Shown here one piece after another: positions 1 through 64,000 of a stretch of DNA of 64,000 nucleotides. A program made the translations under genes and the position numbers. Source of the stretch: Candidatus Pacearchaeota archaeon UBA92 (GTDB lineage Archaea; Nanobdellota; Nanobdellia; Pacearchaeales; GW2011-AR1); the NCBI GenBank assembly GCA_002497285.1, contig DANJ01000007.1:205-64204 (forward strand). The letters are read 5' to 3'. Under the pieces are notes generated by a model that worked only from the letters and a program-made list of their open reading frames with translations, was not told where the DNA came from and searched no databases. Positions within the stretch are counted from its first letter, which is position 1. The number at the start of each line of letters is the position of its first letter.

Positions 1-45
1 CAACATTCTTAGGACACGCAGAGATGCTTCCAGAGATTAGCAAAT

Positions 46-300
46 TTAAGAAATCTTAAACCTATTCTTAAATCCACATTTACATTCAGCAATCTTATAA
101 AATTTATCAATTCTAATCTTGCCATCTTTTAAATCAAGTAGGCATTTCTTACAAAATCTTTTCCTATAGTCACCAAGACGAATCTTATATTTCATAGATA
201 GTCTTTTTATTTTTCTCGTCTGACTATTGTTTAAATTATCTTGCTTAAAATAATCCTCAATTTTTTTCCTCGCTTCCGTTTTAGACAATTCTTTTTTCAT
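46..300 (-). CDS. rnp4: RNase P protein component 4 (Rpp21/Rpr2 family zinc-ribbon protein)
   Basis: Tracked ORF 46..378 trimmed to the internal ATG at 300 (MKKELSK...). It has a basic N-terminal helix and a C-terminal CKKC...CKCG four-Cys zinc ribbon typical of archaeal Rpp21. The upstream part of the tracked ORF runs into the 5S rRNA gene. Confidence 0.7.
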   Translation of the reverse strand: MKKELSKTEARKKIEDYFKQDNLNNSQTRKIKRLSMKYKIRLGDYRKRFCKKCLLDLKDGKIRIDKFYKIAECKCGFKNRFKIS

Positions 301-332
301 TAAAATTAGAACTAACTGAAGTATAAAAAGAT

Positions 333-446
333 GAAGACAGCATCCGTGGTTCGCCTCTTGTAGGAGACTAAAGCACAAAACGCGGCAAGCTTGACTTCTG
401 TGTTCGGAAAGGGAACAGGTATTTCCTCACCGCTATGACCGTCTTC
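333..446 (-). rRNA. 5S ribosomal RNA
   Basis: The reverse complement reads GAAGACGGTCATAGCGGTGAGGAAATACCTGTTCCCTTTCCGAACACAGAAGTCAAGC...CTGTCTTC. This contains the conserved 5S core (CCGAAC..GAAGT.AAGC). The termini pair as helix I (GAAGAC/GTCTTC). It is a local GC-rich patch in AT-rich DNA. Confidence 0.88.
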
Positions 447-464
447 AGAAATCTGTGATATTAC

Positions 465-475
465 GTATTTAAAAA
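465..475 (-). promoter_or_regulatory. Archaeal TATA box (CTTTTTAAATA) upstream of 5S rRNA
   Basis: A TTTAAATA-type box lies about 20-28 nt upstream of the inferred 5S 5' end at 446 on the minus strand. Confidence 0.4.
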
Positions 476-536
476 GCTTTCTAATCCCCACCCTCACTAT
501 AGATAAGGTTAAATATTTTTCATACCCAATTTTCAA

Positions 537-1637
537 ATGTATAAGTCAATTGCAATAGCTGGTCTTCCCAAATCAGGAAAAAGTGCATTAATAAATGAAC
601 TCCTCAAACACCTTCCTGGTTGGAAAGTACATTCAATAGGAGACCTTCTGAGAGAAAGATATGCCCTTTGGAGGAATAAGACTAATTCGCATTTGACTTT
701 TGAAGAGTATTATAAAGAAATTGTCACAAAAGAGGACATTCTTGAGGTAAACAATGAAGCAAGAGATCTTTTAAAAAAGGGAAAAGTAATTTTGGATTCA
801 AGGTTTGCAAAGTTAAACTCAGCAGGCTTTTCAGACGTTCTACTAGTTTTTGTTAAAGCTAATTTAGAAGTGCGCGCAACTAGGGCAAGAGAAGCCTATC
901 CAGAAAAAAACCTATCCGAGATAAAAAACATATTAATTGGACGAGAAGAAGATGAGCAAAAATGGGGAGAAAATATATTTAATTTTACTTACAACGACGA
1001 AGAAAATTATTCCTCTGCATTAGTTATAGATAGTTCTGAATTGACTATCTCTGAAGAAACAAACTTTATTTTGGCCAAGTTAAGAAGCAAGGCTAAAATT
1101 TTTATCATAACTGGACCCTCTGGTGCAGGCAAGACAACAATCTTTGAAGAAATTTTAAAATTACCTTCTGATCTTGCAAGAGTTATCACATACACAACAA
1201 GAAAAAAAAGAGAAAACGAAATAGATGGCAAAGATTACCATTTTATTTCAAAAGAATCTTTTTTAGAAAAAGTCTCTTCGAAAAAAATGTTTGAGTATGC
1301 AGAAGTATATGGAAATTTATACGGGAGCTCAAAAGAGGCTGTTGAAAAATTACTCAGTACTGGAAAAGAAATTCTTTTTGCAATAGATTTAAGAGGGGCC
1401 GAAACAATAAAAGAAATATTTCCAGAAAGCATAGAAATTTTTATTCTTCCACCTTCACTAGAAGAACTGGGAAAGAGAATTAACAAACGAGGGGATAAAA
1501 ATAAGTCTGATATTGCTCAAAGGTTAGAGGAAGCAGGAAAAGAGATTGTAAAATCAAAGTTTTTTAAACATATTGTTATAAACGACGATTTGAACAAGGC
1601 AGTGTTTGAAGTAAGACAGATAATTCAAGCCAATTAA
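537..1637 (+). CDS. Fusion protein: NMP kinase-like P-loop domain (cytidylate/adenylate kinase-like) plus guanylate kinase domain
   Basis: The N-terminal half has the P-loop GLPKSGKS and an NMP-kinase-like layout. The C-terminal half (from about aa 185) has guanylate kinase signatures GPSGAGKTT, TTRKKRENEIDGKDYHF and EYAEVYGNLYGSS. Confidence 0.75.
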   Translation: MYKSIAIAGLPKSGKSALINELLKHLPGWKVHSIGDLLRERYALWRNKTNSHLTFEEYYKEIVTKEDILEVNNEARDLLKKGKVILDSRFAKLNSAGFSDVLLVFVKANLEVRATRAREAYPEKNLSEIKNILIGREEDEQKWGENIFNFTYNDEENYSSALVIDSSELTISEETNFILAKLRSKAKIFIITGPSGAGKTTIFEEILKLPSDLARVITYTTRKKRENEIDGKDYHFISKESFLEKVSSKKMFEYAEVYGNLYGSSKEAVEKLLSTGKEILFAIDLRGAETIKEIFPESIEIFILPPSLEELGKRINKRGDKNKSDIAQRLEEAGKEIVKSKFFKHIVINDDLNKAVFEVRQIIQAN

Positions 1638-1645
1638 ATGATAAC

Positions 1646-1654
1646 CTTTAAAAC
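1646..1654 (+). promoter_or_regulatory. Archaeal TATA box (CTTTAAAAC) upstream of the tRNA-Leu/tRNA-Arg pair
   Basis: The box is centred about 28 nt upstream of the tRNA-Leu 5' end. The same CTTTAAAAC string recurs upstream of tRNA-Gly. Confidence 0.4.
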
Positions 1655-1677
1655 TCTCTTTATTCTGATTTTTACAT

Positions 1678-1762
1678 GCGGGGGTGCCGGAGTGGTCAAA
1701 CGGGCTGGACTCAAGATCCAGTGTGCTTAGTGCCTACCTAGGTTCGAATCCTAGTCCCCGCA
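1678..1762 (+). tRNA. tRNA-Leu (anticodon CAA, class II with long variable arm)
   Basis: Hand fold: acceptor GCGGGGG/TCCCCGC (one G-U), 3-bp D stem, anticodon stem CTGGA/TCCAG with loop CTCAAGA (CAA at 1712-1714), long variable arm, T arm CTAGG-TTCGAAT-CCTAG. No encoded CCA. Confidence 0.9.
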
Positions 1763-1763
1763 T

Positions 1764-1849
1764 GCCCGGGTAGCTCAGCCTGGATAGAGCATCACACTCC
1801 TAAATATGAAGAAATGTGAGGGTCGCAGGTTCAAATCCTGTCTCGGGCG
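1764..1849 (+). tRNA. tRNA-Arg (anticodon CCT) with an 11-nt intron after position 37
   Basis: Acceptor GCCCGGG/CTCGGGC, D arm GCTC-AGCCTGGATA-GAGC, anticodon stem TCACA/TGTGA, T arm GCAGG-TTCAAAT-CCTGT. The loop reads CTCCTA (CCT at 1799-1801) followed by extra AATATGAAGAA (about 1803-1813) before A38. Total 86 nt against 75 expected. Confidence 0.8.
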
Positions 1850-1866
1850 TTTTATAAAAAGCAAAT

Positions 1867-1875
1867 CTTTAAAAC
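1867..1875 (+). promoter_or_regulatory. Archaeal TATA box (CTTTAAAAC) upstream of tRNA-Gly
   Basis: The box is centred about 28 nt upstream of the tRNA-Gly 5' end at 1899. Confidence 0.4.
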
Positions 1876-1898
1876 CATTCTAAAAATAGTTTAATCAA

Positions 1899-1970
1899 GC
1901 GCGAGTGGTCTAATGGTTATGATTTCGCCCTTCCAAGGCGATGGTCCGGGTTCGATTCCCGGCTTGCGCA
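1899..1970 (+). tRNA. tRNA-Gly (anticodon TCC)
   Basis: Acceptor GCGCGAG/CTTGCGC (one G-U), anticodon stem TCGCC/GGCGA with loop CTTCCAA (TCC at 1932-1934), T arm CCGGG-TTCGATT-CCCGG. No encoded CCA. Confidence 0.9.
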
Positions 1971-2009
1971 TTTAATTAATATTAAAAACCCTCCTTTACC
2001 TATAAAAGA

Positions 2010-2894
2010 ATGGAAGAATCAAAAAGAAACTGGCACGATAAAATATATAAGAAACTTCTTATCCTTCCGATTTTAGCTCTTGCTTTCTCCATAATCTATC
2101 TTGGATATTTCATATCTCTAAATGGAGATATAATTTACAAAGATGTTTCTCTAACCGGGGGAACAACAATAACAGTCTTTGACGATTCAGTAGATATTAA
2201 GATTTTAGGAGAAAATCTGAAGAAAGATTTTCCGGACATAATGATTAGAGGGATATCAAATATAAGAACAGGGAAACAACAAGCCTTCTTCATAGAAACA
2301 GCATCAACTCCCGAAGAAATAAAACCTGCTCTTGAAAAATATCTCGGTTATTCCCTAAATGTGGATAATTCTTCTATAGAATTTACAGGTTCATCAATTT
2401 CTTCTGGATTTTATAAACAACTTAGAACGGCCATTCTTCTTGCATTCTTATTTATGGCGATAGTTGTTTTCATAATCTTCCGTACACCAATTCCAAGTCT
2501 TGCAGTAATAATTTCTGCCTTTGCAGATATTATAATGACCATTACAGTTGTAGATCTCTTCGGAATAAGTATTTCTACAGGAGGGATAGTTGCAATTCTG
2601 ATGCTTATAGGTTATTCTGTAGATACAGACGTTCTCCTAACAACTAGAGTTATTAGAAAGAAAGGAGAGTCTCTAAATAAAAGAATATATGATGCATTTA
2701 AAACAGGAATGACTATGACTTTAACTTCTATCGCCGCAGTTCTTGTAGCTTTGATAATTATTTATACATTTTCAGATGTCCTAAGACAGATTTTCACAAT
2801 TCTTCTTATCGGCTTAGGTTTCGATATCTTTAATACATGGATTACGAACGCATCAATACTAAAATGGTACGCGGAGGTTAAGAAACTAGGATGA
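2010..2894 (+). CDS. secF: Protein-export membrane protein SecF
   Basis: 294 aa with an N-terminal TM segment, a periplasmic-type loop, then five C-terminal TM segments with SecF-like motifs (GYSVDTDVLLTTR). It overlaps the downstream SecD gene by 4 nt. SecF-before-SecD is the archaeal order. Confidence 0.85.
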   Translation: MEESKRNWHDKIYKKLLILPILALAFSIIYLGYFISLNGDIIYKDVSLTGGTTITVFDDSVDIKILGENLKKDFPDIMIRGISNIRTGKQQAFFIETASTPEEIKPALEKYLGYSLNVDNSSIEFTGSSISSGFYKQLRTAILLAFLFMAIVVFIIFRTPIPSLAVIISAFADIIMTITVVDLFGISISTGGIVAILMLIGYSVDTDVLLTTRVIRKKGESLNKRIYDAFKTGMTMTLTSIAAVLVALIIIYTFSDVLRQIFTILLIGLGFDIFNTWITNASILKWYAEVKKLG

Positions 2895-4399
2895 AATTAA
2901 CTTGGAAAATTTGGTTGTTAATAATTGTATTAGTTCTTTCCCTATTGGCGATAAAACCAACTTTTGACTCGGGAGTTGTAGTAAAATCTATAGAACCAAA
3001 TTCATTAGTCTTTCAGCAAGGAATGAAACAAGGAGAAATAATAAAATCCCTGAATGGAGAAAAAGTTAGTTCTTTAGAAGACTATTCAAGAATCATTTCT
3101 TCACTTTTTCCTTCTCAAGAGGAAAAGCGTATAGACATAGGAACAAAGACAAACAACTATATTATATTTACAAATCAGACTCCGCAAATTGTTGTTCAAA
3201 ATGTTCCTAAAACAAGGATAAACACAGGTTTAGATATTCAAGGAGGAGCAAGAGCATTAGTTCAGCCAGAAGAAAAATTGACAGATTCACAACTACAAGA
3301 TTTGATAGAAGTTAGCCAAAACAGGTTTAACGTTTTTGGTATTTCTGATGTAAAAATCAAAGCAGTCAGCGATTTGGCAGGCAATCAGTTTATGCTCATA
3401 GAAGTAGCAGGAGCCACTCCAAAAGATTTGGAAGACTTAGTATCTAAACAAGGCAAGTTCGAAGCAAAGGTAGCAAATCAGACAATCTTTGTTGGAGGAA
3501 ATGAAGATATCACTGATGTTTGTAGAAATGATGCAACATGCGCCGGAATAAACTCCTGTGCCCAATCCCAAGGAGGGTATGTCTGTAGTTTTCAATTTAC
3601 AATATTTCTAAGTCCAGAAGCCGCGAGAAGACATGCAAATATCACTTCAACTATTCCTCTTGACCCTGAAACAAATGGAGCATATTTAACAGAAAATCTT
3701 TATCTTTTCTTAGATGATATCGAAGTTGATAGTTTGAGGATAAGCTCAGGACTAAAAGGTAGAGAAACAACACAAATATCTATTCAGGGTTCTGGAGAAG
3801 GAGCCACTCAACAGGAAGCCTTCGAGGATGCAAAAAACTCAATGAACCATCTTCAGACAGTATTAATTACTGGAAGCTTACCCTATAAATTAAATATAGT
3901 AAAACTTGATACAATTTCTCCAGCTCTCGGTAGTCAGTTTATTTATCTTATTTTTCTTGCAGGTATAGCTGCCATTTTAGCAGTTGGAGTAATAATTTTT
4001 ATAAGGTATAAGAAATTCAAATCATCACTTGCTCTTCTCTTCACCTCATTCTCTGAATTGTTAATTATATTAGGAGTTTCAGCACTTATAAAATGGAATC
4101 TTGATTTGCCCTCAATTGCCGGAATTTTAGCAACAATCGGTACAGGAGTAGACCAGCAAATTGTTATCTTAGATGAGGCAAGAACAGGCAAAGAAACCTC
4201 TCTAAAAGAAAGAATGAAAAGGGCATTATTTGTTGTCATGACTGCATATCTAACCTCTTTAGTTGCACTATTGCCTTTATATTGGGCGGGAGCAGGGTTG
4301 TTCAAAGGATTTGCTATAACTTCTATAATAGGTATTACTGCAGGAGTATTCATCACAAGGCCAGCATTCGCAGATATGATAAGGAAGATGGAGGAATAG
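2891..4399 (+). CDS. secD: Protein-export membrane protein SecD
   Basis: 502 aa with a large extracytoplasmic domain (GLDIQGGARALV motif) followed by six TM segments (GTGVDQQIVILDE). Confidence 0.85.
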   Translation: MKLTWKIWLLIIVLVLSLLAIKPTFDSGVVVKSIEPNSLVFQQGMKQGEIIKSLNGEKVSSLEDYSRIISSLFPSQEEKRIDIGTKTNNYIIFTNQTPQIVVQNVPKTRINTGLDIQGGARALVQPEEKLTDSQLQDLIEVSQNRFNVFGISDVKIKAVSDLAGNQFMLIEVAGATPKDLEDLVSKQGKFEAKVANQTIFVGGNEDITDVCRNDATCAGINSCAQSQGGYVCSFQFTIFLSPEAARRHANITSTIPLDPETNGAYLTENLYLFLDDIEVDSLRISSGLKGRETTQISIQGSGEGATQQEAFEDAKNSMNHLQTVLITGSLPYKLNIVKLDTISPALGSQFIYLIFLAGIAAILAVGVIIFIRYKKFKSSLALLFTSFSELLIILGVSALIKWNLDLPSIAGILATIGTGVDQQIVILDEARTGKETSLKERMKRALFVVMTAYLTSLVALLPLYWAGAGLFKGFAITSIIGITAGVFITRPAFADMIRKMEE

Positions 4400-4837
4400 A
4401 TGATTCCGAGGTGGCACATACTTCTAGGCGCCATATTCACAGGAATAATTTGGTTTTTTATTCCAACATTAAATTGGGTGTATCTCTTAACAATTTTTTT
4501 GGCCTCGGTATTAATAGATTTAGACCATTATTTTTGTGCGGCATACAAGATAAAAAAACTTTCTTTATTGAGATGTTTAGACTATTACACTGCCCTAAAC
4601 AAAAAACACGAAATTGAAAAGAAAAGAGGAATAAGGCAGAAAGGAGACTTTCATATCTTTCATACAGTAGAATTTCATACCTTAATCGCAATATTAAGTT
4701 ATTTTTCTCTTTATTTTTTCTTTATCTTCATAGGGATGATCTTTCACTCTTTATGTGATTTGTTTTGGCTTCTTTCAAAAGATAGGATTTACTTAAGGGA
4801 ATACTTTTTCTTCAACCAGATTAAAGATAAATTTTAA
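4400..4837 (+). CDS. Small multi-pass membrane protein, DUF457/YdjM-like membrane-bound metal-dependent hydrolase family
   Basis: Four hydrophobic segments and LIDLDHY / HS..D motifs. The start codon abuts the secD stop. Confidence 0.45.
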   Translation: MIPRWHILLGAIFTGIIWFFIPTLNWVYLLTIFLASVLIDLDHYFCAAYKIKKLSLLRCLDYYTALNKKHEIEKKRGIRQKGDFHIFHTVEFHTLIAILSYFSLYFFFIFIGMIFHSLCDLFWLLSKDRIYLREYFFFNQIKDKF

Positions 4838-4842
4838 CTAAA

Positions 4843-5415
4843 TTAATTTACATAATTGTGATCTTTTTTTATACTTGCTGTTAATATATGCCCTATAGTT
4901 AAATGAACATCTTCAATTATCCCATAGTTTCTCGATGAAACAACAATTGAATCATCTGAAAGATGAATTGCTTCGCCTCCATCAAAACCTAAAACAGAAA
5001 AAACATAGGCTCCCAAATCCTTAGCTAATTCTATAGCTTTAAGAATATTTTTTGATTTACCCGAGCCAGTTATTGATATTAACAAATCACCCTTTCTTAT
5101 CAGATTTCTAAGTTGTTGTGAAAAAACCTGGTCAAAAGAAAGATCGTTAGTCAGAGCTGTAAGAGTAGCTACATTGTCAGTTAGTGAAACAACCCTTAAT
5201 CTTTTATAGGAAGGATCATAAAAATCGGTTAAAGTTCCCTTGCTTAAATCACAAGCCCAATGAGAAGCATTTGCAGCGCTTCCCCCATTACCTATAATAA
5301 AAATAGTTCCATCCTTCTCTCTGATTTCAATAACTTTGTCAATTAAATTTTGAATCTTACTCTTATCTACTTTTTCCAAGACATCTTTAAGTTCAGCCAA
5401 ATAGCTATCTATCAT
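4843..5415 (-). CDS. gmhA: D-sedoheptulose 7-phosphate isomerase
   Basis: SIS domain with IIGNGGSAANASHWACDL and ISITGSGKSKN signatures, about 190 aa. Confidence 0.85.
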   Translation of the reverse strand: MIDSYLAELKDVLEKVDKSKIQNLIDKVIEIREKDGTIFIIGNGGSAANASHWACDLSKGTLTDFYDPSYKRLRVVSLTDNVATLTALTNDLSFDQVFSQQLRNLIRKGDLLISITGSGKSKNILKAIELAKDLGAYVFSVLGFDGGEAIHLSDDSIVVSSRNYGIIEDVHLTIGHILTASIKKDHNYVN

Positions 5416-5447
5416 AAAAAATCTTTGCCTTTCTCAATTTAAATATC

Positions 5448-6425
5448 TTATTGTGCATATATTATTCGAGTTCCTTCTCTGTCAAATCCAAATTCGAATT
5501 CCTTTAGCTCCAAAAGCGCTTTTTTTAAAGAATCTTGTTTTTCTGGTTCACAATAAAACAATATGAATCCACCCCCTCCAGCACCGAGAACTTTTCCTCC
5601 AGTAGCGCCAGCCAAAATTCCTCTATCATATACTTCATCAATATAACTATTTGAAATACTACTTGCTAAAGATTTTTTCAAAAGCCAACTTTTATGCAAC
5701 ATTTCTCCAAATTCTTCAATTCTGTTATTATCCAAATTCTCTTTCATTCTTAGGGTAATCTCTTTCATTTGTTGCATCACTTTAAACTTCTCCTCATCAA
5801 AAGAGATGTTATGATTTTGCTCATGTAAAACAGATGCAGCATCTCTAGTTTTATTTAGATAAAAGGCGATTAGTCTTTTATTTATTTTGTCTAACGTTTC
5901 TTTAGATGCCCTTATTGGTTCTATCTCCACAGAGCCATCAATATTAAATTTTATAAAATTGATTCCTCCAAATGCACACGCATACTGGTCTTGTTTTCCT
6001 ATTGGTTCTTTTAAAACATCTATTTCAATTTCACAAGATTCTTCAGCAAGTTTTAGCTTTGGCACAAATTTCTCATTATGGCAATAAAGAAGATTCAATA
6101 AACCAACAGTAAACGCACTGCTCGAGCCCAAACCAGTTCCAGAGGGAACCTCTGCCAAGGAATGTATTTCCATTCCACTTGTAATTCCTGTTTTTTTCAT
6201 TACCTCTCTAACCCTTGTATTTTGAATTTTTTCAACACTATCTACCACTTCTCTTTTGTTATAAACTATTATATTATCACCTGCAAAGGACGGATGCGCC
6301 ACAAGATAAATATATTTGTCTATTGTAGCACTTATCACACAACCAAATTCTTTTTTAGAAAATGAAAAAAGATCTGTGCCTCCACCAAAAAAACTCATCC
6401 TCAAGGGGGACTTCGAAATAATCAT
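5448..6425 (-). CDS. hddA: D-glycero-alpha-D-manno-heptose 7-phosphate kinase (GHMP kinase)
   Basis: GHMP motif PSGTGLGSSSA, N-terminal SKSPLRMSFFGGGTD, C-terminal GGKVLGAGGGGF. It sits between heptose pathway genes. Confidence 0.8.
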   Translation of the reverse strand: MIISKSPLRMSFFGGGTDLFSFSKKEFGCVISATIDKYIYLVAHPSFAGDNIIVYNKREVVDSVEKIQNTRVREVMKKTGITSGMEIHSLAEVPSGTGLGSSSAFTVGLLNLLYCHNEKFVPKLKLAEESCEIEIDVLKEPIGKQDQYACAFGGINFIKFNIDGSVEIEPIRASKETLDKINKRLIAFYLNKTRDAASVLHEQNHNISFDEEKFKVMQQMKEITLRMKENLDNNRIEEFGEMLHKSWLLKKSLASSISNSYIDEVYDRGILAGATGGKVLGAGGGGFILFYCEPEKQDSLKKALLELKEFEFGFDREGTRIIYAQ

Positions 6426-7123
6426 TTTGAAAGTACCTCTTCCATTTTTTTAAATCTTTCAGGTGTTCCAACATCGCCTATAAGTTCAGAAGTTTCATAT
6501 CCATAAAGTCCTAAATCATTTTCTAGCATTTTCGGAAAAACGTCCCTAATGAAATCAGATTTTCCAGCAGGTAAAAAATCAAATATTTTCGGTGATAAAA
6601 TATACCAAGCCGCATTTCCTAATGTTCCAAAATTCCTATTGCCAGGTTTTTTAATAAATCCATTTATCTTTGAATCATTATCAATTTGGACTATATCGCT
6701 ATCTTCCGGATGGCTCGAAGGATGAATTACCAGTGTTGCATCACTTTTTTTTAATAAATGGAACCTTTCTAATTTTTCCAAATCTACTTTTCCCACAACA
6801 TCTCCATAAATTACAAAGAAATTTTCAGTTAAAATATTTTTAAATGCTAAAAGAGCCCCAGAGGTTCCGAGAAGTTCTGGTTCATAGTTATAATATATTT
6901 TTAACCCATATGCGGAACCATCTCCGAAAAATTCTTTTATGCTCTTAGGGAGATAGTGCAGGTTGAGACATATTTCCTCAATCCCATATCTCTTTAGAAG
7001 TTCTATGTTATGTTGAAGTAAAGGTTTTCCAGCCAATTTAAGCATTACTTTTGGTATACTTTCAGTCATCTCACCCATACGGCTGCCCATACCCCCAGAA
7101 AGGATTATTGCCTTTTTCATCAC
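6422..7123 (-). CDS. hddC: D-glycero-alpha-D-manno-heptose 1-phosphate guanylyltransferase-like sugar nucleotidyltransferase
   Basis: NTP-transferase motif ILSGGMGSRMG, about 230 aa, 4-nt overlap with hddA. Confidence 0.75.
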   Translation of the reverse strand: MMKKAIILSGGMGSRMGEMTESIPKVMLKLAGKPLLQHNIELLKRYGIEEICLNLHYLPKSIKEFFGDGSAYGLKIYYNYEPELLGTSGALLAFKNILTENFFVIYGDVVGKVDLEKLERFHLLKKSDATLVIHPSSHPEDSDIVQIDNDSKINGFIKKPGNRNFGTLGNAAWYILSPKIFDFLPAGKSDFIRDVFPKMLENDLGLYGYETSELIGDVGTPERFKKMEEVLSK

Positions 7124-7153
7124 AAGATTTTACCAATAAATCAATATATAAAT

Positions 7154-7717
7154 TTAATCATTTCTTTCTATATATCCTACAACTTCAGAAATCTCTTTAG
7201 CGTAAAAATCAGGTTTCACATCAAGACTAATAGACTTATCACCTTCAATCAAATTGTTATTATCTGGAGACTTGAGCAAAATTGTTTTACAGCCCGCCGA
7301 TTTGCCTGCGATAATATCACTAATCATATCCCCCACAAACCAGCTATTGCTTAAATCGATATTATAATCCTTAGCCGCTTGAAATATCATTCCAGCACGA
7401 GGCTTCCGGCATTCACAATTTACCCTATATTTGTTCAAATCAGCATTTGGGTGATGCGGGCAAAAATAAAACCAGTCAATCAAATTGTCAATTTTTTCAT
7501 TTATACAATTATTAATCTCTTTAATTTCCTCCTCATTTGACAATCCTCTCGCAATTATTGGCTGATTTGAGATGACAATAAGAAGAGGAACAAGAGCCTT
7601 TATTTTTCCAAGTGCTTCTTTAACTCCTGGCAAGATTACAATCTTATCTTTTCTGTTTAAACAAGCCCCATTTTCATTTATCACTCCATCCCTATCAAAA
7701 AAAACAGCCTTATTCAT
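7154..7717 (-). CDS. gmhB: D,D-heptose 1,7-bisphosphate phosphatase (HAD superfamily)
   Basis: HAD motif I FFDRDGVIN, Cys-rich CPHHP..CECRKP zinc-site-like segment, motif GDMISDI. Confidence 0.8.
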   Translation of the reverse strand: MNKAVFFDRDGVINENGACLNRKDKIVILPGVKEALGKIKALVPLLIVISNQPIIARGLSNEEEIKEINNCINEKIDNLIDWFYFCPHHPNADLNKYRVNCECRKPRAGMIFQAAKDYNIDLSNSWFVGDMISDIIAGKSAGCKTILLKSPDNNNLIEGDKSISLDVKPDFYAKEISEVVGYIERND

Positions 7718-7766
7718 TATTCTCTAAAAAGATAAAGTTTTAAAAGACTTTCTGTATTCAAAAAAT

Positions 7767-8489
7767 ATGAAATTACTGATTGTTATTCCAGCACACAACG
7801 AAGAAAAAATTATTGAAGAAAACGTAAACAAAGTTATTGATTTTATGAAAACTCAGAAAGATTATTCTTGGCATTTATTAATAGGGGAGAATGGTTCAAG
7901 TGATGAAACTATTAAAATATTAGATAAATTATCTAAGAAATATGCTCGAAAAATCTTTTCTTATAAGTCTTTGCCTGCAAGATCCAAAAGTGAAGCAATA
8001 AAAAGGGCATGGTTTTCCACAGATGCAGACTTTTATTTGCACATGGATGCTGATTTATCTACCGATTTAAAACATATTCCTAAGCTTGTTAATGGATTAA
8101 GTGAAGGATATGACTTAGTTATAGGTTCTAGAGCAATGAAAACCTCTGAAGTTGAAAAAAGCCTAAAAAGAGGGATTATCTCTTTTTGTTATAATTTATT
8201 AGTCAGGGTACTCTTTTCTTTAAACGTGAAAGATTTGCAATGCGGATTTAAAGCAATAAATAAAAGAACTTTGAATGAAATTATCAAACAAACAAAATAT
8301 CTAAGTGAGGGGTTTATGGATACCGAAATGCTCATCCTTTCTGCAAATAAAGGATTCAAAATAAAAGAAATTCCTGTGAAATGGAAGGATGATAGAAAAA
8401 GCAAGTTCAATATAGCTCGAGTAACTACAAGTTTTTTGAAAAATATATTAAATGTAAAAAGAGATTTAATTTTAGGAAGGTATAAATAA
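7767..8489 (+). CDS. Glycosyltransferase family 2, polyprenyl/dolichyl-phosphate glycosyl synthase-like
   Basis: GT-A signatures IVIPAHNEE and HMDADL, 240 aa (DPM1/GtrB/ArnC-like size). It is immediately followed by a GT-C-like membrane protein. Confidence 0.75.
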   Translation: MKLLIVIPAHNEEKIIEENVNKVIDFMKTQKDYSWHLLIGENGSSDETIKILDKLSKKYARKIFSYKSLPARSKSEAIKRAWFSTDADFYLHMDADLSTDLKHIPKLVNGLSEGYDLVIGSRAMKTSEVEKSLKRGIISFCYNLLVRVLFSLNVKDLQCGFKAINKRTLNEIIKQTKYLSEGFMDTEMLILSANKGFKIKEIPVKWKDDRKSKFNIARVTTSFLKNILNVKRDLILGRYK

Positions 8490-8509
8490 CTCATTTTTAA
8501 CAAAATATC

Positions 8510-9967
8510 ATGATGAGATTTAACAGATTGTCTAATAAGCAATTGTTGATTATTACCTTAATCTTGCTTGCATTTTTGGCAATCTGTACGAAATACATCG
8601 GAGGAATAGATGTGCACGATTATGCAGACGTAGCCAAATTTTTTGCAGGAAAATACTCTGCAGATATAAGGTCCTCTCACAGCATGTTATATAGTTTTAT
8701 TCATGTACCCTTTCTAATTATCTTCAATAGTTTCCTCATAATGAAGATTACAAACCTGCTTTGGCTAGCCTTAATTATTCTAAGTTTATACTATATTAGC
8801 AATAAAGATCGAAGAACTCTCTTGTTGGCTATTACTTCTCCTATAATTTGGTATATGGGTCCCTGGATAAGCCCTATACAACTCGCAGCTTTATTCTTTC
8901 TATGGGGATTTTTCTTTATGAATAAATTTGATAAAACAGAGAAGATAAAATATTTGGTTTTATCCGGAATATTTATAGGACTTGCATGGGCAACTTGGAA
9001 CACAGTTTTTTTCATTCTTTCCTTCTTAATTATCTCTTTCTTTTACGGGAGAAATATAAATCACCTTATAATTTTCTTATTTTTTGTCACAGTAGGACTT
9101 TTACCGATTTTGATATTTGATCAAATATTTTTCGGTTTTTTTCTTTATAGTACAATTAGACATGTTATGGCTAATCTAACTGTTTTTCTGTATGGTAGCA
9201 TTTATCCAGGAGTAGTTCAAATCTTAAACTCTTGGGCAAATTACCTCTCTTTCTTGCTAATGCTTCCCCTATTCTCATTTATCCTATTCAAAAAAGACTT
9301 TTTTGTTCATAGAAAAAGGCAAGTCATTTTCTTAACCCTTGCGACACTATTCTTTCTGATAAACCCCCAAGTAAGATACATAATGTTTCTTTGGCCAATC
9401 TTTTTATTATATTTACCAAAAAATCTAACTGAAAAACAATTTAAAATTCAACTATCTCTATTTATTTTGTTAAGTATTATAGTTACGATTCCATATGTAA
9501 TTCAAATAAAATACACAACAAACGCAGCAGATTTTGATACGGGAATAGCAAATTTTGGAAATTGGCATTTTAGTAGTGAAAGTAGAAATGCAGTAATCTC
9601 TAATGATCTAAATAGTATTGCAAAAGACTATCCAAACGAAGTCTTTCTTGTTGGGAATGATATGGAAGATTATGCAGGTTTAGCACACATCTATTGGGGC
9701 GAGGATATAAAAGAATTTGTCAGCGAGCAAGATTATAACCTTTATTTAGCAAATAAAAGCACAATCTTTGAAAAAATACTAACTTTCACTCCAAAAATTC
9801 AAGATAGGCGACAAATTTGGATAGGAGGCGGATTAGAAAAGAATGAGAATGATGCAACAGATTACACCTCAATAATATATGGGATTGGTGTTGATAAGCC
9901 CCTAGAAGCAGATGGTTTTGAGCTAATCCAGAGATATAACTTACTCTACCTGTCTAAGAAATCTTGA
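8510..9967 (+). CDS. Polytopic membrane protein, GT-C-like glycosyltransferase candidate
   Basis: About a dozen hydrophobic segments in the first ~340 aa, an acidic first loop (DVHDYAD), and a soluble C-terminal domain. Paired with the upstream GT2. Confidence 0.5.
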   Translation: MMRFNRLSNKQLLIITLILLAFLAICTKYIGGIDVHDYADVAKFFAGKYSADIRSSHSMLYSFIHVPFLIIFNSFLIMKITNLLWLALIILSLYYISNKDRRTLLLAITSPIIWYMGPWISPIQLAALFFLWGFFFMNKFDKTEKIKYLVLSGIFIGLAWATWNTVFFILSFLIISFFYGRNINHLIIFLFFVTVGLLPILIFDQIFFGFFLYSTIRHVMANLTVFLYGSIYPGVVQILNSWANYLSFLLMLPLFSFILFKKDFFVHRKRQVIFLTLATLFFLINPQVRYIMFLWPIFLLYLPKNLTEKQFKIQLSLFILLSIIVTIPYVIQIKYTTNAADFDTGIANFGNWHFSSESRNAVISNDLNSIAKDYPNEVFLVGNDMEDYAGLAHIYWGEDIKEFVSEQDYNLYLANKSTIFEKILTFTPKIQDRRQIWIGGGLEKNENDATDYTSIIYGIGVDKPLEADGFELIQRYNLLYLSKKS

Positions 9968-10569
9968 TTATTAAATAGGCCAATCAATTTAAATTCACCC
10001 AATCCATCTTTTTTTTCATATTTCAATTCAATTAATGAGCAGTTGTCCACTTTAATTTTAAATATAGAGTCATAAAGACTAAGACCAATAAGGTTTCCAA
10101 CAAAAACCTTTATGAAAATGCTATGTGAGACAATAACAATTTTCTTATCCGTCTCTCCATATTTTTCAACTAGACTTTTTGCAAAATCTTCTGTTCTAAT
10201 TTTCAAATCTTCTAAACTCTCTCCATTCAATGGTTTTCTATCTTCAAAATTACCCTTCAGGACTTTCCAGTTTATTTCAGAATTCTTCTTGCCAGTGAAA
10301 TCTCCATAATCCTTTTCTCTTAATTTAGGAGAATATTCAATTTCAGTATCTAATTCAGAGCTTATTTCTTTTGCAAGTATTTTACACCTAGGCAAGTCAC
10401 TTGAAATTATAATGTCTATTCCAATAACTTTAGTTTTACTAACTAATCCATGCATCTGCTTAATTCCAAGTTCTGAAATTCTTCCATCGTCAAATTCAGG
10501 ATATGAGCCATGGGTTATGTCTTTCGCATTATATTCTGTCTGAGGATGTCTCACAATAAACAGTTTCAT
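9946..10569 (-). CDS. Histidine phosphatase family protein (phosphoglycerate mutase-like)
   Basis: N-terminal RHPQTEYN (RHG-type catalytic motif) and downstream VSHS segment, 207 aa. Confidence 0.7.
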   Translation of the reverse strand: MKLFIVRHPQTEYNAKDITHGSYPEFDDGRISELGIKQMHGLVSKTKVIGIDIIISSDLPRCKILAKEISSELDTEIEYSPKLREKDYGDFTGKKNSEINWKVLKGNFEDRKPLNGESLEDLKIRTEDFAKSLVEKYGETDKKIVIVSHSIFIKVFVGNLIGLSLYDSIFKIKVDNCSLIELKYEKKDGLGEFKLIGLFNNQDFLDR

Positions 10570-10669
10570 AATCTGATGGTGTTTAATCCATTTAAAGATT
10601 TTTTGATTGCCTTTTAAGTCTGTAATTGTCCTTAGTAAACTATTTAAAACCGGGGTTTTTTAGCACTTA

Positions 10670-12445
10670 ATGAAGGCAATAGTTCTTGCTGCAGGCGCTA
10701 ACGAAATATCTGGAATTTCAAGCAAAAATATTCCAAAATGTCTTATAGAAATAGGCGAAAAAACTCTTCTTGAGCGCCAGATAGACATTCTAACCTCATG
10801 CGGAATTAGTAAAGAAGACATTTTGGTGGTAATCGGAGAAGAAGGAGAAGCCTGGTCAGAAGAAAACAGACAGAAAGTTAAAAATTTACATAAAAATGTA
10901 CTAATTAATACAAAAAATTTAGAAACGGGGAATAGCCATTCTCTATGGCTCGCATTAAGGGGAATCAATGAAAACGTAATTTTTCTTGATGGAGACCTGT
11001 TCTTTAGCAAAGAAGCAATAAACAAGTTACTAAACTCAAGTCATTCTTCTGCCCTCTTGACTACAAATGAAAAAACGCCTCAAAGGGGGAATCTTGTTTT
11101 AGTAAAAGGAGACAGGGTTCTTGGCATAGGTCCAAATTTTGAGACCGATAGAGTTTATACGGGAATAGCCAAATTTGGTAGAGATTTTCTGCAGAAATTT
11201 AAGGAAGAAATGGAAAGTAAAGATTATTCGAAAACTAATTTAGATGTACCGATTTATCAAATCTGTTTCAATAACTTTATTCATAATGTCGACCTCTATG
11301 ACTTTAAGATAAAAGATAGTTTTCTGAATGGGGGTTCATTTGCAGTAACCAAAATATTAGAAAAGAAAGAGGGCCAATCAGAAAAAAACCTGAAATTTGT
11401 TAGGAAAGAAGCTACAGAAGATAAAGAAAAACTAATCAACGAAGCTAAGTGGCTTATAAATCTACCCAAAGATTTAAAGAATCATTTTCCAGAGGTTCTA
11501 AATTACAATTTAGAGGGAGATCATGTTTACATGGATTTGAAGTACTACCCATATAAAAGTCTTAGAAGATCTTTAATGTCTGGAGAAATCGATAAAACAA
11601 AAGCAAAGGAAATATTGAGTAAAGTTTTTGATTTTTTGTTTGAAAAATTGTATACCAAAGAAATTAAGAATTATGAAAAAGATTTTGTAAACAAGGTTTA
11701 TTTTGACAGAATTTTTGATAGATTAGAATTATCTAAAAAAAAGTCAAATATATTCAGAGAGATAATAGATAAAAAAACACTAAAAATAAACGGCAAGGAG
11801 TTTTCAAATATAAAACCATTAATTAGCTCTTTAAAAAGTGAAAAAGATTTATTAGACGCATTAAATCCAACCAGATTAAGTTTGCTCCATGGAGACCTTC
11901 ATTTTGATAACGTTCTAATAGATAAAGAAAATCCAGAGAAGTTTATTTTAATAGACCCACGAGGTAAAATGTACGGGGGCGGAGTAGGTGGAGACTATAC
12001 CTACGATTTAGGAAAAGTTTATCATTGTTTGAATGGGTTATATGATTTTATCCATGAGAATAAATTTGATTTATCAATAAACAATGATTTGGATGATTTA
12101 AATGCAAACTTTAAGATTCAAAGATCTGTAGAACTTGACCAATACAAAGGAGTTTTATCAGGCCTTCCGACACTGTTTAACAAATATGATCTTTTGAAAG
12201 AAGATAAAAATTGGAAGATAAGGGCTAGTTTTTCCGAAGTTGCACATTTTTGTAGCATGGCTCCATTTCATATCAAGGGTGCAGGAGATGAAAAGATTGC
12301 TTTGGGAATTTATCTAAGGGGAGTCATGCTTCTTAATCAGTTTGCTGAAAGTTGGCAAAAAGATAATTTCAAGTTCCGATTAATAAACATAAACACCCAA
12401 AAAGATTACGAAGAAGCCTCAAATTTTGCAAAAGAAAATGACTAA
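10670..12445 (+). CDS. Fusion protein: nucleotidyltransferase domain (LicC/IPCT/MobA-like) plus APH/choline-kinase-fold kinase domain
   Basis: The N-terminal ~230 aa resemble NTP transferases (MKAIVLAAG...PKCLIEIG), but the G-x-G-x-R loop is degenerate (GANEIS). The C-terminal half has kinase motifs LLHGDLHFDNVLI (H-x-D-x4-N) and LIDPRG. Confidence 0.7.
   Translation: MKAIVLAAGANEISGISSKNIPKCLIEIGEKTLLERQIDILTSCGISKEDILVVIGEEGEAWSEENRQKVKNLHKNVLINTKNLETGNSHSLWLALRGINENVIFLDGDLFFSKEAINKLLNSSHSSALLTTNEKTPQRGNLVLVKGDRVLGIGPNFETDRVYTGIAKFGRDFLQKFKEEMESKDYSKTNLDVPIYQICFNNFIHNVDLYDFKIKDSFLNGGSFAVTKILEKKEGQSEKNLKFVRKEATEDKEKLINEAKWLINLPKDLKNHFPEVLNYNLEGDHVYMDLKYYPYKSLRRSLMSGEIDKTKAKEILSKVFDFLFEKLYTKEIKNYEKDFVNKVYFDRIFDRLELSKKKSNIFREIIDKKTLKINGKEFSNIKPLISSLKSEKDLLDALNPTRLSLLHGDLHFDNVLIDKENPEKFILIDPRGKMYGGGVGGDYTYDLGKVYHCLNGLYDFIHENKFDLSINNDLDDLNANFKIQRSVELDQYKGVLSGLPTLFNKYDLLKEDKNWKIRASFSEVAHFCSMAPFHIKGAGDEKIALGIYLRGVMLLNQFAESWQKDNFKFRLININTQKDYEEASNFAKEND
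10733..10879 (+). repeat. 147-bp near-identical tract, copy 1 (partner 15795..15941)
   Basis: By direct comparison, 146/147 nt are identical to 15795..15941. The single difference is GCC vs ACC (Ala/Thr). Flanking sequence of the two paralogs is strongly diverged. Confidence 0.9.
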
Positions 12446-13292
12446 AGTACTACTAACCGGAGCTGATGGTTTTTTAGGGAGTAAGATTTTTGAGGATTTT
12501 AGCAGAGATTACGATGTTTATGGAACAAGTAGAAATACAAACACTGAAAGAATTTTTTCTCTAGACCTAAGAAATCCTGAAGAAATTAAACGGTTACTTG
12601 AAAAATTACAACCTTCAATACTTATCCATGCTGCTGCCCTTGTCGATGTAGACAAATGTGAAAAAGATAAAGATCTTGCTTATCAGGTAAATTACAAGGC
12701 TACAGAAGAAATTGCAAAATTATGCGGAGAGTTTGGAATAAAAATGATTTATCTCTCAACAGATTATGTTTTTTCAGGAAATGAACCCTCTTATTCAGTA
12801 AATTCCAAGCCAAATCCTATAAATTATTACGGAGAAACAAAATTAATGGGAGAAGAAGCAGTCAAAAAATTTGTTACGAATTATGCAATCATAAGACCAA
12901 CAATATTGTATGGTTCTATTTATACAAATAAGAAAAACTTTGTTTTAGACACAATTTCAAAAATAAAATCTGAAAATGAAATAATTCTAGACAACAAAAG
13001 AGTAAAGTATCCATTACTTATAGATGACGTTTCTAAAGCAGTAAAAAAAATAATAGACTCCAATTTTACAGGTCTAGCTCATTTGTCTGGTCCATCCGAA
13101 GTCACCAAATATGATTGGGGGATAAAAATAGCAGAAGTATTCTCCTTGTCTTTAGAAAAAATTAAGGGAAAGAACCTCAACGAGACTAATAGGCCCTTTA
13201 AAGTCAAATTTGAAGACAACTACATAAAAGCTTTAAACCTTGAAGAAGGACTAAATTTAATCAAAAACAAAGTTAAAAATGAAAATAATTAG
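12438..13292 (+). CDS. NAD(P)-dependent sugar nucleotide reductase/epimerase, RmlD-like (dTDP-4-dehydrorhamnose reductase family)
   Basis: LLTGADGFLGS Rossmann motif, STDYVFSG and YGETKLMGE (Y-x3-K) signatures. ATG at 12438 preferred over the tracked TTG at 12426. Confidence 0.7.
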   Translation: MTKVLLTGADGFLGSKIFEDFSRDYDVYGTSRNTNTERIFSLDLRNPEEIKRLLEKLQPSILIHAAALVDVDKCEKDKDLAYQVNYKATEEIAKLCGEFGIKMIYLSTDYVFSGNEPSYSVNSKPNPINYYGETKLMGEEAVKKFVTNYAIIRPTILYGSIYTNKKNFVLDTISKIKSENEIILDNKRVKYPLLIDDVSKAVKKIIDSNFTGLAHLSGPSEVTKYDWGIKIAEVFSLSLEKIKGKNLNETNRPFKVKFEDNYIKALNLEEGLNLIKNKVKNENN

Positions 13293-13650
13293 GAGAAACG
13301 AAGTGCCTGATGTGGATAGAAATGGTTACATTATAAAGCGATTACTCACTTCTCCTTTCCAGATTCATCCTAAAGATGTCGGTTTTTACGAGACTTCAAT
13401 ACCCAAAGGGGGCAAATGCAAAGAGCAATGGCATAAGGAGTCTTATGAATCAGTCTATTTTTTGACAGATGGAGAAGCAAAGTTAAAAGGAGAAATTTAT
13501 GAATTTAAGAAAGGGGATTTAGTCTTTCTCGAGCCCGGAGAAAAGCACGAATGGCTTGCCTTGAAAAATGAAGTGGTTTTATTTGCAATAAGATTTCCTA
13601 ACCTTCTAAATGATAAATATACAACGGAGGATTCAGAAGATGAATCTTAA
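13279..13650 (+). CDS. Cupin domain protein
   Basis: 123 aa with a cupin-like beta-barrel pattern (..ESVYFLTDGEAKL..GDLVFLEPGEKHEW). Overlaps the upstream gene by 14 nt. Confidence 0.6.
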   Translation: MKIIRRNEVPDVDRNGYIIKRLLTSPFQIHPKDVGFYETSIPKGGKCKEQWHKESYESVYFLTDGEAKLKGEIYEFKKGDLVFLEPGEKHEWLALKNEVVLFAIRFPNLLNDKYTTEDSEDES

Positions 13651-14380
13651 GGACAAAGTAGCTGTAATCAGCGGAATTAGCAAAAGATTTGGTTCTTCAA
13701 CTGCATATCTTTTTGCAAAAGAAGGGGCAAGTTTAGTCTTAATTTCAAGAAACACAGAACTAACAAATAAGATTACTGAAGATATTAGATTTAATGGGGG
13801 AAAAGCAATATCTATTGCCTGCGATGTCACAAAAAATGAAGAAGTCGATAAAGCAGTAGAAGAAATAAAAAGAGTTTACGGAAAAGTAGATATCCTCTTT
13901 AACAATGCAGGAGGAAAGTACACAAAGAGACAAAAAATGCACGAAATGTCTTCAGATTTTTGGGATGAAGTGATAAATACAAACCTAAAGAGTGTATTTG
14001 TCCTGTCAAGTAAAATTATACCTTTAATGAAAGAAGGAGGTTCAATAATAAATATTTCTGCAGCCCACAAAACTCTTTTAGATAGCAATACTGCTTATGC
14101 TGCCGCGAAATCAGGAATTGTTGGACTAACAAGAAATTTAGCAAGAGAACTTAGAGAATCGAATATCAGGGTCAATTGTATAAAACCCGGAGTTATAAGA
14201 AATGACTTTAATAGTCAGAATTTAACCAAATATACAAACAAAGTAAAAAGAAAAGGCAATTCTGAAGATGTTGCTTTCGCAGCCCTTCATCTTGCATCAG
14301 ACACTTCTTCATGGACTACGGGGCAGACTATAACTGTCGATGGGGGAGAAGAATTATTCTCTGAAATGGAAAATGAATAA
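13640..14380 (+). CDS. Short-chain dehydrogenase/reductase (SDR) family oxidoreductase
   Basis: VISGISKRFG glycine-rich loop, NNAG, Y-x3-K (YAAAKSG). ATG at 13640 is preceded by GGAGG at 13626-13630. Confidence 0.8.
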   Translation: MNLKDKVAVISGISKRFGSSTAYLFAKEGASLVLISRNTELTNKITEDIRFNGGKAISIACDVTKNEEVDKAVEEIKRVYGKVDILFNNAGGKYTKRQKMHEMSSDFWDEVINTNLKSVFVLSSKIIPLMKEGGSIINISAAHKTLLDSNTAYAAAKSGIVGLTRNLARELRESNIRVNCIKPGVIRNDFNSQNLTKYTNKVKRKGNSEDVAFAALHLASDTSSWTTGQTITVDGGEELFSEMENE

Positions 14381-15005
14381 AAATTTTGTGATTATGATGA
14401 CTGGATACACTGCTTCTGGAAAAAGCACGACTGCAAGAACAATTTCTAAATGCCTTGGAACCAAAATATACCATTCGGCAATTATCAGAAAAGAGTTAGG
14501 TTTTGACTTTTCAGAAGAAGATGCGAAAAATGATTTTTTTGACCTTACCTCTCAAAAAAGAACAGAAATGGATAAAAAGGTTTATGGTGAGATGTTAAAA
14601 AAATTAGAATTAAGCTTATCAAAGAATGAAAATGTCGTTTTAGATGCAGGTCATTTTTTTCAATGGCAAAGAGAGAACATATCTCAAGTATTAAATAAAT
14701 TCGATTGCGAACTCTTCATTGTACAAACGGTCTGCCCAGAAAAAGAAATAATCAGAAGGCTTAAAAATAGAAAAAATAATTTTTCGAAGTCTGCATTAAA
14801 TGAAACCCCCTCAATCAAAGCATACTTTTCATCAAAAGAAGTCATGATTAATCCAGAAGTTGATGAAAAATCAAAGAATAAAACATTTATAATCTGCTTC
14901 AATACTTTATCTGGAGAGATAACTACAGAAAATAATTCAAAAAATGAAAATCTCTCAAAAATAATCGGAGTTTTAAATGAAAATAATAAGATTCGTAGAA
15001 GTTAA
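14373..15005 (+). CDS. P-loop kinase-like ATP-binding protein (AAA_33/gluconate-kinase-like)
   Basis: Walker A MTGYTASGKST close to the N-terminus when started at ATG 14373 (8-nt overlap with the SDR stop). About 210 aa. Confidence 0.55.
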   Translation: MNKNFVIMMTGYTASGKSTTARTISKCLGTKIYHSAIIRKELGFDFSEEDAKNDFFDLTSQKRTEMDKKVYGEMLKKLELSLSKNENVVLDAGHFFQWQRENISQVLNKFDCELFIVQTVCPEKEIIRRLKNRKNNFSKSALNETPSIKAYFSSKEVMINPEVDEKSKNKTFIICFNTLSGEITTENNSKNENLSKIIGVLNENNKIRRS

Positions 15006-15330
15006 AATACAGGAAAGGCCTGATGGAAGAACAGTAAGAAATCTTCTTCAGAAAGAGTTGGACATGGATGTCTCAGGTCTGCAGATGCTCTACGTAACTC
15101 ATCCCCATGGACTGGAAGAAAGACAACATTCTCATGACCACTCTTGCGAAATTCTATATTTCTTAGACAAAGCAAGATACAAAATAAACGGACAGGACTA
15201 TTTGCTAAACGAAAACGATGTAGTTTTGTTTGAACCAGGGGACATTCATGGGGCCATTCCGATTGATAACGAGACGAGAATTATAGTCTTCCAAAGTCCA
15301 ATAATCTCGGATGATAAAAAGTACCACTAA
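14977..15330 (+). CDS. Cupin domain protein (metal-binding HxH type)
   Basis: HSHDHSCEILYFL..GDIHGA cupin motifs. Shares the MKIIR start with the cupin at 13279. Confidence 0.6.
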   Translation: MKIIRFVEVKIQERPDGRTVRNLLQKELDMDVSGLQMLYVTHPHGLEERQHSHDHSCEILYFLDKARYKINGQDYLLNENDVVLFEPGDIHGAIPIDNETRIIVFQSPIISDDKKYH

Positions 15331-15386
15331 ATAACTAAAAAATTCTGAATATAAATCTTTATAAATGATTTCTTTTCTCTAATTAA

Positions 15387-15692
15387 ATGAGCGAAGAAAG
15401 AGTAAAGCCCCAAGGCATAGAAGATAAGATTAGCAGAGTTGAATCCTTACTCCGAGAAGTTGTTTTAGATAGATATACCATAGATACTCACCCACATAAA
15501 CCGTGGATAACTCTTACACTTAAAGATACGGGCACAAAAGCAATTGTTCTTTATCCAATGGTTGATGTTATTGCTGTTTACGATAAAGACTCTACATTTC
15601 TTGCTAATGAAATCTCTGATCAGTATAGACAAAGTATCGGGGATATTTCTATCAGAGGAAGGTTTGGCAAAGAAGCAAATCAGGAGCATTAG
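15387..15692 (+). CDS. Hypothetical protein (101 aa)
   Basis: The ORF is in operon context. I recognise no motifs. Confidence 0.4.
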   Translation: MSEERVKPQGIEDKISRVESLLREVVLDRYTIDTHPHKPWITLTLKDTGTKAIVLYPMVDVIAVYDKDSTFLANEISDQYRQSIGDISIRGRFGKEANQEH

Positions 15693-15734
15693 TCTTCTGA
15701 AAAGTTTTAAAAAAGCCTAATTCAGATAAATTAT

Positions 15735-16454
15735 ATGAAAGCAATAATTTTAGCAGCAGGCATTGGAAAAAGACTTGGTAATATAAGCCTTGTCCCAAAA
15801 TGTCTTATAGAAATAGGCGAAAAAACTCTTCTTGAGCGCCAGATAGACATTCTAACCTCATGCGGAATTAGTAAAGAAGACATTTTGGTGGTAATCGGAG
15901 AAGAAGGAGAAACCTGGTCAGAAGAAAACAGACAGAAAGTTTTCAAAATATCTGGAAAAGGCAAAATAATAATAAACGATAAAAATGTAGAACTAAATCA
16001 TTGTTATTCATTTTGGCTCGGGTTACAGGCATCAAATGGGGACGAATTTGTATGTTTAGATGGGGACAGTTTTTTCACTAAAGAACTTTTGGAAAAAGTT
16101 GTTCATTCTGATTTTGATTCTGTTCTTTCAACAAGAAAAGCTCTACAAGGGGAAAAAAAGAAGAGGGTCTTAGTAAATGAGGGTATTATAAAGGAAATAG
16201 GAAATGAAGTTAATTCTGAAAGGATATATGTTCCAATCCTTAAAATAGGGGCTGATTTTTCAAAAGCGCTTAATGAGAAGATGAAGTCAGAAAAATATTT
16301 TGACCTCGCATTAGATTCTCCCATAAATGCAATATGTAATGAATATCCAATCCATAATTTGGATATCCCTGAATTGAAGGGAGAAATTAGTTTCTTAAAC
16401 ATAAACACTCCAGAAGAATATAATTTAGCAAAATCTCTTATTTTTTCATCTTAA
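15735..16454 (+). CDS. Nucleotidyltransferase (LicC/IPCT/MobA-like, stand-alone)
   Basis: Canonical MKAIILAAGIGKRLG...PKCL NTP-transferase loop, 239 aa. Paralog of the N-terminal domain of 10670..12445. Confidence 0.75.
   Translation: MKAIILAAGIGKRLGNISLVPKCLIEIGEKTLLERQIDILTSCGISKEDILVVIGEEGETWSEENRQKVFKISGKGKIIINDKNVELNHCYSFWLGLQASNGDEFVCLDGDSFFTKELLEKVVHSDFDSVLSTRKALQGEKKKRVLVNEGIIKEIGNEVNSERIYVPILKIGADFSKALNEKMKSEKYFDLALDSPINAICNEYPIHNLDIPELKGEISFLNINTPEEYNLAKSLIFSS
15795..15941 (+). repeat. 147-bp near-identical tract, copy 2 (partner 10733..10879)
   Basis: 146/147 nt identical to 10733..10879. Confidence 0.9.
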
Positions 16455-16498
16455 TATCGGTCAAAAAAGTTTATATATCATACATCTATTATAAATTA

Positions 16499-18553
16499 AT
16501 GACTACACGGAGAAGCGAGCTCTCAGCAGAAACACGTACAGCCAGAGAAGTTAGTGACCGATTCAAAAGTTTATTCGTTTTACAATCAGCTGACAACCCT
16601 CCTATTGTTTATACTAGAAGGGGAGACACACCGAGAGTCCTTTTCGGTTATTTTAACGCTCTTGAGGAAGGATTCATTCATCCAGGTCTTTCGGTTTTGG
16701 GTGGAATGATGAGAGACCATGGCATAGACCACGAATTATTCGACACAAGTTTTTGGAGAGATGAAAGCTTACCAGTAGCAGAAAATGCAAGGCAGATAAG
16801 AGAAAGGATGGGAGAATTCAAGAGAGTTGAGGGCTATGATCCGGAGAGAAAACCAGTAAACATTAGAGAAAAATTCAGAGAACATGTGGAAAGATTCAGA
16901 CCAGATTTAATTGCACTTGGTTTAACAAGTTTTGAATTTGAAGAAGCCTTGAACTATGTGACTCCAGTTGCAAAAGAATTCGGAATTCCTGTTATGGTTG
17001 GAGGACCACATGCTACAGTAGCTCCAGATAAAGCAATCTTACATCCCGGAGTAGATCTGGTTTGTATAGGCGATGGAGAATTGCCTTTGTTGTCTACTAT
17101 AAGGGGTATAAATCAAGGAAAGAGTGTAAGCAATGTCCCAGGATTATGGCTTAAAGATAGAGAATCTGGAAATGTCTCAAAGAACCCAAGAGGGAAAGGC
17201 ATAGAACATTTAGATGACCTGCCTCTTCCAGATTGGGATATGTTTGATTCAAGGCATAGAGTTAGACCCTTCGAAGGTCAGCTCAAAAATTATGCATATA
17301 TCGAAATAAGCAGAGGATGTCCTTTCAAATGTTCTTACTGTATCCAACCTGTTTTACATGAGATCCCTGGAGATGATAGTAGCAATTACAAATTTCATAC
17401 TGCTGAAAACATCATCTCACGAGTTGTTGCCATGAAGGAAAGATTTGGATTTAATCACGTCCAGTTGATAGATGAGAATCTTCCAACGATGCCTCTAAAA
17501 GATTTAGAAGAGATAGGTAATTTATGGGAAAAACACGTTAACCCAAATGGAGACGTCACGATATTTACGATGAGCAGACCAGAATACCTTGTCAGAAAAC
17601 TTTCAACAGGTAAATGGATTGACGATAATGGGGGTGTAATCTCTTCCGGAAAAGCAGAAATATTGAAGAGGATGGGCGTAAAAATGATTGCTATCGGAGC
17701 AGAATCCGGAAGTGAATGGCTTAGGGAAAATGTTCTTCGCAGGCCAATGCAGCCGGGAATTTTAGAAGCAGCATCAAGAGTTCTAAAAAATGTAGGAATC
17801 AAAACCTCTTTGTATAATATTATGGGTTTTCCAGAAGAAACAAGAGAGATGGTACTTGAAACAATAGATCAGCTAAGAAGAATTTCGCCAGAAAAATATT
17901 CTGTAAGATTTCTTACTCCTTATCCTGGAACTCCCATAAGGGAATATGCAATCCAAAGAGGATTTATAGAAGAAGATTATGAAAAAAAACGTGCTACTTC
18001 ATTTCTTCATGAACCTGTTTTAGAAACTGATGGAAAATCAACAATAACTGGCGGAGTTCATCCTACAAAAGCAGAACTTCTAAAATTAAGAGAATTGTTT
18101 GGAGTTTATGGGTATAGCACTTCCGGAGGATATGATCCAGAGACTCAAAAAATGGTGGGTATGTGGAAAGTTATAGAACTTGCCGAAGATAGGGGATTAT
18201 CAAAAGGAAATTCAGAATTACAAAATATGGTTCATCAAGCTTTCGCCACTGCTCGAGCAAACAGATCTGAAGATGAAGATTCTCATAGACCAGATTTAGA
18301 TACTCGAACCATTGGATCCGAAGATATCCCTTGGGCAAATGGAGACGCAAGATACTTTATAGGGCATTCAAAAGCGCTTCTTCCAGTAGTTCAGTTAGCC
18401 GCAGGGTTAAGTTACGCAGAAAGAACTACAGGTTTAGCGGATTTAGTAAGGACTGGTTTCATGGAGGATTACGAACAGAGACAAGGAAGAGCAATACAAT
18501 TAGACGAGAGACAACAAGATAGAATAGGCATTATGACTTCAGGTAGAGGCTAA
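16499..18553 (+). CDS. Cobalamin-binding-domain radical SAM protein (class B-like) with unassigned N- and C-terminal extensions
   Basis: B12-binding-like Rossmann segment (RPDLIALGLTSFEF..PVMVGGPHATV..DLVCIGDGE). Radical SAM motif CPFKCSYC at nt 17318-17341. 684 aa, with markedly higher GC than its neighbours. Confidence 0.75.
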   Translation: MTTRRSELSAETRTAREVSDRFKSLFVLQSADNPPIVYTRRGDTPRVLFGYFNALEEGFIHPGLSVLGGMMRDHGIDHELFDTSFWRDESLPVAENARQIRERMGEFKRVEGYDPERKPVNIREKFREHVERFRPDLIALGLTSFEFEEALNYVTPVAKEFGIPVMVGGPHATVAPDKAILHPGVDLVCIGDGELPLLSTIRGINQGKSVSNVPGLWLKDRESGNVSKNPRGKGIEHLDDLPLPDWDMFDSRHRVRPFEGQLKNYAYIEISRGCPFKCSYCIQPVLHEIPGDDSSNYKFHTAENIISRVVAMKERFGFNHVQLIDENLPTMPLKDLEEIGNLWEKHVNPNGDVTIFTMSRPEYLVRKLSTGKWIDDNGGVISSGKAEILKRMGVKMIAIGAESGSEWLRENVLRRPMQPGILEAASRVLKNVGIKTSLYNIMGFPEETREMVLETIDQLRRISPEKYSVRFLTPYPGTPIREYAIQRGFIEEDYEKKRATSFLHEPVLETDGKSTITGGVHPTKAELLKLRELFGVYGYSTSGGYDPETQKMVGMWKVIELAEDRGLSKGNSELQNMVHQAFATARANRSEDEDSHRPDLDTRTIGSEDIPWANGDARYFIGHSKALLPVVQLAAGLSYAERTTGLADLVRTGFMEDYEQRQGRAIQLDERQQDRIGIMTSGRG

Positions 18554-18571
18554 ATTTAAAAAAGTGTTTAA

Positions 18572-19315
18572 ATGAAAGAAACTTACTCAGAGTTTAGAAA
18601 GACTCAACAGGATTACGCCAAAAAACATAATTACGGGTTTGGCATCATCAAAAATGCAACCTTCGAATCAGCGATTTTTATCGCATACTATCTTAGAAAC
18701 ACATTCATAACTGCCAATATTATTACTACATTGAATCTTCTATTATGGCTCATTCTGCCTTTTTTATTTCTTAAAGGAACAATATCTCTTGCTATTTGGT
18801 CTATTGTTTTAATGATTCTCACAAATTATTTGGATTTCATAGACGGAGTTTTTGCGCGAGTTCAAGGAACACAGTCAAGAGGGGGAGGGTATTTTGACTC
18901 CTTTGTACATGCAGTCACACTTCCAATAATTATGACTTGTTTCGGATATTATTCTTATTTACAATCCGGACATTTCTATGATATTTTTACAGGTTTAGCA
19001 ATAGGTTTGTGGTATCCTTACTTCTTCTTATTTGAATCAATGGCTGTATTTGTCTTAGTTCATAATCCCAAACCTATAAAATACAAAATGGATAACTTAA
19101 GTGTTAAAACCAAAAGCAATAAATCCAGTCCATTAAACCTAATAAAACGGATAATCTCTCGGATTTACGGACCTCCAGAACTATTCTGGGTTCTTTTAGT
19201 CGTTGTGCTTCTGGGAATCACACATTACTATCTCTTAATATTTTCTATCATTGCAGTTCTTTCAGTTCTGTACAAATTCTACAACAATTATAAACATCTG
19301 AGAAAGATAAGATAA
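18572..19315 (+). CDS. CDP-alcohol phosphatidyltransferase family protein (non-canonical fourth motif residue)
   Basis: Multi-pass membrane protein with DFIDGVFAR-x8-GGYFDSFVH (nt 18833-18910), matching D-x2-D-G-x2-A-R...G-x3-D-x3-(D) except His at the last position. Confidence 0.75.
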   Translation: MKETYSEFRKTQQDYAKKHNYGFGIIKNATFESAIFIAYYLRNTFITANIITTLNLLLWLILPFLFLKGTISLAIWSIVLMILTNYLDFIDGVFARVQGTQSRGGGYFDSFVHAVTLPIIMTCFGYYSYLQSGHFYDIFTGLAIGLWYPYFFLFESMAVFVLVHNPKPIKYKMDNLSVKTKSNKSSPLNLIKRIISRIYGPPELFWVLLVVVLLGITHYYLLIFSIIAVLSVLYKFYNNYKHLRKIR

Positions 19316-19498
19316 TCAAAACAAACTATAAATAAAAGGACTCAATGCAGAGCTCTGTCCGAATATTATCAATATACCTACTAAAACGATCATGATTATA
19401 ATTGGAGTAAGCCACCATTTCTTCCTGATTTTCATATAACTCCAAAATTCTCCGATCATACCCTTATTGGTGCCTTCCATTTTAAAGCCAATTTTCAA
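19316..19498 (-). CDS. DUF5989/SxtK-like small membrane protein
   Basis: 60 aa. The FWSYMKIRKKWWLTPIIIMIVLVGILIIFGQSSALSPFIYSLF pattern matches my memory of the DUF5989 consensus (..RKK.WLLPII......G.......S...PFIYTLF). Confidence 0.6.
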   Translation of the reverse strand: MKIGFKMEGTNKGMIGEFWSYMKIRKKWWLTPIIIMIVLVGILIIFGQSSALSPFIYSLF

Positions 19499-19500
19499 GT

Positions 19501-20619
19501 TTATTTAAACTTTTCTTTTTCTGAAAATATATTAACAATCTTGTTCGCAACAATATCATTACCCAAGCCATTTAAATGTGCAAAATCAATATAAACGTCC
19601 CTCTTTTCTTGAGAAAAGACGTTTGAAATATCATAAAAATTAATTTCTTCATTTATCTCTGGAATTTTAGGATAGGTTTCCAAGTAAAGAGGTTTAACAT
19701 TTTCCAAGATTACCGATTTTTCTCCATCTGTAAGTGGCTTATCTAAGTAGATTATTGGTTGCCAGAAAAAGTAAGTCTTAAAACCATATTCTTTTTCAAG
19801 CGATTTCACAATTCTTAGGTTTTCAAAATAAACATTCACAATCTCATCACCAAGTTTTTCATTTTCAGCAGATTTGTCTTCTTTACCCTTGAAAATTCTT
19901 TTACTAATGCCTCTTATTATTGTCATCGTATCACTATAGTAAATGTATCCTCCCAAATTTAATCTGTCTTTTTTATTGAATTCGGCTTTTCTGTTAGCCA
20001 CATTTTGAGGTAATCCTGCTTCATTATTTTGAAAAGCAGAATAAACTTCATTTACACCATCATAAAAAATTACATAGTCAGGGACATTTCCATTTCTAAG
20101 TTCTAACTCAAGTCTTACTATTTCTTTAGTATTTTCATATCCAGAAACTCCAAAGTTTGTAACTTCTACTCTAACTCCTTGATCACATAGGTCTTTGGAC
20201 ATCAAAGAAGCAATAGTGTTTTCATCACCTACTCCTCCAAATGCAGTAGACCCTCCCAAGACAAATATTTTAATAGCACCAGGTCCAGAACAATCATTAA
20301 TAGTTTTCCTAAGTGAATTCTCATCAGTATTCATAAAATTCCCTGTGAAATTTGGCTCTGGAAGATATTCTATATATGGACTGTATATTGCTTGCAAGGA
20401 AGTTACTTCATCTAAATAACTATTAGCTACAGATTTTGAAGAAAATGCATCGTAGTTTATTTGAGCACCACTCCCATAATAATACCAATTAACAAAGATG
20501 CCAGAAAAGAATTCTAGGACTATAAGCAGAATTACAATAACAAACAGATTCCAAAGAGCAAAAGTAATCACATTATGTGTAGTCCTTAAAATGCGCCTAA
20601 TCCTTGGCATATTTTTCAC
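19501..20619 (-). CDS. Membrane-anchored SGNH/GDSL-fold hydrolase or acyltransferase-like protein
   Basis: N-terminal TM segment. SGNH-like blocks LGGSTAFG (Ser), YDGVNE (G-x-N) and DFAH (D-x2-H). Confidence 0.6.
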   Translation of the reverse strand: MKNMPRIRRILRTTHNVITFALWNLFVIVILLIVLEFFSGIFVNWYYYGSGAQINYDAFSSKSVANSYLDEVTSLQAIYSPYIEYLPEPNFTGNFMNTDENSLRKTINDCSGPGAIKIFVLGGSTAFGGVGDENTIASLMSKDLCDQGVRVEVTNFGVSGYENTKEIVRLELELRNGNVPDYVIFYDGVNEVYSAFQNNEAGLPQNVANRKAEFNKKDRLNLGGYIYYSDTMTIIRGISKRIFKGKEDKSAENEKLGDEIVNVYFENLRIVKSLEKEYGFKTYFFWQPIIYLDKPLTDGEKSVILENVKPLYLETYPKIPEINEEINFYDISNVFSQEKRDVYIDFAHLNGLGNDIVANKIVNIFSEKEKFK

Positions 20620-22369
20620 TATCCCACGCGTGTTTGAGATTGTCCTCCCTCTTAATAATAAACTTATCCATTATTAAATAATCTATACCTGTCCCCATCA
20701 TGCATTTATAAGCATCATAAGGTGTACAGACTATTGGCTCTCCTCGTATGTTAAAAGAAGTATTAATTAAAATCGGTATTCCCGAAATTTTTCCAAACTC
20801 TTTTATCAAATCATAATAAAGGGAGTTTTGGTTTCTCTTTATTGTTTGCAATCTTCCTGAACCGTCAACGTGAGTTACTGCAGGGATAACGCTATGCCAT
20901 TTCTTTTTTATTGGATAAACCATGAGCATATAATCAACCGGGTCTGGCAAAGGTTTATCACATTCAAAGTATTTTCCAGCATCCTCTGCGCAAACTACCG
21001 GAGCAAAAGGTCTAAACTTTTCTCTGTGTTTTACCTTAGAATTCAAAACTTCTTGCATTTTTGGATTAGTTGGATCAGAAAGAATACTTCTTGCTCCAAG
21101 AGCTCTTGGCCCCCATTCCATCCTTCCCTGAAACCATCCAATAACATTGCTTTCCGAAATAAGCTTCGCAGTTGTTTTGACAAGTTCTTTTTCATTTTTA
21201 AACTCTGAATATTTAATCTCACTGTCTTCAAGGAATTTCTTCACATCAGAAGTAGAAAATTCAGGACCGAGATAAGCATTATTGAATACATAATTTCTCT
21301 CATTTCCTAGAAGTGTGTGATAAATATAAGAGGCGACACCAATGCTTGTTCCTCCATCAGATGAATTTGGCTGAATCCATATCTTTTTAAAAGGGGTATT
21401 TTTCAAAATTTTACCATTATAAACACTATTGAGCGCGACTCCTCCAGCGATTACAATATTTTTACTTTTTGTTTCATTATGTACATGATTTAATATTTTT
21501 GTTATAATCTCTTCAGTAATCATCTGAAGTGCCGCTGCAATATCTTTATGTCTCTGTGTCATTTCTTCTCCTCTTTTTGAGATAGGTCCTTCCAAAAGGA
21601 CACATAGTTTTTTAGAAGGCATTCTATCATAATAATGATAAACAAAATAACTCATATCTAACTTGTAACTTCCATCATCTTTTACATCCATAACTTTCTT
21701 AAGTTTTCGATAGTAAGGATTTGTTTTCTTATTCATGTTTCCATATGGGCTCAAACCCATTACTTTGTACTCAGAATTATTAACGCTAAATCCAAGATAT
21801 GCAGTTATAGTTGAATACAATAACCCTATAGAATGAGGGAATCTAATCTCTTTCAGAAGGGTTATATCCTTGTCTTTACCAAAACCATAAGTAGTAGTAG
21901 TCCATTCTCCGACACCATCGATAGTAAGTATTGCAGCCTCTTTGAATGGACTCACAAGGAAACTGCTTGCGGCATGAGCCAGATGATGTTCAATGAATAA
22001 TATTGGTTTTTTACATTTCATCTTCTTTTTCATAATTTTTGTTACTCTCAACTTTTCATTAAACCATGAAGGCAATGCAGACACAAAGGTTTTGTAGCTT
22101 TTAGGAAAAGAATCTAAGTGTTGGTATAAAACTCTTTCAAATTTCAAAAATGGTTTTTCATAAAACCCAACATAATCCAAGTCATTTATCTTGATATTTT
22201 GACTTTTAAGGCAATACTTTATAGCATTAGCAGGAAAAGACGTATCATGTTTTTTTCGGGTAAATCTCTCTTCTTCAGCAGCTGCAACAATTACTCCATC
22301 TTTCAGTAAAGCAGCAGAAGCATCATGGTAAAAACAGCTTATTCCTAGAACATATGTACTTTTATCCAT
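20597..22369 (-). CDS. Carbamoyltransferase (NodU/CmcH family)
   Basis: N-terminal YVLGISCFYHDASAAL, HHLAHAASSF, a C-terminal domain with GPRALGARSIL and NTSFNIRGEPIV. ATG at 22369 chosen because it abuts the upstream stop. Confidence 0.85.
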   Translation of the reverse strand: MDKSTYVLGISCFYHDASAALLKDGVIVAAAEEERFTRKKHDTSFPANAIKYCLKSQNIKINDLDYVGFYEKPFLKFERVLYQHLDSFPKSYKTFVSALPSWFNEKLRVTKIMKKKMKCKKPILFIEHHLAHAASSFLVSPFKEAAILTIDGVGEWTTTTYGFGKDKDITLLKEIRFPHSIGLLYSTITAYLGFSVNNSEYKVMGLSPYGNMNKKTNPYYRKLKKVMDVKDDGSYKLDMSYFVYHYYDRMPSKKLCVLLEGPISKRGEEMTQRHKDIAAALQMITEEIITKILNHVHNETKSKNIVIAGGVALNSVYNGKILKNTPFKKIWIQPNSSDGGTSIGVASYIYHTLLGNERNYVFNNAYLGPEFSTSDVKKFLEDSEIKYSEFKNEKELVKTTAKLISESNVIGWFQGRMEWGPRALGARSILSDPTNPKMQEVLNSKVKHREKFRPFAPVVCAEDAGKYFECDKPLPDPVDYMLMVYPIKKKWHSVIPAVTHVDGSGRLQTIKRNQNSLYYDLIKEFGKISGIPILINTSFNIRGEPIVCTPYDAYKCMMGTGIDYLIMDKFIIKREDNLKHAWDSEKYAKD

Positions 22370-22370
22370 T

Positions 22371-22616
22371 TTAAAATTGCCTATAATATTCCTCCATTTT
22401 TTTCTTTCCAAGGTTAAAATCGAGCCAATAAGTGCCCTTACTAGCTTCTCCCTCTAGAAACTTCTTTTTTCCAATTTTTCCTATTACAGAAGTAATGCCC
22501 ACGCCAAAGATATAAACAATAGTTAAAAGAATAGAATTGATAACAATTCCAATATTCTCTCCAAAAGCCTTTTGACCCTTCTTAAATCCTATAAAAAAAT
22601 CCTTAAACATGCTCAT
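22371..22616 (-). CDS. SxtJ-like small membrane protein, C-terminal-half equivalent
   Basis: 81 aa with a hydrophobic hairpin followed by GKKKFL...TYWLDF......YYRQF. This resembles the C-terminal part of SxtJ-family proteins as I remember them. Confidence 0.45.
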   Translation of the reverse strand: MSMFKDFFIGFKKGQKAFGENIGIVINSILLTIVYIFGVGITSVIGKIGKKKFLEGEASKGTYWLDFNLGKKKMEEYYRQF

Positions 22617-22819
22617 TTTAGCAGTTCCCTAATTAAACTCCCTATTAGAGATATTAATAAACCTATTGCTAATATATGGATATAGCCCCATCCTTCAGGA
22701 AGTTTATTCAAGTAGCTAAGAACAAAAAATAAGATTATTGTAAATATCAAATACGCAACTAAATAACCAAGAAAATTGCCTATTTTTTCAGATAGACTCT
22801 CTTTATCCAATTTTAGCAT
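22613..22819 (-). CDS. Small two-TM membrane protein (possible SxtJ N-terminal-half equivalent)
   Basis: 68 aa with two hydrophobic segments. ATGA overlap (22613-22616) with the downstream ORF. Confidence 0.4.
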   Translation of the reverse strand: MLKLDKESLSEKIGNFLGYLVAYLIFTIILFFVLSYLNKLPEGWGYIHILAIGLLISLIGSLIRELLK

Positions 22820-22894
22820 TCAATTATACCCGATCCTTCATTTATAAATTTTTTCAGGAATAACCTTTAATAACGTCTATCGTTTAAGAGATTA

Positions 22895-24379
22895 ATGGTA
22901 AAAGAAAAAGGAAACAGGGTTTTAGCTAACTCTTTCTTCAATATTATTTCAGTAATAATAAACAGAGGAGGAGGAATAGTTTTCACAATTATACTGGCAA
23001 GAATATTAAACCCTGAACTTTTTGGATTATACAACCTAACCCTTTCAGTCGCCTTAACTCTGATGTCTCTTGGCAATTTTGGAATAGATGAAGCTGCTTC
23101 CAGATATATCTCTGCAAACTATAAAAAGAACAAAAATAAAGCAAAAGCATACTTCGACTATCTATTAAAATTAAAAGTAGTTATACTCATATCTGCAGCA
23201 GCAATTTTAATCTTATTTGCACAACCAATATCTTCATTTTATAAAACTCCTGATTTACAATTCCCCTTGTTTATGTCAGCAATTTACTTAGTTATCATGT
23301 CTCTATCTCAATTTATTTCTTATCTATTTTACACTTTTGAAAATGTTAAGGTATTTGCTATAAGGGAAACAATATTTCAAGGATTAAGAGTCTCTCTCCT
23401 CCCATTAATCTTTTTTGCCACAGTGGCATATAGAGTAAGTGGTGTTTTTGTAGTGCTTACAGTTGTGGCATTATTCAGTTTGTTTTTCTCACTTTTTGTA
23501 TTGTCAAAAAAATACAAATTCTTATTTAAAAAAACCAAGGAAACAAAGATAAACAAAGGAGAGGTTTTCAATTATCTAAAATTTCTAGCTCTTGGCTCAT
23601 TAACTGGAGCTTTCTTTCTCTACATAGATGTATTAATTCTCGGAAAATTCGTATCTCTTGAATTTCTCGGATTTTATAGGGCAGCGTCTGCGATCGTTCT
23701 AAGCGTTATTGGTTTAGTAACAATTGTTCCAGTTTTATATCCCCTTTTGTCACAAAATTCAAATATGAAGTTAAACAACTTATTCAACAAATCAATTCAT
23801 TATTCCTCAATAATCACGATTCCAGCCTCAATAGGATTATTATTTATTGCCAAACCTTTCATAGAACTAATTTATGGAGTCCAATACATTCCTTCAGCCA
23901 TTCCCCTATATGTACTTTCTCTTCTGATTTTCTCAGCCGGAACAGGTGACTTGTTTACTTCAGTTTTAAATGCCAAGGGAAAGTCAAAATACACAGCCAA
24001 TGCTCTTATAATCTCAACAATATTGAACATAATACTCAACTTTTTACTAATAATTTTATTACTACCCCTCGGAGAAATATATGCAGTATTGGGAGCAGCG
24101 GTAGCAACAATACTCACTAGATACCTTAATTTCTTCATGGTTGCAATATTTTCAAGAAAACTGTTAAATCTCAAGGCAAGCTATTCAACTTTTATCAAAC
24201 CTCTAATTTCTAGCTCTATTATGGCACTGTATTTAGTGGGATTCAACAGGATAATAAATGTTAAAACTAACCTCTTAATACTAGTTATAGAAATTATCAC
24301 GGCAGCAGTAGTTTATTTCTTAGTTTTATTCCTAATAAAAGGGATAAGCAAGAAAGATTTCAAAGCTCTGAAAAGATAA
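22895..24379 (+). CDS. Oligosaccharide/polysaccharide flippase (Wzx/MOP superfamily)
   Basis: 494 aa, about 12-14 TM segments, typical polysaccharide-biosynthesis-protein N-terminus (NSFFNIISVIINRGGGIVFTIILARIL). Confidence 0.75.
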   Translation: MVKEKGNRVLANSFFNIISVIINRGGGIVFTIILARILNPELFGLYNLTLSVALTLMSLGNFGIDEAASRYISANYKKNKNKAKAYFDYLLKLKVVILISAAAILILFAQPISSFYKTPDLQFPLFMSAIYLVIMSLSQFISYLFYTFENVKVFAIRETIFQGLRVSLLPLIFFATVAYRVSGVFVVLTVVALFSLFFSLFVLSKKYKFLFKKTKETKINKGEVFNYLKFLALGSLTGAFFLYIDVLILGKFVSLEFLGFYRAASAIVLSVIGLVTIVPVLYPLLSQNSNMKLNNLFNKSIHYSSIITIPASIGLLFIAKPFIELIYGVQYIPSAIPLYVLSLLIFSAGTGDLFTSVLNAKGKSKYTANALIISTILNIILNFLLIILLLPLGEIYAVLGAAVATILTRYLNFFMVAIFSRKLLNLKASYSTFIKPLISSSIMALYLVGFNRIINVKTNLLILVIEIITAAVVYFLVLFLIKGISKKDFKALKR

Positions 24380-24451
24380 CTAATCTTAAAATTTTCTAAG
24401 TATATAACTCCCTATAGATAACTTTAAGAATAACCCCTATTGTCTTTTATT

Positions 24452-25477
24452 ATGGACATGAAACACGAATTAAAAGGAAAAACTATTTTAATTACAGGAG
24501 GCACAGGCTTTTTAGGTAGAAATTTGGTTGCAGAAATTTTGAAGCACAAGCCAAAGAGTATAAGGGTTTTCAGCAGAGACGAGGTTAAACACCACATATT
24601 ACAGGAAAAATTCATTAGACATAAAGATGTAATCAGGACCCTTATCGGAGATGTAAGAGACTATGAGAGGTTAGAAAGGGCGATGCGAGGATGCGATATA
24701 GTAATTCACGCAGCTGCCTTGAAGAGGATAGATATGATTGAGTATAATGTGGACGAGTCAATAAAAACAAATATTCTTGGTTCTTTGAATGTCATAAGGG
24801 CAGCTTTGATTAACAAAGTTGATAAGGTGATACTAGTATCTTCAGATAAGGCTTGCTCTCCAGTAAACACTTACGGAGCATGTAAATTTGTTGCAGAAAG
24901 AATCTTTGTAGAAAACAACTTCAGCAAAGGCAACGCAAAAACTACATTTTCATGTGTAAGATATGGAAATGTGCTTCAAAGCACAGGTTCTGTAATTCCT
25001 TTCTTTCTCTCTAAAATAAAAAATAATGAAGACATCCCTCTTACAAATCCAGATATGACTCGCTTTATAATAACACCTAACCACGCAGTAGAGTTAATTT
25101 TTAACGCAATAAAATACGGAGAAGGCGGAGAAATTTTTATACCTCGACTTCCAGCTTTCAAAATAACTGATTTAATAAATTACCTGAAAGAAAAAAATAA
25201 TTCAAATAATAAAGTTAAGCTTGTAGGAATAAGACCTGGAGAAAAAATACATGAATTAATGATAAATTCTTCAGAAGTCTCAAGAACCTTTGAATTTCAA
25301 AACATGTATGTCATAACTTCTCAAATACAGAAATATTTAGACAGGATAAACTATAACTACCTTAAAAATAAAAAAAGAACAGGGTTAGAAGAGTACAGCT
25401 CAAACGATGCAGTTTTACCATACGATAAGCTTAAGAGATATCTTGACAGTATTGATTTAGAGAAATGGATAAAATAA
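24452..25477 (+). CDS. pseB: UDP-N-acetylglucosamine 4,6-dehydratase (inverting), PseB/FlaA1-like
   Basis: ILITGGTGFLG, SSDKACSPVNTYGACK (Y-x3-K), VRYGNV signatures. ATG at 24452 preferred over the tracked TTG at 24440. Confidence 0.8.
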   Translation: MDMKHELKGKTILITGGTGFLGRNLVAEILKHKPKSIRVFSRDEVKHHILQEKFIRHKDVIRTLIGDVRDYERLERAMRGCDIVIHAAALKRIDMIEYNVDESIKTNILGSLNVIRAALINKVDKVILVSSDKACSPVNTYGACKFVAERIFVENNFSKGNAKTTFSCVRYGNVLQSTGSVIPFFLSKIKNNEDIPLTNPDMTRFIITPNHAVELIFNAIKYGEGGEIFIPRLPAFKITDLINYLKEKNNSNNKVKLVGIRPGEKIHELMINSSEVSRTFEFQNMYVITSQIQKYLDRINYNYLKNKKRTGLEEYSSNDAVLPYDKLKRYLDSIDLEKWIK

Positions 25478-26586
25478 TCCCTTACCAAAGGCAATTCATT
25501 GATGAAAAAGACATAGAGGCGGTAGTCCAAACACTGAAATCCGATTTTATAACTACTGGCCCTAAAGTTAAAGAATTCGAACAAAGATTTGCAGAATATG
25601 TCGGCGCCAAATACGCCATAGCTATTTCTAACGGTACTGCTGCCTTGCATTTGGCTTGTCTTGCATCTGGATTAAAATATGGAGACGAACTAATAACTTC
25701 TCCTCTGACTTTTCTCGCATCTTCAAACTGTGCCCTCTACTGTGGAGCAAAACCTATATTTACAGAGATAGATAATCAAGGATTAATTGATTTGAAGGAC
25801 ATATCAAATAAAACCAATGAGAAGACTAAAATAATAATACCTGTCCACTACGGAGGATTACCCTTCAATACAAAAAAACTTAGAGAAAGTTTTAATGGAA
25901 TAATAATAGAAGACGCAGCCCATGCACTTGGAGCTAAAAATGGAACTGAAAAAATAGGTTCTTGCACTCATTCTGATATGTGCATCTTCAGCTTTCATCC
26001 TGTTAAACATATAACTACGGGAGAAGGCGGAATGATAACCACAAATAGTGAAGAATTATACAAAAAATTAATTGTCTTAAGAAGTCACGGAATAGATCCA
26101 AGTAAAAAAACAGAAGATGAACCTTGGGGAACACCAATGGTTTCTCTTGGCTACAATTATCGAATTACGGATATACAATGCGCCCTTGGATTGTCACAAC
26201 TAGACAAAGTAGATGGATTCATAATGGCTTCAAGAAAACTGGCTGAAAGATATGACCGTGCTTTTGCAGACAATAAGGATATAAGGACAATAAAAGAAAA
26301 AGAAGGGCAGTTTAATTCGTACCATCTTTATCCAATATTAGTCGGTAATTCAAAAGTTAGATTGGATTTATACAATTATTTAAGAAAAAATAATATCTTT
26401 GCGCAGATACATTACAAGCCAGTCTACTTACAGCCTTATTATCAGTCTCTTGGTTATGAAAAAGGGCTTTGCCCAAAGGCCGAGGAGTTTTATAATCAAG
26501 TGTTGAGTCTACCGATATACCCGCAGTTGACGGAAGAGGATCAGGATTTTGTGGTAAGAAAGATAAACGAGTTTTTTGAGGAGTAA
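25465..26586 (+). CDS. pseC: UDP-4-amino-4,6-dideoxy-N-acetyl-beta-L-altrosamine transaminase-like (DegT/DnrJ/EryC1 family)
   Basis: PYQRQFIDEKDIEAV start, SNGTAALHLA, SFHPVKHITTGEGG (PLP lysine). Confidence 0.8.
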   Translation: MDKIIPYQRQFIDEKDIEAVVQTLKSDFITTGPKVKEFEQRFAEYVGAKYAIAISNGTAALHLACLASGLKYGDELITSPLTFLASSNCALYCGAKPIFTEIDNQGLIDLKDISNKTNEKTKIIIPVHYGGLPFNTKKLRESFNGIIIEDAAHALGAKNGTEKIGSCTHSDMCIFSFHPVKHITTGEGGMITTNSEELYKKLIVLRSHGIDPSKKTEDEPWGTPMVSLGYNYRITDIQCALGLSQLDKVDGFIMASRKLAERYDRAFADNKDIRTIKEKEGQFNSYHLYPILVGNSKVRLDLYNYLRKNNIFAQIHYKPVYLQPYYQSLGYEKGLCPKAEEFYNQVLSLPIYPQLTEEDQDFVVRKINEFFEE

Positions 26587-26862
26587 TTACCTTAAAATCT
26601 CATTCAAATTAAACAATATTTCTAATAGTTTTTTTCCTTTTTCAGTAATTTCGTAATCAACGTTCATATGACCAATATTGTGTTTTTTGATGAATCTTTT
26701 ATCAAGAGGTTCTCTTAAGGCTCTTTGGAGCGTAGTATGTGAAACCCCGGTCATTCTAAACATTTGATTATATTTACCTTTGTTCTTATTCAAAAATAAA
26801 AGGATTTGAAATATACAGAAAATTTCTTTTGTATCAAATATCATAAAATATCTCCAAAACAT
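26587..26862 (-). CDS. Winged-helix DNA-binding protein (putative transcriptional regulator)
   Basis: 91 aa with an HTH-like segment MTGVSHTTLQRALR and a wing (DYEITEKGKKLL). Confidence 0.5.
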   Translation of the reverse strand: MFWRYFMIFDTKEIFCIFQILLFLNKNKGKYNQMFRMTGVSHTTLQRALREPLDKRFIKKHNIGHMNVDYEITEKGKKLLEILFNLNEILR

Positions 26863-26966
26863 TTATAAATAAATATTACATCGGAATATCGTTGTTATAT
26901 AAAATGGGTATGAAATTGAAAGATTTTTTCTAGGAACACCTTTCTTATAGTTCTAAGGACAGAGTT

Positions 26967-27554
26967 TTGAGAGAAGCAATGATTTTTGTTAGAGATAACG
27001 AAATAAAAGGAGATTATTTAGAGTTTGGAGTTCATGATGGAGGGAGCTTCTCCTCTGCTATTTTCTTTGCAAAAAAATATGGGCTGAACGATATGGTCTT
27101 TTTAGCATTTAATAGTTTTGAAGGTCTACCAAATAACAAAGAAGGCATGAAACTATTGAAGGGAGGTGGCTATGCGTGTGATTTGGAACAATTCAAGACC
27201 AATATAAGAAAAAGAGGTGCAGACTTAACTAATAAAGTAAGAGCTTATAAGGGCTGGTTTAAAGATTTAGAAAAGTGGAGAGAAAAAATTGGAAATAGAA
27301 AAGCATCTATAATTTATATTGATGGGGATTTATATCAATCAGCAGTAGAAGTTTTAAAATTTATTAATGGTTATTTACAGGAAGGCACATTACTAATATT
27401 TGACGACTGGAATCTTTTCAAAGGTAATCCCAATCAGGGAGAACAAAGAGCACTTAAGGAATGGTTAAAAACAAATCCTAAAATAAGACTAAGTGAATTT
27501 CTAAGATTTGGTTATCACGGAAATTCATTTATAATCAGCAAGGCCCCTGCTTAA
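26967..27554 (+). CDS. TylF/MycF-like SAM-dependent O-methyltransferase (N-terminus uncertain)
   Basis: GDYLEFGVHDGGSF and IYIDGDLYQS motifs. The tracked start is TTG at 26967, with an ATG at 26979. An in-frame upstream ATG at 26904 is separated from it by TAG at 26931. Confidence 0.65.
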   Translation: MREAMIFVRDNEIKGDYLEFGVHDGGSFSSAIFFAKKYGLNDMVFLAFNSFEGLPNNKEGMKLLKGGGYACDLEQFKTNIRKRGADLTNKVRAYKGWFKDLEKWREKIGNRKASIIYIDGDLYQSAVEVLKFINGYLQEGTLLIFDDWNLFKGNPNQGEQRALKEWLKTNPKIRLSEFLRFGYHGNSFIISKAPA

Positions 27555-28650
27555 GCACCCATTCACCATCCCCATCTCTCTTAAAAATATCCGTATTCAC
27601 AAAAGTGTCTCTTATCCTGTCAAATTCATTCTCGCTAATCCCAATAAAATCACAAAACTCTTTTTTATATTCCAATTTGCCGTCCCTCTCTTTCACTATC
27701 TTCAGCCCCTCATCTCTTTCCAATAAGCCGCTTCTTATGAAGATATTAACCTGATCTGTTGCTCGGCCGTATCCATATTTAATCCACTTCAAATGCTCTC
27801 TAATGCCTTCAAATTTCATGTCACAATTTTCCCAGTCAAGCCATGAGCCTGCCCATGCTCTTGGTAATGGCTTCCATCCGAACTCCTTGGCTTTCTCCAT
27901 ATTTTTTTGGGAATCCCACTTAAAATAATATCCATAAAATAATCCGGTGACTCCAACTTTTTGTATATCCTCATCAGATGGATAAACTAAAGATTTCAGG
28001 TCAGACATGCTTATTTCATCATCAACCATATCCTCTTCTCTGAAGCCTCTCATTCCTCCGAATTCCTGCCTCCATCTTTTATCCAATACCTTTCTTTCCC
28101 TGTCTGCTGCAGGTCCGCCATATTCCATCTGCGAATTCTCGCCCCAAATTATCAAAGGGACATTGAAAGCAACGGCAATTTTTGCAGGTATTGTGAATAT
28201 TCCAACATGATTCACCCAATAAGGGTCTCCGACAATTTCAAAGCCCTTCTTAACAAGCCTTTTCACAATATTTGGATTCAAGGTGAAGTGTATATGGTCA
28301 ACTCCGATCTTTCTTAAAATCTCTAAGTTATGCTCGCTCACACTGGTTTTGTCAAATTGGTCAAATGTTACCGCAAGAGGGTTCATCTTATGGATTACTT
28401 TCATGCAGTACGTCTGCCACATGCTATCTTTGCCTCCGCTGACTGGAACAATGCAGTCATAATTTTTTCCGTCTTTCGACCTGTATTTTTCTATTATCTC
28501 TTCGAATTCTTTTGCTCTCCTTTTCCAGTCAATGCCTTCTTCAGCCTCGTTTTTCTTTTCAGCAGTCCTGCACGCATCACATATCCCATGTTCATCAAAA
28601 TAAATGTCTGGTTTTGTATCAGGAAAAAGGCATCTCTTACAGTACTTCAT
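27535..28650 (-). CDS. N-acetyl sugar amidotransferase (WbpG/PseA/WbuX family)
   Basis: N-terminal zinc-ribbon-like MKYCKRCLFPDTKPDIYFDEHGICDACR, then a PP-loop-like VPVSGGKDS. Confidence 0.8.
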   Translation of the reverse strand: MKYCKRCLFPDTKPDIYFDEHGICDACRTAEKKNEAEEGIDWKRRAKEFEEIIEKYRSKDGKNYDCIVPVSGGKDSMWQTYCMKVIHKMNPLAVTFDQFDKTSVSEHNLEILRKIGVDHIHFTLNPNIVKRLVKKGFEIVGDPYWVNHVGIFTIPAKIAVAFNVPLIIWGENSQMEYGGPAADRERKVLDKRWRQEFGGMRGFREEDMVDDEISMSDLKSLVYPSDEDIQKVGVTGLFYGYYFKWDSQKNMEKAKEFGWKPLPRAWAGSWLDWENCDMKFEGIREHLKWIKYGYGRATDQVNIFIRSGLLERDEGLKIVKERDGKLEYKKEFCDFIGISENEFDRIRDTFVNTDIFKRDGDGEWVLKQGPC

Positions 28651-28657
28651 ATTTTTA

Positions 28658-29413
28658 TCATAAGAGGCGCATATTTAAACCTTTTTTCGACATGTAGTCT
28701 TTAGAGCTTATCATACTTTCACCAACAAAATAAAATATGCTCGCCGCACACACAGCATCTGCTCCAATTTTTATAGCGGAAACAAAATCTTCGACCTTTC
28801 CGCATCCTCCGCAGGCAATCACAGGTATTCCTACTGAAGATGAGACCATCCTTATCAGCTCCAGGTCATACCCTTCCATTGTTCCATCTTTGTCTATGGA
28901 GTTGAGCAGGATTTCTCCTGCGCCAAGGCTTTCAGCGATTTTTGCAAGCTCAATAGGATTGTATTCGCTCTCCTCATTCCCGGAAGAGATAAAACATCTG
29001 TATCCATTATCTGTTTTCTTAGCATCTATAGAGGCAACGACCGCCTGCGAGCCGTATTTTTTTACTATTTCCATTATCAAATCTGGATTCTTAACCAATG
29101 CTGTATTGAGTGAGATTTTATCAGCCCCAATTTGAAAAAGTTTGTCCACATGCTGCATGTTTTTTATTCCCCCGCCTATTGTCAAAGGCATAAAGCATTC
29201 TCTGGCAATGCCTTCTATAACTGCAAAATTAGGCTCCTTATTCTTTCTGGAAGCCATGATGTCAAGGAAGATCATTTCGTCAGCCTTTCTTTCGTTGAAA
29301 ACTCTGGCAACAGTTGTAGGATCCCCAACCATCCTTAAATCCTTAAATTTAACACTTTTCACAATAGTCTTGTCATTAAAAAGCAGGCATGGAATTATTC
29401 TGTATTTAAGCAT
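28658..29413 (-). CDS. Imidazole glycerol phosphate synthase cyclase subunit-like protein (HisF/WbuZ-type, glycosyl amidation associated)
   Basis: RIIPCLL start, TIGGGI, ACGGCG signatures of HisF. Located next to the HisH-like and WbpG-like genes. Confidence 0.8.
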   Translation of the reverse strand: MLKYRIIPCLLFNDKTIVKSVKFKDLRMVGDPTTVARVFNERKADEMIFLDIMASRKNKEPNFAVIEGIARECFMPLTIGGGIKNMQHVDKLFQIGADKISLNTALVKNPDLIMEIVKKYGSQAVVASIDAKKTDNGYRCFISSGNEESEYNPIELAKIAESLGAGEILLNSIDKDGTMEGYDLELIRMVSSSVGIPVIACGGCGKVEDFVSAIKIGADAVCAASIFYFVGESMISSKDYMSKKGLNMRLL

Positions 29414-30029
29414 TGTATGAAATAAAATTTTTAATTATCTTCAGCCCTTCAGTCTGGCTCTTTTCAGGATGGAACTGCGTGCCGAATATGTTGCCCTTTT
29501 GAAAAACAGAAATGAAATCGTAGCCGTAATTTGTGAATGCCTTTTTCATTTTCTCATCGCTGACTGCATGATAGCTATGGACAAAATAAAAGTTCGTCCC
29601 TTCATTTATCTCTTTGAGTATTTCAATATCTCTAATTTCATCTCCCAATATATCATTCCATCCGATATGTGGAATCTTTATCCTTTTTCCAGGATTAAGG
29701 TCAAACTTTTTCACAACTCCCCTGACTAAGCCGATCCCATTGTTTATCCCGCCTTCCTCCCCTGTGCTGAAAAGAAGCTGCATGCCAAGACATATCCCGA
29801 GTATCGGCTTCTTCTTTTCCAGAACTTCCTTTCTTATGCATTCAACAAGGCCAAGATTATGGAGGTTCTTCATGGTCTCCCCAAAGGCCCCAACTCCTGG
29901 AAGGATCAAATGGGACGCAGATTCTATGTCCTCTTTTTTATCAGAAACAATGAATTCAGCACCCAGTTTAACAAGGGCTTTTTCTACAGAGCGGAGATTG
30001 CTTGTTCCGCAGTTTATCACAGTTATCAT
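29406..30029 (-). CDS. Glutamine amidotransferase subunit (HisH/WbuY-type)
   Basis: Class I GATase motifs LPGVGAFG, GICLGMQLL, FHPEKS. 8-nt overlap with the HisF-like gene. Confidence 0.8.
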   Translation of the reverse strand: MITVINCGTSNLRSVEKALVKLGAEFIVSDKKEDIESASHLILPGVGAFGETMKNLHNLGLVECIRKEVLEKKKPILGICLGMQLLFSTGEEGGINNGIGLVRGVVKKFDLNPGKRIKIPHIGWNDILGDEIRDIEILKEINEGTNFYFVHSYHAVSDEKMKKAFTNYGYDFISVFQKGNIFGTQFHPEKSQTEGLKIIKNFISYNA

Positions 30030-30126
30030 GTTTGTAAAATCTGCATCCCATATATAAATTTATTCGCATTCCTTAATTTTAATAGATTATAAAAAAACTT
30101 ATAAAGAGGGAGATGATTGTAAAAAC

Positions 30127-31203
30127 ATGTCAAAGATATTAGTTACAGCAAAGCAGGCAGGATCAGTGAATGCCTTGGTAGAACCTGTAAAAGAGCTAAT
30201 GAAAAGAGGGCACGATGTTGTTGTGTATGCAACAGGGAACGAGGCAGAGGCGAAAGGGTTTGGATTGTTCAATGCGGGAATAAACAAATCCCCAGATTAT
30301 AACTCTGTTTTGGATGGTGTGGACCTTCTTATTTCCGGTCTATCGGGCACAGATACTCCAGATTCACAATTCATCAGAACAGCAAACAGAATGAAAATCC
30401 CTTCAATAGGAGTCAATGATCAAAACACAAATTATGCAAAGCGCTTCAGTTCTTTAGAAGATTTGCCCTCGGCTATTAGCTTGATGGACGGCAGCTGCCT
30501 CTCAACAATGCTAAGCCAGCTTGAAACTGAATTAGGTGCGGAAGCTTCAAAGAGGGCAGTCGTTATCGGCTGGACAGCCCTTGACAGGTATGCAGCAATA
30601 AGGAATGGCTTCTCAAGCTCGGATAGAGAAAGGTTAATAAAAAAATTGGGAGAATATTCAGGGTCAAAGGAAGGGATATTTTTTCATGCAACTCAGAATG
30701 TAAAAGTCAATGGAGACTCAAATTTTTTTGATTATGAATTAAAAGTCACAGAAAAAGTTTTTCAGATGGCCTCCGATTTAGGCAAGGCTTTGACAGTTAA
30801 ACCCCATCCCAGAGAAGAAGCAGGTATAACTAAAAATTTTGCTGAAAGATTCGGCCATGCCTTTTTGCCGCCCGAGGCTTGCTCAACGCTGGACTTGATA
30901 CTTTTGTCAGATTCAGTCACTGCGGGCAGAAGCACTTGTCTTACTGAAGCATGCCTGTTAGACAAAAATACAGGAGGGATTTTGCCGGAAATAAGGGACG
31001 AGGAGTTAATAGGGTACCCTCCGGTCCAGATAAATGCAATACCTTACACGCAGAGATGGAGCGAAATATCAGATATTTTAGAAAAAATAACTTCGGCAAA
31101 TAAACAAATTAATGCGAAACTAGCAGAGAATAGAAAAAGATTTTCGGTAGATGGAAAGGCTTCAGAAAGGCTGGCCAGCCTGGCAGAGAAAATAATTTCT
31201 TAG
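30127..31203 (+). CDS. Uncharacterised protein with GT-B/Rossmann-like layout (candidate PseG-type hydrolase or glycosyltransferase)
   Basis: 358 aa. The N-terminal KILVTAKQAGSVNAL...HDVVVYATG segment resembles the N-domain of GT-B enzymes. No firm motif. Higher GC. Confidence 0.3.
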   Translation: MSKILVTAKQAGSVNALVEPVKELMKRGHDVVVYATGNEAEAKGFGLFNAGINKSPDYNSVLDGVDLLISGLSGTDTPDSQFIRTANRMKIPSIGVNDQNTNYAKRFSSLEDLPSAISLMDGSCLSTMLSQLETELGAEASKRAVVIGWTALDRYAAIRNGFSSSDRERLIKKLGEYSGSKEGIFFHATQNVKVNGDSNFFDYELKVTEKVFQMASDLGKALTVKPHPREEAGITKNFAERFGHAFLPPEACSTLDLILLSDSVTAGRSTCLTEACLLDKNTGGILPEIRDEELIGYPPVQINAIPYTQRWSEISDILEKITSANKQINAKLAENRKRFSVDGKASERLASLAEKIIS

Positions 31204-31841
31204 TCCCCTTTCTTCAGAAGAAACATATGGTCGACATTTCCGCTGCTTTTATATTTCAGTTTCTTTTCCCTTATAATTTTAAGGTCAGGATGCCGCTCTA
31301 AAAATATTTTCATAAAATTATTTTTCCACAGCCTGTTTTTATGCCCTCTGTATTCTATCTCCTCGCATTTTTCGGAAAAATATTCGTATCCCCATATGTA
31401 TTTTTTGCTAAGCTTGTATATCTCGTCAACTGCCTTCCCAACATTTTCGGGATGGATATGTATCAGGACGCCGCTTGTGAAGACCAGGTCAAAATATCCG
31501 TCCTTGAATGGAATATCAAGCGCGGAGGCCTCTATCAGGTTTGCTTCAGGCAGGTTTTTCTTGGCAGTCTTAAGGCCTGCTTTTGATAAGTCAATTCCAG
31601 ACAGATTTCCAAAGCCAAGAGTTTTAAGATTAAGGAGCTGCATGCCTGTATTGCACCCTACCTCGAGTATTTTCATGCTTTTATCAAAATTAGAAATAAA
31701 TTCCCTGTTAAGTTCAGTTCTGGAAATTCCAAAGTAATCAATATATAATTTGTCCAGGCCTTCCTGATCTAAATTATTTCTTTCACTGTATTCATTGCCA
31801 AAATCCTTGCTCCAAAACTCGGATTGCTCATTTTCGTGCAT
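31200..31841 (-). CDS. Class I SAM-dependent methyltransferase, pseudaminic-acid-biosynthesis-associated methylase-like
   Basis: EFWSKDFGNEYSERN N-terminus and ILEVGCNTG SAM motif, 213 aa. Confidence 0.6.
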   Translation of the reverse strand: MHENEQSEFWSKDFGNEYSERNNLDQEGLDKLYIDYFGISRTELNREFISNFDKSMKILEVGCNTGMQLLNLKTLGFGNLSGIDLSKAGLKTAKKNLPEANLIEASALDIPFKDGYFDLVFTSGVLIHIHPENVGKAVDEIYKLSKKYIWGYEYFSEKCEEIEYRGHKNRLWKNNFMKIFLERHPDLKIIREKKLKYKSSGNVDHMFLLKKGD

Positions 31842-31951
31842 ATTCTTCTTTGATTATTTAGGTATTTAAGGTTACCTTTTTCTATAAATCTTCAACATTA
31901 AAACAATTTTAGCATAATAACCTATTTATACCCTTCAACATTGCTAAAAAT

Positions 31952-33811
31952 ATGGGAAAAACAGCGATAATAATACAGGCAAGAATGGGCTCATCAAGAT
32001 TGCCTAACAAGGTGATGATTAACTTAGCAGGAAAGCCGATAATTCAGCATGTTATTGAAAGATGCAGAAAATCCAAGGCAGATGAAGTAATTGTGGCAAC
32101 ATCCACAAATTCTGAAAACGACGAAATAGAAGATTTTTGCAAAAAAATAGGTTGTCCTTGCTTCAGAGGTTCAGAAGAAGATGTTTTAGATAGATATTTT
32201 CAGGCGGCAGAAGAAAATAAAGCAGATATCGTAATAAGGATAACTTCAGATTGTCCTTTGATAGATTATGCACTAATTGACTTATTGATAGATGAATTTA
32301 GCTCAAAGAGCTATGATTATATTTCTAATGTCCTCGCGAGAACATTTCCAAGAGGCCTTGATGCAGAAATATTCAGCTTCGCAGCATTGAAGAAAGCGCA
32401 TGAATTGGCAGAAAAAAAGACAGACAGAGAGCACGTGACATCATTCATCTATGCAAATCCAAATATTTTCAAAATAAAAGGAATAGAAGCTTCAGGATTC
32501 CTAAGGAGGCCAGATATAAGAGTTACAATAGATACTAAAGAGGATTTGGAAGTTTTGAAATCAATATTTGAGAATTTAAAAGATGCTGCGCATTTACCTA
32601 TTTCAGATATTCTAAAATATTTAGACGCAAACCCAAAAATCAGAGATTTAAACAGGCAAAGTGAATTCAGCCAGATAATAAAAAACAAAGAGGAGGGCGT
32701 CAGGCAGGAAATAAATGCGGGAAAAATGCCTCTGGAAATAAAGATTGGAAATAAAAAGATCGGAAGAAATAATCCCACATTTATAATAGCGGAGCTTTCA
32801 TGTAATCATTTGCAGGATTATGATTTGGCTGTAAAAACAATCAAGGCTATGAAAGAATCTGGAGCTGATGCAGTAAAATTGCAGGCATATACACCAGATA
32901 CAATAACTCTGGATAGCGATAATGAAGATTTCCAGATTAAGCAGGGAACAATTTGGGATGGCCAGACTCTTCATGATTTATATAAAAAAGCATATACACC
33001 TTGGGAGTGGATTCCAAAATTAAAAAATCTGTCAGAAGAGCTTGGATTGGTCTGCTTTTCATCATCATTCGATAAGACTGCAGTTGATTTTCTTGAAGAG
33101 CTTGACTTTCCGGCGCATAAAATTTCATCATTCGAAATAACAGACATACCTCTAATAAAATATGCAGCGTCAAAGGGAAAACCAATTATTATTTCTACTG
33201 GAATAGCTGAACTATCTGATATAGAAAAAGCAATTGAAGCCTGTAAATCTGTTAACAACAATCAAATAATCCTGTTAAAATGCACTTCAGCTTATCCAGC
33301 CCCATATGAAGAATCAAATATTAAGACAATTCCCGATTTAGAAGAAAGGTTTGAAGTTATTGCAGGTTTATCTGACCATACTCTTGGAATATCTGTTCCA
33401 GTGGCTGCAGTGGCTCTGGGCGCCAAAATCGTTGAAAAACATTTTATTTTGGATAGGAATCTTAAAAGCAGGAATGGTGAGCTGTCCCCCGATGCTGCTT
33501 TTTCCCTTGAACCTGAAGAATTTAAGCTTCTTGTAGAATCTATCCGCAACACGGAAAGGGCACTGGGAGTAGTAAACTATAATCTGACAGAAAAAGCGAA
33601 AAGAGGCAGGGAGTTTGCCAAATCTCTTTACATCGCAAAAGATACTAAAAAGGGCGAAGTTTTTACAGAAGACAATGTTCGGTCTGTAAGGCCAGGATTC
33701 GGGCTTCATCCAGAGAATCTGGACAAAATATTAGGAAAAAGAGCAAAAACAGATATAAAAAAAGGTACAAGGATGGCGTTCAGTTTAATTGATGAGGAAT
33801 ACAAAACCTAA
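31952..33811 (+). CDS. Fusion protein: cytidylyltransferase-like domain (SpsF/COG1861 type) plus nonulosonic (pseudaminic/N-acetylneuraminic) acid synthase NeuB/PseI domain
   Basis: N-terminal AIIIQARMGSSRLPNKVM...ITSDCPLID. From about aa 265, NPTFIIAELSCNH, GADAVKLQ, LSDHTLG and a C-terminal SAF-like VRSVRPGFGL. Confidence 0.8.
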   Translation: MGKTAIIIQARMGSSRLPNKVMINLAGKPIIQHVIERCRKSKADEVIVATSTNSENDEIEDFCKKIGCPCFRGSEEDVLDRYFQAAEENKADIVIRITSDCPLIDYALIDLLIDEFSSKSYDYISNVLARTFPRGLDAEIFSFAALKKAHELAEKKTDREHVTSFIYANPNIFKIKGIEASGFLRRPDIRVTIDTKEDLEVLKSIFENLKDAAHLPISDILKYLDANPKIRDLNRQSEFSQIIKNKEEGVRQEINAGKMPLEIKIGNKKIGRNNPTFIIAELSCNHLQDYDLAVKTIKAMKESGADAVKLQAYTPDTITLDSDNEDFQIKQGTIWDGQTLHDLYKKAYTPWEWIPKLKNLSEELGLVCFSSSFDKTAVDFLEELDFPAHKISSFEITDIPLIKYAASKGKPIIISTGIAELSDIEKAIEACKSVNNNQIILLKCTSAYPAPYEESNIKTIPDLEERFEVIAGLSDHTLGISVPVAAVALGAKIVEKHFILDRNLKSRNGELSPDAAFSLEPEEFKLLVESIRNTERALGVVNYNLTEKAKRGREFAKSLYIAKDTKKGEVFTEDNVRSVRPGFGLHPENLDKILGKRAKTDIKKGTRMAFSLIDEEYKT

Positions 33812-33817
33812 GTTACT

Positions 33818-35092
33818 ATGGAAAAATTTAAAGGTATATTAAAAAAAGAAATAGAAAGGATAGATTCTTTAAAGATTTCCAAAAGGCACGAGAAAGTGAT
33901 TAAGTCATTTACGCAAGGCAGCAGTCCGAGGGCAATTATCGATGGAAAAGAATATGTTCTTTTCAATTCAAATGATTATTTAGGGTTTAGATTTCATAAG
34001 AGTCTTAAATCTGCGGAGGCGGAAAAAGCAGCGATTTATGGTGTCGGATCAGGGGGAGTAAGGTTTATTTCAGGCACACTTGCCGTGCATAAGGACTTGG
34101 AAAGGGCTATCGCAAAATTTCACGGGAGGGAAGATGCGTTAATTTTATCTTCTGCTTTTTCTGCAAACCTCGGGATAATACATGCACTTATCAAAGGGCA
34201 AAGCATAGACTCATTGGTCTCCGGAAATGTTCTTGTGATTTCAGATGAGTTGAACCATCGCAGTATAATAGACGGAATTAGGGTTGCCAATCTTGCCAAG
34301 GAGCAGAGAAAAATTTTCAAACATTTAGACCATGAGGACTTGGGAAAACTTCTTGAGGATAATAAAGGCAGATTTTCAAGGGCTCTAATTATAACAGATG
34401 GCATCTTCAGCATGCTTGGAGAGGCCCAGAATATAAGCAAGATAAATGAAAAAATCAGGGAGTACAGGCCCTTTTACCCCGAGGGGATTATTTTAGTCAT
34501 GGACGATGCCCACGGAGTAGGATGTTTCGGTGAAACTGGAAGAGGCTGCGAAGAAGTTTCTGGAGAGAATGTCGATTTGCTTATAGGGACATTTGGCAAG
34601 GCCTTTGGAGTTGAAGGAGGATATGCAGTGGGTGAAAAAATACTGATAGATTATTTAAGGGAGTCTGTTGCAACCTACATTTATTCAAATCCTCCCTCTC
34701 CAGGTTCATCAGCTGCAGCAATAGAATCCATAAAAATATTAAACAGTCCTGAAGGCAGGAATTTGTTAGAAGCTCTGCGTGAAAATATTAAATTATTCAA
34801 GGCCAAAATGAATCAGGCAGGTTTTAAATTTGCGGCAGATTCAAATCACCCAATCCAGCCAATTTTAATAGGCAGCGCTGAAAAAGCAAAGCTTCTTGTG
34901 GAAAAAATGTATGATGGTGGAATAGCTGTAACAAGCATAAACTATCCTGTTGTTCCGAAAGGGTTTGATGAAATCAGAGTGCAGATTTGTGCCTTGCATT
35001 CTAAGGAAGATATTTTGAATTTTGTTAGCAAATGCACCTTGTACGCTGCAGAACTTAGCATACTAAATCATCCAGAGGCCGCTTATGGCTGA
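33818..35092 (+). CDS. PLP-dependent alpha-oxoamine synthase family protein (Kbl/BioF/SPT-like)
   Basis: NDYLGF, SDELNHRSIIDG, DDAHG, GTFGKAFG (PLP Lys) motifs, 424 aa. Confidence 0.75.
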   Translation: MEKFKGILKKEIERIDSLKISKRHEKVIKSFTQGSSPRAIIDGKEYVLFNSNDYLGFRFHKSLKSAEAEKAAIYGVGSGGVRFISGTLAVHKDLERAIAKFHGREDALILSSAFSANLGIIHALIKGQSIDSLVSGNVLVISDELNHRSIIDGIRVANLAKEQRKIFKHLDHEDLGKLLEDNKGRFSRALIITDGIFSMLGEAQNISKINEKIREYRPFYPEGIILVMDDAHGVGCFGETGRGCEEVSGENVDLLIGTFGKAFGVEGGYAVGEKILIDYLRESVATYIYSNPPSPGSSAAAIESIKILNSPEGRNLLEALRENIKLFKAKMNQAGFKFAADSNHPIQPILIGSAEKAKLLVEKMYDGGIAVTSINYPVVPKGFDEIRVQICALHSKEDILNFVSKCTLYAAELSILNHPEAAYG

Positions 35093-35552
35093 AATAAGAT
35101 TGAGGAAAGCAACTATTGAAGATTCTTCTGATCTGTTCAGCTGGAGAAATGATCCGGTTACAAGGGCGATGTCGAGGGATACAGGCCCAATTTCAAGAGA
35201 AAGCCATGAAGTATGGTACAAAAGGGCACTTGCAGACCCCAAAAAAAGCATTCTAATAGGAGAAAATGAAGAAGACCAAATAGGAATGGTGAGGTTTGAC
35301 TATCAAGACAGCCCACGGACAGCAGAGATAAACATAAATTTAAATCCGGCAATGAGGGGAAGGGGCTATGGGCAGACACTATTAAATGAATCCTGCGAAT
35401 ACGCCTTTTCCCATTTAGGGATAGAGCGCATATACGCAGAAATAAAACCCTCAAACTTGCCCTCGATAAAGATTTTTGAAAGAAGAGGATTCAAATATCT
35501 GCCTTCTGACAAAGGAAGTATGCTTAGACTTGAATTGGTCAAAGAAAATTAG
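35085..35552 (+). CDS. pseH: GNAT N-acetyltransferase, PseH-like
   Basis: IRLRKATIEDSSDLFSWRNDPVTR N-terminus and RGRGYG acetyl-CoA motif, 155 aa. Confidence 0.7.
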   Translation: MAEIRLRKATIEDSSDLFSWRNDPVTRAMSRDTGPISRESHEVWYKRALADPKKSILIGENEEDQIGMVRFDYQDSPRTAEININLNPAMRGRGYGQTLLNESCEYAFSHLGIERIYAEIKPSNLPSIKIFERRGFKYLPSDKGSMLRLELVKEN

Positions 35553-36169
35553 GAATGCTTATTGCGCTCAATAAGAGCGTTCAATCTTTTTCTGAATTCT
35601 TCAGAAAGAGGAGCGTATAAATCATGCCTTTCCAGAAGCCTTTCCAGAAGCAGATGGTTGTCTCCTTTCTTAACACCCCTGAATGTTTGAATAAATTTCT
35701 GCAGCCTCTCTGTTTCTTTTTTCATACTCCCGGAGTCTGGTTTAAGCTTGGATTCAACTTCGGCAAAATTTATATTATAGCTGTCATCAAAAACGATTTC
35801 TGCAATCTTTCTTATTCTCGGAACATGATAGTCATTGGAAATTATTAAAATGTTCTTCCACTTATTCGGATCAATCAGCCCTATTTTTGAGAATAATAAC
35901 TGACCGACGGTCTCAAATGAAATGTCTTCCTCAAAAACATTTTCTTCAGGAATGCCTTCAAGAACAGCATGGTTTTTCATCTGCCTTGCCAGTGAAACTC
36001 CGTAGCATTCTCCTAAATCCCCGTGGCCTCCAGACATTATCAGGTTTTTAATTTTTCCTTCATAAAAAAGCCTTTCCCCAAGTTCAGTTCTCTTTCTTGT
36101 TTGCTCACTTAAACTTTTGTCCGAATTTAGTTCATGTGCCAAAACCAAACCAACGTCATAAGTCATCAT
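35549..36169 (-). CDS. DUF218/YdcF (ElyC/SanA-like) domain protein
   Basis: LIMSGGHG and ISNDYHVPR segments typical of DUF218. Confidence 0.55.
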   Translation of the reverse strand: MMTYDVGLVLAHELNSDKSLSEQTRKRTELGERLFYEGKIKNLIMSGGHGDLGECYGVSLARQMKNHAVLEGIPEENVFEEDISFETVGQLLFSKIGLIDPNKWKNILIISNDYHVPRIRKIAEIVFDDSYNINFAEVESKLKPDSGSMKKETERLQKFIQTFRGVKKGDNHLLLERLLERHDLYAPLSEEFRKRLNALIERNKHS

Positions 36170-37857
36170 TATTTGGATAGGATTCCATTTATAAAACTAA
36201 CTGCACGCTTGGTTGATTTCCCATCAAGTTTGTACAATTCGCTTTCAAGAATTTTTCTTATCTTTTCGCCATCCTGTTTTTCGTTTATAGACCTCTTAAT
36301 CGCCTCGCCTAATTCCTTTTCATTATAAGCAAATTTTACATTTTTCATCCTAGAAAATACATTCCACTTCTCCATACCCCTGAATTCGTAAGAGATAACC
36401 GGTTTGCCGAATAACATTGCCTCAATCCCCATTGTTGTGTAATGTATTATTACAGCATCAGCAGAAGAGAGAAGCTCATCCTTGTCAGCGTCAATAAAAA
36501 AAGAGTAATTAGTAAATTTCTCTTCTTTAGCGACGTAATCTATCAAACCATTCAAGTCCCAGTTTTTCCTGCCTTTTATAACAAGTCCATAATCAGGAAA
36601 GTCCTTTTTCATCACCCTGAAAAGGGATTTCAATATCTCTTTCTGGCATTTCTTAGTTAAATGATGTCCTGCTATCAGCTCTTCGTTATTCACAGCATCA
36701 ACAACATAAAGTATTTTTTTATTCCTATTAGTATTCTTATCCCTAAAACAAAAAGAATCATATTGGGGCGCCCCTACAATTATTATTTCATCAGGATTAA
36801 ATCCAAATTTAATATATTTTTCTTTGCTTTTTTCTCCAAAGGCCAGCACATAATCTCCTATTGATTTTGCCTCCCCGCTTATAAGCCCATGCTGAAGGAT
36901 TATGCTTGGAATTCCGTATATATTGCACACGTTTATAACCAATTTCTGAAAAAAATCAGCGCCGTCATCTAAGATGAATAAGTCTATTTTGCGTTTCATT
37001 GCAAGACATTCTAACTCGTCAATTATATTCATTGCGAGATTGAATTTTTCATTTAACATTTTCCAAATAATATTTTTGATAATTTTGTTTTCTAAATCGC
37101 TGAAATTAACTGCAAAATTTCTTTCAATATCTTCAATATCTTTATTTGTCCTCTTTCCTGAAAATCCGGATAATTGGTAGAATGGAATATATTTTTTTCC
37201 GCTAAACCAGCTTTTTTGCAGGTTCATATGGCTTCTTACCAAAAGATTATTTTTATTTTTTATAAGCTCCGAAACAAGAGGTTCAAATAGAGTTCTTGAA
37301 CCAGAAAAAAATATCTTTTTTTTATTTGAAAAATTAACGATATTTTTAGCGGCAATTTTCTGAACTGCTCCCGCAAGATAATTTATATTTTTTTCATTTT
37401 TCTCATCTTTCTCAAGTTTTATAACTCTGATTTTATCTTCAGAGAGAAATTTTAAAATATCAAAGGCGCCGCCGATTTTATCACTCTCAAAAACGGCGAT
37501 TTCTTCAGGCGATTCAACTCTTAAAATTTCTTCGATAACAATGCGGTTTCTTTCAAAATAGGCTAAAAACCTGAAAATATCTGCGTATAATAAATGTGCA
37601 AGATTAATTTTCTTATAGTAAAACTTAACTTTATCAATAATAATTTCAGTTTTTTTCAGGCAGGAGTTATAGACATTATCAAATATCCTATCAGCCTCAT
37701 AATCCTCATCAGTCTTAAATATTACGCCTTTTCTACTTAATAATTCTTCAGCTTCAAAAACAAGTGCTGTGGGGAAGAAATTTCTAAACTTATCGGCATT
37801 ATTAATATAATATTCGGCTTGTTCTCTGTTCTCAATAAGAATTATTTTATTTTTCAT
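36169..37857 (-). CDS. Large uncharacterised protein with a GT-B-like C-terminal half (candidate nonulosonic acid or glycerophosphate transferase)
   Basis: 562 aa. The C-terminal region (ILYVVDA...LLSSADAVIIHYTTMGIEAMLFGKPVI) resembles the nucleotide-sugar-binding domain of GT-B / TagF / capsule-type transferases. Confidence 0.35.
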   Translation of the reverse strand: MKNKIILIENREQAEYYINNADKFRNFFPTALVFEAEELLSRKGVIFKTDEDYEADRIFDNVYNSCLKKTEIIIDKVKFYYKKINLAHLLYADIFRFLAYFERNRIVIEEILRVESPEEIAVFESDKIGGAFDILKFLSEDKIRVIKLEKDEKNEKNINYLAGAVQKIAAKNIVNFSNKKKIFFSGSRTLFEPLVSELIKNKNNLLVRSHMNLQKSWFSGKKYIPFYQLSGFSGKRTNKDIEDIERNFAVNFSDLENKIIKNIIWKMLNEKFNLAMNIIDELECLAMKRKIDLFILDDGADFFQKLVINVCNIYGIPSIILQHGLISGEAKSIGDYVLAFGEKSKEKYIKFGFNPDEIIIVGAPQYDSFCFRDKNTNRNKKILYVVDAVNNEELIAGHHLTKKCQKEILKSLFRVMKKDFPDYGLVIKGRKNWDLNGLIDYVAKEEKFTNYSFFIDADKDELLSSADAVIIHYTTMGIEAMLFGKPVISYEFRGMEKWNVFSRMKNVKFAYNEKELGEAIKRSINEKQDGEKIRKILESELYKLDGKSTKRAVSFINGILSK

Positions 37858-38413
37858 TTTGGCAGATTATCAGGGAATTAGAGCAGATGCTCTTTGGAAG
37901 CCTGACAGCATCAACACCCAGCTCCTTTATTATACCAAAGCCATTATCCGTAATAATTTTTTTCAGCTCTTCCTGTGAAAAGATGTTGTGCTCTCCGGCA
38001 TCTTTTTTAGGCGCAGGATTGATTATTCTGATTCTCCTCAATATAGAATCTTTATTTACGCTTGCAATTATCATCCTTCCATTTTTTTTAAGAACTCTGC
38101 TAATCTCCCGCATAGCCATGCCATAATCTTGAATATATTGTATAACTCCTGCAAAGACCACACAATCAAAGGAATCATCTTCATAAGGCAGTTTTAAAGA
38201 GCTAGATTCTTTGAAAATTCCGGCATATCTGTCTGATTTCCTTATATCTACCCCATGTATTATTTTGTCTTCATGCCTGGAATAATTAAAGCTTCCTCCG
38301 CCGCATCCATCATCAAGGACAACTTTTCCGGAAACATGCCTTGTTATTTCATTGTTAAGATTTTTAACAGTAACTTTCTCAATAAACTTTCCAACTTTGC
38401 TTTTTAGATTCAT
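37847..38413 (-). CDS. Class I SAM-dependent methyltransferase
   Basis: VLDDGCGGG SAM motif and a Methyltransf_11-like core, 188 aa. Confidence 0.7.
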   Translation of the reverse strand: MNLKSKVGKFIEKVTVKNLNNEITRHVSGKVVLDDGCGGGSFNYSRHEDKIIHGVDIRKSDRYAGIFKESSSLKLPYEDDSFDCVVFAGVIQYIQDYGMAMREISRVLKKNGRMIIASVNKDSILRRIRIINPAPKKDAGEHNIFSQEELKKIITDNGFGIIKELGVDAVRLPKSICSNSLIICQNEK

Positions 38414-39126
38414 TTTCTACACCAGGCATAAAGCCATCCCCCACCTATTCCTAAAATCCAAAGAGGCTTATCCAATGCCCTCAATATTTTTCCATAGATT
38501 GGAAAAGTAGTTCCCGGTTGAACTTCTCTCTTTCTAAACTCCACTATTTTCAAGTGTCTTGAAAGCATTTTTTTAAATCTCCATTGAGGGAAAGATTTTT
38601 CATAGCCCACATTCCATAATTTTGTTTTAAAAATATTATCTACTGTCTGCAATAAAACCTTAGAAATTGTAAATGATGTATATCTATTTGGGACACTTAT
38701 CATCGCATATCCTCCTTTCTTAAGAACTCTTGTCATTTCCCTAACTGCCGCCTCGCTATCCGGAATATGTTCTATAACTCCATGACAGAATATTGCATCA
38801 AACTCTTCATCTTTAAACGGAATTTTAGTGAGATTTCCCTCAAAAATTATATTTTTGCTTAACCCATATTCTTCCATATATTTCTTGGCAATTTTCACTC
38901 TTTCTCCGTCTATTTCAAGCCCTATCGGCTTATGTCCAAGTTTAGCAAGAGACACAACATAATTTCCTGCGCCACATCCTGCTTCAAGAATTTTTGAACC
39001 CTTAGGAAGTTTAGAAAACCAATTAAGAATCATGGACTTTTTGTCATTTTTGGGATTATAAACCCATTTAGTATCTCCAAAAGAATCTTTGCTTTTACTT
39101 TTTATTTTTTTAATTAATTCAGACAT
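38410..39126 (-). CDS. Class I SAM-dependent methyltransferase
   Basis: ILEAGCGAGN SAM motif, FDAIFCHGVIEHI, 238 aa. Confidence 0.7.
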   Translation of the reverse strand: MSELIKKIKSKSKDSFGDTKWVYNPKNDKKSMILNWFSKLPKGSKILEAGCGAGNYVVSLAKLGHKPIGLEIDGERVKIAKKYMEEYGLSKNIIFEGNLTKIPFKDEEFDAIFCHGVIEHIPDSEAAVREMTRVLKKGGYAMISVPNRYTSFTISKVLLQTVDNIFKTKLWNVGYEKSFPQWRFKKMLSRHLKIVEFRKREVQPGTTFPIYGKILRALDKPLWILGIGGGWLYAWCRK

Positions 39127-39841
39127 TTTTCACATTGCTTATTTTTATTTTTTTATCTCTTTCTAACCTTCTCAAAAAACTTATCAGTTTTAATAAATTA
39201 TGGCTATTTTTATGTGTAAAATCGTGAGTACAAACACAGTAAACGGCATCTTTTTCCAGATTATCGGCGATATCCTTAAACAATAGGCTCATGTATTTTT
39301 TAGAAGAGTTGCCTTCAAAAGTGTTGCTCACATGAATTAAATCAAGCTTGCCCCTCCTTATCAATGGATTAATAGCAAAGTTATTTTTATTTGCATGTTC
39401 TCTATCTTCGCCCTTGTAAATTACTCTTTTATAGCTCTCCTTTTCAAGCATCTTAAAAATTCTATTCGGATTCCTTTCTGATTCAACCATCCAAAGAGGA
39501 GGGCAGAAACTCTTTGCCTTGTAAATATTCTTTATTTCTCTTTTTACTTTTTCATCATCAAGAAGGGTTAAAGGCAAGTGATTGTGGGTATGATACCCCC
39601 AATCTATGAAATCAGGAGAATTTATAGGCTTGAAAAATTTACCCACTAGCATAAAAGTTGCAGGAAATTTATTTTCAAGTACGCTTCTATAAATAATATT
39701 AAATCCGTCATAATTATATCTAAATCTTTTAACTACAGAATTGATTTTACCTTTAATCTTATCCCAAGAGTTCCATCTAGGATTAATCTGGCCAAATGAG
39801 ATAAATCTTTCACTATCAATAACGAGACAAAATTTTAGCAT
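39119..39841 (-). CDS. Polysaccharide deacetylase-like (NodB-fold) protein, tentative
   Basis: VIDSE, HTHNH (H-x3-H) and downstream conserved-looking P/W segment in the NodB order. Weak assignment. Confidence 0.35.
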   Translation of the reverse strand: MLKFCLVIDSERFISFGQINPRWNSWDKIKGKINSVVKRFRYNYDGFNIIYRSVLENKFPATFMLVGKFFKPINSPDFIDWGYHTHNHLPLTLLDDEKVKREIKNIYKAKSFCPPLWMVESERNPNRIFKMLEKESYKRVIYKGEDREHANKNNFAINPLIRRGKLDLIHVSNTFEGNSSKKYMSLLFKDIADNLEKDAVYCVCTHDFTHKNSHNLLKLISFLRRLERDKKIKISNVKNV

Positions 39842-39863
39842 AAATAATCATCCAATATACGCT

Positions 39864-40664
39864 TTAAATAGTTTGTTTTCCTCGAATTAATCCTTCCCAA
39901 AAACCTGCAGAATACAATAAATGAAGGACTGGAATGACTGCAAGATAAAAGGGATAGTATCTCAATCCGTTACCAAAAGGAAACCTAGCGGCGAAAACAA
40001 CAAGTCCAAGGAAGGGTATTGCCTTCATTATTCTTGACTGCCAACCCGGCATTTTCAGTCCATTGATTCTTACATTCGCACCATCCCCCATTCCCCAAAC
40101 ATATCCTTCTTTTCTTACTCTATCTTTTAAAGTACTAGGATGATAATGTAAAACCGTAGCATCAGGGTAACCAATTTTACCTATTTTTTTTAATTTTATG
40201 TATGTGTTAAAGTCCTCTCCAGCTATTTTAAACTTCTTTTCCTCAAACAATCCTATTTTTTCCAGTGCTTCTCTTTTATACGCACATCCTTTTTCATCAA
40301 GGAGAGGAGTTATAGTTCCTCTTTCCTTCAACATTACTGCCTTTGTAAAAATTCCCAAATTATTCCAAATCTCATCGGGCAACTTAACCTTTGAACAAGT
40401 TGCAACAAATTCTTTTTTCTTTAAAGGTGCAACAAGGTTTTCAAGCCAAGAAAACGAAGAGGGAATACAATCATGGTGCATAGTTACTATAACTTCATAC
40501 TTCGCCTTTCTAATTCCAAAATTCATATTTTCTGCAAGACCCAGCTGTTCAGAAACAACAATTATTTCTTTTTTCCCAGAATATTTTTGTTTATTTAAAA
40601 TTTCCAGAGACTTCTTTGTAGTTTCGTTAGGCTTTGGCGCAATCATTAATATAGAAACATTCAT
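39864..40664 (-). CDS. Glycosyltransferase family 2 with C-terminal membrane segments
   Basis: GT-A-like N-terminal domain and a hydrophobic C-terminus. ATG at 40664 chosen (6 nt after the upstream stop) rather than the tracked 40733, which overlaps the upstream gene. Confidence 0.6.
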   Translation of the reverse strand: MNVSILMIAPKPNETTKKSLEILNKQKYSGKKEIIVVSEQLGLAENMNFGIRKAKYEVIVTMHHDCIPSSFSWLENLVAPLKKKEFVATCSKVKLPDEIWNNLGIFTKAVMLKERGTITPLLDEKGCAYKREALEKIGLFEEKKFKIAGEDFNTYIKLKKIGKIGYPDATVLHYHPSTLKDRVRKEGYVWGMGDGANVRINGLKMPGWQSRIMKAIPFLGLVVFAARFPFGNGLRYYPFYLAVIPVLHLLYSAGFWEGLIRGKQTI

Positions 40665-40669
40665 CTTTT

Positions 40670-41722
40670 TTAAAAGACACTTCCGCCCATATCCTTTAGC
40701 TTCTTTTCCATATCTGCAAGATGAGTCATCCAAGTTATATTGTAATGGATTGGATGATCCAAATCAACAAGCTTTCCCCCAGAATCAAGATGCTTCTTTA
40801 TTTTTAGGGCCATATTCCTTGCAGATTCTTCAACAGAAACAAGATATTTGAAATCCATTGCCTTTTCAAGTTTTTTCCCAGATAATTTATAACTTCTATC
40901 AATTCTTCCAGGTTCATAATCTACTTCAACATTAACATCTACTATTCCCTTAAGCGCACTCTTAACTCTATGGGCTAATTCCAATACTTGATAATTTCCG
41001 GAACACACATTAAATATCTGCCCCTTTACAACTTCTTCAGGAGCTTCAAGACAGGCTATATGTGCCCTCGCGACATCTCGTACGTCTACTAATGGCCTCC
41101 ACTGTGTTCCTCCACAAAACACATTAAGCTTTCCGTCAGTAAATGCCTTTTTCACAAAAGTATTAATTACCAAATCGTATCTCATTCTAGGACTATAACC
41201 ATAAACCGTTCCTTGTCTCAATATAACTGGGCAAAATTCAGGATGCTCTTTAGCCAGTGCAAGCAATACTTTCTCTCCCTCATATTTAGAGGTGGAATAT
41301 GCAGCTATTGGCTCAACAGGTGTTTCTTCATCTTGCATCTCATCACTCGCCCTCAATCCTTTATCATATATTGAGGCACTAGAAGCATAAGTCAGTTTTT
41401 TTATCCCCTTTTCTATACACGCTTCAGCAAGAGCTCTTGTTCCTTCCCTATTCATTTCCATATTCGCCTTTGGATTAAATTCAGCAGTAGGGTCATTTGA
41501 AAATCCCGCAAGATGTATAACTGCATTAACATCGTTTAATATTTCTTTATCAAATTTTCTTATATCTCCTTGTACTATCTCAATTCTGCTTTGATAATCT
41601 TTCAAATAATTACTTCCAAAATATAATTTATCATAAACTTTTACCGTATGCCCCTTTTGAATAAGCTCCGAAATAACTGTTGCCCCTATATATCCTGCGC
41701 CTCCTGTAACAAGTATTTTCAT
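40670..41722 (-). CDS. NAD-dependent sugar nucleotide epimerase/dehydratase (extended SDR)
   Basis: ILVTGGAGYIGA Rossmann motif, YSTSKYEGE (Y-x3-K), 350 aa. Confidence 0.8.
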   Translation of the reverse strand: MKILVTGGAGYIGATVISELIQKGHTVKVYDKLYFGSNYLKDYQSRIEIVQGDIRKFDKEILNDVNAVIHLAGFSNDPTAEFNPKANMEMNREGTRALAEACIEKGIKKLTYASSASIYDKGLRASDEMQDEETPVEPIAAYSTSKYEGEKVLLALAKEHPEFCPVILRQGTVYGYSPRMRYDLVINTFVKKAFTDGKLNVFCGGTQWRPLVDVRDVARAHIACLEAPEEVVKGQIFNVCSGNYQVLELAHRVKSALKGIVDVNVEVDYEPGRIDRSYKLSGKKLEKAMDFKYLVSVEESARNMALKIKKHLDSGGKLVDLDHPIHYNITWMTHLADMEKKLKDMGGSVF

Positions 41723-43161
41723 TTGTTCATTCTGAAATTTTCAGCCTCCTCTCTTTTAGCCCATTCAGAAAGTGTTTGTGCAACTTTATCTTTCTCAGAA
41801 ACTATTGGCTCACTCACAGGCCATTCAATTCCAATAGCTGGATCATTCCATAATATTCCAGATTCTCCTTTAGGATTATAAGTGCTTGAACATTTATACT
41901 GAACTTCTGCATAATCAGAAAGAACACAGAATCCTCTAGCAAATCCAGGAGGAGCCCATACTTGTTTTTTATTTTTTTCAGAAGCCGTTTCTCCAAACCA
42001 TTTCCCAAAAGTCGGAGAATCTTTTCTTATATCAACTGCAACTAAAAATGCTTCTCCCTTAGTAACTCTCATTAGTTTGCCCATCGGAGGCTCCCATTGA
42101 AAATGAAGCCCTCTTAAGACATTTTTAACAGAACCTGAATGGCTATCCTGAACAAAATCTCTATCTATTCCAAGTTCAGAAAGTTTATCTTTTCTATAAG
42201 ATTCCATAAAGAATCCTCTATTGTCCTCAAAGACTTTTGGCACTATAACAAGTCCACCATTCAAAAATTCTTTCTCTATTGTGAAGCCCATTTTAGATTT
42301 TTGTAAATATTCCCTCAGAGCCTCTTTCCAAGGTCTCATTTCAGAGAGACCTGCCTTTTTAAGATTTATGCTAGTTAATGGGGTGTATCTAGGCCTCTGC
42401 GCTTTGTCAGGCAAAGCATTCATCTCATCAACACTAATTCGGTCTATTCTTGGAAATAGTCCTTCTATCTTACAGATTTCTTCAGCAAGTTCATAAACAG
42501 AGCAACTTCCGGAATTGGCAATATGATAAACCCCATATTCATTAGTCTTTATCAACTCAGATATCTTTTTGGCAAGATCATATGTAAATGTAGGAGAAAT
42601 TTTGTTATCGAAAACAGCTTTCATTTCCCCCTTCTTTCCTGCATTTAACAAAGTATTAATGAGATTCGATTTTTTCTGACTTCCAGAAGAAAGTCCATAA
42701 AGATAAGATGTTCTAATAATAAAGTGTTTTGAGTTATTTCTAGCAGCATATTCTCCTTCAAGTTTAGACTTTCCATAAGCATTTATTGGATTTGGCAAAT
42801 CTTCTTCATTATAAGGTTCGTCTTTTTTACCATCAAAAACATAATCTGTACTAACAGTAACAAAAACAATACCTTTCTCTTTACAAATTTTTGACAGGTT
42901 ATTAACCGCTACAACATTTACCGAATAAGCCTTTTTCTGTTCTTTTTCGCATAAATCAACTTGATGAAAAGCAGAAGTATTTATTACCACATCAGGAATG
43001 TATTTATCTATACATCTCTGAACGGATGGGTGATCTTCAACATCCAGGAATTCGCCAAATTCAGGATTACGAAATACAGGAAAGACAGCATTCTCTTTGC
43101 TTAAAATCCTGACTAAATCGCTTCCGAGCTGGCCATTAGCTCCAATTACAAGAACTTTCAT
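41719..43161 (-). CDS. Fusion protein: dTDP-4-dehydrorhamnose reductase (RmlD) domain plus dTDP-4-dehydrorhamnose 3,5-epimerase (RmlC) domain
   Basis: N-terminal VLVIGANGQLGS, STDYVFDG, YGKSKLEGE. C-terminal NRGFFMESYR, VLRGLHFQ, SPTFGKW, PPGFARGF. Confidence 0.85.
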   Translation of the reverse strand: MKVLVIGANGQLGSDLVRILSKENAVFPVFRNPEFGEFLDVEDHPSVQRCIDKYIPDVVINTSAFHQVDLCEKEQKKAYSVNVVAVNNLSKICKEKGIVFVTVSTDYVFDGKKDEPYNEEDLPNPINAYGKSKLEGEYAARNNSKHFIIRTSYLYGLSSGSQKKSNLINTLLNAGKKGEMKAVFDNKISPTFTYDLAKKISELIKTNEYGVYHIANSGSCSVYELAEEICKIEGLFPRIDRISVDEMNALPDKAQRPRYTPLTSINLKKAGLSEMRPWKEALREYLQKSKMGFTIEKEFLNGGLVIVPKVFEDNRGFFMESYRKDKLSELGIDRDFVQDSHSGSVKNVLRGLHFQWEPPMGKLMRVTKGEAFLVAVDIRKDSPTFGKWFGETASEKNKKQVWAPPGFARGFCVLSDYAEVQYKCSSTYNPKGESGILWNDPAIGIEWPVSEPIVSEKDKVAQTLSEWAKREEAENFRMNK

Positions 43162-43248
43162 AAGGTTATCTTAAAAGCATAACTTAAAAAGATTCTCGTT
43201 GTTTATCACATACTTAACATTTATAAACGAACTGAATGAAGAATTTTA

Positions 43249-44355
43249 ATGAAAATACTTGAATTAACAAATTATTCCTCAGGAATCTGCGGAGTATGGG
43301 CAAGAGTCAAGGAAGAAGCCAATAGACTGTCAAAAAATCACGAAGTGATGGTTTTTTCTTCAGACCGGATTAAAGGTGAAAATGGGACAGCGATTAGCGA
43401 AGAGAAAATTGGAAAGGTAAAAATCAAGAGATTCAAAGCGAAGAATTTAGGAGGCGAAAGTTTTATGTCCTGGGCATTTGAGAAAGAAGCAATAAAGTTT
43501 CATCCAGACATAATAATTGCTCATTCTTACAGGCATATCCACACCCTTCGAGCATTGCTTGTCGCCAGAAAAATAAAAGCAAGAGTTTTTCTAGTAACTC
43601 ATGCCCCATTTGAAAGAACTGGAAGTAGAGGACAAAAAGGCAATATTATAGTTTATTTCTATGACCAATTTGTAGGTAGAATTACCCTTAGCAAGTTTAA
43701 CAAGGTTCTTTCAATAACCAAATGGGAAAAGCCCCATCTGCTCAATTTAGGTTTAAGTGAAAAGAATATTAGCTATATTCCAAACGGGATACCTGAAGAG
43801 TTTTTTACGCAGAAGAGAAGCAAGGAAGAAAACAGAATACTTTTTCTAGGACGAATAGCCCCTATAAAAAACCTAGAAGTCCTAATAAAATCTGTTCAAT
43901 ACATCGAGAATAAAAAGATAAAACTTGAATTAGTGGGTCCAGAAGAAAAAGAGTATTCAAATTTCTTAAAAAAATTAGTCAAAGATTTAAATTTATCAGA
44001 CAGGATAATTTTTTCAAAACCGATTTACAAAACTAAAGAAAAGATAGAAAAAATAGATTCTGCAAGAATCTTTGTCCTGCCTTCAAAAAGCGAAGGTATG
44101 TCTCAGTCTCTAATAGAAGCAATGGCCAGAGAAAAAATAGTTATTGCAAGCGACAACAAGGCTTCAACTGATTTAATAGAAGATGGGAAAAACGGGCTTA
44201 TTTTCAGTACTTATAACGAAAAGGATTTGGCAGAGAAGATAAACAAGGCATTATCTGGAAAACTAAATAATATAAGGAAGGAGGCAAAAAAATCAGTAGA
44301 AAAGTTCGATTGGAAGGAAATCCTCAAAAAAATTGAAGATTTACTAGGTCCTTAG
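43249..44355 (+). CDS. Glycosyltransferase family 4 (GT-B, retaining type)
   Basis: C-terminal PSKSEGMSQSLIEAMA (E-x7-E region), 368 aa. Confidence 0.8.
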   Translation: MKILELTNYSSGICGVWARVKEEANRLSKNHEVMVFSSDRIKGENGTAISEEKIGKVKIKRFKAKNLGGESFMSWAFEKEAIKFHPDIIIAHSYRHIHTLRALLVARKIKARVFLVTHAPFERTGSRGQKGNIIVYFYDQFVGRITLSKFNKVLSITKWEKPHLLNLGLSEKNISYIPNGIPEEFFTQKRSKEENRILFLGRIAPIKNLEVLIKSVQYIENKKIKLELVGPEEKEYSNFLKKLVKDLNLSDRIIFSKPIYKTKEKIEKIDSARIFVLPSKSEGMSQSLIEAMAREKIVIASDNKASTDLIEDGKNGLIFSTYNEKDLAEKINKALSGKLNNIRKEAKKSVEKFDWKEILKKIEDLLGP

Positions 44356-45039
44356 ATAATCAGTATAATCTTTTTCATTTGCCCAATAAAATCCCTGCTG
44401 TCTTAGTCTACAGGCAAGGCAGGTTCCACAATGTTTCTCCAAATCAAGATAACAGCTAAATGTTTTGTGAAAGTCAACACCAATTTTTCTACCTAACTGA
44501 ATTATATCTTCCTTATCCATTTTTATTAAAGGCGCAATTAATTTAGACTTCCCAAATGTAGCAACTTTTTGCAAATTATTAATCTTTTCAACAAATTTAG
44601 GGCTTGTATCTGGATATCCATCACTACCTTCATTTTTGAATCCAATGAATACATCACTATTCTTCCCATCTTTAACAAAAAACGAGTCGGCCAATGAAAA
44701 GGCATAACTTAGAAAAACAGCATTTCTCGCAGGAACATAATATTTTTTAGATTCTTTATTAGTATTTCCCAAGTCTTTTTTTTGCAATTTTTTTGCAATT
44801 TTTTTAGTGTTTATCAAGGAATTAGATATTTTGCCTAATTCTCGAAGGTTCAATTCAACAAAATCAGCCTCAAGATTTTTAGCACACAATTTAGAATATT
44901 TTCTCTCATTTTCCAGAGCCCTTTGTCCATAATTAAAGAACAAAATTATTAATTTATCATATTTCAACCCTTTCTTGACATAATAAGCAGTAACAACACT
45001 ATCAAGACCGCCAGAGCACAAAATTATTGCTTTTTTCAC
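44344..45039 (-). CDS. queC: 7-cyano-7-deazaguanine (preQ0) synthase
   Basis: PP-loop ILCSGGLDS and C-terminal zinc motif C..CGTCLACRLR. Confidence 0.8.
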   Translation of the reverse strand: MKKAIILCSGGLDSVVTAYYVKKGLKYDKLIILFFNYGQRALENERKYSKLCAKNLEADFVELNLRELGKISNSLINTKKIAKKLQKKDLGNTNKESKKYYVPARNAVFLSYAFSLADSFFVKDGKNSDVFIGFKNEGSDGYPDTSPKFVEKINNLQKVATFGKSKLIAPLIKMDKEDIIQLGRKIGVDFHKTFSCYLDLEKHCGTCLACRLRQQGFYWANEKDYTDYLRT

Positions 45040-45089
45040 TATATTTCGGGCTCAATAAACTTTATAAGTTTAATTTAGCAGGCTAATTC

Positions 45090-45284
45090 ATGAAAAAGAA
45101 AGCCGAAGAGATAAAGAAAGGGGATAAGATTATTATAGGCGGGGAAGAATTAATCGTGCAAAATGTTGAATCTTCAGATATAGGAAAACAGGGGACAAAG
45201 AAGTGTAGGATAGAAGCCAGAAAAGGAGACGGAGAAATTGTTATTATCATAAGACCTGCAGACTATCCATTTTCCTGCACCTAA
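45090..45284 (+). CDS. aIF5A N-terminal-domain-like mini-protein (SH3-like barrel only)
   Basis: 64 aa. IKKGDKIIIGGEELIVQNVESSDIGKQGTKKCRIEA aligns by eye with archaeal aIF5A (LK.G.Y..IDGEPC.IV......PGKHGSAKARIEA). It has GKQG in place of GKHG and no C-terminal OB domain. Confidence 0.5.
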   Translation: MKKKAEEIKKGDKIIIGGEELIVQNVESSDIGKQGTKKCRIEARKGDGEIVIIIRPADYPFSCT

Positions 45285-46187
45285 ATGATAGACATAATTA
45301 TTACTTCTTATAACGAACCTAAAGCCACACTTAGGGCAGTAAATGCATTTCTTAATCAGAAATCCACAGATAATTTCAGAATCACTGTAGTTGACCCATT
45401 TCCAGAAGTTGGAAATTTTTTAAAAGCGAACATAAAGAGTAAAAAGTTTAACTTTTACCTTGACACTGGAGAAGGTAAGGGGTACGCCTTAAATATTTTA
45501 TTTCAAGAATATCATTCAAAAAATAAAGATGATATTTTTATTCTAACCGATGGGGATGTTTACGTTTCTCCAAATGCTCTTTCAGAGATCTTGAACAAGT
45601 TCAAAGATAATCGTGTAGGTTGTGTAACTGGAAAACCAATCGCCTTAGAATCCAAAGACAACAAGTATCAGTATTGGTCTTATCTCGCATTTAAAGGAAT
45701 ACATAGATTTAGGAAAAATCTCGCAATAAAGAAGAAATTTTTTGAGTGCTCTGGATATCTTTTTGCGATAAGGAAAGGCGTTATATTAGATTTTCCAACA
45801 CAAACGTCAGAAGATTCTATCATCCCATATTTATTTTGGAAAAAAGGGTATTTAATAGATTATGCAGATAATGCAGAGGTATATGTAAAAAACCCTGGAA
45901 ATTGGAATGACTGGCTAAATCAAAAAGTTAGAAACATAAAAGCCCATGAGAATTTGAATAAAATTGCTCCTGATATGCATAGGACAAAATCATTATTCAA
46001 TGAAATAAAAGAAGGTTTATTCTTTGCAATCAAACAACCCTCTAATTTTAAGGAACTGATCTGGGCTTTCCAATTATATCCTGCACGATTATATATTTAT
46101 TACAAGGCTTTCAAGGAAATGAAAAAAAGATCATATCAGGATGGATGGAGAGAAACCGAAATAAATTCCACAAAGCCCATGGATTGA
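45285..46187 (+). CDS. Glycosyltransferase family 2
   Basis: IIITSYNEPK, TDGDV GT-A motifs. The start abuts the stop of the upstream mini-protein gene. Confidence 0.75.
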   Translation: MIDIIITSYNEPKATLRAVNAFLNQKSTDNFRITVVDPFPEVGNFLKANIKSKKFNFYLDTGEGKGYALNILFQEYHSKNKDDIFILTDGDVYVSPNALSEILNKFKDNRVGCVTGKPIALESKDNKYQYWSYLAFKGIHRFRKNLAIKKKFFECSGYLFAIRKGVILDFPTQTSEDSIIPYLFWKKGYLIDYADNAEVYVKNPGNWNDWLNQKVRNIKAHENLNKIAPDMHRTKSLFNEIKEGLFFAIKQPSNFKELIWAFQLYPARLYIYYKAFKEMKKRSYQDGWRETEINSTKPMD

Positions 46188-47062
46188 TGGTTTCAGTTGT
46201 AATAACTTCTTTTAAAGAGCCTCAAACTATCGGAAAAGCAATAAATGCATTTCTTAATCAAGATAATTTTAATATTATTAAAGAAATAATTGTGGTTGCT
46301 CCTGACGATGAGACTTTAGACGTTGCTAAAAAAATGTCTAAAGAAAACAAGAAAGTTAAGTTTCTTAAAGATCCAGGAAAAGGAAAACCGACTGCACTCA
46401 ACTTAGTTATTCCAAAAACTCAATCAGGTATAATAGTTTTAAGTGATGGTGATGTCCAAGTTGATAAATTCGCAGTAAATGTTCTTCTAAAAGCTTTTAG
46501 GAATGATGTTGGGGCTGTTTCTGGAAGAGTAATCCAATCAAATGAAGGAGACGGACTTTTTGAATACTGGGCAAAAGTTTCTGCAAACGCAATGGACACA
46601 TCAAGAAGAAAGAAAATTAACTTTTGTACTGGTTACCTATATGCGATAAGAAAAAAACTCTATAGCCCAATACCCCTGGATATTTTTGCAGATGATGCTT
46701 ATATTTCTTTAAGCATATTAAGAAAAGGTAAGAACATAATCTATGAACCCCAAGCTAAGGTTTATGTGAGGTATCCAGATAATCTAATAGATTGGATAAG
46801 GCAAAAAAAGAGAACTGCTGGTAAAATCTACCAACTTAACAAATATTTCAAAATAAAAAAGGAGAGAGAATTTATTTCAGAATTAAAGTCTGGGCTTATC
46901 TCCTTAAACATGATAAAGATCCTAAAACATATACCCTATTTAATTTTTCTAGCCATAATGAGACTTTATATCTGGTTTAGGATATTTTTTGACTTTAGGC
47001 TTAGAAAAAGAAAGTTTGAAAAGGTTTGGCTTAGACCGATTTCAACCAAGAAAAGTTTTTAA
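46187..47062 (+). CDS. Glycosyltransferase family 2 (tandem paralog of 45285..46187)
   Basis: VVITSFKEPQTIGKAINAFLNQ, SDGDV. ATG at 46187 overlaps the upstream TGA by 1 nt. Confidence 0.75.
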   Translation: MVSVVITSFKEPQTIGKAINAFLNQDNFNIIKEIIVVAPDDETLDVAKKMSKENKKVKFLKDPGKGKPTALNLVIPKTQSGIIVLSDGDVQVDKFAVNVLLKAFRNDVGAVSGRVIQSNEGDGLFEYWAKVSANAMDTSRRKKINFCTGYLYAIRKKLYSPIPLDIFADDAYISLSILRKGKNIIYEPQAKVYVRYPDNLIDWIRQKKRTAGKIYQLNKYFKIKKEREFISELKSGLISLNMIKILKHIPYLIFLAIMRLYIWFRIFFDFRLRKRKFEKVWLRPISTKKSF

Positions 47063-47449
47063 TTTTTCGTTAAGCTCGTTTAAACTGCTTACTATTTCCA
47101 TTGAGCCTATCAAGATAGCACTCAAATATTCAAGGGCATTTTCAATAGGTTCATCTGTTTTGATGCCTATAGCCGGAATATTATTAGCATAAGCATAGCC
47201 AAGTTCCCACGCAGTGCCAGCACCAACATGCAAGCCATCAAGAGCAGCAACAACCAATTTAACATCTTTAAATCCTTTTTTTATATCTCCTTCAAAAATT
47301 CTATCTATATCATTAATTCCTTTGACAATACCGACATCCCTATGTGGTAAAAATGTCTCAAATCCAAGATTCTTGCAAATTTTATCTATTTCTTCTAAGA
47401 GATTTATCTCACTAGTATTGCCAAGTTTTCCCGCAATGTAGATTTTCAT
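47042..47449 (-). CDS. Nucleoside 2-deoxyribosyltransferase-like family protein
   Basis: MKIYIAGKL start, GTAWELGYAYA motif, 135 aa. Confidence 0.6.
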   Translation of the reverse strand: MKIYIAGKLGNTSEINLLEEIDKICKNLGFETFLPHRDVGIVKGINDIDRIFEGDIKKGFKDVKLVVAALDGLHVGAGTAWELGYAYANNIPAIGIKTDEPIENALEYLSAILIGSMEIVSSLNELNEKLKTFLG

Positions 47450-47518
47450 AAAAATCCTTTAATTTCTCGATTTAAATAAGTTCACAATGTTTAAAAGATA
47501 AGTTATTTTAGATTTTTT

Positions 47519-48499
47519 ATGACTCAAAAGATACTGGTAATAAAACTCGGAGCAAAGGGAGATGTTATAAGAACTCTTTCTATTCTCCCGGCAATGAAGA
47601 AGAAATTTCCAGAATCCGAAATAACTTGGATTACCAAATCAAATATTTCTGATTTATTAGGGAAAGTGGAAAACATAGACAGAGTTTTAACGATTCCCTT
47701 AGATTTAAATGAAGAATTTGATATTCTATACAATTTAGATATAGAAAAAGAAGCGACAGATTTAGCAATAAATATAAAATCAAATAAAAAATATGGCTTC
47801 TATTCAGAGGGAGGGTATCCTGCAGCTTTTAACATGGGAACTGAGTATTATCTAAATACGTTATTCGATGACGAACTAAAGAAGAATAACAAAAAAACAT
47901 ATCAGGAAATGATATTTGAACTAGCTGAACTACCTTATGATAAGGAACTTTGTGGGATAAGTCTTACAGAAGAATCTACAAAATATGCCCAGGATTTTCT
48001 AAAATTGAATAATCTCGATAACAAGAAAATAATAGGTCTTCACATGGGCTCATCTCCAAGATGGCCTTCTAAAGCTTGGTCAGAGGAGAGGGTAAAAGAG
48101 TTTATCAAAAAAGCAGGAGACAAAGGATACAAAATAATCCTTTTTGGAGGCCCAGATGAAATAGAATCTCATCCTAAAATAATAGAAGAACTAAAATTAG
48201 AAGGATACCCTGTAGCAAGAAATAACCCTTTCAATTCAAATTCAGAATTTGCTTCATTAATAAACTTGTGCGATAAGGTGGTCTGTTCAGATAGTTTTGC
48301 ACTCCATATTGCCCTCGCGTTAAAAAAAGAAGTAATCGGCCTTTTTTTCTGTACCTCTCCAGATGAAGTTGAAGATTACGGGCTTCTAAAAAAAATTATA
48401 GCCACAAGGATATATGAATTTTTTCCTGAAAAAATGAATCTTTATGATGAAGATTTAGTCAAAAGTATTTCTGCAGATGAAGTCCTCAAAAATATTTAA
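47519..48499 (+). CDS. Glycosyltransferase family 9 (heptosyltransferase-like)
   Basis: ILVIKLGAKGDVIRTLSILPAMKKKFP, GSSPRWPSKAW, SDSFALHIALAL motifs typical of GT9. Confidence 0.75.
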   Translation: MTQKILVIKLGAKGDVIRTLSILPAMKKKFPESEITWITKSNISDLLGKVENIDRVLTIPLDLNEEFDILYNLDIEKEATDLAINIKSNKKYGFYSEGGYPAAFNMGTEYYLNTLFDDELKKNNKKTYQEMIFELAELPYDKELCGISLTEESTKYAQDFLKLNNLDNKKIIGLHMGSSPRWPSKAWSEERVKEFIKKAGDKGYKIILFGGPDEIESHPKIIEELKLEGYPVARNNPFNSNSEFASLINLCDKVVCSDSFALHIALALKKEVIGLFFCTSPDEVEDYGLLKKIIATRIYEFFPEKMNLYDEDLVKSISADEVLKNI

Positions 48500-50134
48500 C
48501 TACTTCCTCTTCAAAATATAATAGTCCCCTATCTGTTTAATCCCCTCAAAGCTTCCAAGATTTTCTTCACCGATTCTGCTAAAATCTTTCTCAAGCATGA
48601 CAATATATTCAACTTTCTCATTATTCAAAACCCATTCATCAAGACGCACCTCATCATTATACACAAAAGTTAAGTCATAATATCGATTATATCCAAGGTA
48701 ATATCCGATATCCGGATAAGTTGCTATATTTTCAGAAGATATATTCCTATCTTGGAAATAAGATACAACCCCCCTTATCCCTTGAGTTCCATAAAGATTA
48801 TGTGTAGAATAAGAGGCAGTTGCCTGTATTATCCCAATATAAAGATACAATGTAAATGTCAGCACGCATAATAAAATAATAAATTTGTTTTTTGTCTTAG
48901 ATTTATACATCACAAAAATACCAATTATTATCGGAGCTACAAAATATAACCATAATCTTGTAGACATTGCACTTATAACTGCAGAAAATGAAGTCACGCC
49001 AGAAATCAATTGAATTTCAGGAATTAAAGGGTCTCCAAGGGTGAAAAATAAGTATATTGGAATAACAATCAATAATATAACTATCCAGGCAAAATCCTTT
49101 TTATCAATTTTCACTTTTAATTTCTGCAACATAAAAGCAGAGAATATCGAAATAAATGGAAGGGCAGTGATATAATACTTTGGAAAGTTCCATCCTGTTG
49201 GACCTATAAATAAAAAGAATAATATCGTTATCATTCCCATCAGCCACACAAAGGTTATCTCTTTATGCTGTTTGTAATTTTTATTCTTGATAAAATAGTA
49301 AGATAAAATAAAAAATAGCAGAATAAAGAAAGGAACCGCAAAATAAAAAAATAATTTCACGGACCATATAGACCTTGAAACAGTGGACGTGGTGTTTTTT
49401 ATGATTTCATGAATATGGTTAAGAATAGAACTGTGCTCAAATGGAGTCATAAATCTTAGTCCAAGAAAGCTAGTGTAAAGCAAGAACTGGAAAAGAAACA
49501 ATGCTATTCCCGAACCAATAATAAACAAGTTTTTCTTTAAGTCTTTTAAGTTCCAGTAAATCAAGCTATAAAAGAACAAAGCCCCAATGATTATGACGAC
49601 TCCAGTAAATTTAGTCCAAAGAACAAGAAGGAATGACAATATCAGATAAATAGAATTTTTCCCCTTAACAAATAAAAACGCAAAAAGGAGAGTAAAAAAA
49701 TTAAGAACCCCTCCATCCATATCTAGTATTATCGAGCTTTGTATCGTTAGAGGATTTAAGGCGTAAAAAGCTATGGCAAGCAACGCCCATTTTTCATTCT
49801 CCTTTCCTAACAAAAAGAGGCTGAGAAAATAGACTAACAAAATTACTCCCACATTAAACAGGATTGATAAAAGTCTCAAAGATATCTCGCTACTTCCAAG
49901 AAACCGAATTAACATTGAAAGCAGATATATGTAGATGGGTGGATGAAACAAACCCTCATCCTTAGTATTCATAAAATTATAATTGAAAACAGGACTTCCA
50001 GTTTCAACAATTGAATTGGCAGTTTTGATAAATATGACTTCATCACCCATAAACGGTTTGTCTATAGAAGAAAGAACAAATATCAAATGCAACAATATAA
50101 TCAAAACGATGTAAAAAAGACGCTTTTTATTCAT
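48500..50134 (-). CDS. GT-C fold membrane glycosyltransferase (ArnT/PMT_2-like)
   Basis: 544 aa, at least 12 TM segments, acidic first-loop motif FMGDEVIF, soluble C-terminal domain. Confidence 0.65.
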   Translation of the reverse strand: MNKKRLFYIVLIILLHLIFVLSSIDKPFMGDEVIFIKTANSIVETGSPVFNYNFMNTKDEGLFHPPIYIYLLSMLIRFLGSSEISLRLLSILFNVGVILLVYFLSLFLLGKENEKWALLAIAFYALNPLTIQSSIILDMDGGVLNFFTLLFAFLFVKGKNSIYLILSFLLVLWTKFTGVVIIIGALFFYSLIYWNLKDLKKNLFIIGSGIALFLFQFLLYTSFLGLRFMTPFEHSSILNHIHEIIKNTTSTVSRSIWSVKLFFYFAVPFFILLFFILSYYFIKNKNYKQHKEITFVWLMGMITILFFLFIGPTGWNFPKYYITALPFISIFSAFMLQKLKVKIDKKDFAWIVILLIVIPIYLFFTLGDPLIPEIQLISGVTSFSAVISAMSTRLWLYFVAPIIIGIFVMYKSKTKNKFIILLCVLTFTLYLYIGIIQATASYSTHNLYGTQGIRGVVSYFQDRNISSENIATYPDIGYYLGYNRYYDLTFVYNDEVRLDEWVLNNEKVEYIVMLEKDFSRIGEENLGSFEGIKQIGDYYILKRK

Positions 50135-50158
50135 AAAAACATGAGCTAGGGGTTATTT

Positions 50159-50875
50159 TTAAAGATTCTTATCAGAATCGGACTTTCTTTTTATGTACTC
50201 AGAAGATCTAAACAAAGATTCAAATGTTCCCGCATCAGACCAAAATCCCTGAACAACTTTGTAATCCATCTTTCCACTTTTTATATAGAAGTTATTTACA
50301 TCAGTTAACTCAAGTTCTCCCCTAGCAGAGGGTTTAAGATTTTTTATAAAATCGAAGACTCGATTATCATAAACATATAATCCAGTTACTGCATAATTTG
50401 TCTTTGGTGCTAGCGGTTTTTCTTCCACGCCAATGATTTTGTCTTCAGAAAATTCTGCAACTCCAAACCTTTCAGGGTCTGGAACAGTCTTAATAAAAAT
50501 TCTTGCGCCCTCACCAAAGTCAGACACTTCAAAAGTATCTTCAAAAATATTATCTCCAAGAATCACAGTAACTTTATCATCTTTAGCAAAATCTTCAGCA
50601 AGTCCCAATGCCTGAGCAATTCCCCCTGCCTCATCCTGAACTTTATAAGAAAGATTTAATCCAAACTGCCTTCCGCTCCCCAATAAGCCGATTATATGAC
50701 CAACATGTTCTTTTCCAGATATGATAAGCATATCATTTATACCCATTTTTTTCAAGGTATCAAGAGGATAAAGTATCATTGGTTTGTTATAAATCGGAAG
50801 AAGATGCTTATTAGTTACCTGTGTCGCAGGCAACATTCTGGACCCTGTTCCCCCTGCAAGTATCACTCCCTTCAT
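50159..50875 (-). CDS. rmlA: Glucose-1-phosphate thymidylyltransferase-like sugar nucleotidyltransferase
   Basis: KGVILAGGTGSRM, GIAQAL, LGDNIF motifs. ATG at 50875 forms an ATGA overlap with the rmlB stop. Confidence 0.8.
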   Translation of the reverse strand: MKGVILAGGTGSRMLPATQVTNKHLLPIYNKPMILYPLDTLKKMGINDMLIISGKEHVGHIIGLLGSGRQFGLNLSYKVQDEAGGIAQALGLAEDFAKDDKVTVILGDNIFEDTFEVSDFGEGARIFIKTVPDPERFGVAEFSEDKIIGVEEKPLAPKTNYAVTGLYVYDNRVFDFIKNLKPSARGELELTDVNNFYIKSGKMDYKVVQGFWSDAGTFESLFRSSEYIKRKSDSDKNL

Positions 50876-51861
50876 GATGTTCTCCTGCCCTGAATGTTCT
50901 TCAACGGACTCCACCAAGCTTCATTTTCCTTGTACCATTCCATTGTTTTAATCATTGCACTATCGAACTCAATCTTAGGTTTCCACCCTAGTTTATTAAT
51001 TTTTGTACAATCTAATGAATATCTTAAATCATGCCCTAATCTATCCTGAACATGTTCAATAGAGTCTTCTGAAAATTTCATATAAGAAAGTATTTTCTTT
51101 GTTAAATCAACATTTTTAACTTCATTTCCACCACCAATGTTATAAATCTCTCCTGGAATTCCATTATGGATGACAAAATCAATTGCCTCACAATTATCTT
51201 CAACATAAATCCAATCTCTCACATTATTTCCAGAACCATAAAGAGGAACTTTTTTGCCATAAATGAGATTAGTAATAAACAAGGGAATAACTTTTTCAGG
51301 AAATTGATAAGGTCCAAAGTTATTTGAAGACCTTGTTATAATTATAGGCTGTTTAAAAGTTTCAAAATTTCCAAGACAAATAAGTTCAGCGGCTGCCTTT
51401 GATGCGCTATATGGAGACCTCGGTTTCAACAAATCAGATTCTTTAGATGAAATATCCTTAAAGCCAAGAGAGCCATAAACCTCATCAGTAGAAATTTGCA
51501 CAAAAAGTGCAGCTTTTTTCTCTCTAGCAGCCTCTAAGAGGTTATGCGTTCCGAGAATATTAGTCTTGATAAATATGCTTGGTTCCTTTATAGAATTGTC
51601 AACATGAGACTCAGCAGCAAAATTAACAATCACATCTCCCTCAATAATTAAATTTCTCATAGCTTCAGTGTTACAAATATCTTCTTGGACAAAAGAATAA
51701 TTATTCATTTCTTCCAAGCCTTTCAAATTGTTAAGATTTCCAGAATAAGTAATTTTATCGATGTTAACAAATTCATAATCTGGATGTTTTTTAATCATAA
51801 GCCTAATAAAATTACTACCTATGAACCCAGCACCCCCTGTAACTATAATTCTCTTTGTCAT
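50872..51861 (-). CDS. rmlB: dTDP-glucose 4,6-dehydratase
   Basis: IIVTGGAGFIGSNF, STDEVYG, YSASKAA (Y-x3-K), 329 aa. Confidence 0.88.
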   Translation of the reverse strand: MTKRIIVTGGAGFIGSNFIRLMIKKHPDYEFVNIDKITYSGNLNNLKGLEEMNNYSFVQEDICNTEAMRNLIIEGDVIVNFAAESHVDNSIKEPSIFIKTNILGTHNLLEAAREKKAALFVQISTDEVYGSLGFKDISSKESDLLKPRSPYSASKAAAELICLGNFETFKQPIIITRSSNNFGPYQFPEKVIPLFITNLIYGKKVPLYGSGNNVRDWIYVEDNCEAIDFVIHNGIPGEIYNIGGGNEVKNVDLTKKILSYMKFSEDSIEHVQDRLGHDLRYSLDCTKINKLGWKPKIEFDSAMIKTMEWYKENEAWWSPLKNIQGRRTS

Positions 51862-53102
51862 TATATTATCCTTACCTCGGGAACGGGAATTATATATTTT
51901 CCGCCTTTGTTCTTAAAATCTAATGTCTTCTCAAAAATTTCATCAGCATAATTCCATGCAAGAAGAAGAAGATAATCTGGGCTATTTTCCATGAGCCTAG
52001 ATTGATGGATTATAGGAATGTTTGACACAGGCGTTAGTTTATTTTGCTTTTCAGGGGTTATATCAAACACATGAGTCAACAATTCATTATTTATTCCAGA
52101 GTAATTAAGAAGCGTATTTCCCTTTGCCGAAGCCCCAAACCCTGCCACTATCTTCCCCTCACTTTTCAATTTCTTTAGTAAACTTACAAGGTTATATTTA
52201 ATCTCAGACACTTTTTCCTTGAAACTGAGATATGTATCGAAAGAATATAACCCCTGCTTTTCTTCTTTTTCCAGAATTGCCCGAACAGTTTCATCTGAAG
52301 TCTCCTCTGATTCAATGTGTTTCATAAACATTCTTATAGAACCTCCATGAATATTATGTTCCTCTATCTTAGCTATTCTGAATCCATGGGAATTCATAAC
52401 ACTAATAAGGGGTTTTACAAGTAGATAAGAAAGATGTTCATGGTAAATAGTATCAAATTCTGTATTATTAATTAAAGGAAGTATATGGGGGGATTCAATA
52501 ATGAAATATCCTTCTTTATCAAGTAACAATTTCGCACTTTCAACAAAAGAGTGAATGTCATCAACATGGGCAAAGACATTAAACGCAGTTATAACTTTGG
52601 CAGTGCCATATTTCTCTCTTATCTTTTTAGCAAGTTCAGGAGTCCAATATTCCGGAATCGTTTCAATTCTTTCATCATTCGCAATCTTGGCTATATTGAG
52701 TGCAGGGTCTACGCCCAAAATCCGATTCCCCTTTTCCTTAAAGGGTTTAAGGAGAGTACCATCATTGCTCGCTATGTCAACAATTAAATTATTATCTTCA
52801 AATATTCCAGAATCATTAAGCTGAAATGCAAGTTCTTCGCAATGTTTCCTGAAAGTGTTAGATATCGAAGAAACAAAAAAATAGTTTCTGAACATTTTCT
52901 CTGGATTAACAACAATGCTCAATTGTGAGAAAAAGCAATCTCTGCATAATAAGACGTTCAGAGGAAAGACCTCTTCAGTTCCAACATCTTCTTTCATTAT
53001 TAAAGAATTTGCAAGAGGGGTTTTTCCTAAATCTAAATAGGAAACTAATGACTTCGAACCACATGCTCTGCACTGTTCTAGTTCCTTAAATTTTTCATCC
53101 AT
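51861..53102 (-). CDS. NDP-hexose C-methyltransferase (TylCIII/C3-methyltransferase-like, SAM-dependent)
   Basis: N-terminal zinc-ribbon CRACGS...CRDC, methyltransferase core VDIASNDG, and a C-terminal domain typical of sugar C-methyltransferases. 413 aa. Confidence 0.7.
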   Translation of the reverse strand: MDEKFKELEQCRACGSKSLVSYLDLGKTPLANSLIMKEDVGTEEVFPLNVLLCRDCFFSQLSIVVNPEKMFRNYFFVSSISNTFRKHCEELAFQLNDSGIFEDNNLIVDIASNDGTLLKPFKEKGNRILGVDPALNIAKIANDERIETIPEYWTPELAKKIREKYGTAKVITAFNVFAHVDDIHSFVESAKLLLDKEGYFIIESPHILPLINNTEFDTIYHEHLSYLLVKPLISVMNSHGFRIAKIEEHNIHGGSIRMFMKHIESEETSDETVRAILEKEEKQGLYSFDTYLSFKEKVSEIKYNLVSLLKKLKSEGKIVAGFGASAKGNTLLNYSGINNELLTHVFDITPEKQNKLTPVSNIPIIHQSRLMENSPDYLLLLAWNYADEIFEKTLDFKNKGGKYIIPVPEVRII

Positions 53103-53164
53103 GGTATGATAATGGGTAAATACAACGCTTTATAAAAATGATTGTATTATGTTACATTATGATA

Positions 53165-53881
53165 TTATTTCTTCTTTATTAGGTTAAATCTATGTTTTAT
53201 TATTACAATAAACATTCCCAGAGCAATTCTTGCCGCCTTTCTTGTGTTGGATGCTCCATGGGACTCTCCTGTTCTTCCCAGAAAATTTACAGGGATTTCT
53301 ATAAAATTTACCTCATTTCTTATCATGTAAAGCATCCAATCAACATTAAAGTTATTCCTTCCATCCATTTTTATGTTCTTTATTTTATTCCAAGCCCCTC
53401 TTTTTATCAATCGATAAATACATCCCACATCCGTTAAATGAGTTGTGTTAAACAGTACCTCTATAAATTTTGCGAATACCCAGTTAGCCAATTTCATAGC
53501 GAATCCCATGTTTGCCCCTTGCCCTATCAGGCTGTTTGTAGTTCTTGTCCCACATACAAGGTCAAAATCATCAGAATAAGCCAGCAATTTGAGAATATCT
53601 CTAGGCTCATAAGTTCCATCAACTTCAGTAGTGATTATTATATCTCCAGTAGCCTCCCTTAAAGCTCTTTGATATCCATTCCCTATGCCTTGCTTGGGTT
53701 CATGAAAATACATCGCTTTTGTTTTTTTTATCTCTTCCCTAGTCCCCTTAATTGCATTATTGTCCACAGCTATAACTTCATCTACATATCCAGTTTTGAA
53801 AAATTCATCAATGCATTTCTTTATAGTTTTTTTCTCATTATAAGTAGAAAATACAACAGAAACCTTCTTGCCCTTCCACAT
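53165..53881 (-). CDS. Glycosyltransferase family 2, polyprenyl-phosphate glycosyl synthase-like
   Basis: VSVVFSTYNEKK, VDNN, TEVDG GT-A motifs, 238 aa. Divergent from a GT-C gene. Confidence 0.75.
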   Translation of the reverse strand: MWKGKKVSVVFSTYNEKKTIKKCIDEFFKTGYVDEVIAVDNNAIKGTREEIKKTKAMYFHEPKQGIGNGYQRALREATGDIIITTEVDGTYEPRDILKLLAYSDDFDLVCGTRTTNSLIGQGANMGFAMKLANWVFAKFIEVLFNTTHLTDVGCIYRLIKRGAWNKIKNIKMDGRNNFNVDWMLYMIRNEVNFIEIPVNFLGRTGESHGASNTRKAARIALGMFIVIIKHRFNLIKKK

Positions 53882-53962
53882 TTAAGCGAAAAAGACTAGT
53901 AGTTTAAATAGTTAATCCCAAAATGTAAAAACCCTTAAAAACTAGCGTATTTTAACTATTTC

Positions 53963-55519
53963 ATGCAAGAACTTAACGAAAAAAAGACAGAAGACGAGTT
54001 GAAAAAAAAGAAAAAAGCAGTCAGGGAAAAAATTAATAAACTAACCTCCAACAAATATTCCTTGTATTTAATCCTTATAATAACATTTGCATTTCTTGTA
54101 AGACTTTATTTTTTTTATATAACAAAAAATCAAATATTATGGTGGGACGAAGCAGAGTACATGCTAAAGGCAAAAAGCATTGCTTTAGGAACTCCAGACA
54201 CAGGATGGGCAACACTTAGACCAGCACTAACCCCATTCGTGCTCTCCATTTTCCTATTTCTAGGTCTAGGAGAGGGAGCAATAAAATTTTCATTCATAAT
54301 CTTATCTCTTTTAACCCTTGTTCTCACATACCTTTTAGGAAAAGATTTATTTGACAAAAAAATCGCACTGATTGGAACCCTTATATTTTCAATGATTTAT
54401 CTTAATATTTTTTACACATCTAGAATTTTAACAAACATTCCAGAAATATTCTTAGGAATGTTAATTTTTTATTTATTTTATTCATCATATAAAACAAGCA
54501 AAAATTATCTTTATCTAATAATTCCCTTAACACTCATAGGTTTTTTCATAAGATTCACCGTCGCAATATATACCTTTTTAGCTTTAGTATTCATATTAAC
54601 AGTAAGAGATTTCAAGCCACTCAAAGAAAAGAAATTTTTATATTCATTCTTAAGTTTATTTATTCTCGGAGTTGTAGGATTCATTGGAACAATGGTAGTA
54701 TTGAAGAAAAATCTTCTTTCAAGTTTCTTTGAAGCGTTTTACGGAGGAATAATCTTGAGGCATCCAGATGAACCAACAAGTTTAATATTCACTTCTTATA
54801 TAAAAAATATAGGCTCAAATTTAGGGACTTTGTTTCTCATCCTTTTTGTAATCGGATTTTTCATCTATTTTTATAAGTTTTTCCTAGTTTTAGATAAGAA
54901 GATTAAGAATCCTGAAGGCTCAAAAGAAAAGTTCTTCGTTTTAATCTGGCTTCTTGGAGCAATAATAATTTATGGGCTTGTCATAAATCATTTCGAAGAC
55001 AGATATTTGCTAATGGCTTTTCCAATAATTTCTCTTATCACAGGCCAAGGAATAATCGGAGTCTACGAATTTTTCAAAAAATATAACAAAGAAGCAGCCA
55101 TCTTTCTTGTAGCCATCATTTTAATTTTTGGAGCGTATACCACTCTGAAAAATACAAATAACATAATAAAAAATGGAACTCTCGGGTTCACAGATTTAAA
55201 ATCTGCAGGTTTATGGATTAAAGATAACTCTAATTCTGGAGATATAGTGATTACCAATGCCTTACCCCAAAATACTTATTATTCTGAAAGAGAAACATAT
55301 CCATTTTCAAGCGAAGAATCTAATTTTTCTTCTTTACTAGAAGAAAAGAAACCGAGATATATGATTCTTACACTCTATCAAAGATCACCTCCATGGACTT
55401 ACGATTGGCCAGCAGCGAACGAAGGAAAAGTTACACCTGTACAGATATATTACACAGATTCTTCAAATAAGCAAGTCTCGACGGTGATTTACCAGTTCAA
55501 TTCTTATAATTCTCAATAA
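53963..55519 (+). CDS. GT-C fold membrane glycosyltransferase (ArnT/PMT_2-like)
   Basis: 518 aa, Lys-rich N-terminus, first-loop WWDEAEY motif, multiple TM segments, soluble C-terminal domain. Confidence 0.65.
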   Translation: MQELNEKKTEDELKKKKKAVREKINKLTSNKYSLYLILIITFAFLVRLYFFYITKNQILWWDEAEYMLKAKSIALGTPDTGWATLRPALTPFVLSIFLFLGLGEGAIKFSFIILSLLTLVLTYLLGKDLFDKKIALIGTLIFSMIYLNIFYTSRILTNIPEIFLGMLIFYLFYSSYKTSKNYLYLIIPLTLIGFFIRFTVAIYTFLALVFILTVRDFKPLKEKKFLYSFLSLFILGVVGFIGTMVVLKKNLLSSFFEAFYGGIILRHPDEPTSLIFTSYIKNIGSNLGTLFLILFVIGFFIYFYKFFLVLDKKIKNPEGSKEKFFVLIWLLGAIIIYGLVINHFEDRYLLMAFPIISLITGQGIIGVYEFFKKYNKEAAIFLVAIILIFGAYTTLKNTNNIIKNGTLGFTDLKSAGLWIKDNSNSGDIVITNALPQNTYYSERETYPFSSEESNFSSLLEEKKPRYMILTLYQRSPPWTYDWPAANEGKVTPVQIYYTDSSNKQVSTVIYQFNSYNSQ

Positions 55520-56570
55520 ATCTGGTATATTCTGAAAACTTCCTTTTATTCCCAAGAATAAATTGATCAATAGCAACACTCCGATTAATCATTTTTTTCA
55601 TTATCTCTTTATCATCAATTTTTCTAATCTTAGAGGTTTGTTTATTCATTTCATTTAGCAGAGGAATATGGATCGCTATCCAAATATTTGCCTTAAGCAC
55701 AGCTGCAGACTTTATGGGATTCTTAAAAAGAAATCCAAAAAAGGCGGCAGTTTCAAGAACAATCTTGAAAGGCATAATTCTAAACCATGTTTTTCTCTCA
55801 TAATTCTTGAATAAAGCAATCCAATGATTTCTATGGATAAGGAATTCTTTCTTAAATCTAAGTTTCTTTTTTCCCCAGCTCCCAGTGCCGAGATGATAAA
55901 TAATTGAACTAGGTATTGAATATTGCTCATATCCTGAAAGTTGCATTCTCCAGCACAGATCCAGTTCTTCTGCGTAAGATTCCATAACTTCATCCAAATA
56001 TCCTATCTTTCTTAAAACTGACACTCTAAGAAGCATCGCCCCTCCACAACTCCAAAATATCCCCCTAACATCCTCATACTGCCCCTTATCTTCTTCTATA
56101 TTATCAAAGATTCTTCCCCTACATACTGGATATCCATAAATGTCCATATACCCTCCGACAGCTCCAGCATATTCAAACATCTTTTTATTTCTCAAATCTT
56201 TAAACTTAGGCTGCAGGGCAGAGGCATTTTCGTGCTTCTCAGCAAAATTAACTAATTCAGATATCCAATTCGGTTCCTGTTCAGTATCATCATTGAGCAA
56301 AATAGCATATTTTGACTTTGTTTTTTTCAAAACTTCATTATATCCTTTTGAGAATCCAAGATTTTCTTTGTTTGCTATTAAATTCACAGAAGGATATTTT
56401 TTCCTTACCATTCTCAGAACCTCTTCATGGGATGCATTGTCAATAACAGTTATAATCAAATTATCATATTTTGCCTTTTTCAGTGATGCAAGACATCTAT
56501 CCAGAAGGTTTTTATTATTATAACTCAATACCATAACTTCAACTAGGGGCTGTTTAACTTTTTTCTTCAT
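55497..56570 (-). CDS. Glycosyltransferase family 2 (rhamnosyltransferase-like size class)
   Basis: VMVLSYNNKN, IDNAS, LNDD GT-A motifs, 357 aa. Confidence 0.75.
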   Translation of the reverse strand: MKKKVKQPLVEVMVLSYNNKNLLDRCLASLKKAKYDNLIITVIDNASHEEVLRMVRKKYPSVNLIANKENLGFSKGYNEVLKKTKSKYAILLNDDTEQEPNWISELVNFAEKHENASALQPKFKDLRNKKMFEYAGAVGGYMDIYGYPVCRGRIFDNIEEDKGQYEDVRGIFWSCGGAMLLRVSVLRKIGYLDEVMESYAEELDLCWRMQLSGYEQYSIPSSIIYHLGTGSWGKKKLRFKKEFLIHRNHWIALFKNYERKTWFRIMPFKIVLETAAFFGFLFKNPIKSAAVLKANIWIAIHIPLLNEMNKQTSKIRKIDDKEIMKKMINRSVAIDQFILGNKRKFSEYTRFIENYKN

Positions 56571-57256
56571 TCTTTAAATCTGTATTTAACGAGAGTCCAT
56601 ATTGCATGAATTCCATCCTTCCAGTTTATTTTCTTTCCTTCATCTTTTTTCCTTGGATAATAAGAGATAGGAACTTCTCTTATCTTTATACCCCTCTTTA
56701 ATATCTTTGCGGTAATTTCAGGTTCCCAGTCAAATTTCTCTCCATTTATTTTAATCTTCTTAATTATGTCAGATTTAAACACTTTGTAACAAGTAGGCTC
56801 ATCCGTAAGTCTCGAGAAAAATAAGATATTTGTAACAAGGGTAACAAGTTTTCCTCCAAGCAAGAACGTAAGATGAGAATAAGCATTATCCTTTTTCAAA
56901 CTTCTTGAGCCATAAACCACATCCGCCTTTCCACTTAAAATAGGATAGATTACTTTATTATAATCGCCGGGATCATATTCTAAATCAGCATCTTGAATTA
57001 TTATAATTTCTCCAGTAGCTTGCAAAATTCCGCTTTTTACAGCCCCACCCTTGCCTCTATTTTTTTTATGCAAAATTTTCACAAATCTATTTGGAAGGTT
57101 CTTGATATACTCTCTAGTTCCATCACTTGAAAAATCATCAATAAGAATTATTTCTTTTTTTATCTTATTTTTAAGTTTAACTTTCTCTACCTTGTCAAGA
57201 ATTTTTGGAAGAGTTTCCATTTCATTATAACATGGAATTATTATTGATAACTTCAT
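56567..57256 (-). CDS. Glycosyltransferase family 2, polyprenyl-phosphate glycosyl synthase-like
   Basis: LSIIIPCYNE, IDDFSSDGT, QDADLEYDP motifs, 229 aa. 4-nt overlaps on both sides. Confidence 0.75.
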   Translation of the reverse strand: MKLSIIIPCYNEMETLPKILDKVEKVKLKNKIKKEIILIDDFSSDGTREYIKNLPNRFVKILHKKNRGKGGAVKSGILQATGEIIIIQDADLEYDPGDYNKVIYPILSGKADVVYGSRSLKKDNAYSHLTFLLGGKLVTLVTNILFFSRLTDEPTCYKVFKSDIIKKIKINGEKFDWEPEITAKILKRGIKIREVPISYYPRKKDEGKKINWKDGIHAIWTLVKYRFKE

Positions 57257-59091
57257 TTTTCTTTGATAAATAAGTAAATCGACACAAATATTGCCAGGGC
57301 ACTAAGGACAAGCGCAATGTTAAATATTATGTGTGCAATTTTATTTAATAATGCTCCAATAGCCGAGTGAGTCTGATAATTATCAAATATCTCACCATGT
57401 GTTTCATCATACCCAATGGGATAAAGGTAAATGCTATGGGTATATTCAGTTATTCCAAATATTTCCGGCTTTAATGAAAGTCTCGCCTTGTAAACTCTGA
57501 ATATTTCTTCATTATGCCCTGTGAAAGGAAGCACCAATTTGTCTGGTTTATAGGTTATACTCACAGGAGAAGATAAATTAGAGAACAAATTTACATAAGC
57601 CTCCATAGTAGCATTAAATTGTGGCTGGTCTTTTATAGTTCCCCATCCACAGTCATCAGGCACACATTCTACAAAATAAACATCTACAGCTATTGGAGTG
57701 CTATTAACATCATTTAACCCATTCAATAACTCTTCAGCCAGACTTGCCTCAATGTAATACCTATTCTGCATCATCCAGTTAATTCTACTTCTATAAATTC
57801 TGCTATCTGCAACTATTAAAGCATTTTCAGGGATATTTACATTCTTATAGTCTATAAAATTACCAATACTACTTTTACTATAAAATTGTACAGGCGCAAC
57901 TCCATTGTAAAATCCAAGGAGAATAAAATTAATTATAAAGATTATTGCAAGTAAATGTGAAAGTTTGATTTTTTCAGGCAGCCCATGTTTAATATTTATC
58001 AGAGCAAAAGAAGCCAACGGGATAAACAACACTGTTTCAAATAGAAGATGTTTAGATAATGGAGAGACTGAAGAAATATAGAACCACATCGGTATGAACA
58101 TAACCAATAAGAAAACAAAATAATTTCTGTTTTTCTTAAACGCTAAAAATAAGCCAAAAAATCCAAGCAAAAATACAATTGGATCTCCATAAAGCAAATA
58201 TCTCAAAGTCAACAAACCCCCTGGCAGGTTTACATCCGCGTGTGCAGTTTTTGTGAAAAATCCAACATAATCAGGCTTCTTATTCCATCCAGCATCCCAT
58301 GAATAATACTGCGCTGCCTTTTCTCTTCCTAATCCAAGAACGTTAGTTGGTATAAAATCGACTATCCCTTTATCTTTGTAAAGAAGATAATTACTTGTTA
58401 TGCTTGGCGTAATAAGGAGAAATCCTATAAGTGTGAAAATTGCAAGATTTTTCCAGCTCTTTTTAAAATTGTCTTTTTTCATATATATAAAGAAAATAAA
58501 GAGAGAAAACGCAAAGAACAGAACATAAAGTTTAGTGAGAAGACCAAGACCAATAGCAATTCCTGCAAGAATCATGTTTCTTCTTTCTTTTTCTTCTATA
58601 GCTTTCATAATAAAAATAGAAGCAAGAAGAATGAAAAATATTGCAGCAACATCCATTTCTGCAAGAGTATTTCTTACATGCCACGGAGAGAAAGCCAGCA
58701 AAAAGGCAGCAACAAGCCCTACTTTGTCAGATTTAAAGAATTTCTTTGATAAAACATAAATTAAGAAGATAGATGCAGTTCCAAATATTATTGCAGGTAA
58801 TCTCGATGTAAATTGAGTAGCTCCAAATAATTTATAACAGAAATCTATGAGGTAATAGTAAAGTGCATCCGACTGGCTCCACACAGTAAGTTTTCCTGAA
58901 TCTACTATTCCAATAGCAATTAGGGCGTGTCCGATATCATCTGCAGAATTATCAAGGTTTATTGCTGCTATTACCCTTGCAATAAATCCAGCAATAACTA
59001 AAAGCAAAATATAAAGTCGAGTTTTGTCTCTCGAGAAAACAACACTTAGTAGGGAATCCAAAAAGTCTTTCTTTTCTCTTTCTTCAGCCAT
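57253..59091 (-). CDS. GT-C fold membrane glycosyltransferase (ArnT/PMT_2-like)
   Basis: 612 aa, acidic first loop (NSADDIGHA), at least 12 TM segments, soluble domain, and a terminal TM segment. Confidence 0.6.
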   Translation of the reverse strand: MAEEREKKDFLDSLLSVVFSRDKTRLYILLLVIAGFIARVIAAINLDNSADDIGHALIAIGIVDSGKLTVWSQSDALYYYLIDFCYKLFGATQFTSRLPAIIFGTASIFLIYVLSKKFFKSDKVGLVAAFLLAFSPWHVRNTLAEMDVAAIFFILLASIFIMKAIEEKERRNMILAGIAIGLGLLTKLYVLFFAFSLFIFFIYMKKDNFKKSWKNLAIFTLIGFLLITPSITSNYLLYKDKGIVDFIPTNVLGLGREKAAQYYSWDAGWNKKPDYVGFFTKTAHADVNLPGGLLTLRYLLYGDPIVFLLGFFGLFLAFKKNRNYFVFLLVMFIPMWFYISSVSPLSKHLLFETVLFIPLASFALINIKHGLPEKIKLSHLLAIIFIINFILLGFYNGVAPVQFYSKSSIGNFIDYKNVNIPENALIVADSRIYRSRINWMMQNRYYIEASLAEELLNGLNDVNSTPIAVDVYFVECVPDDCGWGTIKDQPQFNATMEAYVNLFSNLSSPVSITYKPDKLVLPFTGHNEEIFRVYKARLSLKPEIFGITEYTHSIYLYPIGYDETHGEIFDNYQTHSAIGALLNKIAHIIFNIALVLSALAIFVSIYLFIKEK

Positions 59092-59126
59092 TTAATTTTA
59101 AACTTTAGGCATTATTTAAATCTTGT

Positions 59127-59906
59127 TTATCTAACTAACTTATAAGTAAAATCAACAATTGGACTTATCACTTTCAATGCACTCTTAAACCTTGATTTCA
59201 ATATCCTAAGTTGAAAAATTGCAAAAATCATTTGTATTGATGCTTTATTTAGATTAAGAGTACTTCCTTGTGCTTCAATCCATTCAGTCGGAACAGATTT
59301 TATTCTAAATCCGTTTAGTTTGCATAAGTAAAGCAAGTCTATATCATAAGCCCATTGAGTCATTCCAATTTTTGAAATAATCTGCTCAATTGCATTTCTT
59401 TTAAAGAGTTTAGCTCCGCATTGGGTATCTCCATAAGGAATTGCAAAAAAACTTCTTACAAGGAAGTTGAATATTCTACTGACTGCAATTCTTCTGAAGC
59501 TGAACGAAGGAGTTATCTTAGAACCTTTCATATACCTATCCGCAATCATCCCATCATATCCATTTATCTTTTCTATCAGTCTCCAGTATTGCTCAGGAGA
59601 AGTAGCCATATCTGCATCCACAAATCCTATATTGTCAAAATCACCCTTTAAAGATTCATAAAATCCCTGTGAAATTGCATAACCCTTTCCAGCCCTTTTT
59701 AAATTAATGAATTTTATTCGTTTATTTTTTTTAATACCCTCTCTTACAACCTCTTCCGTCTTATCCCTTGTTCCATTTATTACAACAAGTATTTGATAAT
59801 CAAATCTTTTGTCCAATTTTTCATTCAAGAAAGAAGAATATGCCTCAAGTGTTCTTCCTATTCTTTTCTCTTCATTATACGCAGGCATTATTATGGAAAC
59901 TTTCAT
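59127..59906 (-). CDS. Glycosyltransferase family 2, dolichyl-phosphate glycosyl synthase-like
   Basis: VSIIMPAYNEEKRI, VINGTRD, VDADM motifs, 259 aa. Confidence 0.75.
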   Translation of the reverse strand: MKVSIIMPAYNEEKRIGRTLEAYSSFLNEKLDKRFDYQILVVINGTRDKTEEVVREGIKKNKRIKFINLKRAGKGYAISQGFYESLKGDFDNIGFVDADMATSPEQYWRLIEKINGYDGMIADRYMKGSKITPSFSFRRIAVSRIFNFLVRSFFAIPYGDTQCGAKLFKRNAIEQIISKIGMTQWAYDIDLLYLCKLNGFRIKSVPTEWIEAQGSTLNLNKASIQMIFAIFQLRILKSRFKSALKVISPIVDFTYKLVR

Positions 59907-59952
59907 TGGGGTGTTAAAATTTCCTATATCTACGGGTTTTTAACTATTATTG

Positions 59953-61155
59953 TTAATCTTTGAGAAGCATTATTGAGCCCCATAGGAAGGCCATCGATGA
60001 AAATATCAGCGCAAATGAAAACTGAATAAGACTATGTGAAAAGTAAAACAATAGGAGTATTTCAATTACCAAAAACATAGACAAATACCCATATCCTTTC
60101 ACTTTATTTAAGGATAGTTTATGCAATAGGATAAGATTAGTTATTGAAGTAATTCCAGTAGCTATTCCAAGATAAAATAGAATGTTTGAGGCATCTTCAA
60201 TAACTTTCCCAGCAAACACTCTTATTATCAAGTCAGAGAAAAAGTAAAATACTATAAGTGCACAAGCTATTCCTATAGATAATAAAACTAACGAGTTAGT
60301 AAACACATTTCCAGAATCTTTGCCTTTTTTTCCCTCGGAGGACAAAGGAAACATTGCCCTGCTTATCGGCTGTGTACCCCAGAAGATTATTTTTGATAAT
60401 ATCGAAGCAATAGCATAAACTCCGGCAGTTTCAGGAGAAAAGACAATTTTAGCAATAATTATATCCATAGTATAAAAGACAATTATGAAAAAAGTAACAA
60501 AGAAAGCGGGCTTGGCATATTGGTAAATTCCAACAGTCTCCGCCTTCTTAATTTTTGATTTTATTATATCTCGTATGGGTACAAAAGATATGGCAAAGGC
60601 AAAAAAAGTTCCAAGGATAGTTCCTAGAATTGCCCCATAAACTCTCCAACCAATATAGACAAATGCAACGGCCAGGACAAGTTTAGATACCGACTCCAAA
60701 ACCATGTTTAATCCAAAAACACCAAATCTTTTCTTTCCCTGCATTATTCCCCGATTAACCGGAAGAAGGAATGAACTGAAAATTATTAACCCATTCAATG
60801 CCAATAACGGATAGCTTATATGAAGAAGATAAGTTAAGGGAATCGCGACGACAAGGTAAATAAAAAACATTACTGCTCCAAAGAAAAACGCTTTTCTCAT
60901 TGTCTTTCTCAAGATATCATTAAGTTTGCCTTTATCATTTTCTACAGAAGAATATTTTACAACAATTGTTTGTACTGACTCTGTAAAGACTGCCCACATG
61001 TAAATCATAGCAAATAACGTTGCAAATATCCCATAATCTGCAATATCAAGCATTCTAGCCATTAAAAGTTGAAATACAAAATTAAGAAAATTGAAAAGTC
61101 CAAATGAAAATAATAAAATTATACTGCCCTTAAGGAGAGTCTTGTTTATTTTCAT
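59953..61155 (-). CDS. Oligosaccharide flippase (Wzx/MOP superfamily)
   Basis: 400 aa, about 12 TM segments. 4-nt overlap with the upstream aglH-like gene. Confidence 0.65.
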   Translation of the reverse strand: MKINKTLLKGSIILLFSFGLFNFLNFVFQLLMARMLDIADYGIFATLFAMIYMWAVFTESVQTIVVKYSSVENDKGKLNDILRKTMRKAFFFGAVMFFIYLVVAIPLTYLLHISYPLLALNGLIIFSSFLLPVNRGIMQGKKRFGVFGLNMVLESVSKLVLAVAFVYIGWRVYGAILGTILGTFFAFAISFVPIRDIIKSKIKKAETVGIYQYAKPAFFVTFFIIVFYTMDIIIAKIVFSPETAGVYAIASILSKIIFWGTQPISRAMFPLSSEGKKGKDSGNVFTNSLVLLSIGIACALIVFYFFSDLIIRVFAGKVIEDASNILFYLGIATGITSITNLILLHKLSLNKVKGYGYLSMFLVIEILLLFYFSHSLIQFSFALIFSSMAFLWGSIMLLKD

Positions 61156-62162
61156 TTAAATATTCCTGTTCTAAAGATTATGAATCCTAAAATAATTATC
61201 ACCAATTGAAATGTCCATATTAAATAAACGACTTTCTTTTCTGTAGCTCTGCCTTTTTTATTTAACAACCAGATTGCTAAATGCCCTAATCCATAAATAT
61301 TATTCTCTCTTAAATCAAGGCTTCCATCTTTTTTAGGCTTTCCAAATGATTGTTTGATAAGTTTTCCTCTTGCCTTCAGAAAGAATTCCATAATATAAGG
61401 TATAAAAAAGAATACTGCCACTTTTTCAAAATTGCCAAGGATTGCAATAATTGCAATAAGCCCTCCGACACCATAGGTTAAAGAATCTCCTGGAAATACT
61501 TTTGCAGGAAAGAAATTGTAAACTAGAAAAGCAAGAAGAGAAAAAGCCATACACAAAGAAACAACAAATAGCCACGAGCTTCCCGTAAAGTAGGCAACCA
61601 ATCCAGTACCTACCATTAGTAATATTCCCTGTCCAGCCTCTAAACCGTTAAAGCCAGCAAGAAAATTAAACGTCGTTGTTGCGCCAACAATTCCCAAAGG
61701 AATAATTATGAGCGGATATAAAATACCGAGCTCAATAGTTCCAAAAAGAGGAAGTCCTATTTCAGATTTTCCCGCATTTATCACCATCAAAGGAATAGCA
61801 GCTAATAATACAAGAATAATTCTATGTCTTCTTCTCAATCCACCCATCTGCCAGCCCAAAAGGTCATCAACGAATCCAACTCCTGCCAAAAATAATACCA
61901 CCACAAGCATTGCAAGAAGTTCTATCAAAAAATCATTACTCTTAAGCACAAAGGTCCTGTAAGATATAAAAATCAAAATTCCAATTATAAACGCCAGAAC
62001 TGTAATGATTCCTCCCGAACCAGCCACTCTTTCCTTAGAAGTCTTATTCATATCATTCCATAAAAGCCCTATTCTCTTAGCTTTTTTTATCCAGAAAGGA
62101 GTAAAGAGTAAACTAATAAGAAAGCTCAATAAAATCGGCACTACTAAGATATAATTTATCAT
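61152..62162 (-). CDS. aglH: UDP-HexNAc:dolichyl-phosphate HexNAc-1-phosphate transferase (MraY/WecA/AglH family)
   Basis: Polytopic membrane protein with GFVDDLLG and FNFLAGFNGLEAGQG motifs. Confidence 0.8.
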   Translation of the reverse strand: MINYILVVPILLSFLISLLFTPFWIKKAKRIGLLWNDMNKTSKERVAGSGGIITVLAFIIGILIFISYRTFVLKSNDFLIELLAMLVVVLFLAGVGFVDDLLGWQMGGLRRRHRIILVLLAAIPLMVINAGKSEIGLPLFGTIELGILYPLIIIPLGIVGATTTFNFLAGFNGLEAGQGILLMVGTGLVAYFTGSSWLFVVSLCMAFSLLAFLVYNFFPAKVFPGDSLTYGVGGLIAIIAILGNFEKVAVFFFIPYIMEFFLKARGKLIKQSFGKPKKDGSLDLRENNIYGLGHLAIWLLNKKGRATEKKVVYLIWTFQLVIIILGFIIFRTGIFK

Positions 62163-62163
62163 T

Positions 62164-64000
62164 TTATCTGCTCAGGAAAGAAGGTCCTGCGAGGTTTAAA
62201 TAAGATTCATTTTTCTCCATCCCAGTAGGATAGTCTATCTCCCAGATTTTTATTGGTCCCCTAATGCCATTAAAGTAAGCAAAATCACCAATTTTAACGC
62301 CCTGTGCTCTCAAATTAGCCACAAGAAAATCATCTTCGGTATGAACAAGCTTAAAATGGTTTTCTTCATTATACAAATATAATCTCGCAAGTTGAGATTT
62401 AACAGTTCTCTCACTAAGATAGATTAAAGAGCCATCATTCTCAACTTGAACTTGTCCGTTAGAATCCTGATTTATTCTAGGCATCAAAAATATTCCTGCT
62501 TCAACTCCTGTTCCGAAGTCGATGAATTTCCCATCATAAGCGTATCTCAAAGGAAGTGTATATTGATTTGATTGATAGACAAATATTCCTACAGGTTGTT
62601 TAAGATTTCCTTGGTCGTCTCTTTCAACGCTAACTGCACCAACACCGGCAACAGCACCTCCATTTCCAGCACCAAGTCCAGGAAGATAAATTTTGCTTCC
62701 ATTTTGCTCATAAATCAAATCGTCATCAAGTGAAAATCCTCCTCGATATAAGAAGATAGTACTATTCTTTTTTTCAAGCACTTGTGTATTATCCCTTAAA
62801 AATACAGTAAGCCAGCTTCTTCTGTCATAATTTGCATCAGAACCGATACTTGCAAATGCTCCATATTTTCCAATATCAGTACTATCAATAAGAAAATTAG
62901 TAGTACCATGAGCATATAAAAAGTTCAAGGCTTCCATTTCATCAGGTCCAGTTAATGCATACCTCCCCATTAAATGATTCCAGTAACCTATCGCGTTTCC
63001 CCCATCTAAAACCGTCGCTCTCTCTCCAATTGTCTGAATCCAATAGCCATAATCCCACCAATGCCCAAATACCGCGTCCTTAGGGGTATTATCTCTCACC
63101 CAAGACATTGCTTTTTGCCATTGTTGGTTATATGCAGAGGGGTAATATCCTTGAGCACTTGAACTACTCATTTGATAAAATCCTTGTGCCGAGAACAGCA
63201 TAAAAATAACAAGAAGGGCAAATACAACCCATCCAACTATTTTCATGCTCTTTAGTCTCTTAACATCATCATAAAATGAAACTACAAAATAAGATGCGAT
63301 TATAGCGGAGGATGGAACAAGAACCATAATAAGTCTTACTGCCCCTCTTGCTGAGATTATTGTAAGGAAAAAGAAAAAGAACAATAGCAAAAGCCCATAA
63401 TCCAATGCTTTATATTTGTCAGTCAGTCCCAATTTATATTCTTTATAATAATAATATCCAAAACATCCTGCAAAAATTACAACTCCGAGAAAATAAAACC
63501 AGATACTTGCGAAATTCTCTCCATTAAATACACTTTCCGGAGTATATCTACTGAAGACTATTGCAGTAAGAAGAAACAAATAACTTAGGGTAAGAATTAT
63601 TCTCTCTTTTTTATCAAATTTCTTAATCATTTTAAAGAATAGGTAGGCAGACCCAATAAAGAATATCCAGAAGAATACTGCAACACCTTTAAGATAAGGT
63701 CCAAAGCTTGCTTCCCATTCAGTGAAATAAGGCTGTCTGTTCTCAGCAACAGTTACTCCAATTCTTCCAGTTGTCGGCTTTATTAAAACTTCAACAGCAT
63801 CATTCACCTTATTGAAAACAAAGTTCCCTCCAGAAAATATAGACAATACTATTATTCCAATCACAACCACAAATATAAGTGACAGGACTGGCTCTGGAAT
63901 CTTTGCTAAGAAACCCTTCTTTAGATATTTCTTCAATCTATCAAACAAAAGAAAATGAAACCCTATTACAAAGAATGTCAGCACAGCAATTCCCGTTGTT
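62164..64000 (-). CDS. aglB: Oligosaccharyltransferase AglB/STT3 (partial; N-terminus lies beyond the window end)
   Basis: WWDYGYW motif (nt 63040-63060), TVAE loop motif, TM-rich N-terminal part and soluble C-terminal domain. The frame stays open from the tracked GTG at 63984 to nt 64000. Confidence 0.85.
   Translation of the reverse strand, partial: TTGIAVLTFFVIGFHFLLFDRLKKYLKKGFLAKIPEPVLSLIFVVVIGIIVLSIFSGGNFVFNKVNDAVEVLIKPTTGRIGVTVAENRQPYFTEWEASFGPYLKGVAVFFWIFFIGSAYLFFKMIKKFDKKERIILTLSYLFLLTAIVFSRYTPESVFNGENFASIWFYFLGVVIFAGCFGYYYYKEYKLGLTDKYKALDYGLLLLFFFFFLTIISARGAVRLIMVLVPSSAIIASYFVVSFYDDVKRLKSMKIVGWVVFALLVIFMLFSAQGFYQMSSSSAQGYYPSAYNQQWQKAMSWVRDNTPKDAVFGHWWDYGYWIQTIGERATVLDGGNAIGYWNHLMGRYALTGPDEMEALNFLYAHGTTNFLIDSTDIGKYGAFASIGSDANYDRRSWLTVFLRDNTQVLEKKNSTIFLYRGGFSLDDDLIYEQNGSKIYLPGLGAGNGGAVAGVGAVSVERDDQGNLKQPVGIFVYQSNQYTLPLRYAYDGKFIDFGTGVEAGIFLMPRINQDSNGQVQVENDGSLIYLSERTVKSQLARLYLYNEENHFKLVHTEDDFLVANLRAQGVKIGDFAYFNGIRGPIKIWEIDYPTGMEKNESYLNLAGPSFLSR

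Follow-up and report, generated by a model that had tools for sequence, protein, structure and literature searches.

RmlD and RmlC together make the sugar donor that a glycosyltransferase uses and do not supply a phospho-alcohol, and DIPPS belongs to the CDP-alcohol phosphotransferases and has an acceptor that is soluble. Anomeric sugar kinases of the APH fold are known, namely NahK, AmgK and MTR kinase. The radical SAM enzyme AprD4 works with the reductase AprD3, and in the fosfomycin-type route the reductase and cupin steps are those of FomC and HppE. In line with the original prediction, no characterised pathway with the gene set described here was found in NCBIfam or in the accessible, searchable literature. 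The window (the whole 64-kb stretch of DNA that was analysed) has ten ORFs listed between positions 10670 and 19315, all on the plus strand and tightly packed, and the features in and around them are as follows:

9946..10569, minus strand: histidine-phosphatase gene (His_Phos_1), divergent from ORF1
10570..10669, no strand: divergent intergenic region of 100 nt, between ORF1 and the minus-strand His_Phos_1 gene
10670..12445, plus strand: ORF1, nucleotidyltransferase (NTase)-APH kinase fusion, 591 aa (Pfam, NCBIfam)
12438..13292, plus strand: ORF2, RmlD-like NAD(P)H-dependent reductase, an extended SDR (PF04321, E = 8e-57)
13279..13650, plus strand: ORF3, cupin A, 123 aa (Pfam; fused to an RmlD-like protein in locus L002)
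13640..14380, plus strand: ORF4, classical short-chain dehydrogenase/reductase (SDR), FabG / glucose-1-dehydrogenase-like
14373..15005, plus strand: ORF5, P-loop kinase, AAA_33 / 6PF2K-like
14977..15330, plus strand: ORF6, cupin B, 117 aa (canonical metal site H51, H53, E58, H91)
15387..15692, plus strand: ORF7, putative orphan gene, 101 aa (ORF call)
15735..16454, plus strand: ORF8, stand-alone LicC/IPCT-like NTase (signature GIGKRLG...PK intact)
16499..18553, plus strand: ORF9, class-B (B12-domain) radical SAM enzyme, 684 aa (C274xxxC278xxC281)
18572..19315, plus strand: ORF10, divergent CDP-alcohol phosphotransferase-family membrane protein (motif D88xxD91GxxAR-x8-G-x3-D109-x3-H113)
19316-19498, minus strand: 60-aa ORF directly abutting ORF10 (0 nt from its stop)

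When starts were chosen by N-terminal conservation with homologues (ORF2 12438, ORF4 13640, ORF5 14373, ORF6 14977), the predicted overlaps of 8, 14, 11, 8 and 29 nt and gaps of 56, 42, 44 and 18 nt were reproduced exactly, and both the divergent gap and the 0-nt convergent junction at 19315/19316 were present. All ten domain assignments were likewise recovered using Pfam and NCBIfam, with ORF7 an orphan that has no family in either, lacks TM segments and is without homologues in any of the related loci. The ten ORFs are a real operon in an arrangement beyond chance, because at least six independent loci contain the gene set in rearranged form and the same ten-gene region is called as genes on the public record, where NCBI contig MNXG01000018.1 is identical to the window. 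GC3 of the ten genes is uniform (0.23-0.38) and therefore no gene looks recently imported. Two AT-rich TATA-like boxes lie in the divergent gap (TTTAAA at 10591-10596 and TTTAAAA at 10643-10649), each ~24 nt from its flanking start codon, and going by the archaeal TATA consensus they may act as promoters; a sigma-70 scan gave 33 sites against 32.5 expected. The L001 counterpart of the 60-aa convergent ORF matches PF19451 (DUF5989). For the His_Phos_1 gene the best NCBIfam model is the alpha-ribazole phosphatase CobC (85 bits, below cut-off), and the gene occupies the place of HAD phosphatases in sister loci. It is a candidate phosphatase partner of the operon, judging from its position and from L002, L169 and L181, which carry HAD domains or genes.

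Neighbourhood comparison of related loci showed that the co-conservation that had been anticipated holds for most of the operon genes. Eight of the ten (NTase-APH kinase, RmlD-like reductase, cupin A, SDR, P-loop kinase, cupin B, second NTase and class-B radical SAM enzyme) make up a cassette that occurs, with shuffled gene order and 35-62% identity, in at least six other Pacearchaeota/Nanoarchaeota-type loci, namely L002/3, L006/7, L008, L107, L169/170 and L175/176 (Pacearchaeota GCA_016181895.1). ORF4 is 59-62% identical to its counterparts in L002 and L175, and no PDB relative of ORF5 was found by sequence. The steps of the pathway are tied together by gene fusions: NTase-APH kinase in the window, L008, L175 and L181; an ORF5-type kinase with a canonical NTase in L002, L008, L107 and L169 (NTase-P-loop kinase in L002 and L008, NTase-P-loop-HAD in L169); RmlD-cupin A in L002; and NTase-RmlD-PRTase in L006. 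In the unrelated locus L181, genes for NTase, RmlD, cupin, NTase-APH, P-loop kinase and HAD have a divergent CDP-OH_P_transf gene as their immediate neighbour. No radical SAM gene lies within 10 kb there, which fits the radical SAM enzyme being an optional tailoring step and not part of the core.

ORF1 consists of an NTP_transf_3 domain (residues 1 to ~200), with LicC (1JYK) as best PDB match, followed by an APH/FN3K-fold small-molecule kinase (residues ~210-591). The kinase assignment was borne out by an AF2 model (pLDDT 87) with Foldseek matches to APH(3') and FN3K, and by an intact active site in which the Lys, Glu, HGDxxxxN and Asp are invariant. The GxGxR signature of the fused NTase is degenerate (AGANEIS) but is kept in ORF8, and therefore the simple kinase-then-fused-cytidylyltransferase reading of ORF1 is doubtful in this genome. 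ORF8 is probably the active (cytidylyl)transferase; its PDB matches are 4JD0, LicC and IPCT, and its nearest characterised relatives, LicC and the inositol-1-phosphate cytidylyltransferase, both act on non-anomeric phosphoesters. Against the IPCT/DIPPS model ORF8 scores 60 bits (cut-off 580), and nucleotide specificity is not readable from such scores since all of them lie far below the family cut-offs. A 147-nt tract of ORF1 (10733..10879, plus strand) is 99% identical to 15795-15941 inside ORF8, outside of which these NTase paralogues share about 35-40% identity; it is a tract of gene conversion between the two.

Membership of ORF10 in the CDP-OH_P_transf family, as predicted, was supported by Pfam, NCBIfam and its motif. 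The closest NCBIfam models are AIPS (44 bits, cut-off 180), PIPS and DIPPS (19.5 bits, cut-off 580), and a His replaces the fourth motif Asp, the presumed catalytic base and Mg-2 ligand (PMC6506517). That ORF10 is a housekeeping archaetidylinositol-phosphate/serine synthase was rejected on the AIPS score and the extreme rarity of this type of protein. Its two closest relatives (60-65% identity) occur in other gene contexts, and it accompanies the cassette only in contigs of 94-100% identity and, very distantly, as an L181 protein that shares 28% identity with it over 72 residues and has Val as the fourth motif residue. The transferase had been proposed as an integral pathway gene; it falls outside the conserved core, and six sister loci have soluble sulfatase-like and phosphodiesterase-like genes in its place.

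We give a probability of roughly 0.5 to an uncharacterised pathway in which a nucleotide-activated, modified sugar or sugar-alcohol phosphate is attached to a membrane-bound acceptor. This is favoured by the operon packing, the recurrence and fusions of the cassette, the intact kinase and radical SAM sites, the island setting, the proximity of ORF8 to LicC/IPCT and of ORF10 to the AIPS/PIPS/DIPPS models, and the CDP-OH_P_transf neighbour in L181. Counting against it are the lack of co-conservation of ORF10, the contexts of its nearest relatives and its His at the presumed catalytic-base position, together with the resemblance of the RmlD-like reductase and cupin to an RmlD and RmlC pair, model scores too low to show nucleotide specificity, the likeness of the radical SAM enzyme to non-methylases and the ORF1 NTase lacking GxGxR.

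It is possible, though unlikely, that the cassette makes an epimerised, reduced (rhamnose-like) and possibly C-methylated NDP-sugar for an ordinary glycosyltransferase, with the APH kinase and NTase salvaging a free sugar in the manner of AmgK/MurU or NahK and ORF10 a mere neighbour serving lipid head-group synthesis or another role. ORF2 reaches 190 bits on the RmlD equivalog TIGR01214, just below the cut-off of 224, has RmlD and MAT2B as PDB matches and is a paralogue of the true RmlD-RmlC fusion elsewhere in the window (41719-43161, minus strand), whose domain order is that of the L002 fusion. A GT1 gene adjoins the cassette in all sister loci, six of seven of which have no CDP-OH transferase, and ORF1 weakly matches the NCBIfam MTR kinase and MurU models. 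However, the cassette contains no 4,6-dehydratase, neither cupin matches the RmlC family PF00908 as the true RmlC of the window does, and the conserved NTase is closest to enzymes of non-anomeric phosphoesters; a CDP-OH transferase also stands beside the cassette again in L181, and ORF10 follows ORF9 by only 18 nt. Cupin A conserves only H52, E57 and H90 and therefore has a 2-His-1-Glu type site. ORF2 and the cupins favour RmlC/RmlD-type NDP-keto-sugar chemistry at least as much as a simple alcohol.

The class-B architecture predicted for ORF9 was confirmed by an intact CxxxCxxC and a confident fold; a C-terminal helical extension of ~145 aa is present only in its 'long' relatives. Methylation, also predicted, was not established, since ORF9 resembles the non-methylases AprD4 and OxsB and the non-radical methylase TsrM about as well as the C-methylases MgmA, CysS and TokK. 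An improbable alternative is that ORF9 performs an AprD4-like radical dehydration, or an HpnJ- or OxsB-like ring contraction or carbocyclisation, on a nucleotide-linked sugar, and that a keto-deoxy or cyclitol intermediate is finished by the RmlD-like reductase to give a CDP-cyclitol or CDP-deoxy-sugar for IPCT/DIPPS-like transfer. Among the NCBIfam models HpnJ ranks second for ORF9 (93 bits), and the best matches in both sequence and fold include AprD4 (59 bits; TM 0.69 when normalised to AprD4). Every locus with a radical SAM gene also has the RmlD-like reductase and cupin A, making the three an invariant trio, and IPCT and DIPPS/AIPS are the best-matching models of ORF8 and ORF10. Against this, RmlD, cupin, NTases and kinases are all retained in L181 although no radical SAM gene lies within 10 kb, and therefore the reductase does not depend on a radical SAM product, the three C-methylases match about equally, and no inositol-phosphate synthase was found within the window.

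A soluble product, either a phosphodiester compatible solute or a small metabolite comparable to the di-myo-inositol phosphate made by IPCT/DIPPS, is very improbable: IPCT/DIPPS are among the best family matches of ORF8 and ORF10 and a phosphatase gene adjoins the operon, but the DIPPS-model scores of both are tiny, and the operon and all its relatives lie within glycan islands that also hold flippases, glycosyltransferases and AglB. Within the window, a single protein-glycosylation island spans 4.8-64 kb and has AglH and AglB at its end; besides AglB and an AglH-like GT4 it contains two Wzx-like flippases and numerous glycosyltransferases. A fosfomycin-like route, in which a CMP-type activated phosphonate would undergo Fom3/PhpK-like radical SAM methylation and reductase and cupin steps before transfer to a glycan, is close to refuted and was rejected because no PEP mutase (nor phosphonopyruvate decarboxylase) was found among the Pfam-scanned ORFs of the 64-kb window or within +/-10 kb of related loci, with every phosphonate-family score far below cut-off, even though the NTases weakly match Sden_1164 and the radical SAM enzyme the PhpK and Sden_1168 P-methyltransferase models (33-67 bits), the PDB matches of ORF1 include the NTase of the PntC-type fusion 6PD1, sister cassettes are accompanied by sulfatase- and phosphodiesterase-like genes and Fom3 acts on a CMP-linked substrate (PMC8158854).

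Of the phospho-alcohol transfer originally predicted, the kinase, the radical SAM class, the transferase family and the co-conservation of most genes stand; ORF10 as a core gene is not supported, methylation is not established and the reading of the fused NTase of ORF1 as a cytidylyltransferase is doubtful. In the pathway that we prefer, a sugar or polyol would be phosphorylated by the APH-fold kinase and/or the P-loop kinase, and a phosphatase may trim the product, as in kinase-phosphatase-nucleotidyltransferase routes. ORF8 would then join the phosphate ester to a nucleotide, most likely CMP. On the nucleotide-bound unit, the SDR, both cupins and the RmlD-like reductase would carry out oxidation, isomerisation and reduction, and the radical SAM enzyme would tailor it further, most likely by C-methylation. 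In the last step the His-variant ORF10 may pass phospho-X on to an acceptor anchored in the membrane, either a dolichol-linked glycan or a lipid, and free nucleoside monophosphate; in six sister loci this step would fall to the soluble sulfatase-like and phosphodiesterase-like proteins instead. The host, as foreseen, is a small-genome archaeon, and the eight genes are a conserved 'tailored donor' cassette whose operon sits in a ~60-kb cell-surface island of a Pacearchaeota/Woesearchaeota-type (DPANN) archaeon.

An ORF listing of the window returned ten co-directional plus-strand ORFs between 10670 and 19315 (ORF1 to ORF10), and every domain that the original prediction had assigned to them was borne out by Pfam and NCBIfam: NTP_transf_3 followed by a weak APH match in ORF1, RmlD_sub_bind in ORF2, Cupin_2 in ORF3 and ORF6, a classical SDR in ORF4, an AAA_33 P-loop kinase in ORF5, NTP_transf_3 in ORF8, B12-binding and Radical_SAM domains in ORF9 and CDP-OH_P_transf in ORF10. 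For ORF7, neither a family match (Pfam, NCBIfam) nor a homologue was found. Start codons were chosen where N-termini agree with those of homologues, which puts ORF2 at 12438, ORF4 at 13640, ORF5 at 14373 and ORF6, whose MKIIR start all cupin homologues share, at 14977. Recalculation reproduced the tight packing that had been claimed, with overlaps of 8, 14, 11, 8 and 29 nt and gaps of 56, 42, 44 and 18 nt. The 100-nt gap reported 5' of ORF1 is present, with a divergent histidine-phosphatase gene on its other side, and it holds two TATA-like boxes, each ~24 nt from a start codon, as putative promoter elements. A scan for sigma-70 promoters and intrinsic terminators gave chance-level results only, sigma-70 being the wrong model for an archaeon. 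At the 3' end, the abutting boundary was likewise found, where a 60-aa minus-strand ORF (19316-19498) meets the stop codon of ORF10; its counterpart in the related locus L001 (54 aa) carries PF19451, DUF5989. The same ten genes are called on contig MNXG01000018.1 of NCBI GCA_001872795.1, which is 100% identical to the window over 20.7 kb. GC3 is uniform along the operon, and recent horizontal import of ORF9 (GC 0.39 vs 0.34 for the window) was ruled out, as its GC3 is like that of its neighbours. The genes convergent with the operon are as follows.

19316-22411, minus strand: 60-aa single-TM mini-protein, 372-aa GDSL-like protein and NodU/CmcH-type carbamoyltransferase

The GDSL-like protein has one N-terminal TM segment, and the presence of the carbamoyltransferase suggests that the glycan is O-carbamoylated.

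When the remainder of the window was scanned with Pfam, positions 4.8-64 kb proved to be one glycosylation island, which also contains many GT2/GT1 glycosyltransferases, four PMT_2 genes and two Wzx-like flippases.

Other features of the window
332-446, minus strand: 5S rRNA
1677-1970, plus strand: three tRNAs in a row
4843-7717, minus strand: GmhA, HddA-like GHMP kinase, NTase and GmhB, a complete heptose set (NDP-D-glycero-D-manno-heptose route)
24440-26586, 28658-30029 and 31952-33811: nonulosonic-acid-type genes
40670-43161, minus strand: genuine RmlD-RmlC fusion (480 aa) adjoining an RmlB-like dehydratase
47519-48499, plus strand: GT9 heptosyltransferase, 40 kb from the heptose set
50159-53102, minus strand: RmlA, RmlB and TylC3-like NDP-hexose C-methyltransferase
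61152-63984, minus strand: AglH-like GT4 (polyprenyl-phosphate HexNAc-1-P transferase family) and AglB/STT3 oligosaccharyltransferase, at the island end

The nonulosonic-acid-type set comprises a PseB/CapD-like dehydratase, a DegT aminotransferase, a HisH/HisF-like pair and a 619-aa CMP-transferase-NeuB fusion (CTP_transf_3-NeuB). A heptose pathway is unusual in a DPANN archaeon. Because the AglH-like GT4 and AglB/STT3 close the island, its decorations are probably destined for N-glycans. Inositol-phosphate synthase (MIPS), sulfatase and phosphodiesterase genes were not found in the window scans. ARAGORN gave the middle tRNA (1763-1850) an anticodon of four bases, 'ccta', suggesting an archaeal tRNA that has an intron or is atypical in some other way.

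The best-supported reading of the operon, to which we give a probability of about 0.5, is a four-stage pathway of activation, tailoring and phosphotransfer, the chemistry of which we infer. Kinases would phosphorylate the precursor and a phosphatase would trim it; ORF8 would then nucleotidylate it; the SDR, the cupins and the RmlD-like reductase would perform redox/isomerase tailoring, with further tailoring by the radical SAM enzyme (rSAM) ORF9; and ORF10 would carry out phosphotransfer, the acceptor being membrane-bound and part of glycosylation of the AglB type. This logic of kinase, nucleotidyltransferase and phosphotransferase with nucleotide-sugar tailoring is familiar and is not a new principle.

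Co-conservation was assessed on neighbourhoods obtained from precomputed gene tables and our own tblastn and blastp runs. The expected co-occurrence was seen for most of the cassette (the eight conserved genes, all but ORF7 and ORF10), with the rSAM, NTase, P-loop kinase, RmlD-like reductase and cupin A (ORF3) found together in six loci (L002/3, L006/7, L008, L107, L169/170 and L175/176). Of these, L175 comes from Candidatus Pacearchaeota GCA_016181895.1 and has nearly the gene order of the window. A 'full' form, which also has the APH kinase and cupin B (ORF6), occurs in the window, L002, L008 and L175; of these, only L008 has no SDR. A 'reduced' form, seen in L006 and L169, is without the APH kinase, cupin B and SDR, and here a PurF-type phosphoribosyltransferase domain (purF model 140 bits; no glutaminase domain) forms one protein with the RmlD-like reductase.

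L169:6350-7852, minus strand: RmlD-like-PurF-type fusion
L006:7608-9896, minus strand: RmlD-like-PurF-type fusion

In L169, a HAD phosphatase (DFDGVIT) is joined C-terminally to the NTase-P-loop kinase in one polypeptide. The fusions comprise NTase-P-loop kinase, NTase-P-loop-HAD, RmlD-cupin A, NTase-RmlD-PRTase and NTase-APH; of all the evidence, such fused proteins argue most strongly that the steps belong to a single pathway. In capsule synthesis, PRPP-dependent ribosylation is followed by dephosphorylation (PMC12096443); by analogy, the PurF-like PRTase and HAD of the reduced form hint at a PRPP-derived (pentose) precursor, which is taken as a lead only. In a further locus, L181, an ORF1 homologue (37% identical) has on its flanks genes for an NTase, an RmlD-like protein, a cupin, a P-loop kinase and a HAD protein, a divergent CDP-OH_P_transf gene lies directly upstream, and no rSAM gene occurs within 10 kb. 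Since L181 holds this divergent gene beside cassette-type genes, the association of a CDP-alcohol-type transferase with the cassette arose at least twice, and the rSAM looks optional to the cassette.

The predicted kinase assignment of ORF1 was upheld by an APH-type fold with an intact active site, as seen from homologues and from a structural model. The Pfam APH score of its C-terminal domain is marginal (22.3 bits vs 23.2). In the domain's own numbering, K42, E54, H203-G-D205-xxxx-N210 and D225 do not vary among 21 aligned homologues; they represent the beta3 Lys, alphaC Glu, HxDxxxxN catalytic loop and metal-binding Asp of the bilobal ePK-like fold. The AlphaFold (AF2) model (pLDDT 87) was matched by Foldseek with a probability of 1.0 to APH(3') and FN3K, the top fold matches being aminoglycoside kinases and fructosamine-3-kinase (FN3K) with TM scores of only 0.35-0.57. 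The LicA, choline-kinase, AmgK and NahK models of NCBIfam gave no ORF1 match at E <= 0.01. For the ORF5 P-loop kinase, a sequence search against the PDB returned nothing significant.

ORF8 possesses the GxG(T/K)R(L) signature with the downstream PK and (D)GD metal motif (AAGIGKRLG...VPK...LDGD), and every NTase fused to a P-loop kinase retains GxG(T/K)RL...PK. The NTase domain of ORF1 (window 10670-11300) reads AAGANEISG at the signature site, with no Arg and without GxGxR, and the equivalent position is variable among ORF1-like proteins. As ORF8 and the NTase-P-loop fusions keep the motif that ORF1 lacks, the ORF1 domain may be degenerate or regulatory. The best NCBIfam model for ORF8 is the IPCT/DIPPS N-domain, and its nearest solved relatives in the PDB are 4JD0, LicC, ST0452 and inositol-1-phosphate cytidylyltransferases (matches include 2XME and 4MND); these relatives point, weakly, to a cytidylyltransferase for a non-anomeric phosphate ester. 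LicC (1JYK) was the best PDB match of the ORF1 NTase domain. The two genes also share one nearly identical tract.

10733-10879 (ORF1) and 15795-15941 (ORF8): 147-nt tract, 99% identical, encoding residues ~22-70 of both NTase domains

Outside it, the two proteins are about 35-40% identical, and this difference indicates recent gene conversion between the paralogues.

ORF2 matches RmlD_sub_bind (E = 8e-57) and scores 189.7 bits against TIGR01214, below the equivalog cut-off of 224. The separate, genuine RmlD-RmlC fusion of the window scores 258.7 bits for PF04321 and 213 bits for PF00908. The cupins ORF3 and ORF6 are paralogues, 29% identical, and their profiles, searched against the PDB, matched nothing but small cupins of a generic kind (for example quercetinase and a 113-aa 'mannose-6-phosphate isomerase'), which offer no functional lead. 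In dTDP-L-rhamnose synthesis, RmlC is the 3,5-epimerase and RmlD the 4-reductase. The pairing of ORF2, at 190 bits for TIGR01214, with a small cupin resembles this system, and the RmlD-cupin fusion of L002 has the same order as the genuine fusion at window 41719-43161. Such mirroring favours the main rival explanation, an NDP-deoxysugar route that ends in a glycosyltransferase and to which ORF10 would be functionally unrelated; we judge such a route unlikely, at roughly one chance in four. Unlike the rhamnose enzymes, ORF2 falls under the equivalog cut-off, the operon cupins have no PF00908 match and are about 60 residues shorter, RmlA and RmlB are absent from the cassette, and the cassette NTase is of MobA/LicC and not of RmlA type.

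The class-B rSAM architecture proposed for ORF9 was retained on the basis of its cluster motif, predicted B12-binding domain and modelled fold. C274, C278 and C281 of CxxxCxxC, the cluster motif of the TIM-barrel rSAM domain, are invariant in 24 sequences (PF04055, E = 7e-15), the N-terminal domain is of the Rossmann B12-binding type (PF02310, E = 3e-12), and the AF2 model (pLDDT 83.7) matched OxsB, TsrM, MgmA, AprD4, CysS and TokK about equally. None of the curated methylase models of NCBIfam reaches its cut-off with ORF9, the best model being the uncharacterised TIGR04013 (111 bits vs 251), followed by HpnJ (93), BchE (69), PhpK (67) and AprD4 (47). Since ORF9 resembles HpnJ and AprD4 no less than it does any methylase, a non-methylating rSAM was considered; L181, with its reductase gene and no rSAM nearby, argues that the reductase is independent of the rSAM, and this alternative appears distinctly improbable.

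The closest ORF9 homologues are 43-55% identical and carry Nanoarchaeota or Pacearchaeota names or come from metagenome contigs. The rSAM profile, when run against GTDB genomes and JGI metagenomes, gave, among the matches listed, mostly generic B12-rSAMs of 24-32% identity, only L011 and L107 being close to ORF9. Neighbourhoods of relatives were taken mainly from exact-protein look-ups. The loci L011 (rSAM 43% identical) and L171 and P0040 (45%) are without the RmlD/cupin/P-loop set, and the rSAM clade therefore extends beyond this cassette. In L171 and P0040, the rSAM still adjoins an NTase-APH fusion as well as another NTase and a HAD gene, with SIS, ribulose-phosphate 3-epimerase (Ribul_P_3_epim) and GatZ-like genes as other neighbours. 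A helical C-terminal extension of about 145 aa (ORF9 residues ~540-684, window 18120-18553), mostly confident in the model, is found only in 'long' relatives (684-726 aa) and is absent from 'short' ones (about 485 aa), which are otherwise 45-50% identical. Two or three further, distantly related B12-domain rSAM genes, about 23-25% identical, occur in the DPANN glycan islands of relatives, where they adjoin sugar aminotransferases, NTases and dehydratases.

L008:15041-16492 and 20756-21452: further B12-domain rSAM genes
L006:3617-5083: further B12-domain rSAM gene
L175:1-1066: further B12-domain rSAM gene

These archaea may quite generally use class-B rSAM enzymes to tailor sugars.

ORF10 belongs to the PF01066 family by profile (E = 3.8e-9), yet its signature is a variant one, D88xxD91GxxAR-x8-G-x3-D109, with His113 at the fourth position where the family signature (D1xxD2GxxAR...GxxxD3xxxD4, on TM2-TM3) has Asp. 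That fourth Asp (D4) is the presumed catalytic base and an Mg-2 ligand in CDP-alcohol phosphotransferases (PMC6506517). The His is invariant in four close sequences and is the commonest residue (86 His, 33 Asp) among 143 distant relatives with the motif (about 240-290 aa), ten of which were checked and had no curated name or were 'hypothetical', falling below every curated cut-off. Members of the family are polytopic membrane proteins with about 6 TM helices; in ORF10, a crude hydropathy window placed hydrophobic stretches at residues 44-90 and 198-238. In NCBIfam, ORF10 matches the AIPS, PIPS and DIPPS models; a housekeeping archaetidylinositol (AIPS) or serine synthase was ruled out by its 43.8 bits against the AIPS cut-off of 180 (NF040950) and by its extreme rarity. 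A word-indexed search of 5.8 billion proteins found three proteins at E <= 0.001, including the window's own, and when HMMER was run in full against 1.84 billion representatives, only two reached E <= 1e-10, including ORF10 itself.

The expectation that the CDP-alcohol transferase would be a co-conserved operon member did not hold, as ORF10 is linked to the cassette only in contigs that are 94-100% identical; its 60-65% identical relatives sit on short contigs without an rSAM. In six sister loci (cassette-bearing relatives), genes for a soluble sulfatase-family protein (about 430 aa) and a phosphodiesterase-family protein (about 460 aa) stand in place of ORF10. The sulfatase-family protein has Ser for the nucleophilic Cys, and the Arg of CxPxR is absent.

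Sulfatase-family gene at the ORF10 position
L002:2345-3741
L006:12067-13489
L008:12769-14200
L169:12151-13561
L175:8708-9967

In four of the five listed loci, a mini-ORF of 33-43 aa at a conserved position precedes this gene, which is accompanied by a GT1 as well as the phosphodiesterase-family protein; rSAM-SPASM (anSME-like) genes lie near it in L006 and L169.

In di-myo-inositol-phosphate synthesis, a CTP:inositol-1-phosphate cytidylyltransferase (IPCT) acts with a CDP-inositol:inositol-1-phosphate transferase (DIPPS). The operon similarly pairs a LicC/IPCT-type NTase with a predicted membrane protein of the CDP-alcohol phosphotransferase family, and a soluble DIP-like product was considered on that account. 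In contrast to IPCT/DIPPS, ORF8 and ORF10 score 60 and 19.5 bits against NF041135 (cut-off 580) and are unfused with the rSAM gene between them, ORF10 has His for the fourth Asp, the operon has seven extra tailoring/activation genes in a glycan island rather than a solute pathway, and no inositol-phosphate synthase accompanies it in the window as scanned; a soluble product of this kind is very unlikely.

Other systems share parts of the design. With LicA/LicC, Treponema LicCA-CPT and the Kennedy pathway, the operon has in common an NTase domain followed by an APH/choline-kinase-fold kinase in one protein (ORF1) and a CDP-alcohol phosphotransferase downstream (ORF10). It differs in that the ORF1 kinase has no LicA/choline-kinase match and its fold is nearest APH(3')/FN3K, its NTase domain is without GxGxR, LicD is missing, and the reductases, cupins and rSAM would imply a much more elaborate alcohol or sugar. 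Kinase-phosphatase-NTase triads are known from GDP-heptose (HddA/GmhB/HddC) and lincosamide (LmbP/LmbK/LmbO) synthesis. Going by established pathway knowledge and not homology, the cassette may be likened to these, with NTase, P-loop kinase and HAD phosphatase fused in L169, HAD genes adjacent in L002 and L181, a histidine phosphatase adjoining the window operon, and the window's heptose genes as the classical version; the ORF5 kinase is, however, P-loop AAA_33 and not GHMP or PfkB. In Campylobacter, O-methyl-phosphoramidate activation involves the cytidylyltransferase Cj1416 and the P-loop kinase Cj1415, and by this logic a P-loop kinase could phosphorylate a nucleotide-linked intermediate (a PAPS-like donor). 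Both genes are mentioned in PMC11800397. Compared by gene roles only, the cassette would likewise couple an NTase to a P-loop kinase, but it is without glutamine-kinase or amidohydrolase partners.

Fosfomycin synthesis employs the cytidylyltransferase Fom1, the reductase FomC, the class-B rSAM Fom3 acting on a nucleotide-linked substrate and the cupin HppE (PMC8158854, PMC9204698), and the operon similarly joins a cytidylyl 'handle' to a class-B rSAM, a reductase and a cupin. It differs in having no PEP mutase or decarboxylase, and hence no C-P bond, and Fom3/PhpK-type models fit ORF9 no better than those of HpnJ, BchE or AprD4. A phosphonate route, the least probable alternative, was rejected, as no PEP mutase matched among the approximately 66 window ORFs scanned or, for the related loci, in Pfam tables computed beforehand.

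As originally predicted, the gene set does not map onto a characterised pathway: membership tests for the systems compared failed on scores, on a changed motif residue and on missing hallmark genes, and the set was not found in curated families (NCBIfam) or in the open-access literature searched. Within the activation, tailoring and phosphotransfer pathway preferred here, a more specific version can be put forward tentatively, and we think it on balance unlikely: that the cassette makes a new CDP-activated, rSAM-tailored (C-methylated) sugar or polyol phosphate and that ORF10, with His in place of Asp as catalytic base, is the first member of the CDP-alcohol phosphotransferase family found to decorate a lipid-linked glycan. 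If so, DPANN N-glycans or S-layers would bear a teichoic-acid-like phosphodiester decoration, and the sister loci would reach the same end via soluble alkaline-phosphatase-superfamily transferases.

DPANN archaea are uncultivated, host-dependent cells whose surface glycans probably mediate host attachment, and to our knowledge almost nothing is known of the chemistry of these glycans. The cassette represents a compact, conserved and testable enzyme set in these poorly known organisms. It includes an uncharacterised class-B rSAM clade in sugar-nucleotide contexts, and its 'Rosetta-stone' fusions tell which steps are coupled. Working out the pathway could reveal a nucleotide-activated building block not known before, and B12-type rSAM enzymes could gain a new class of substrate. 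In ORF10, the cassette also offers a rare kind of CDP-alcohol phosphotransferase, a His-variant branch, and would test whether the fourth Asp of the family motif is indispensable.
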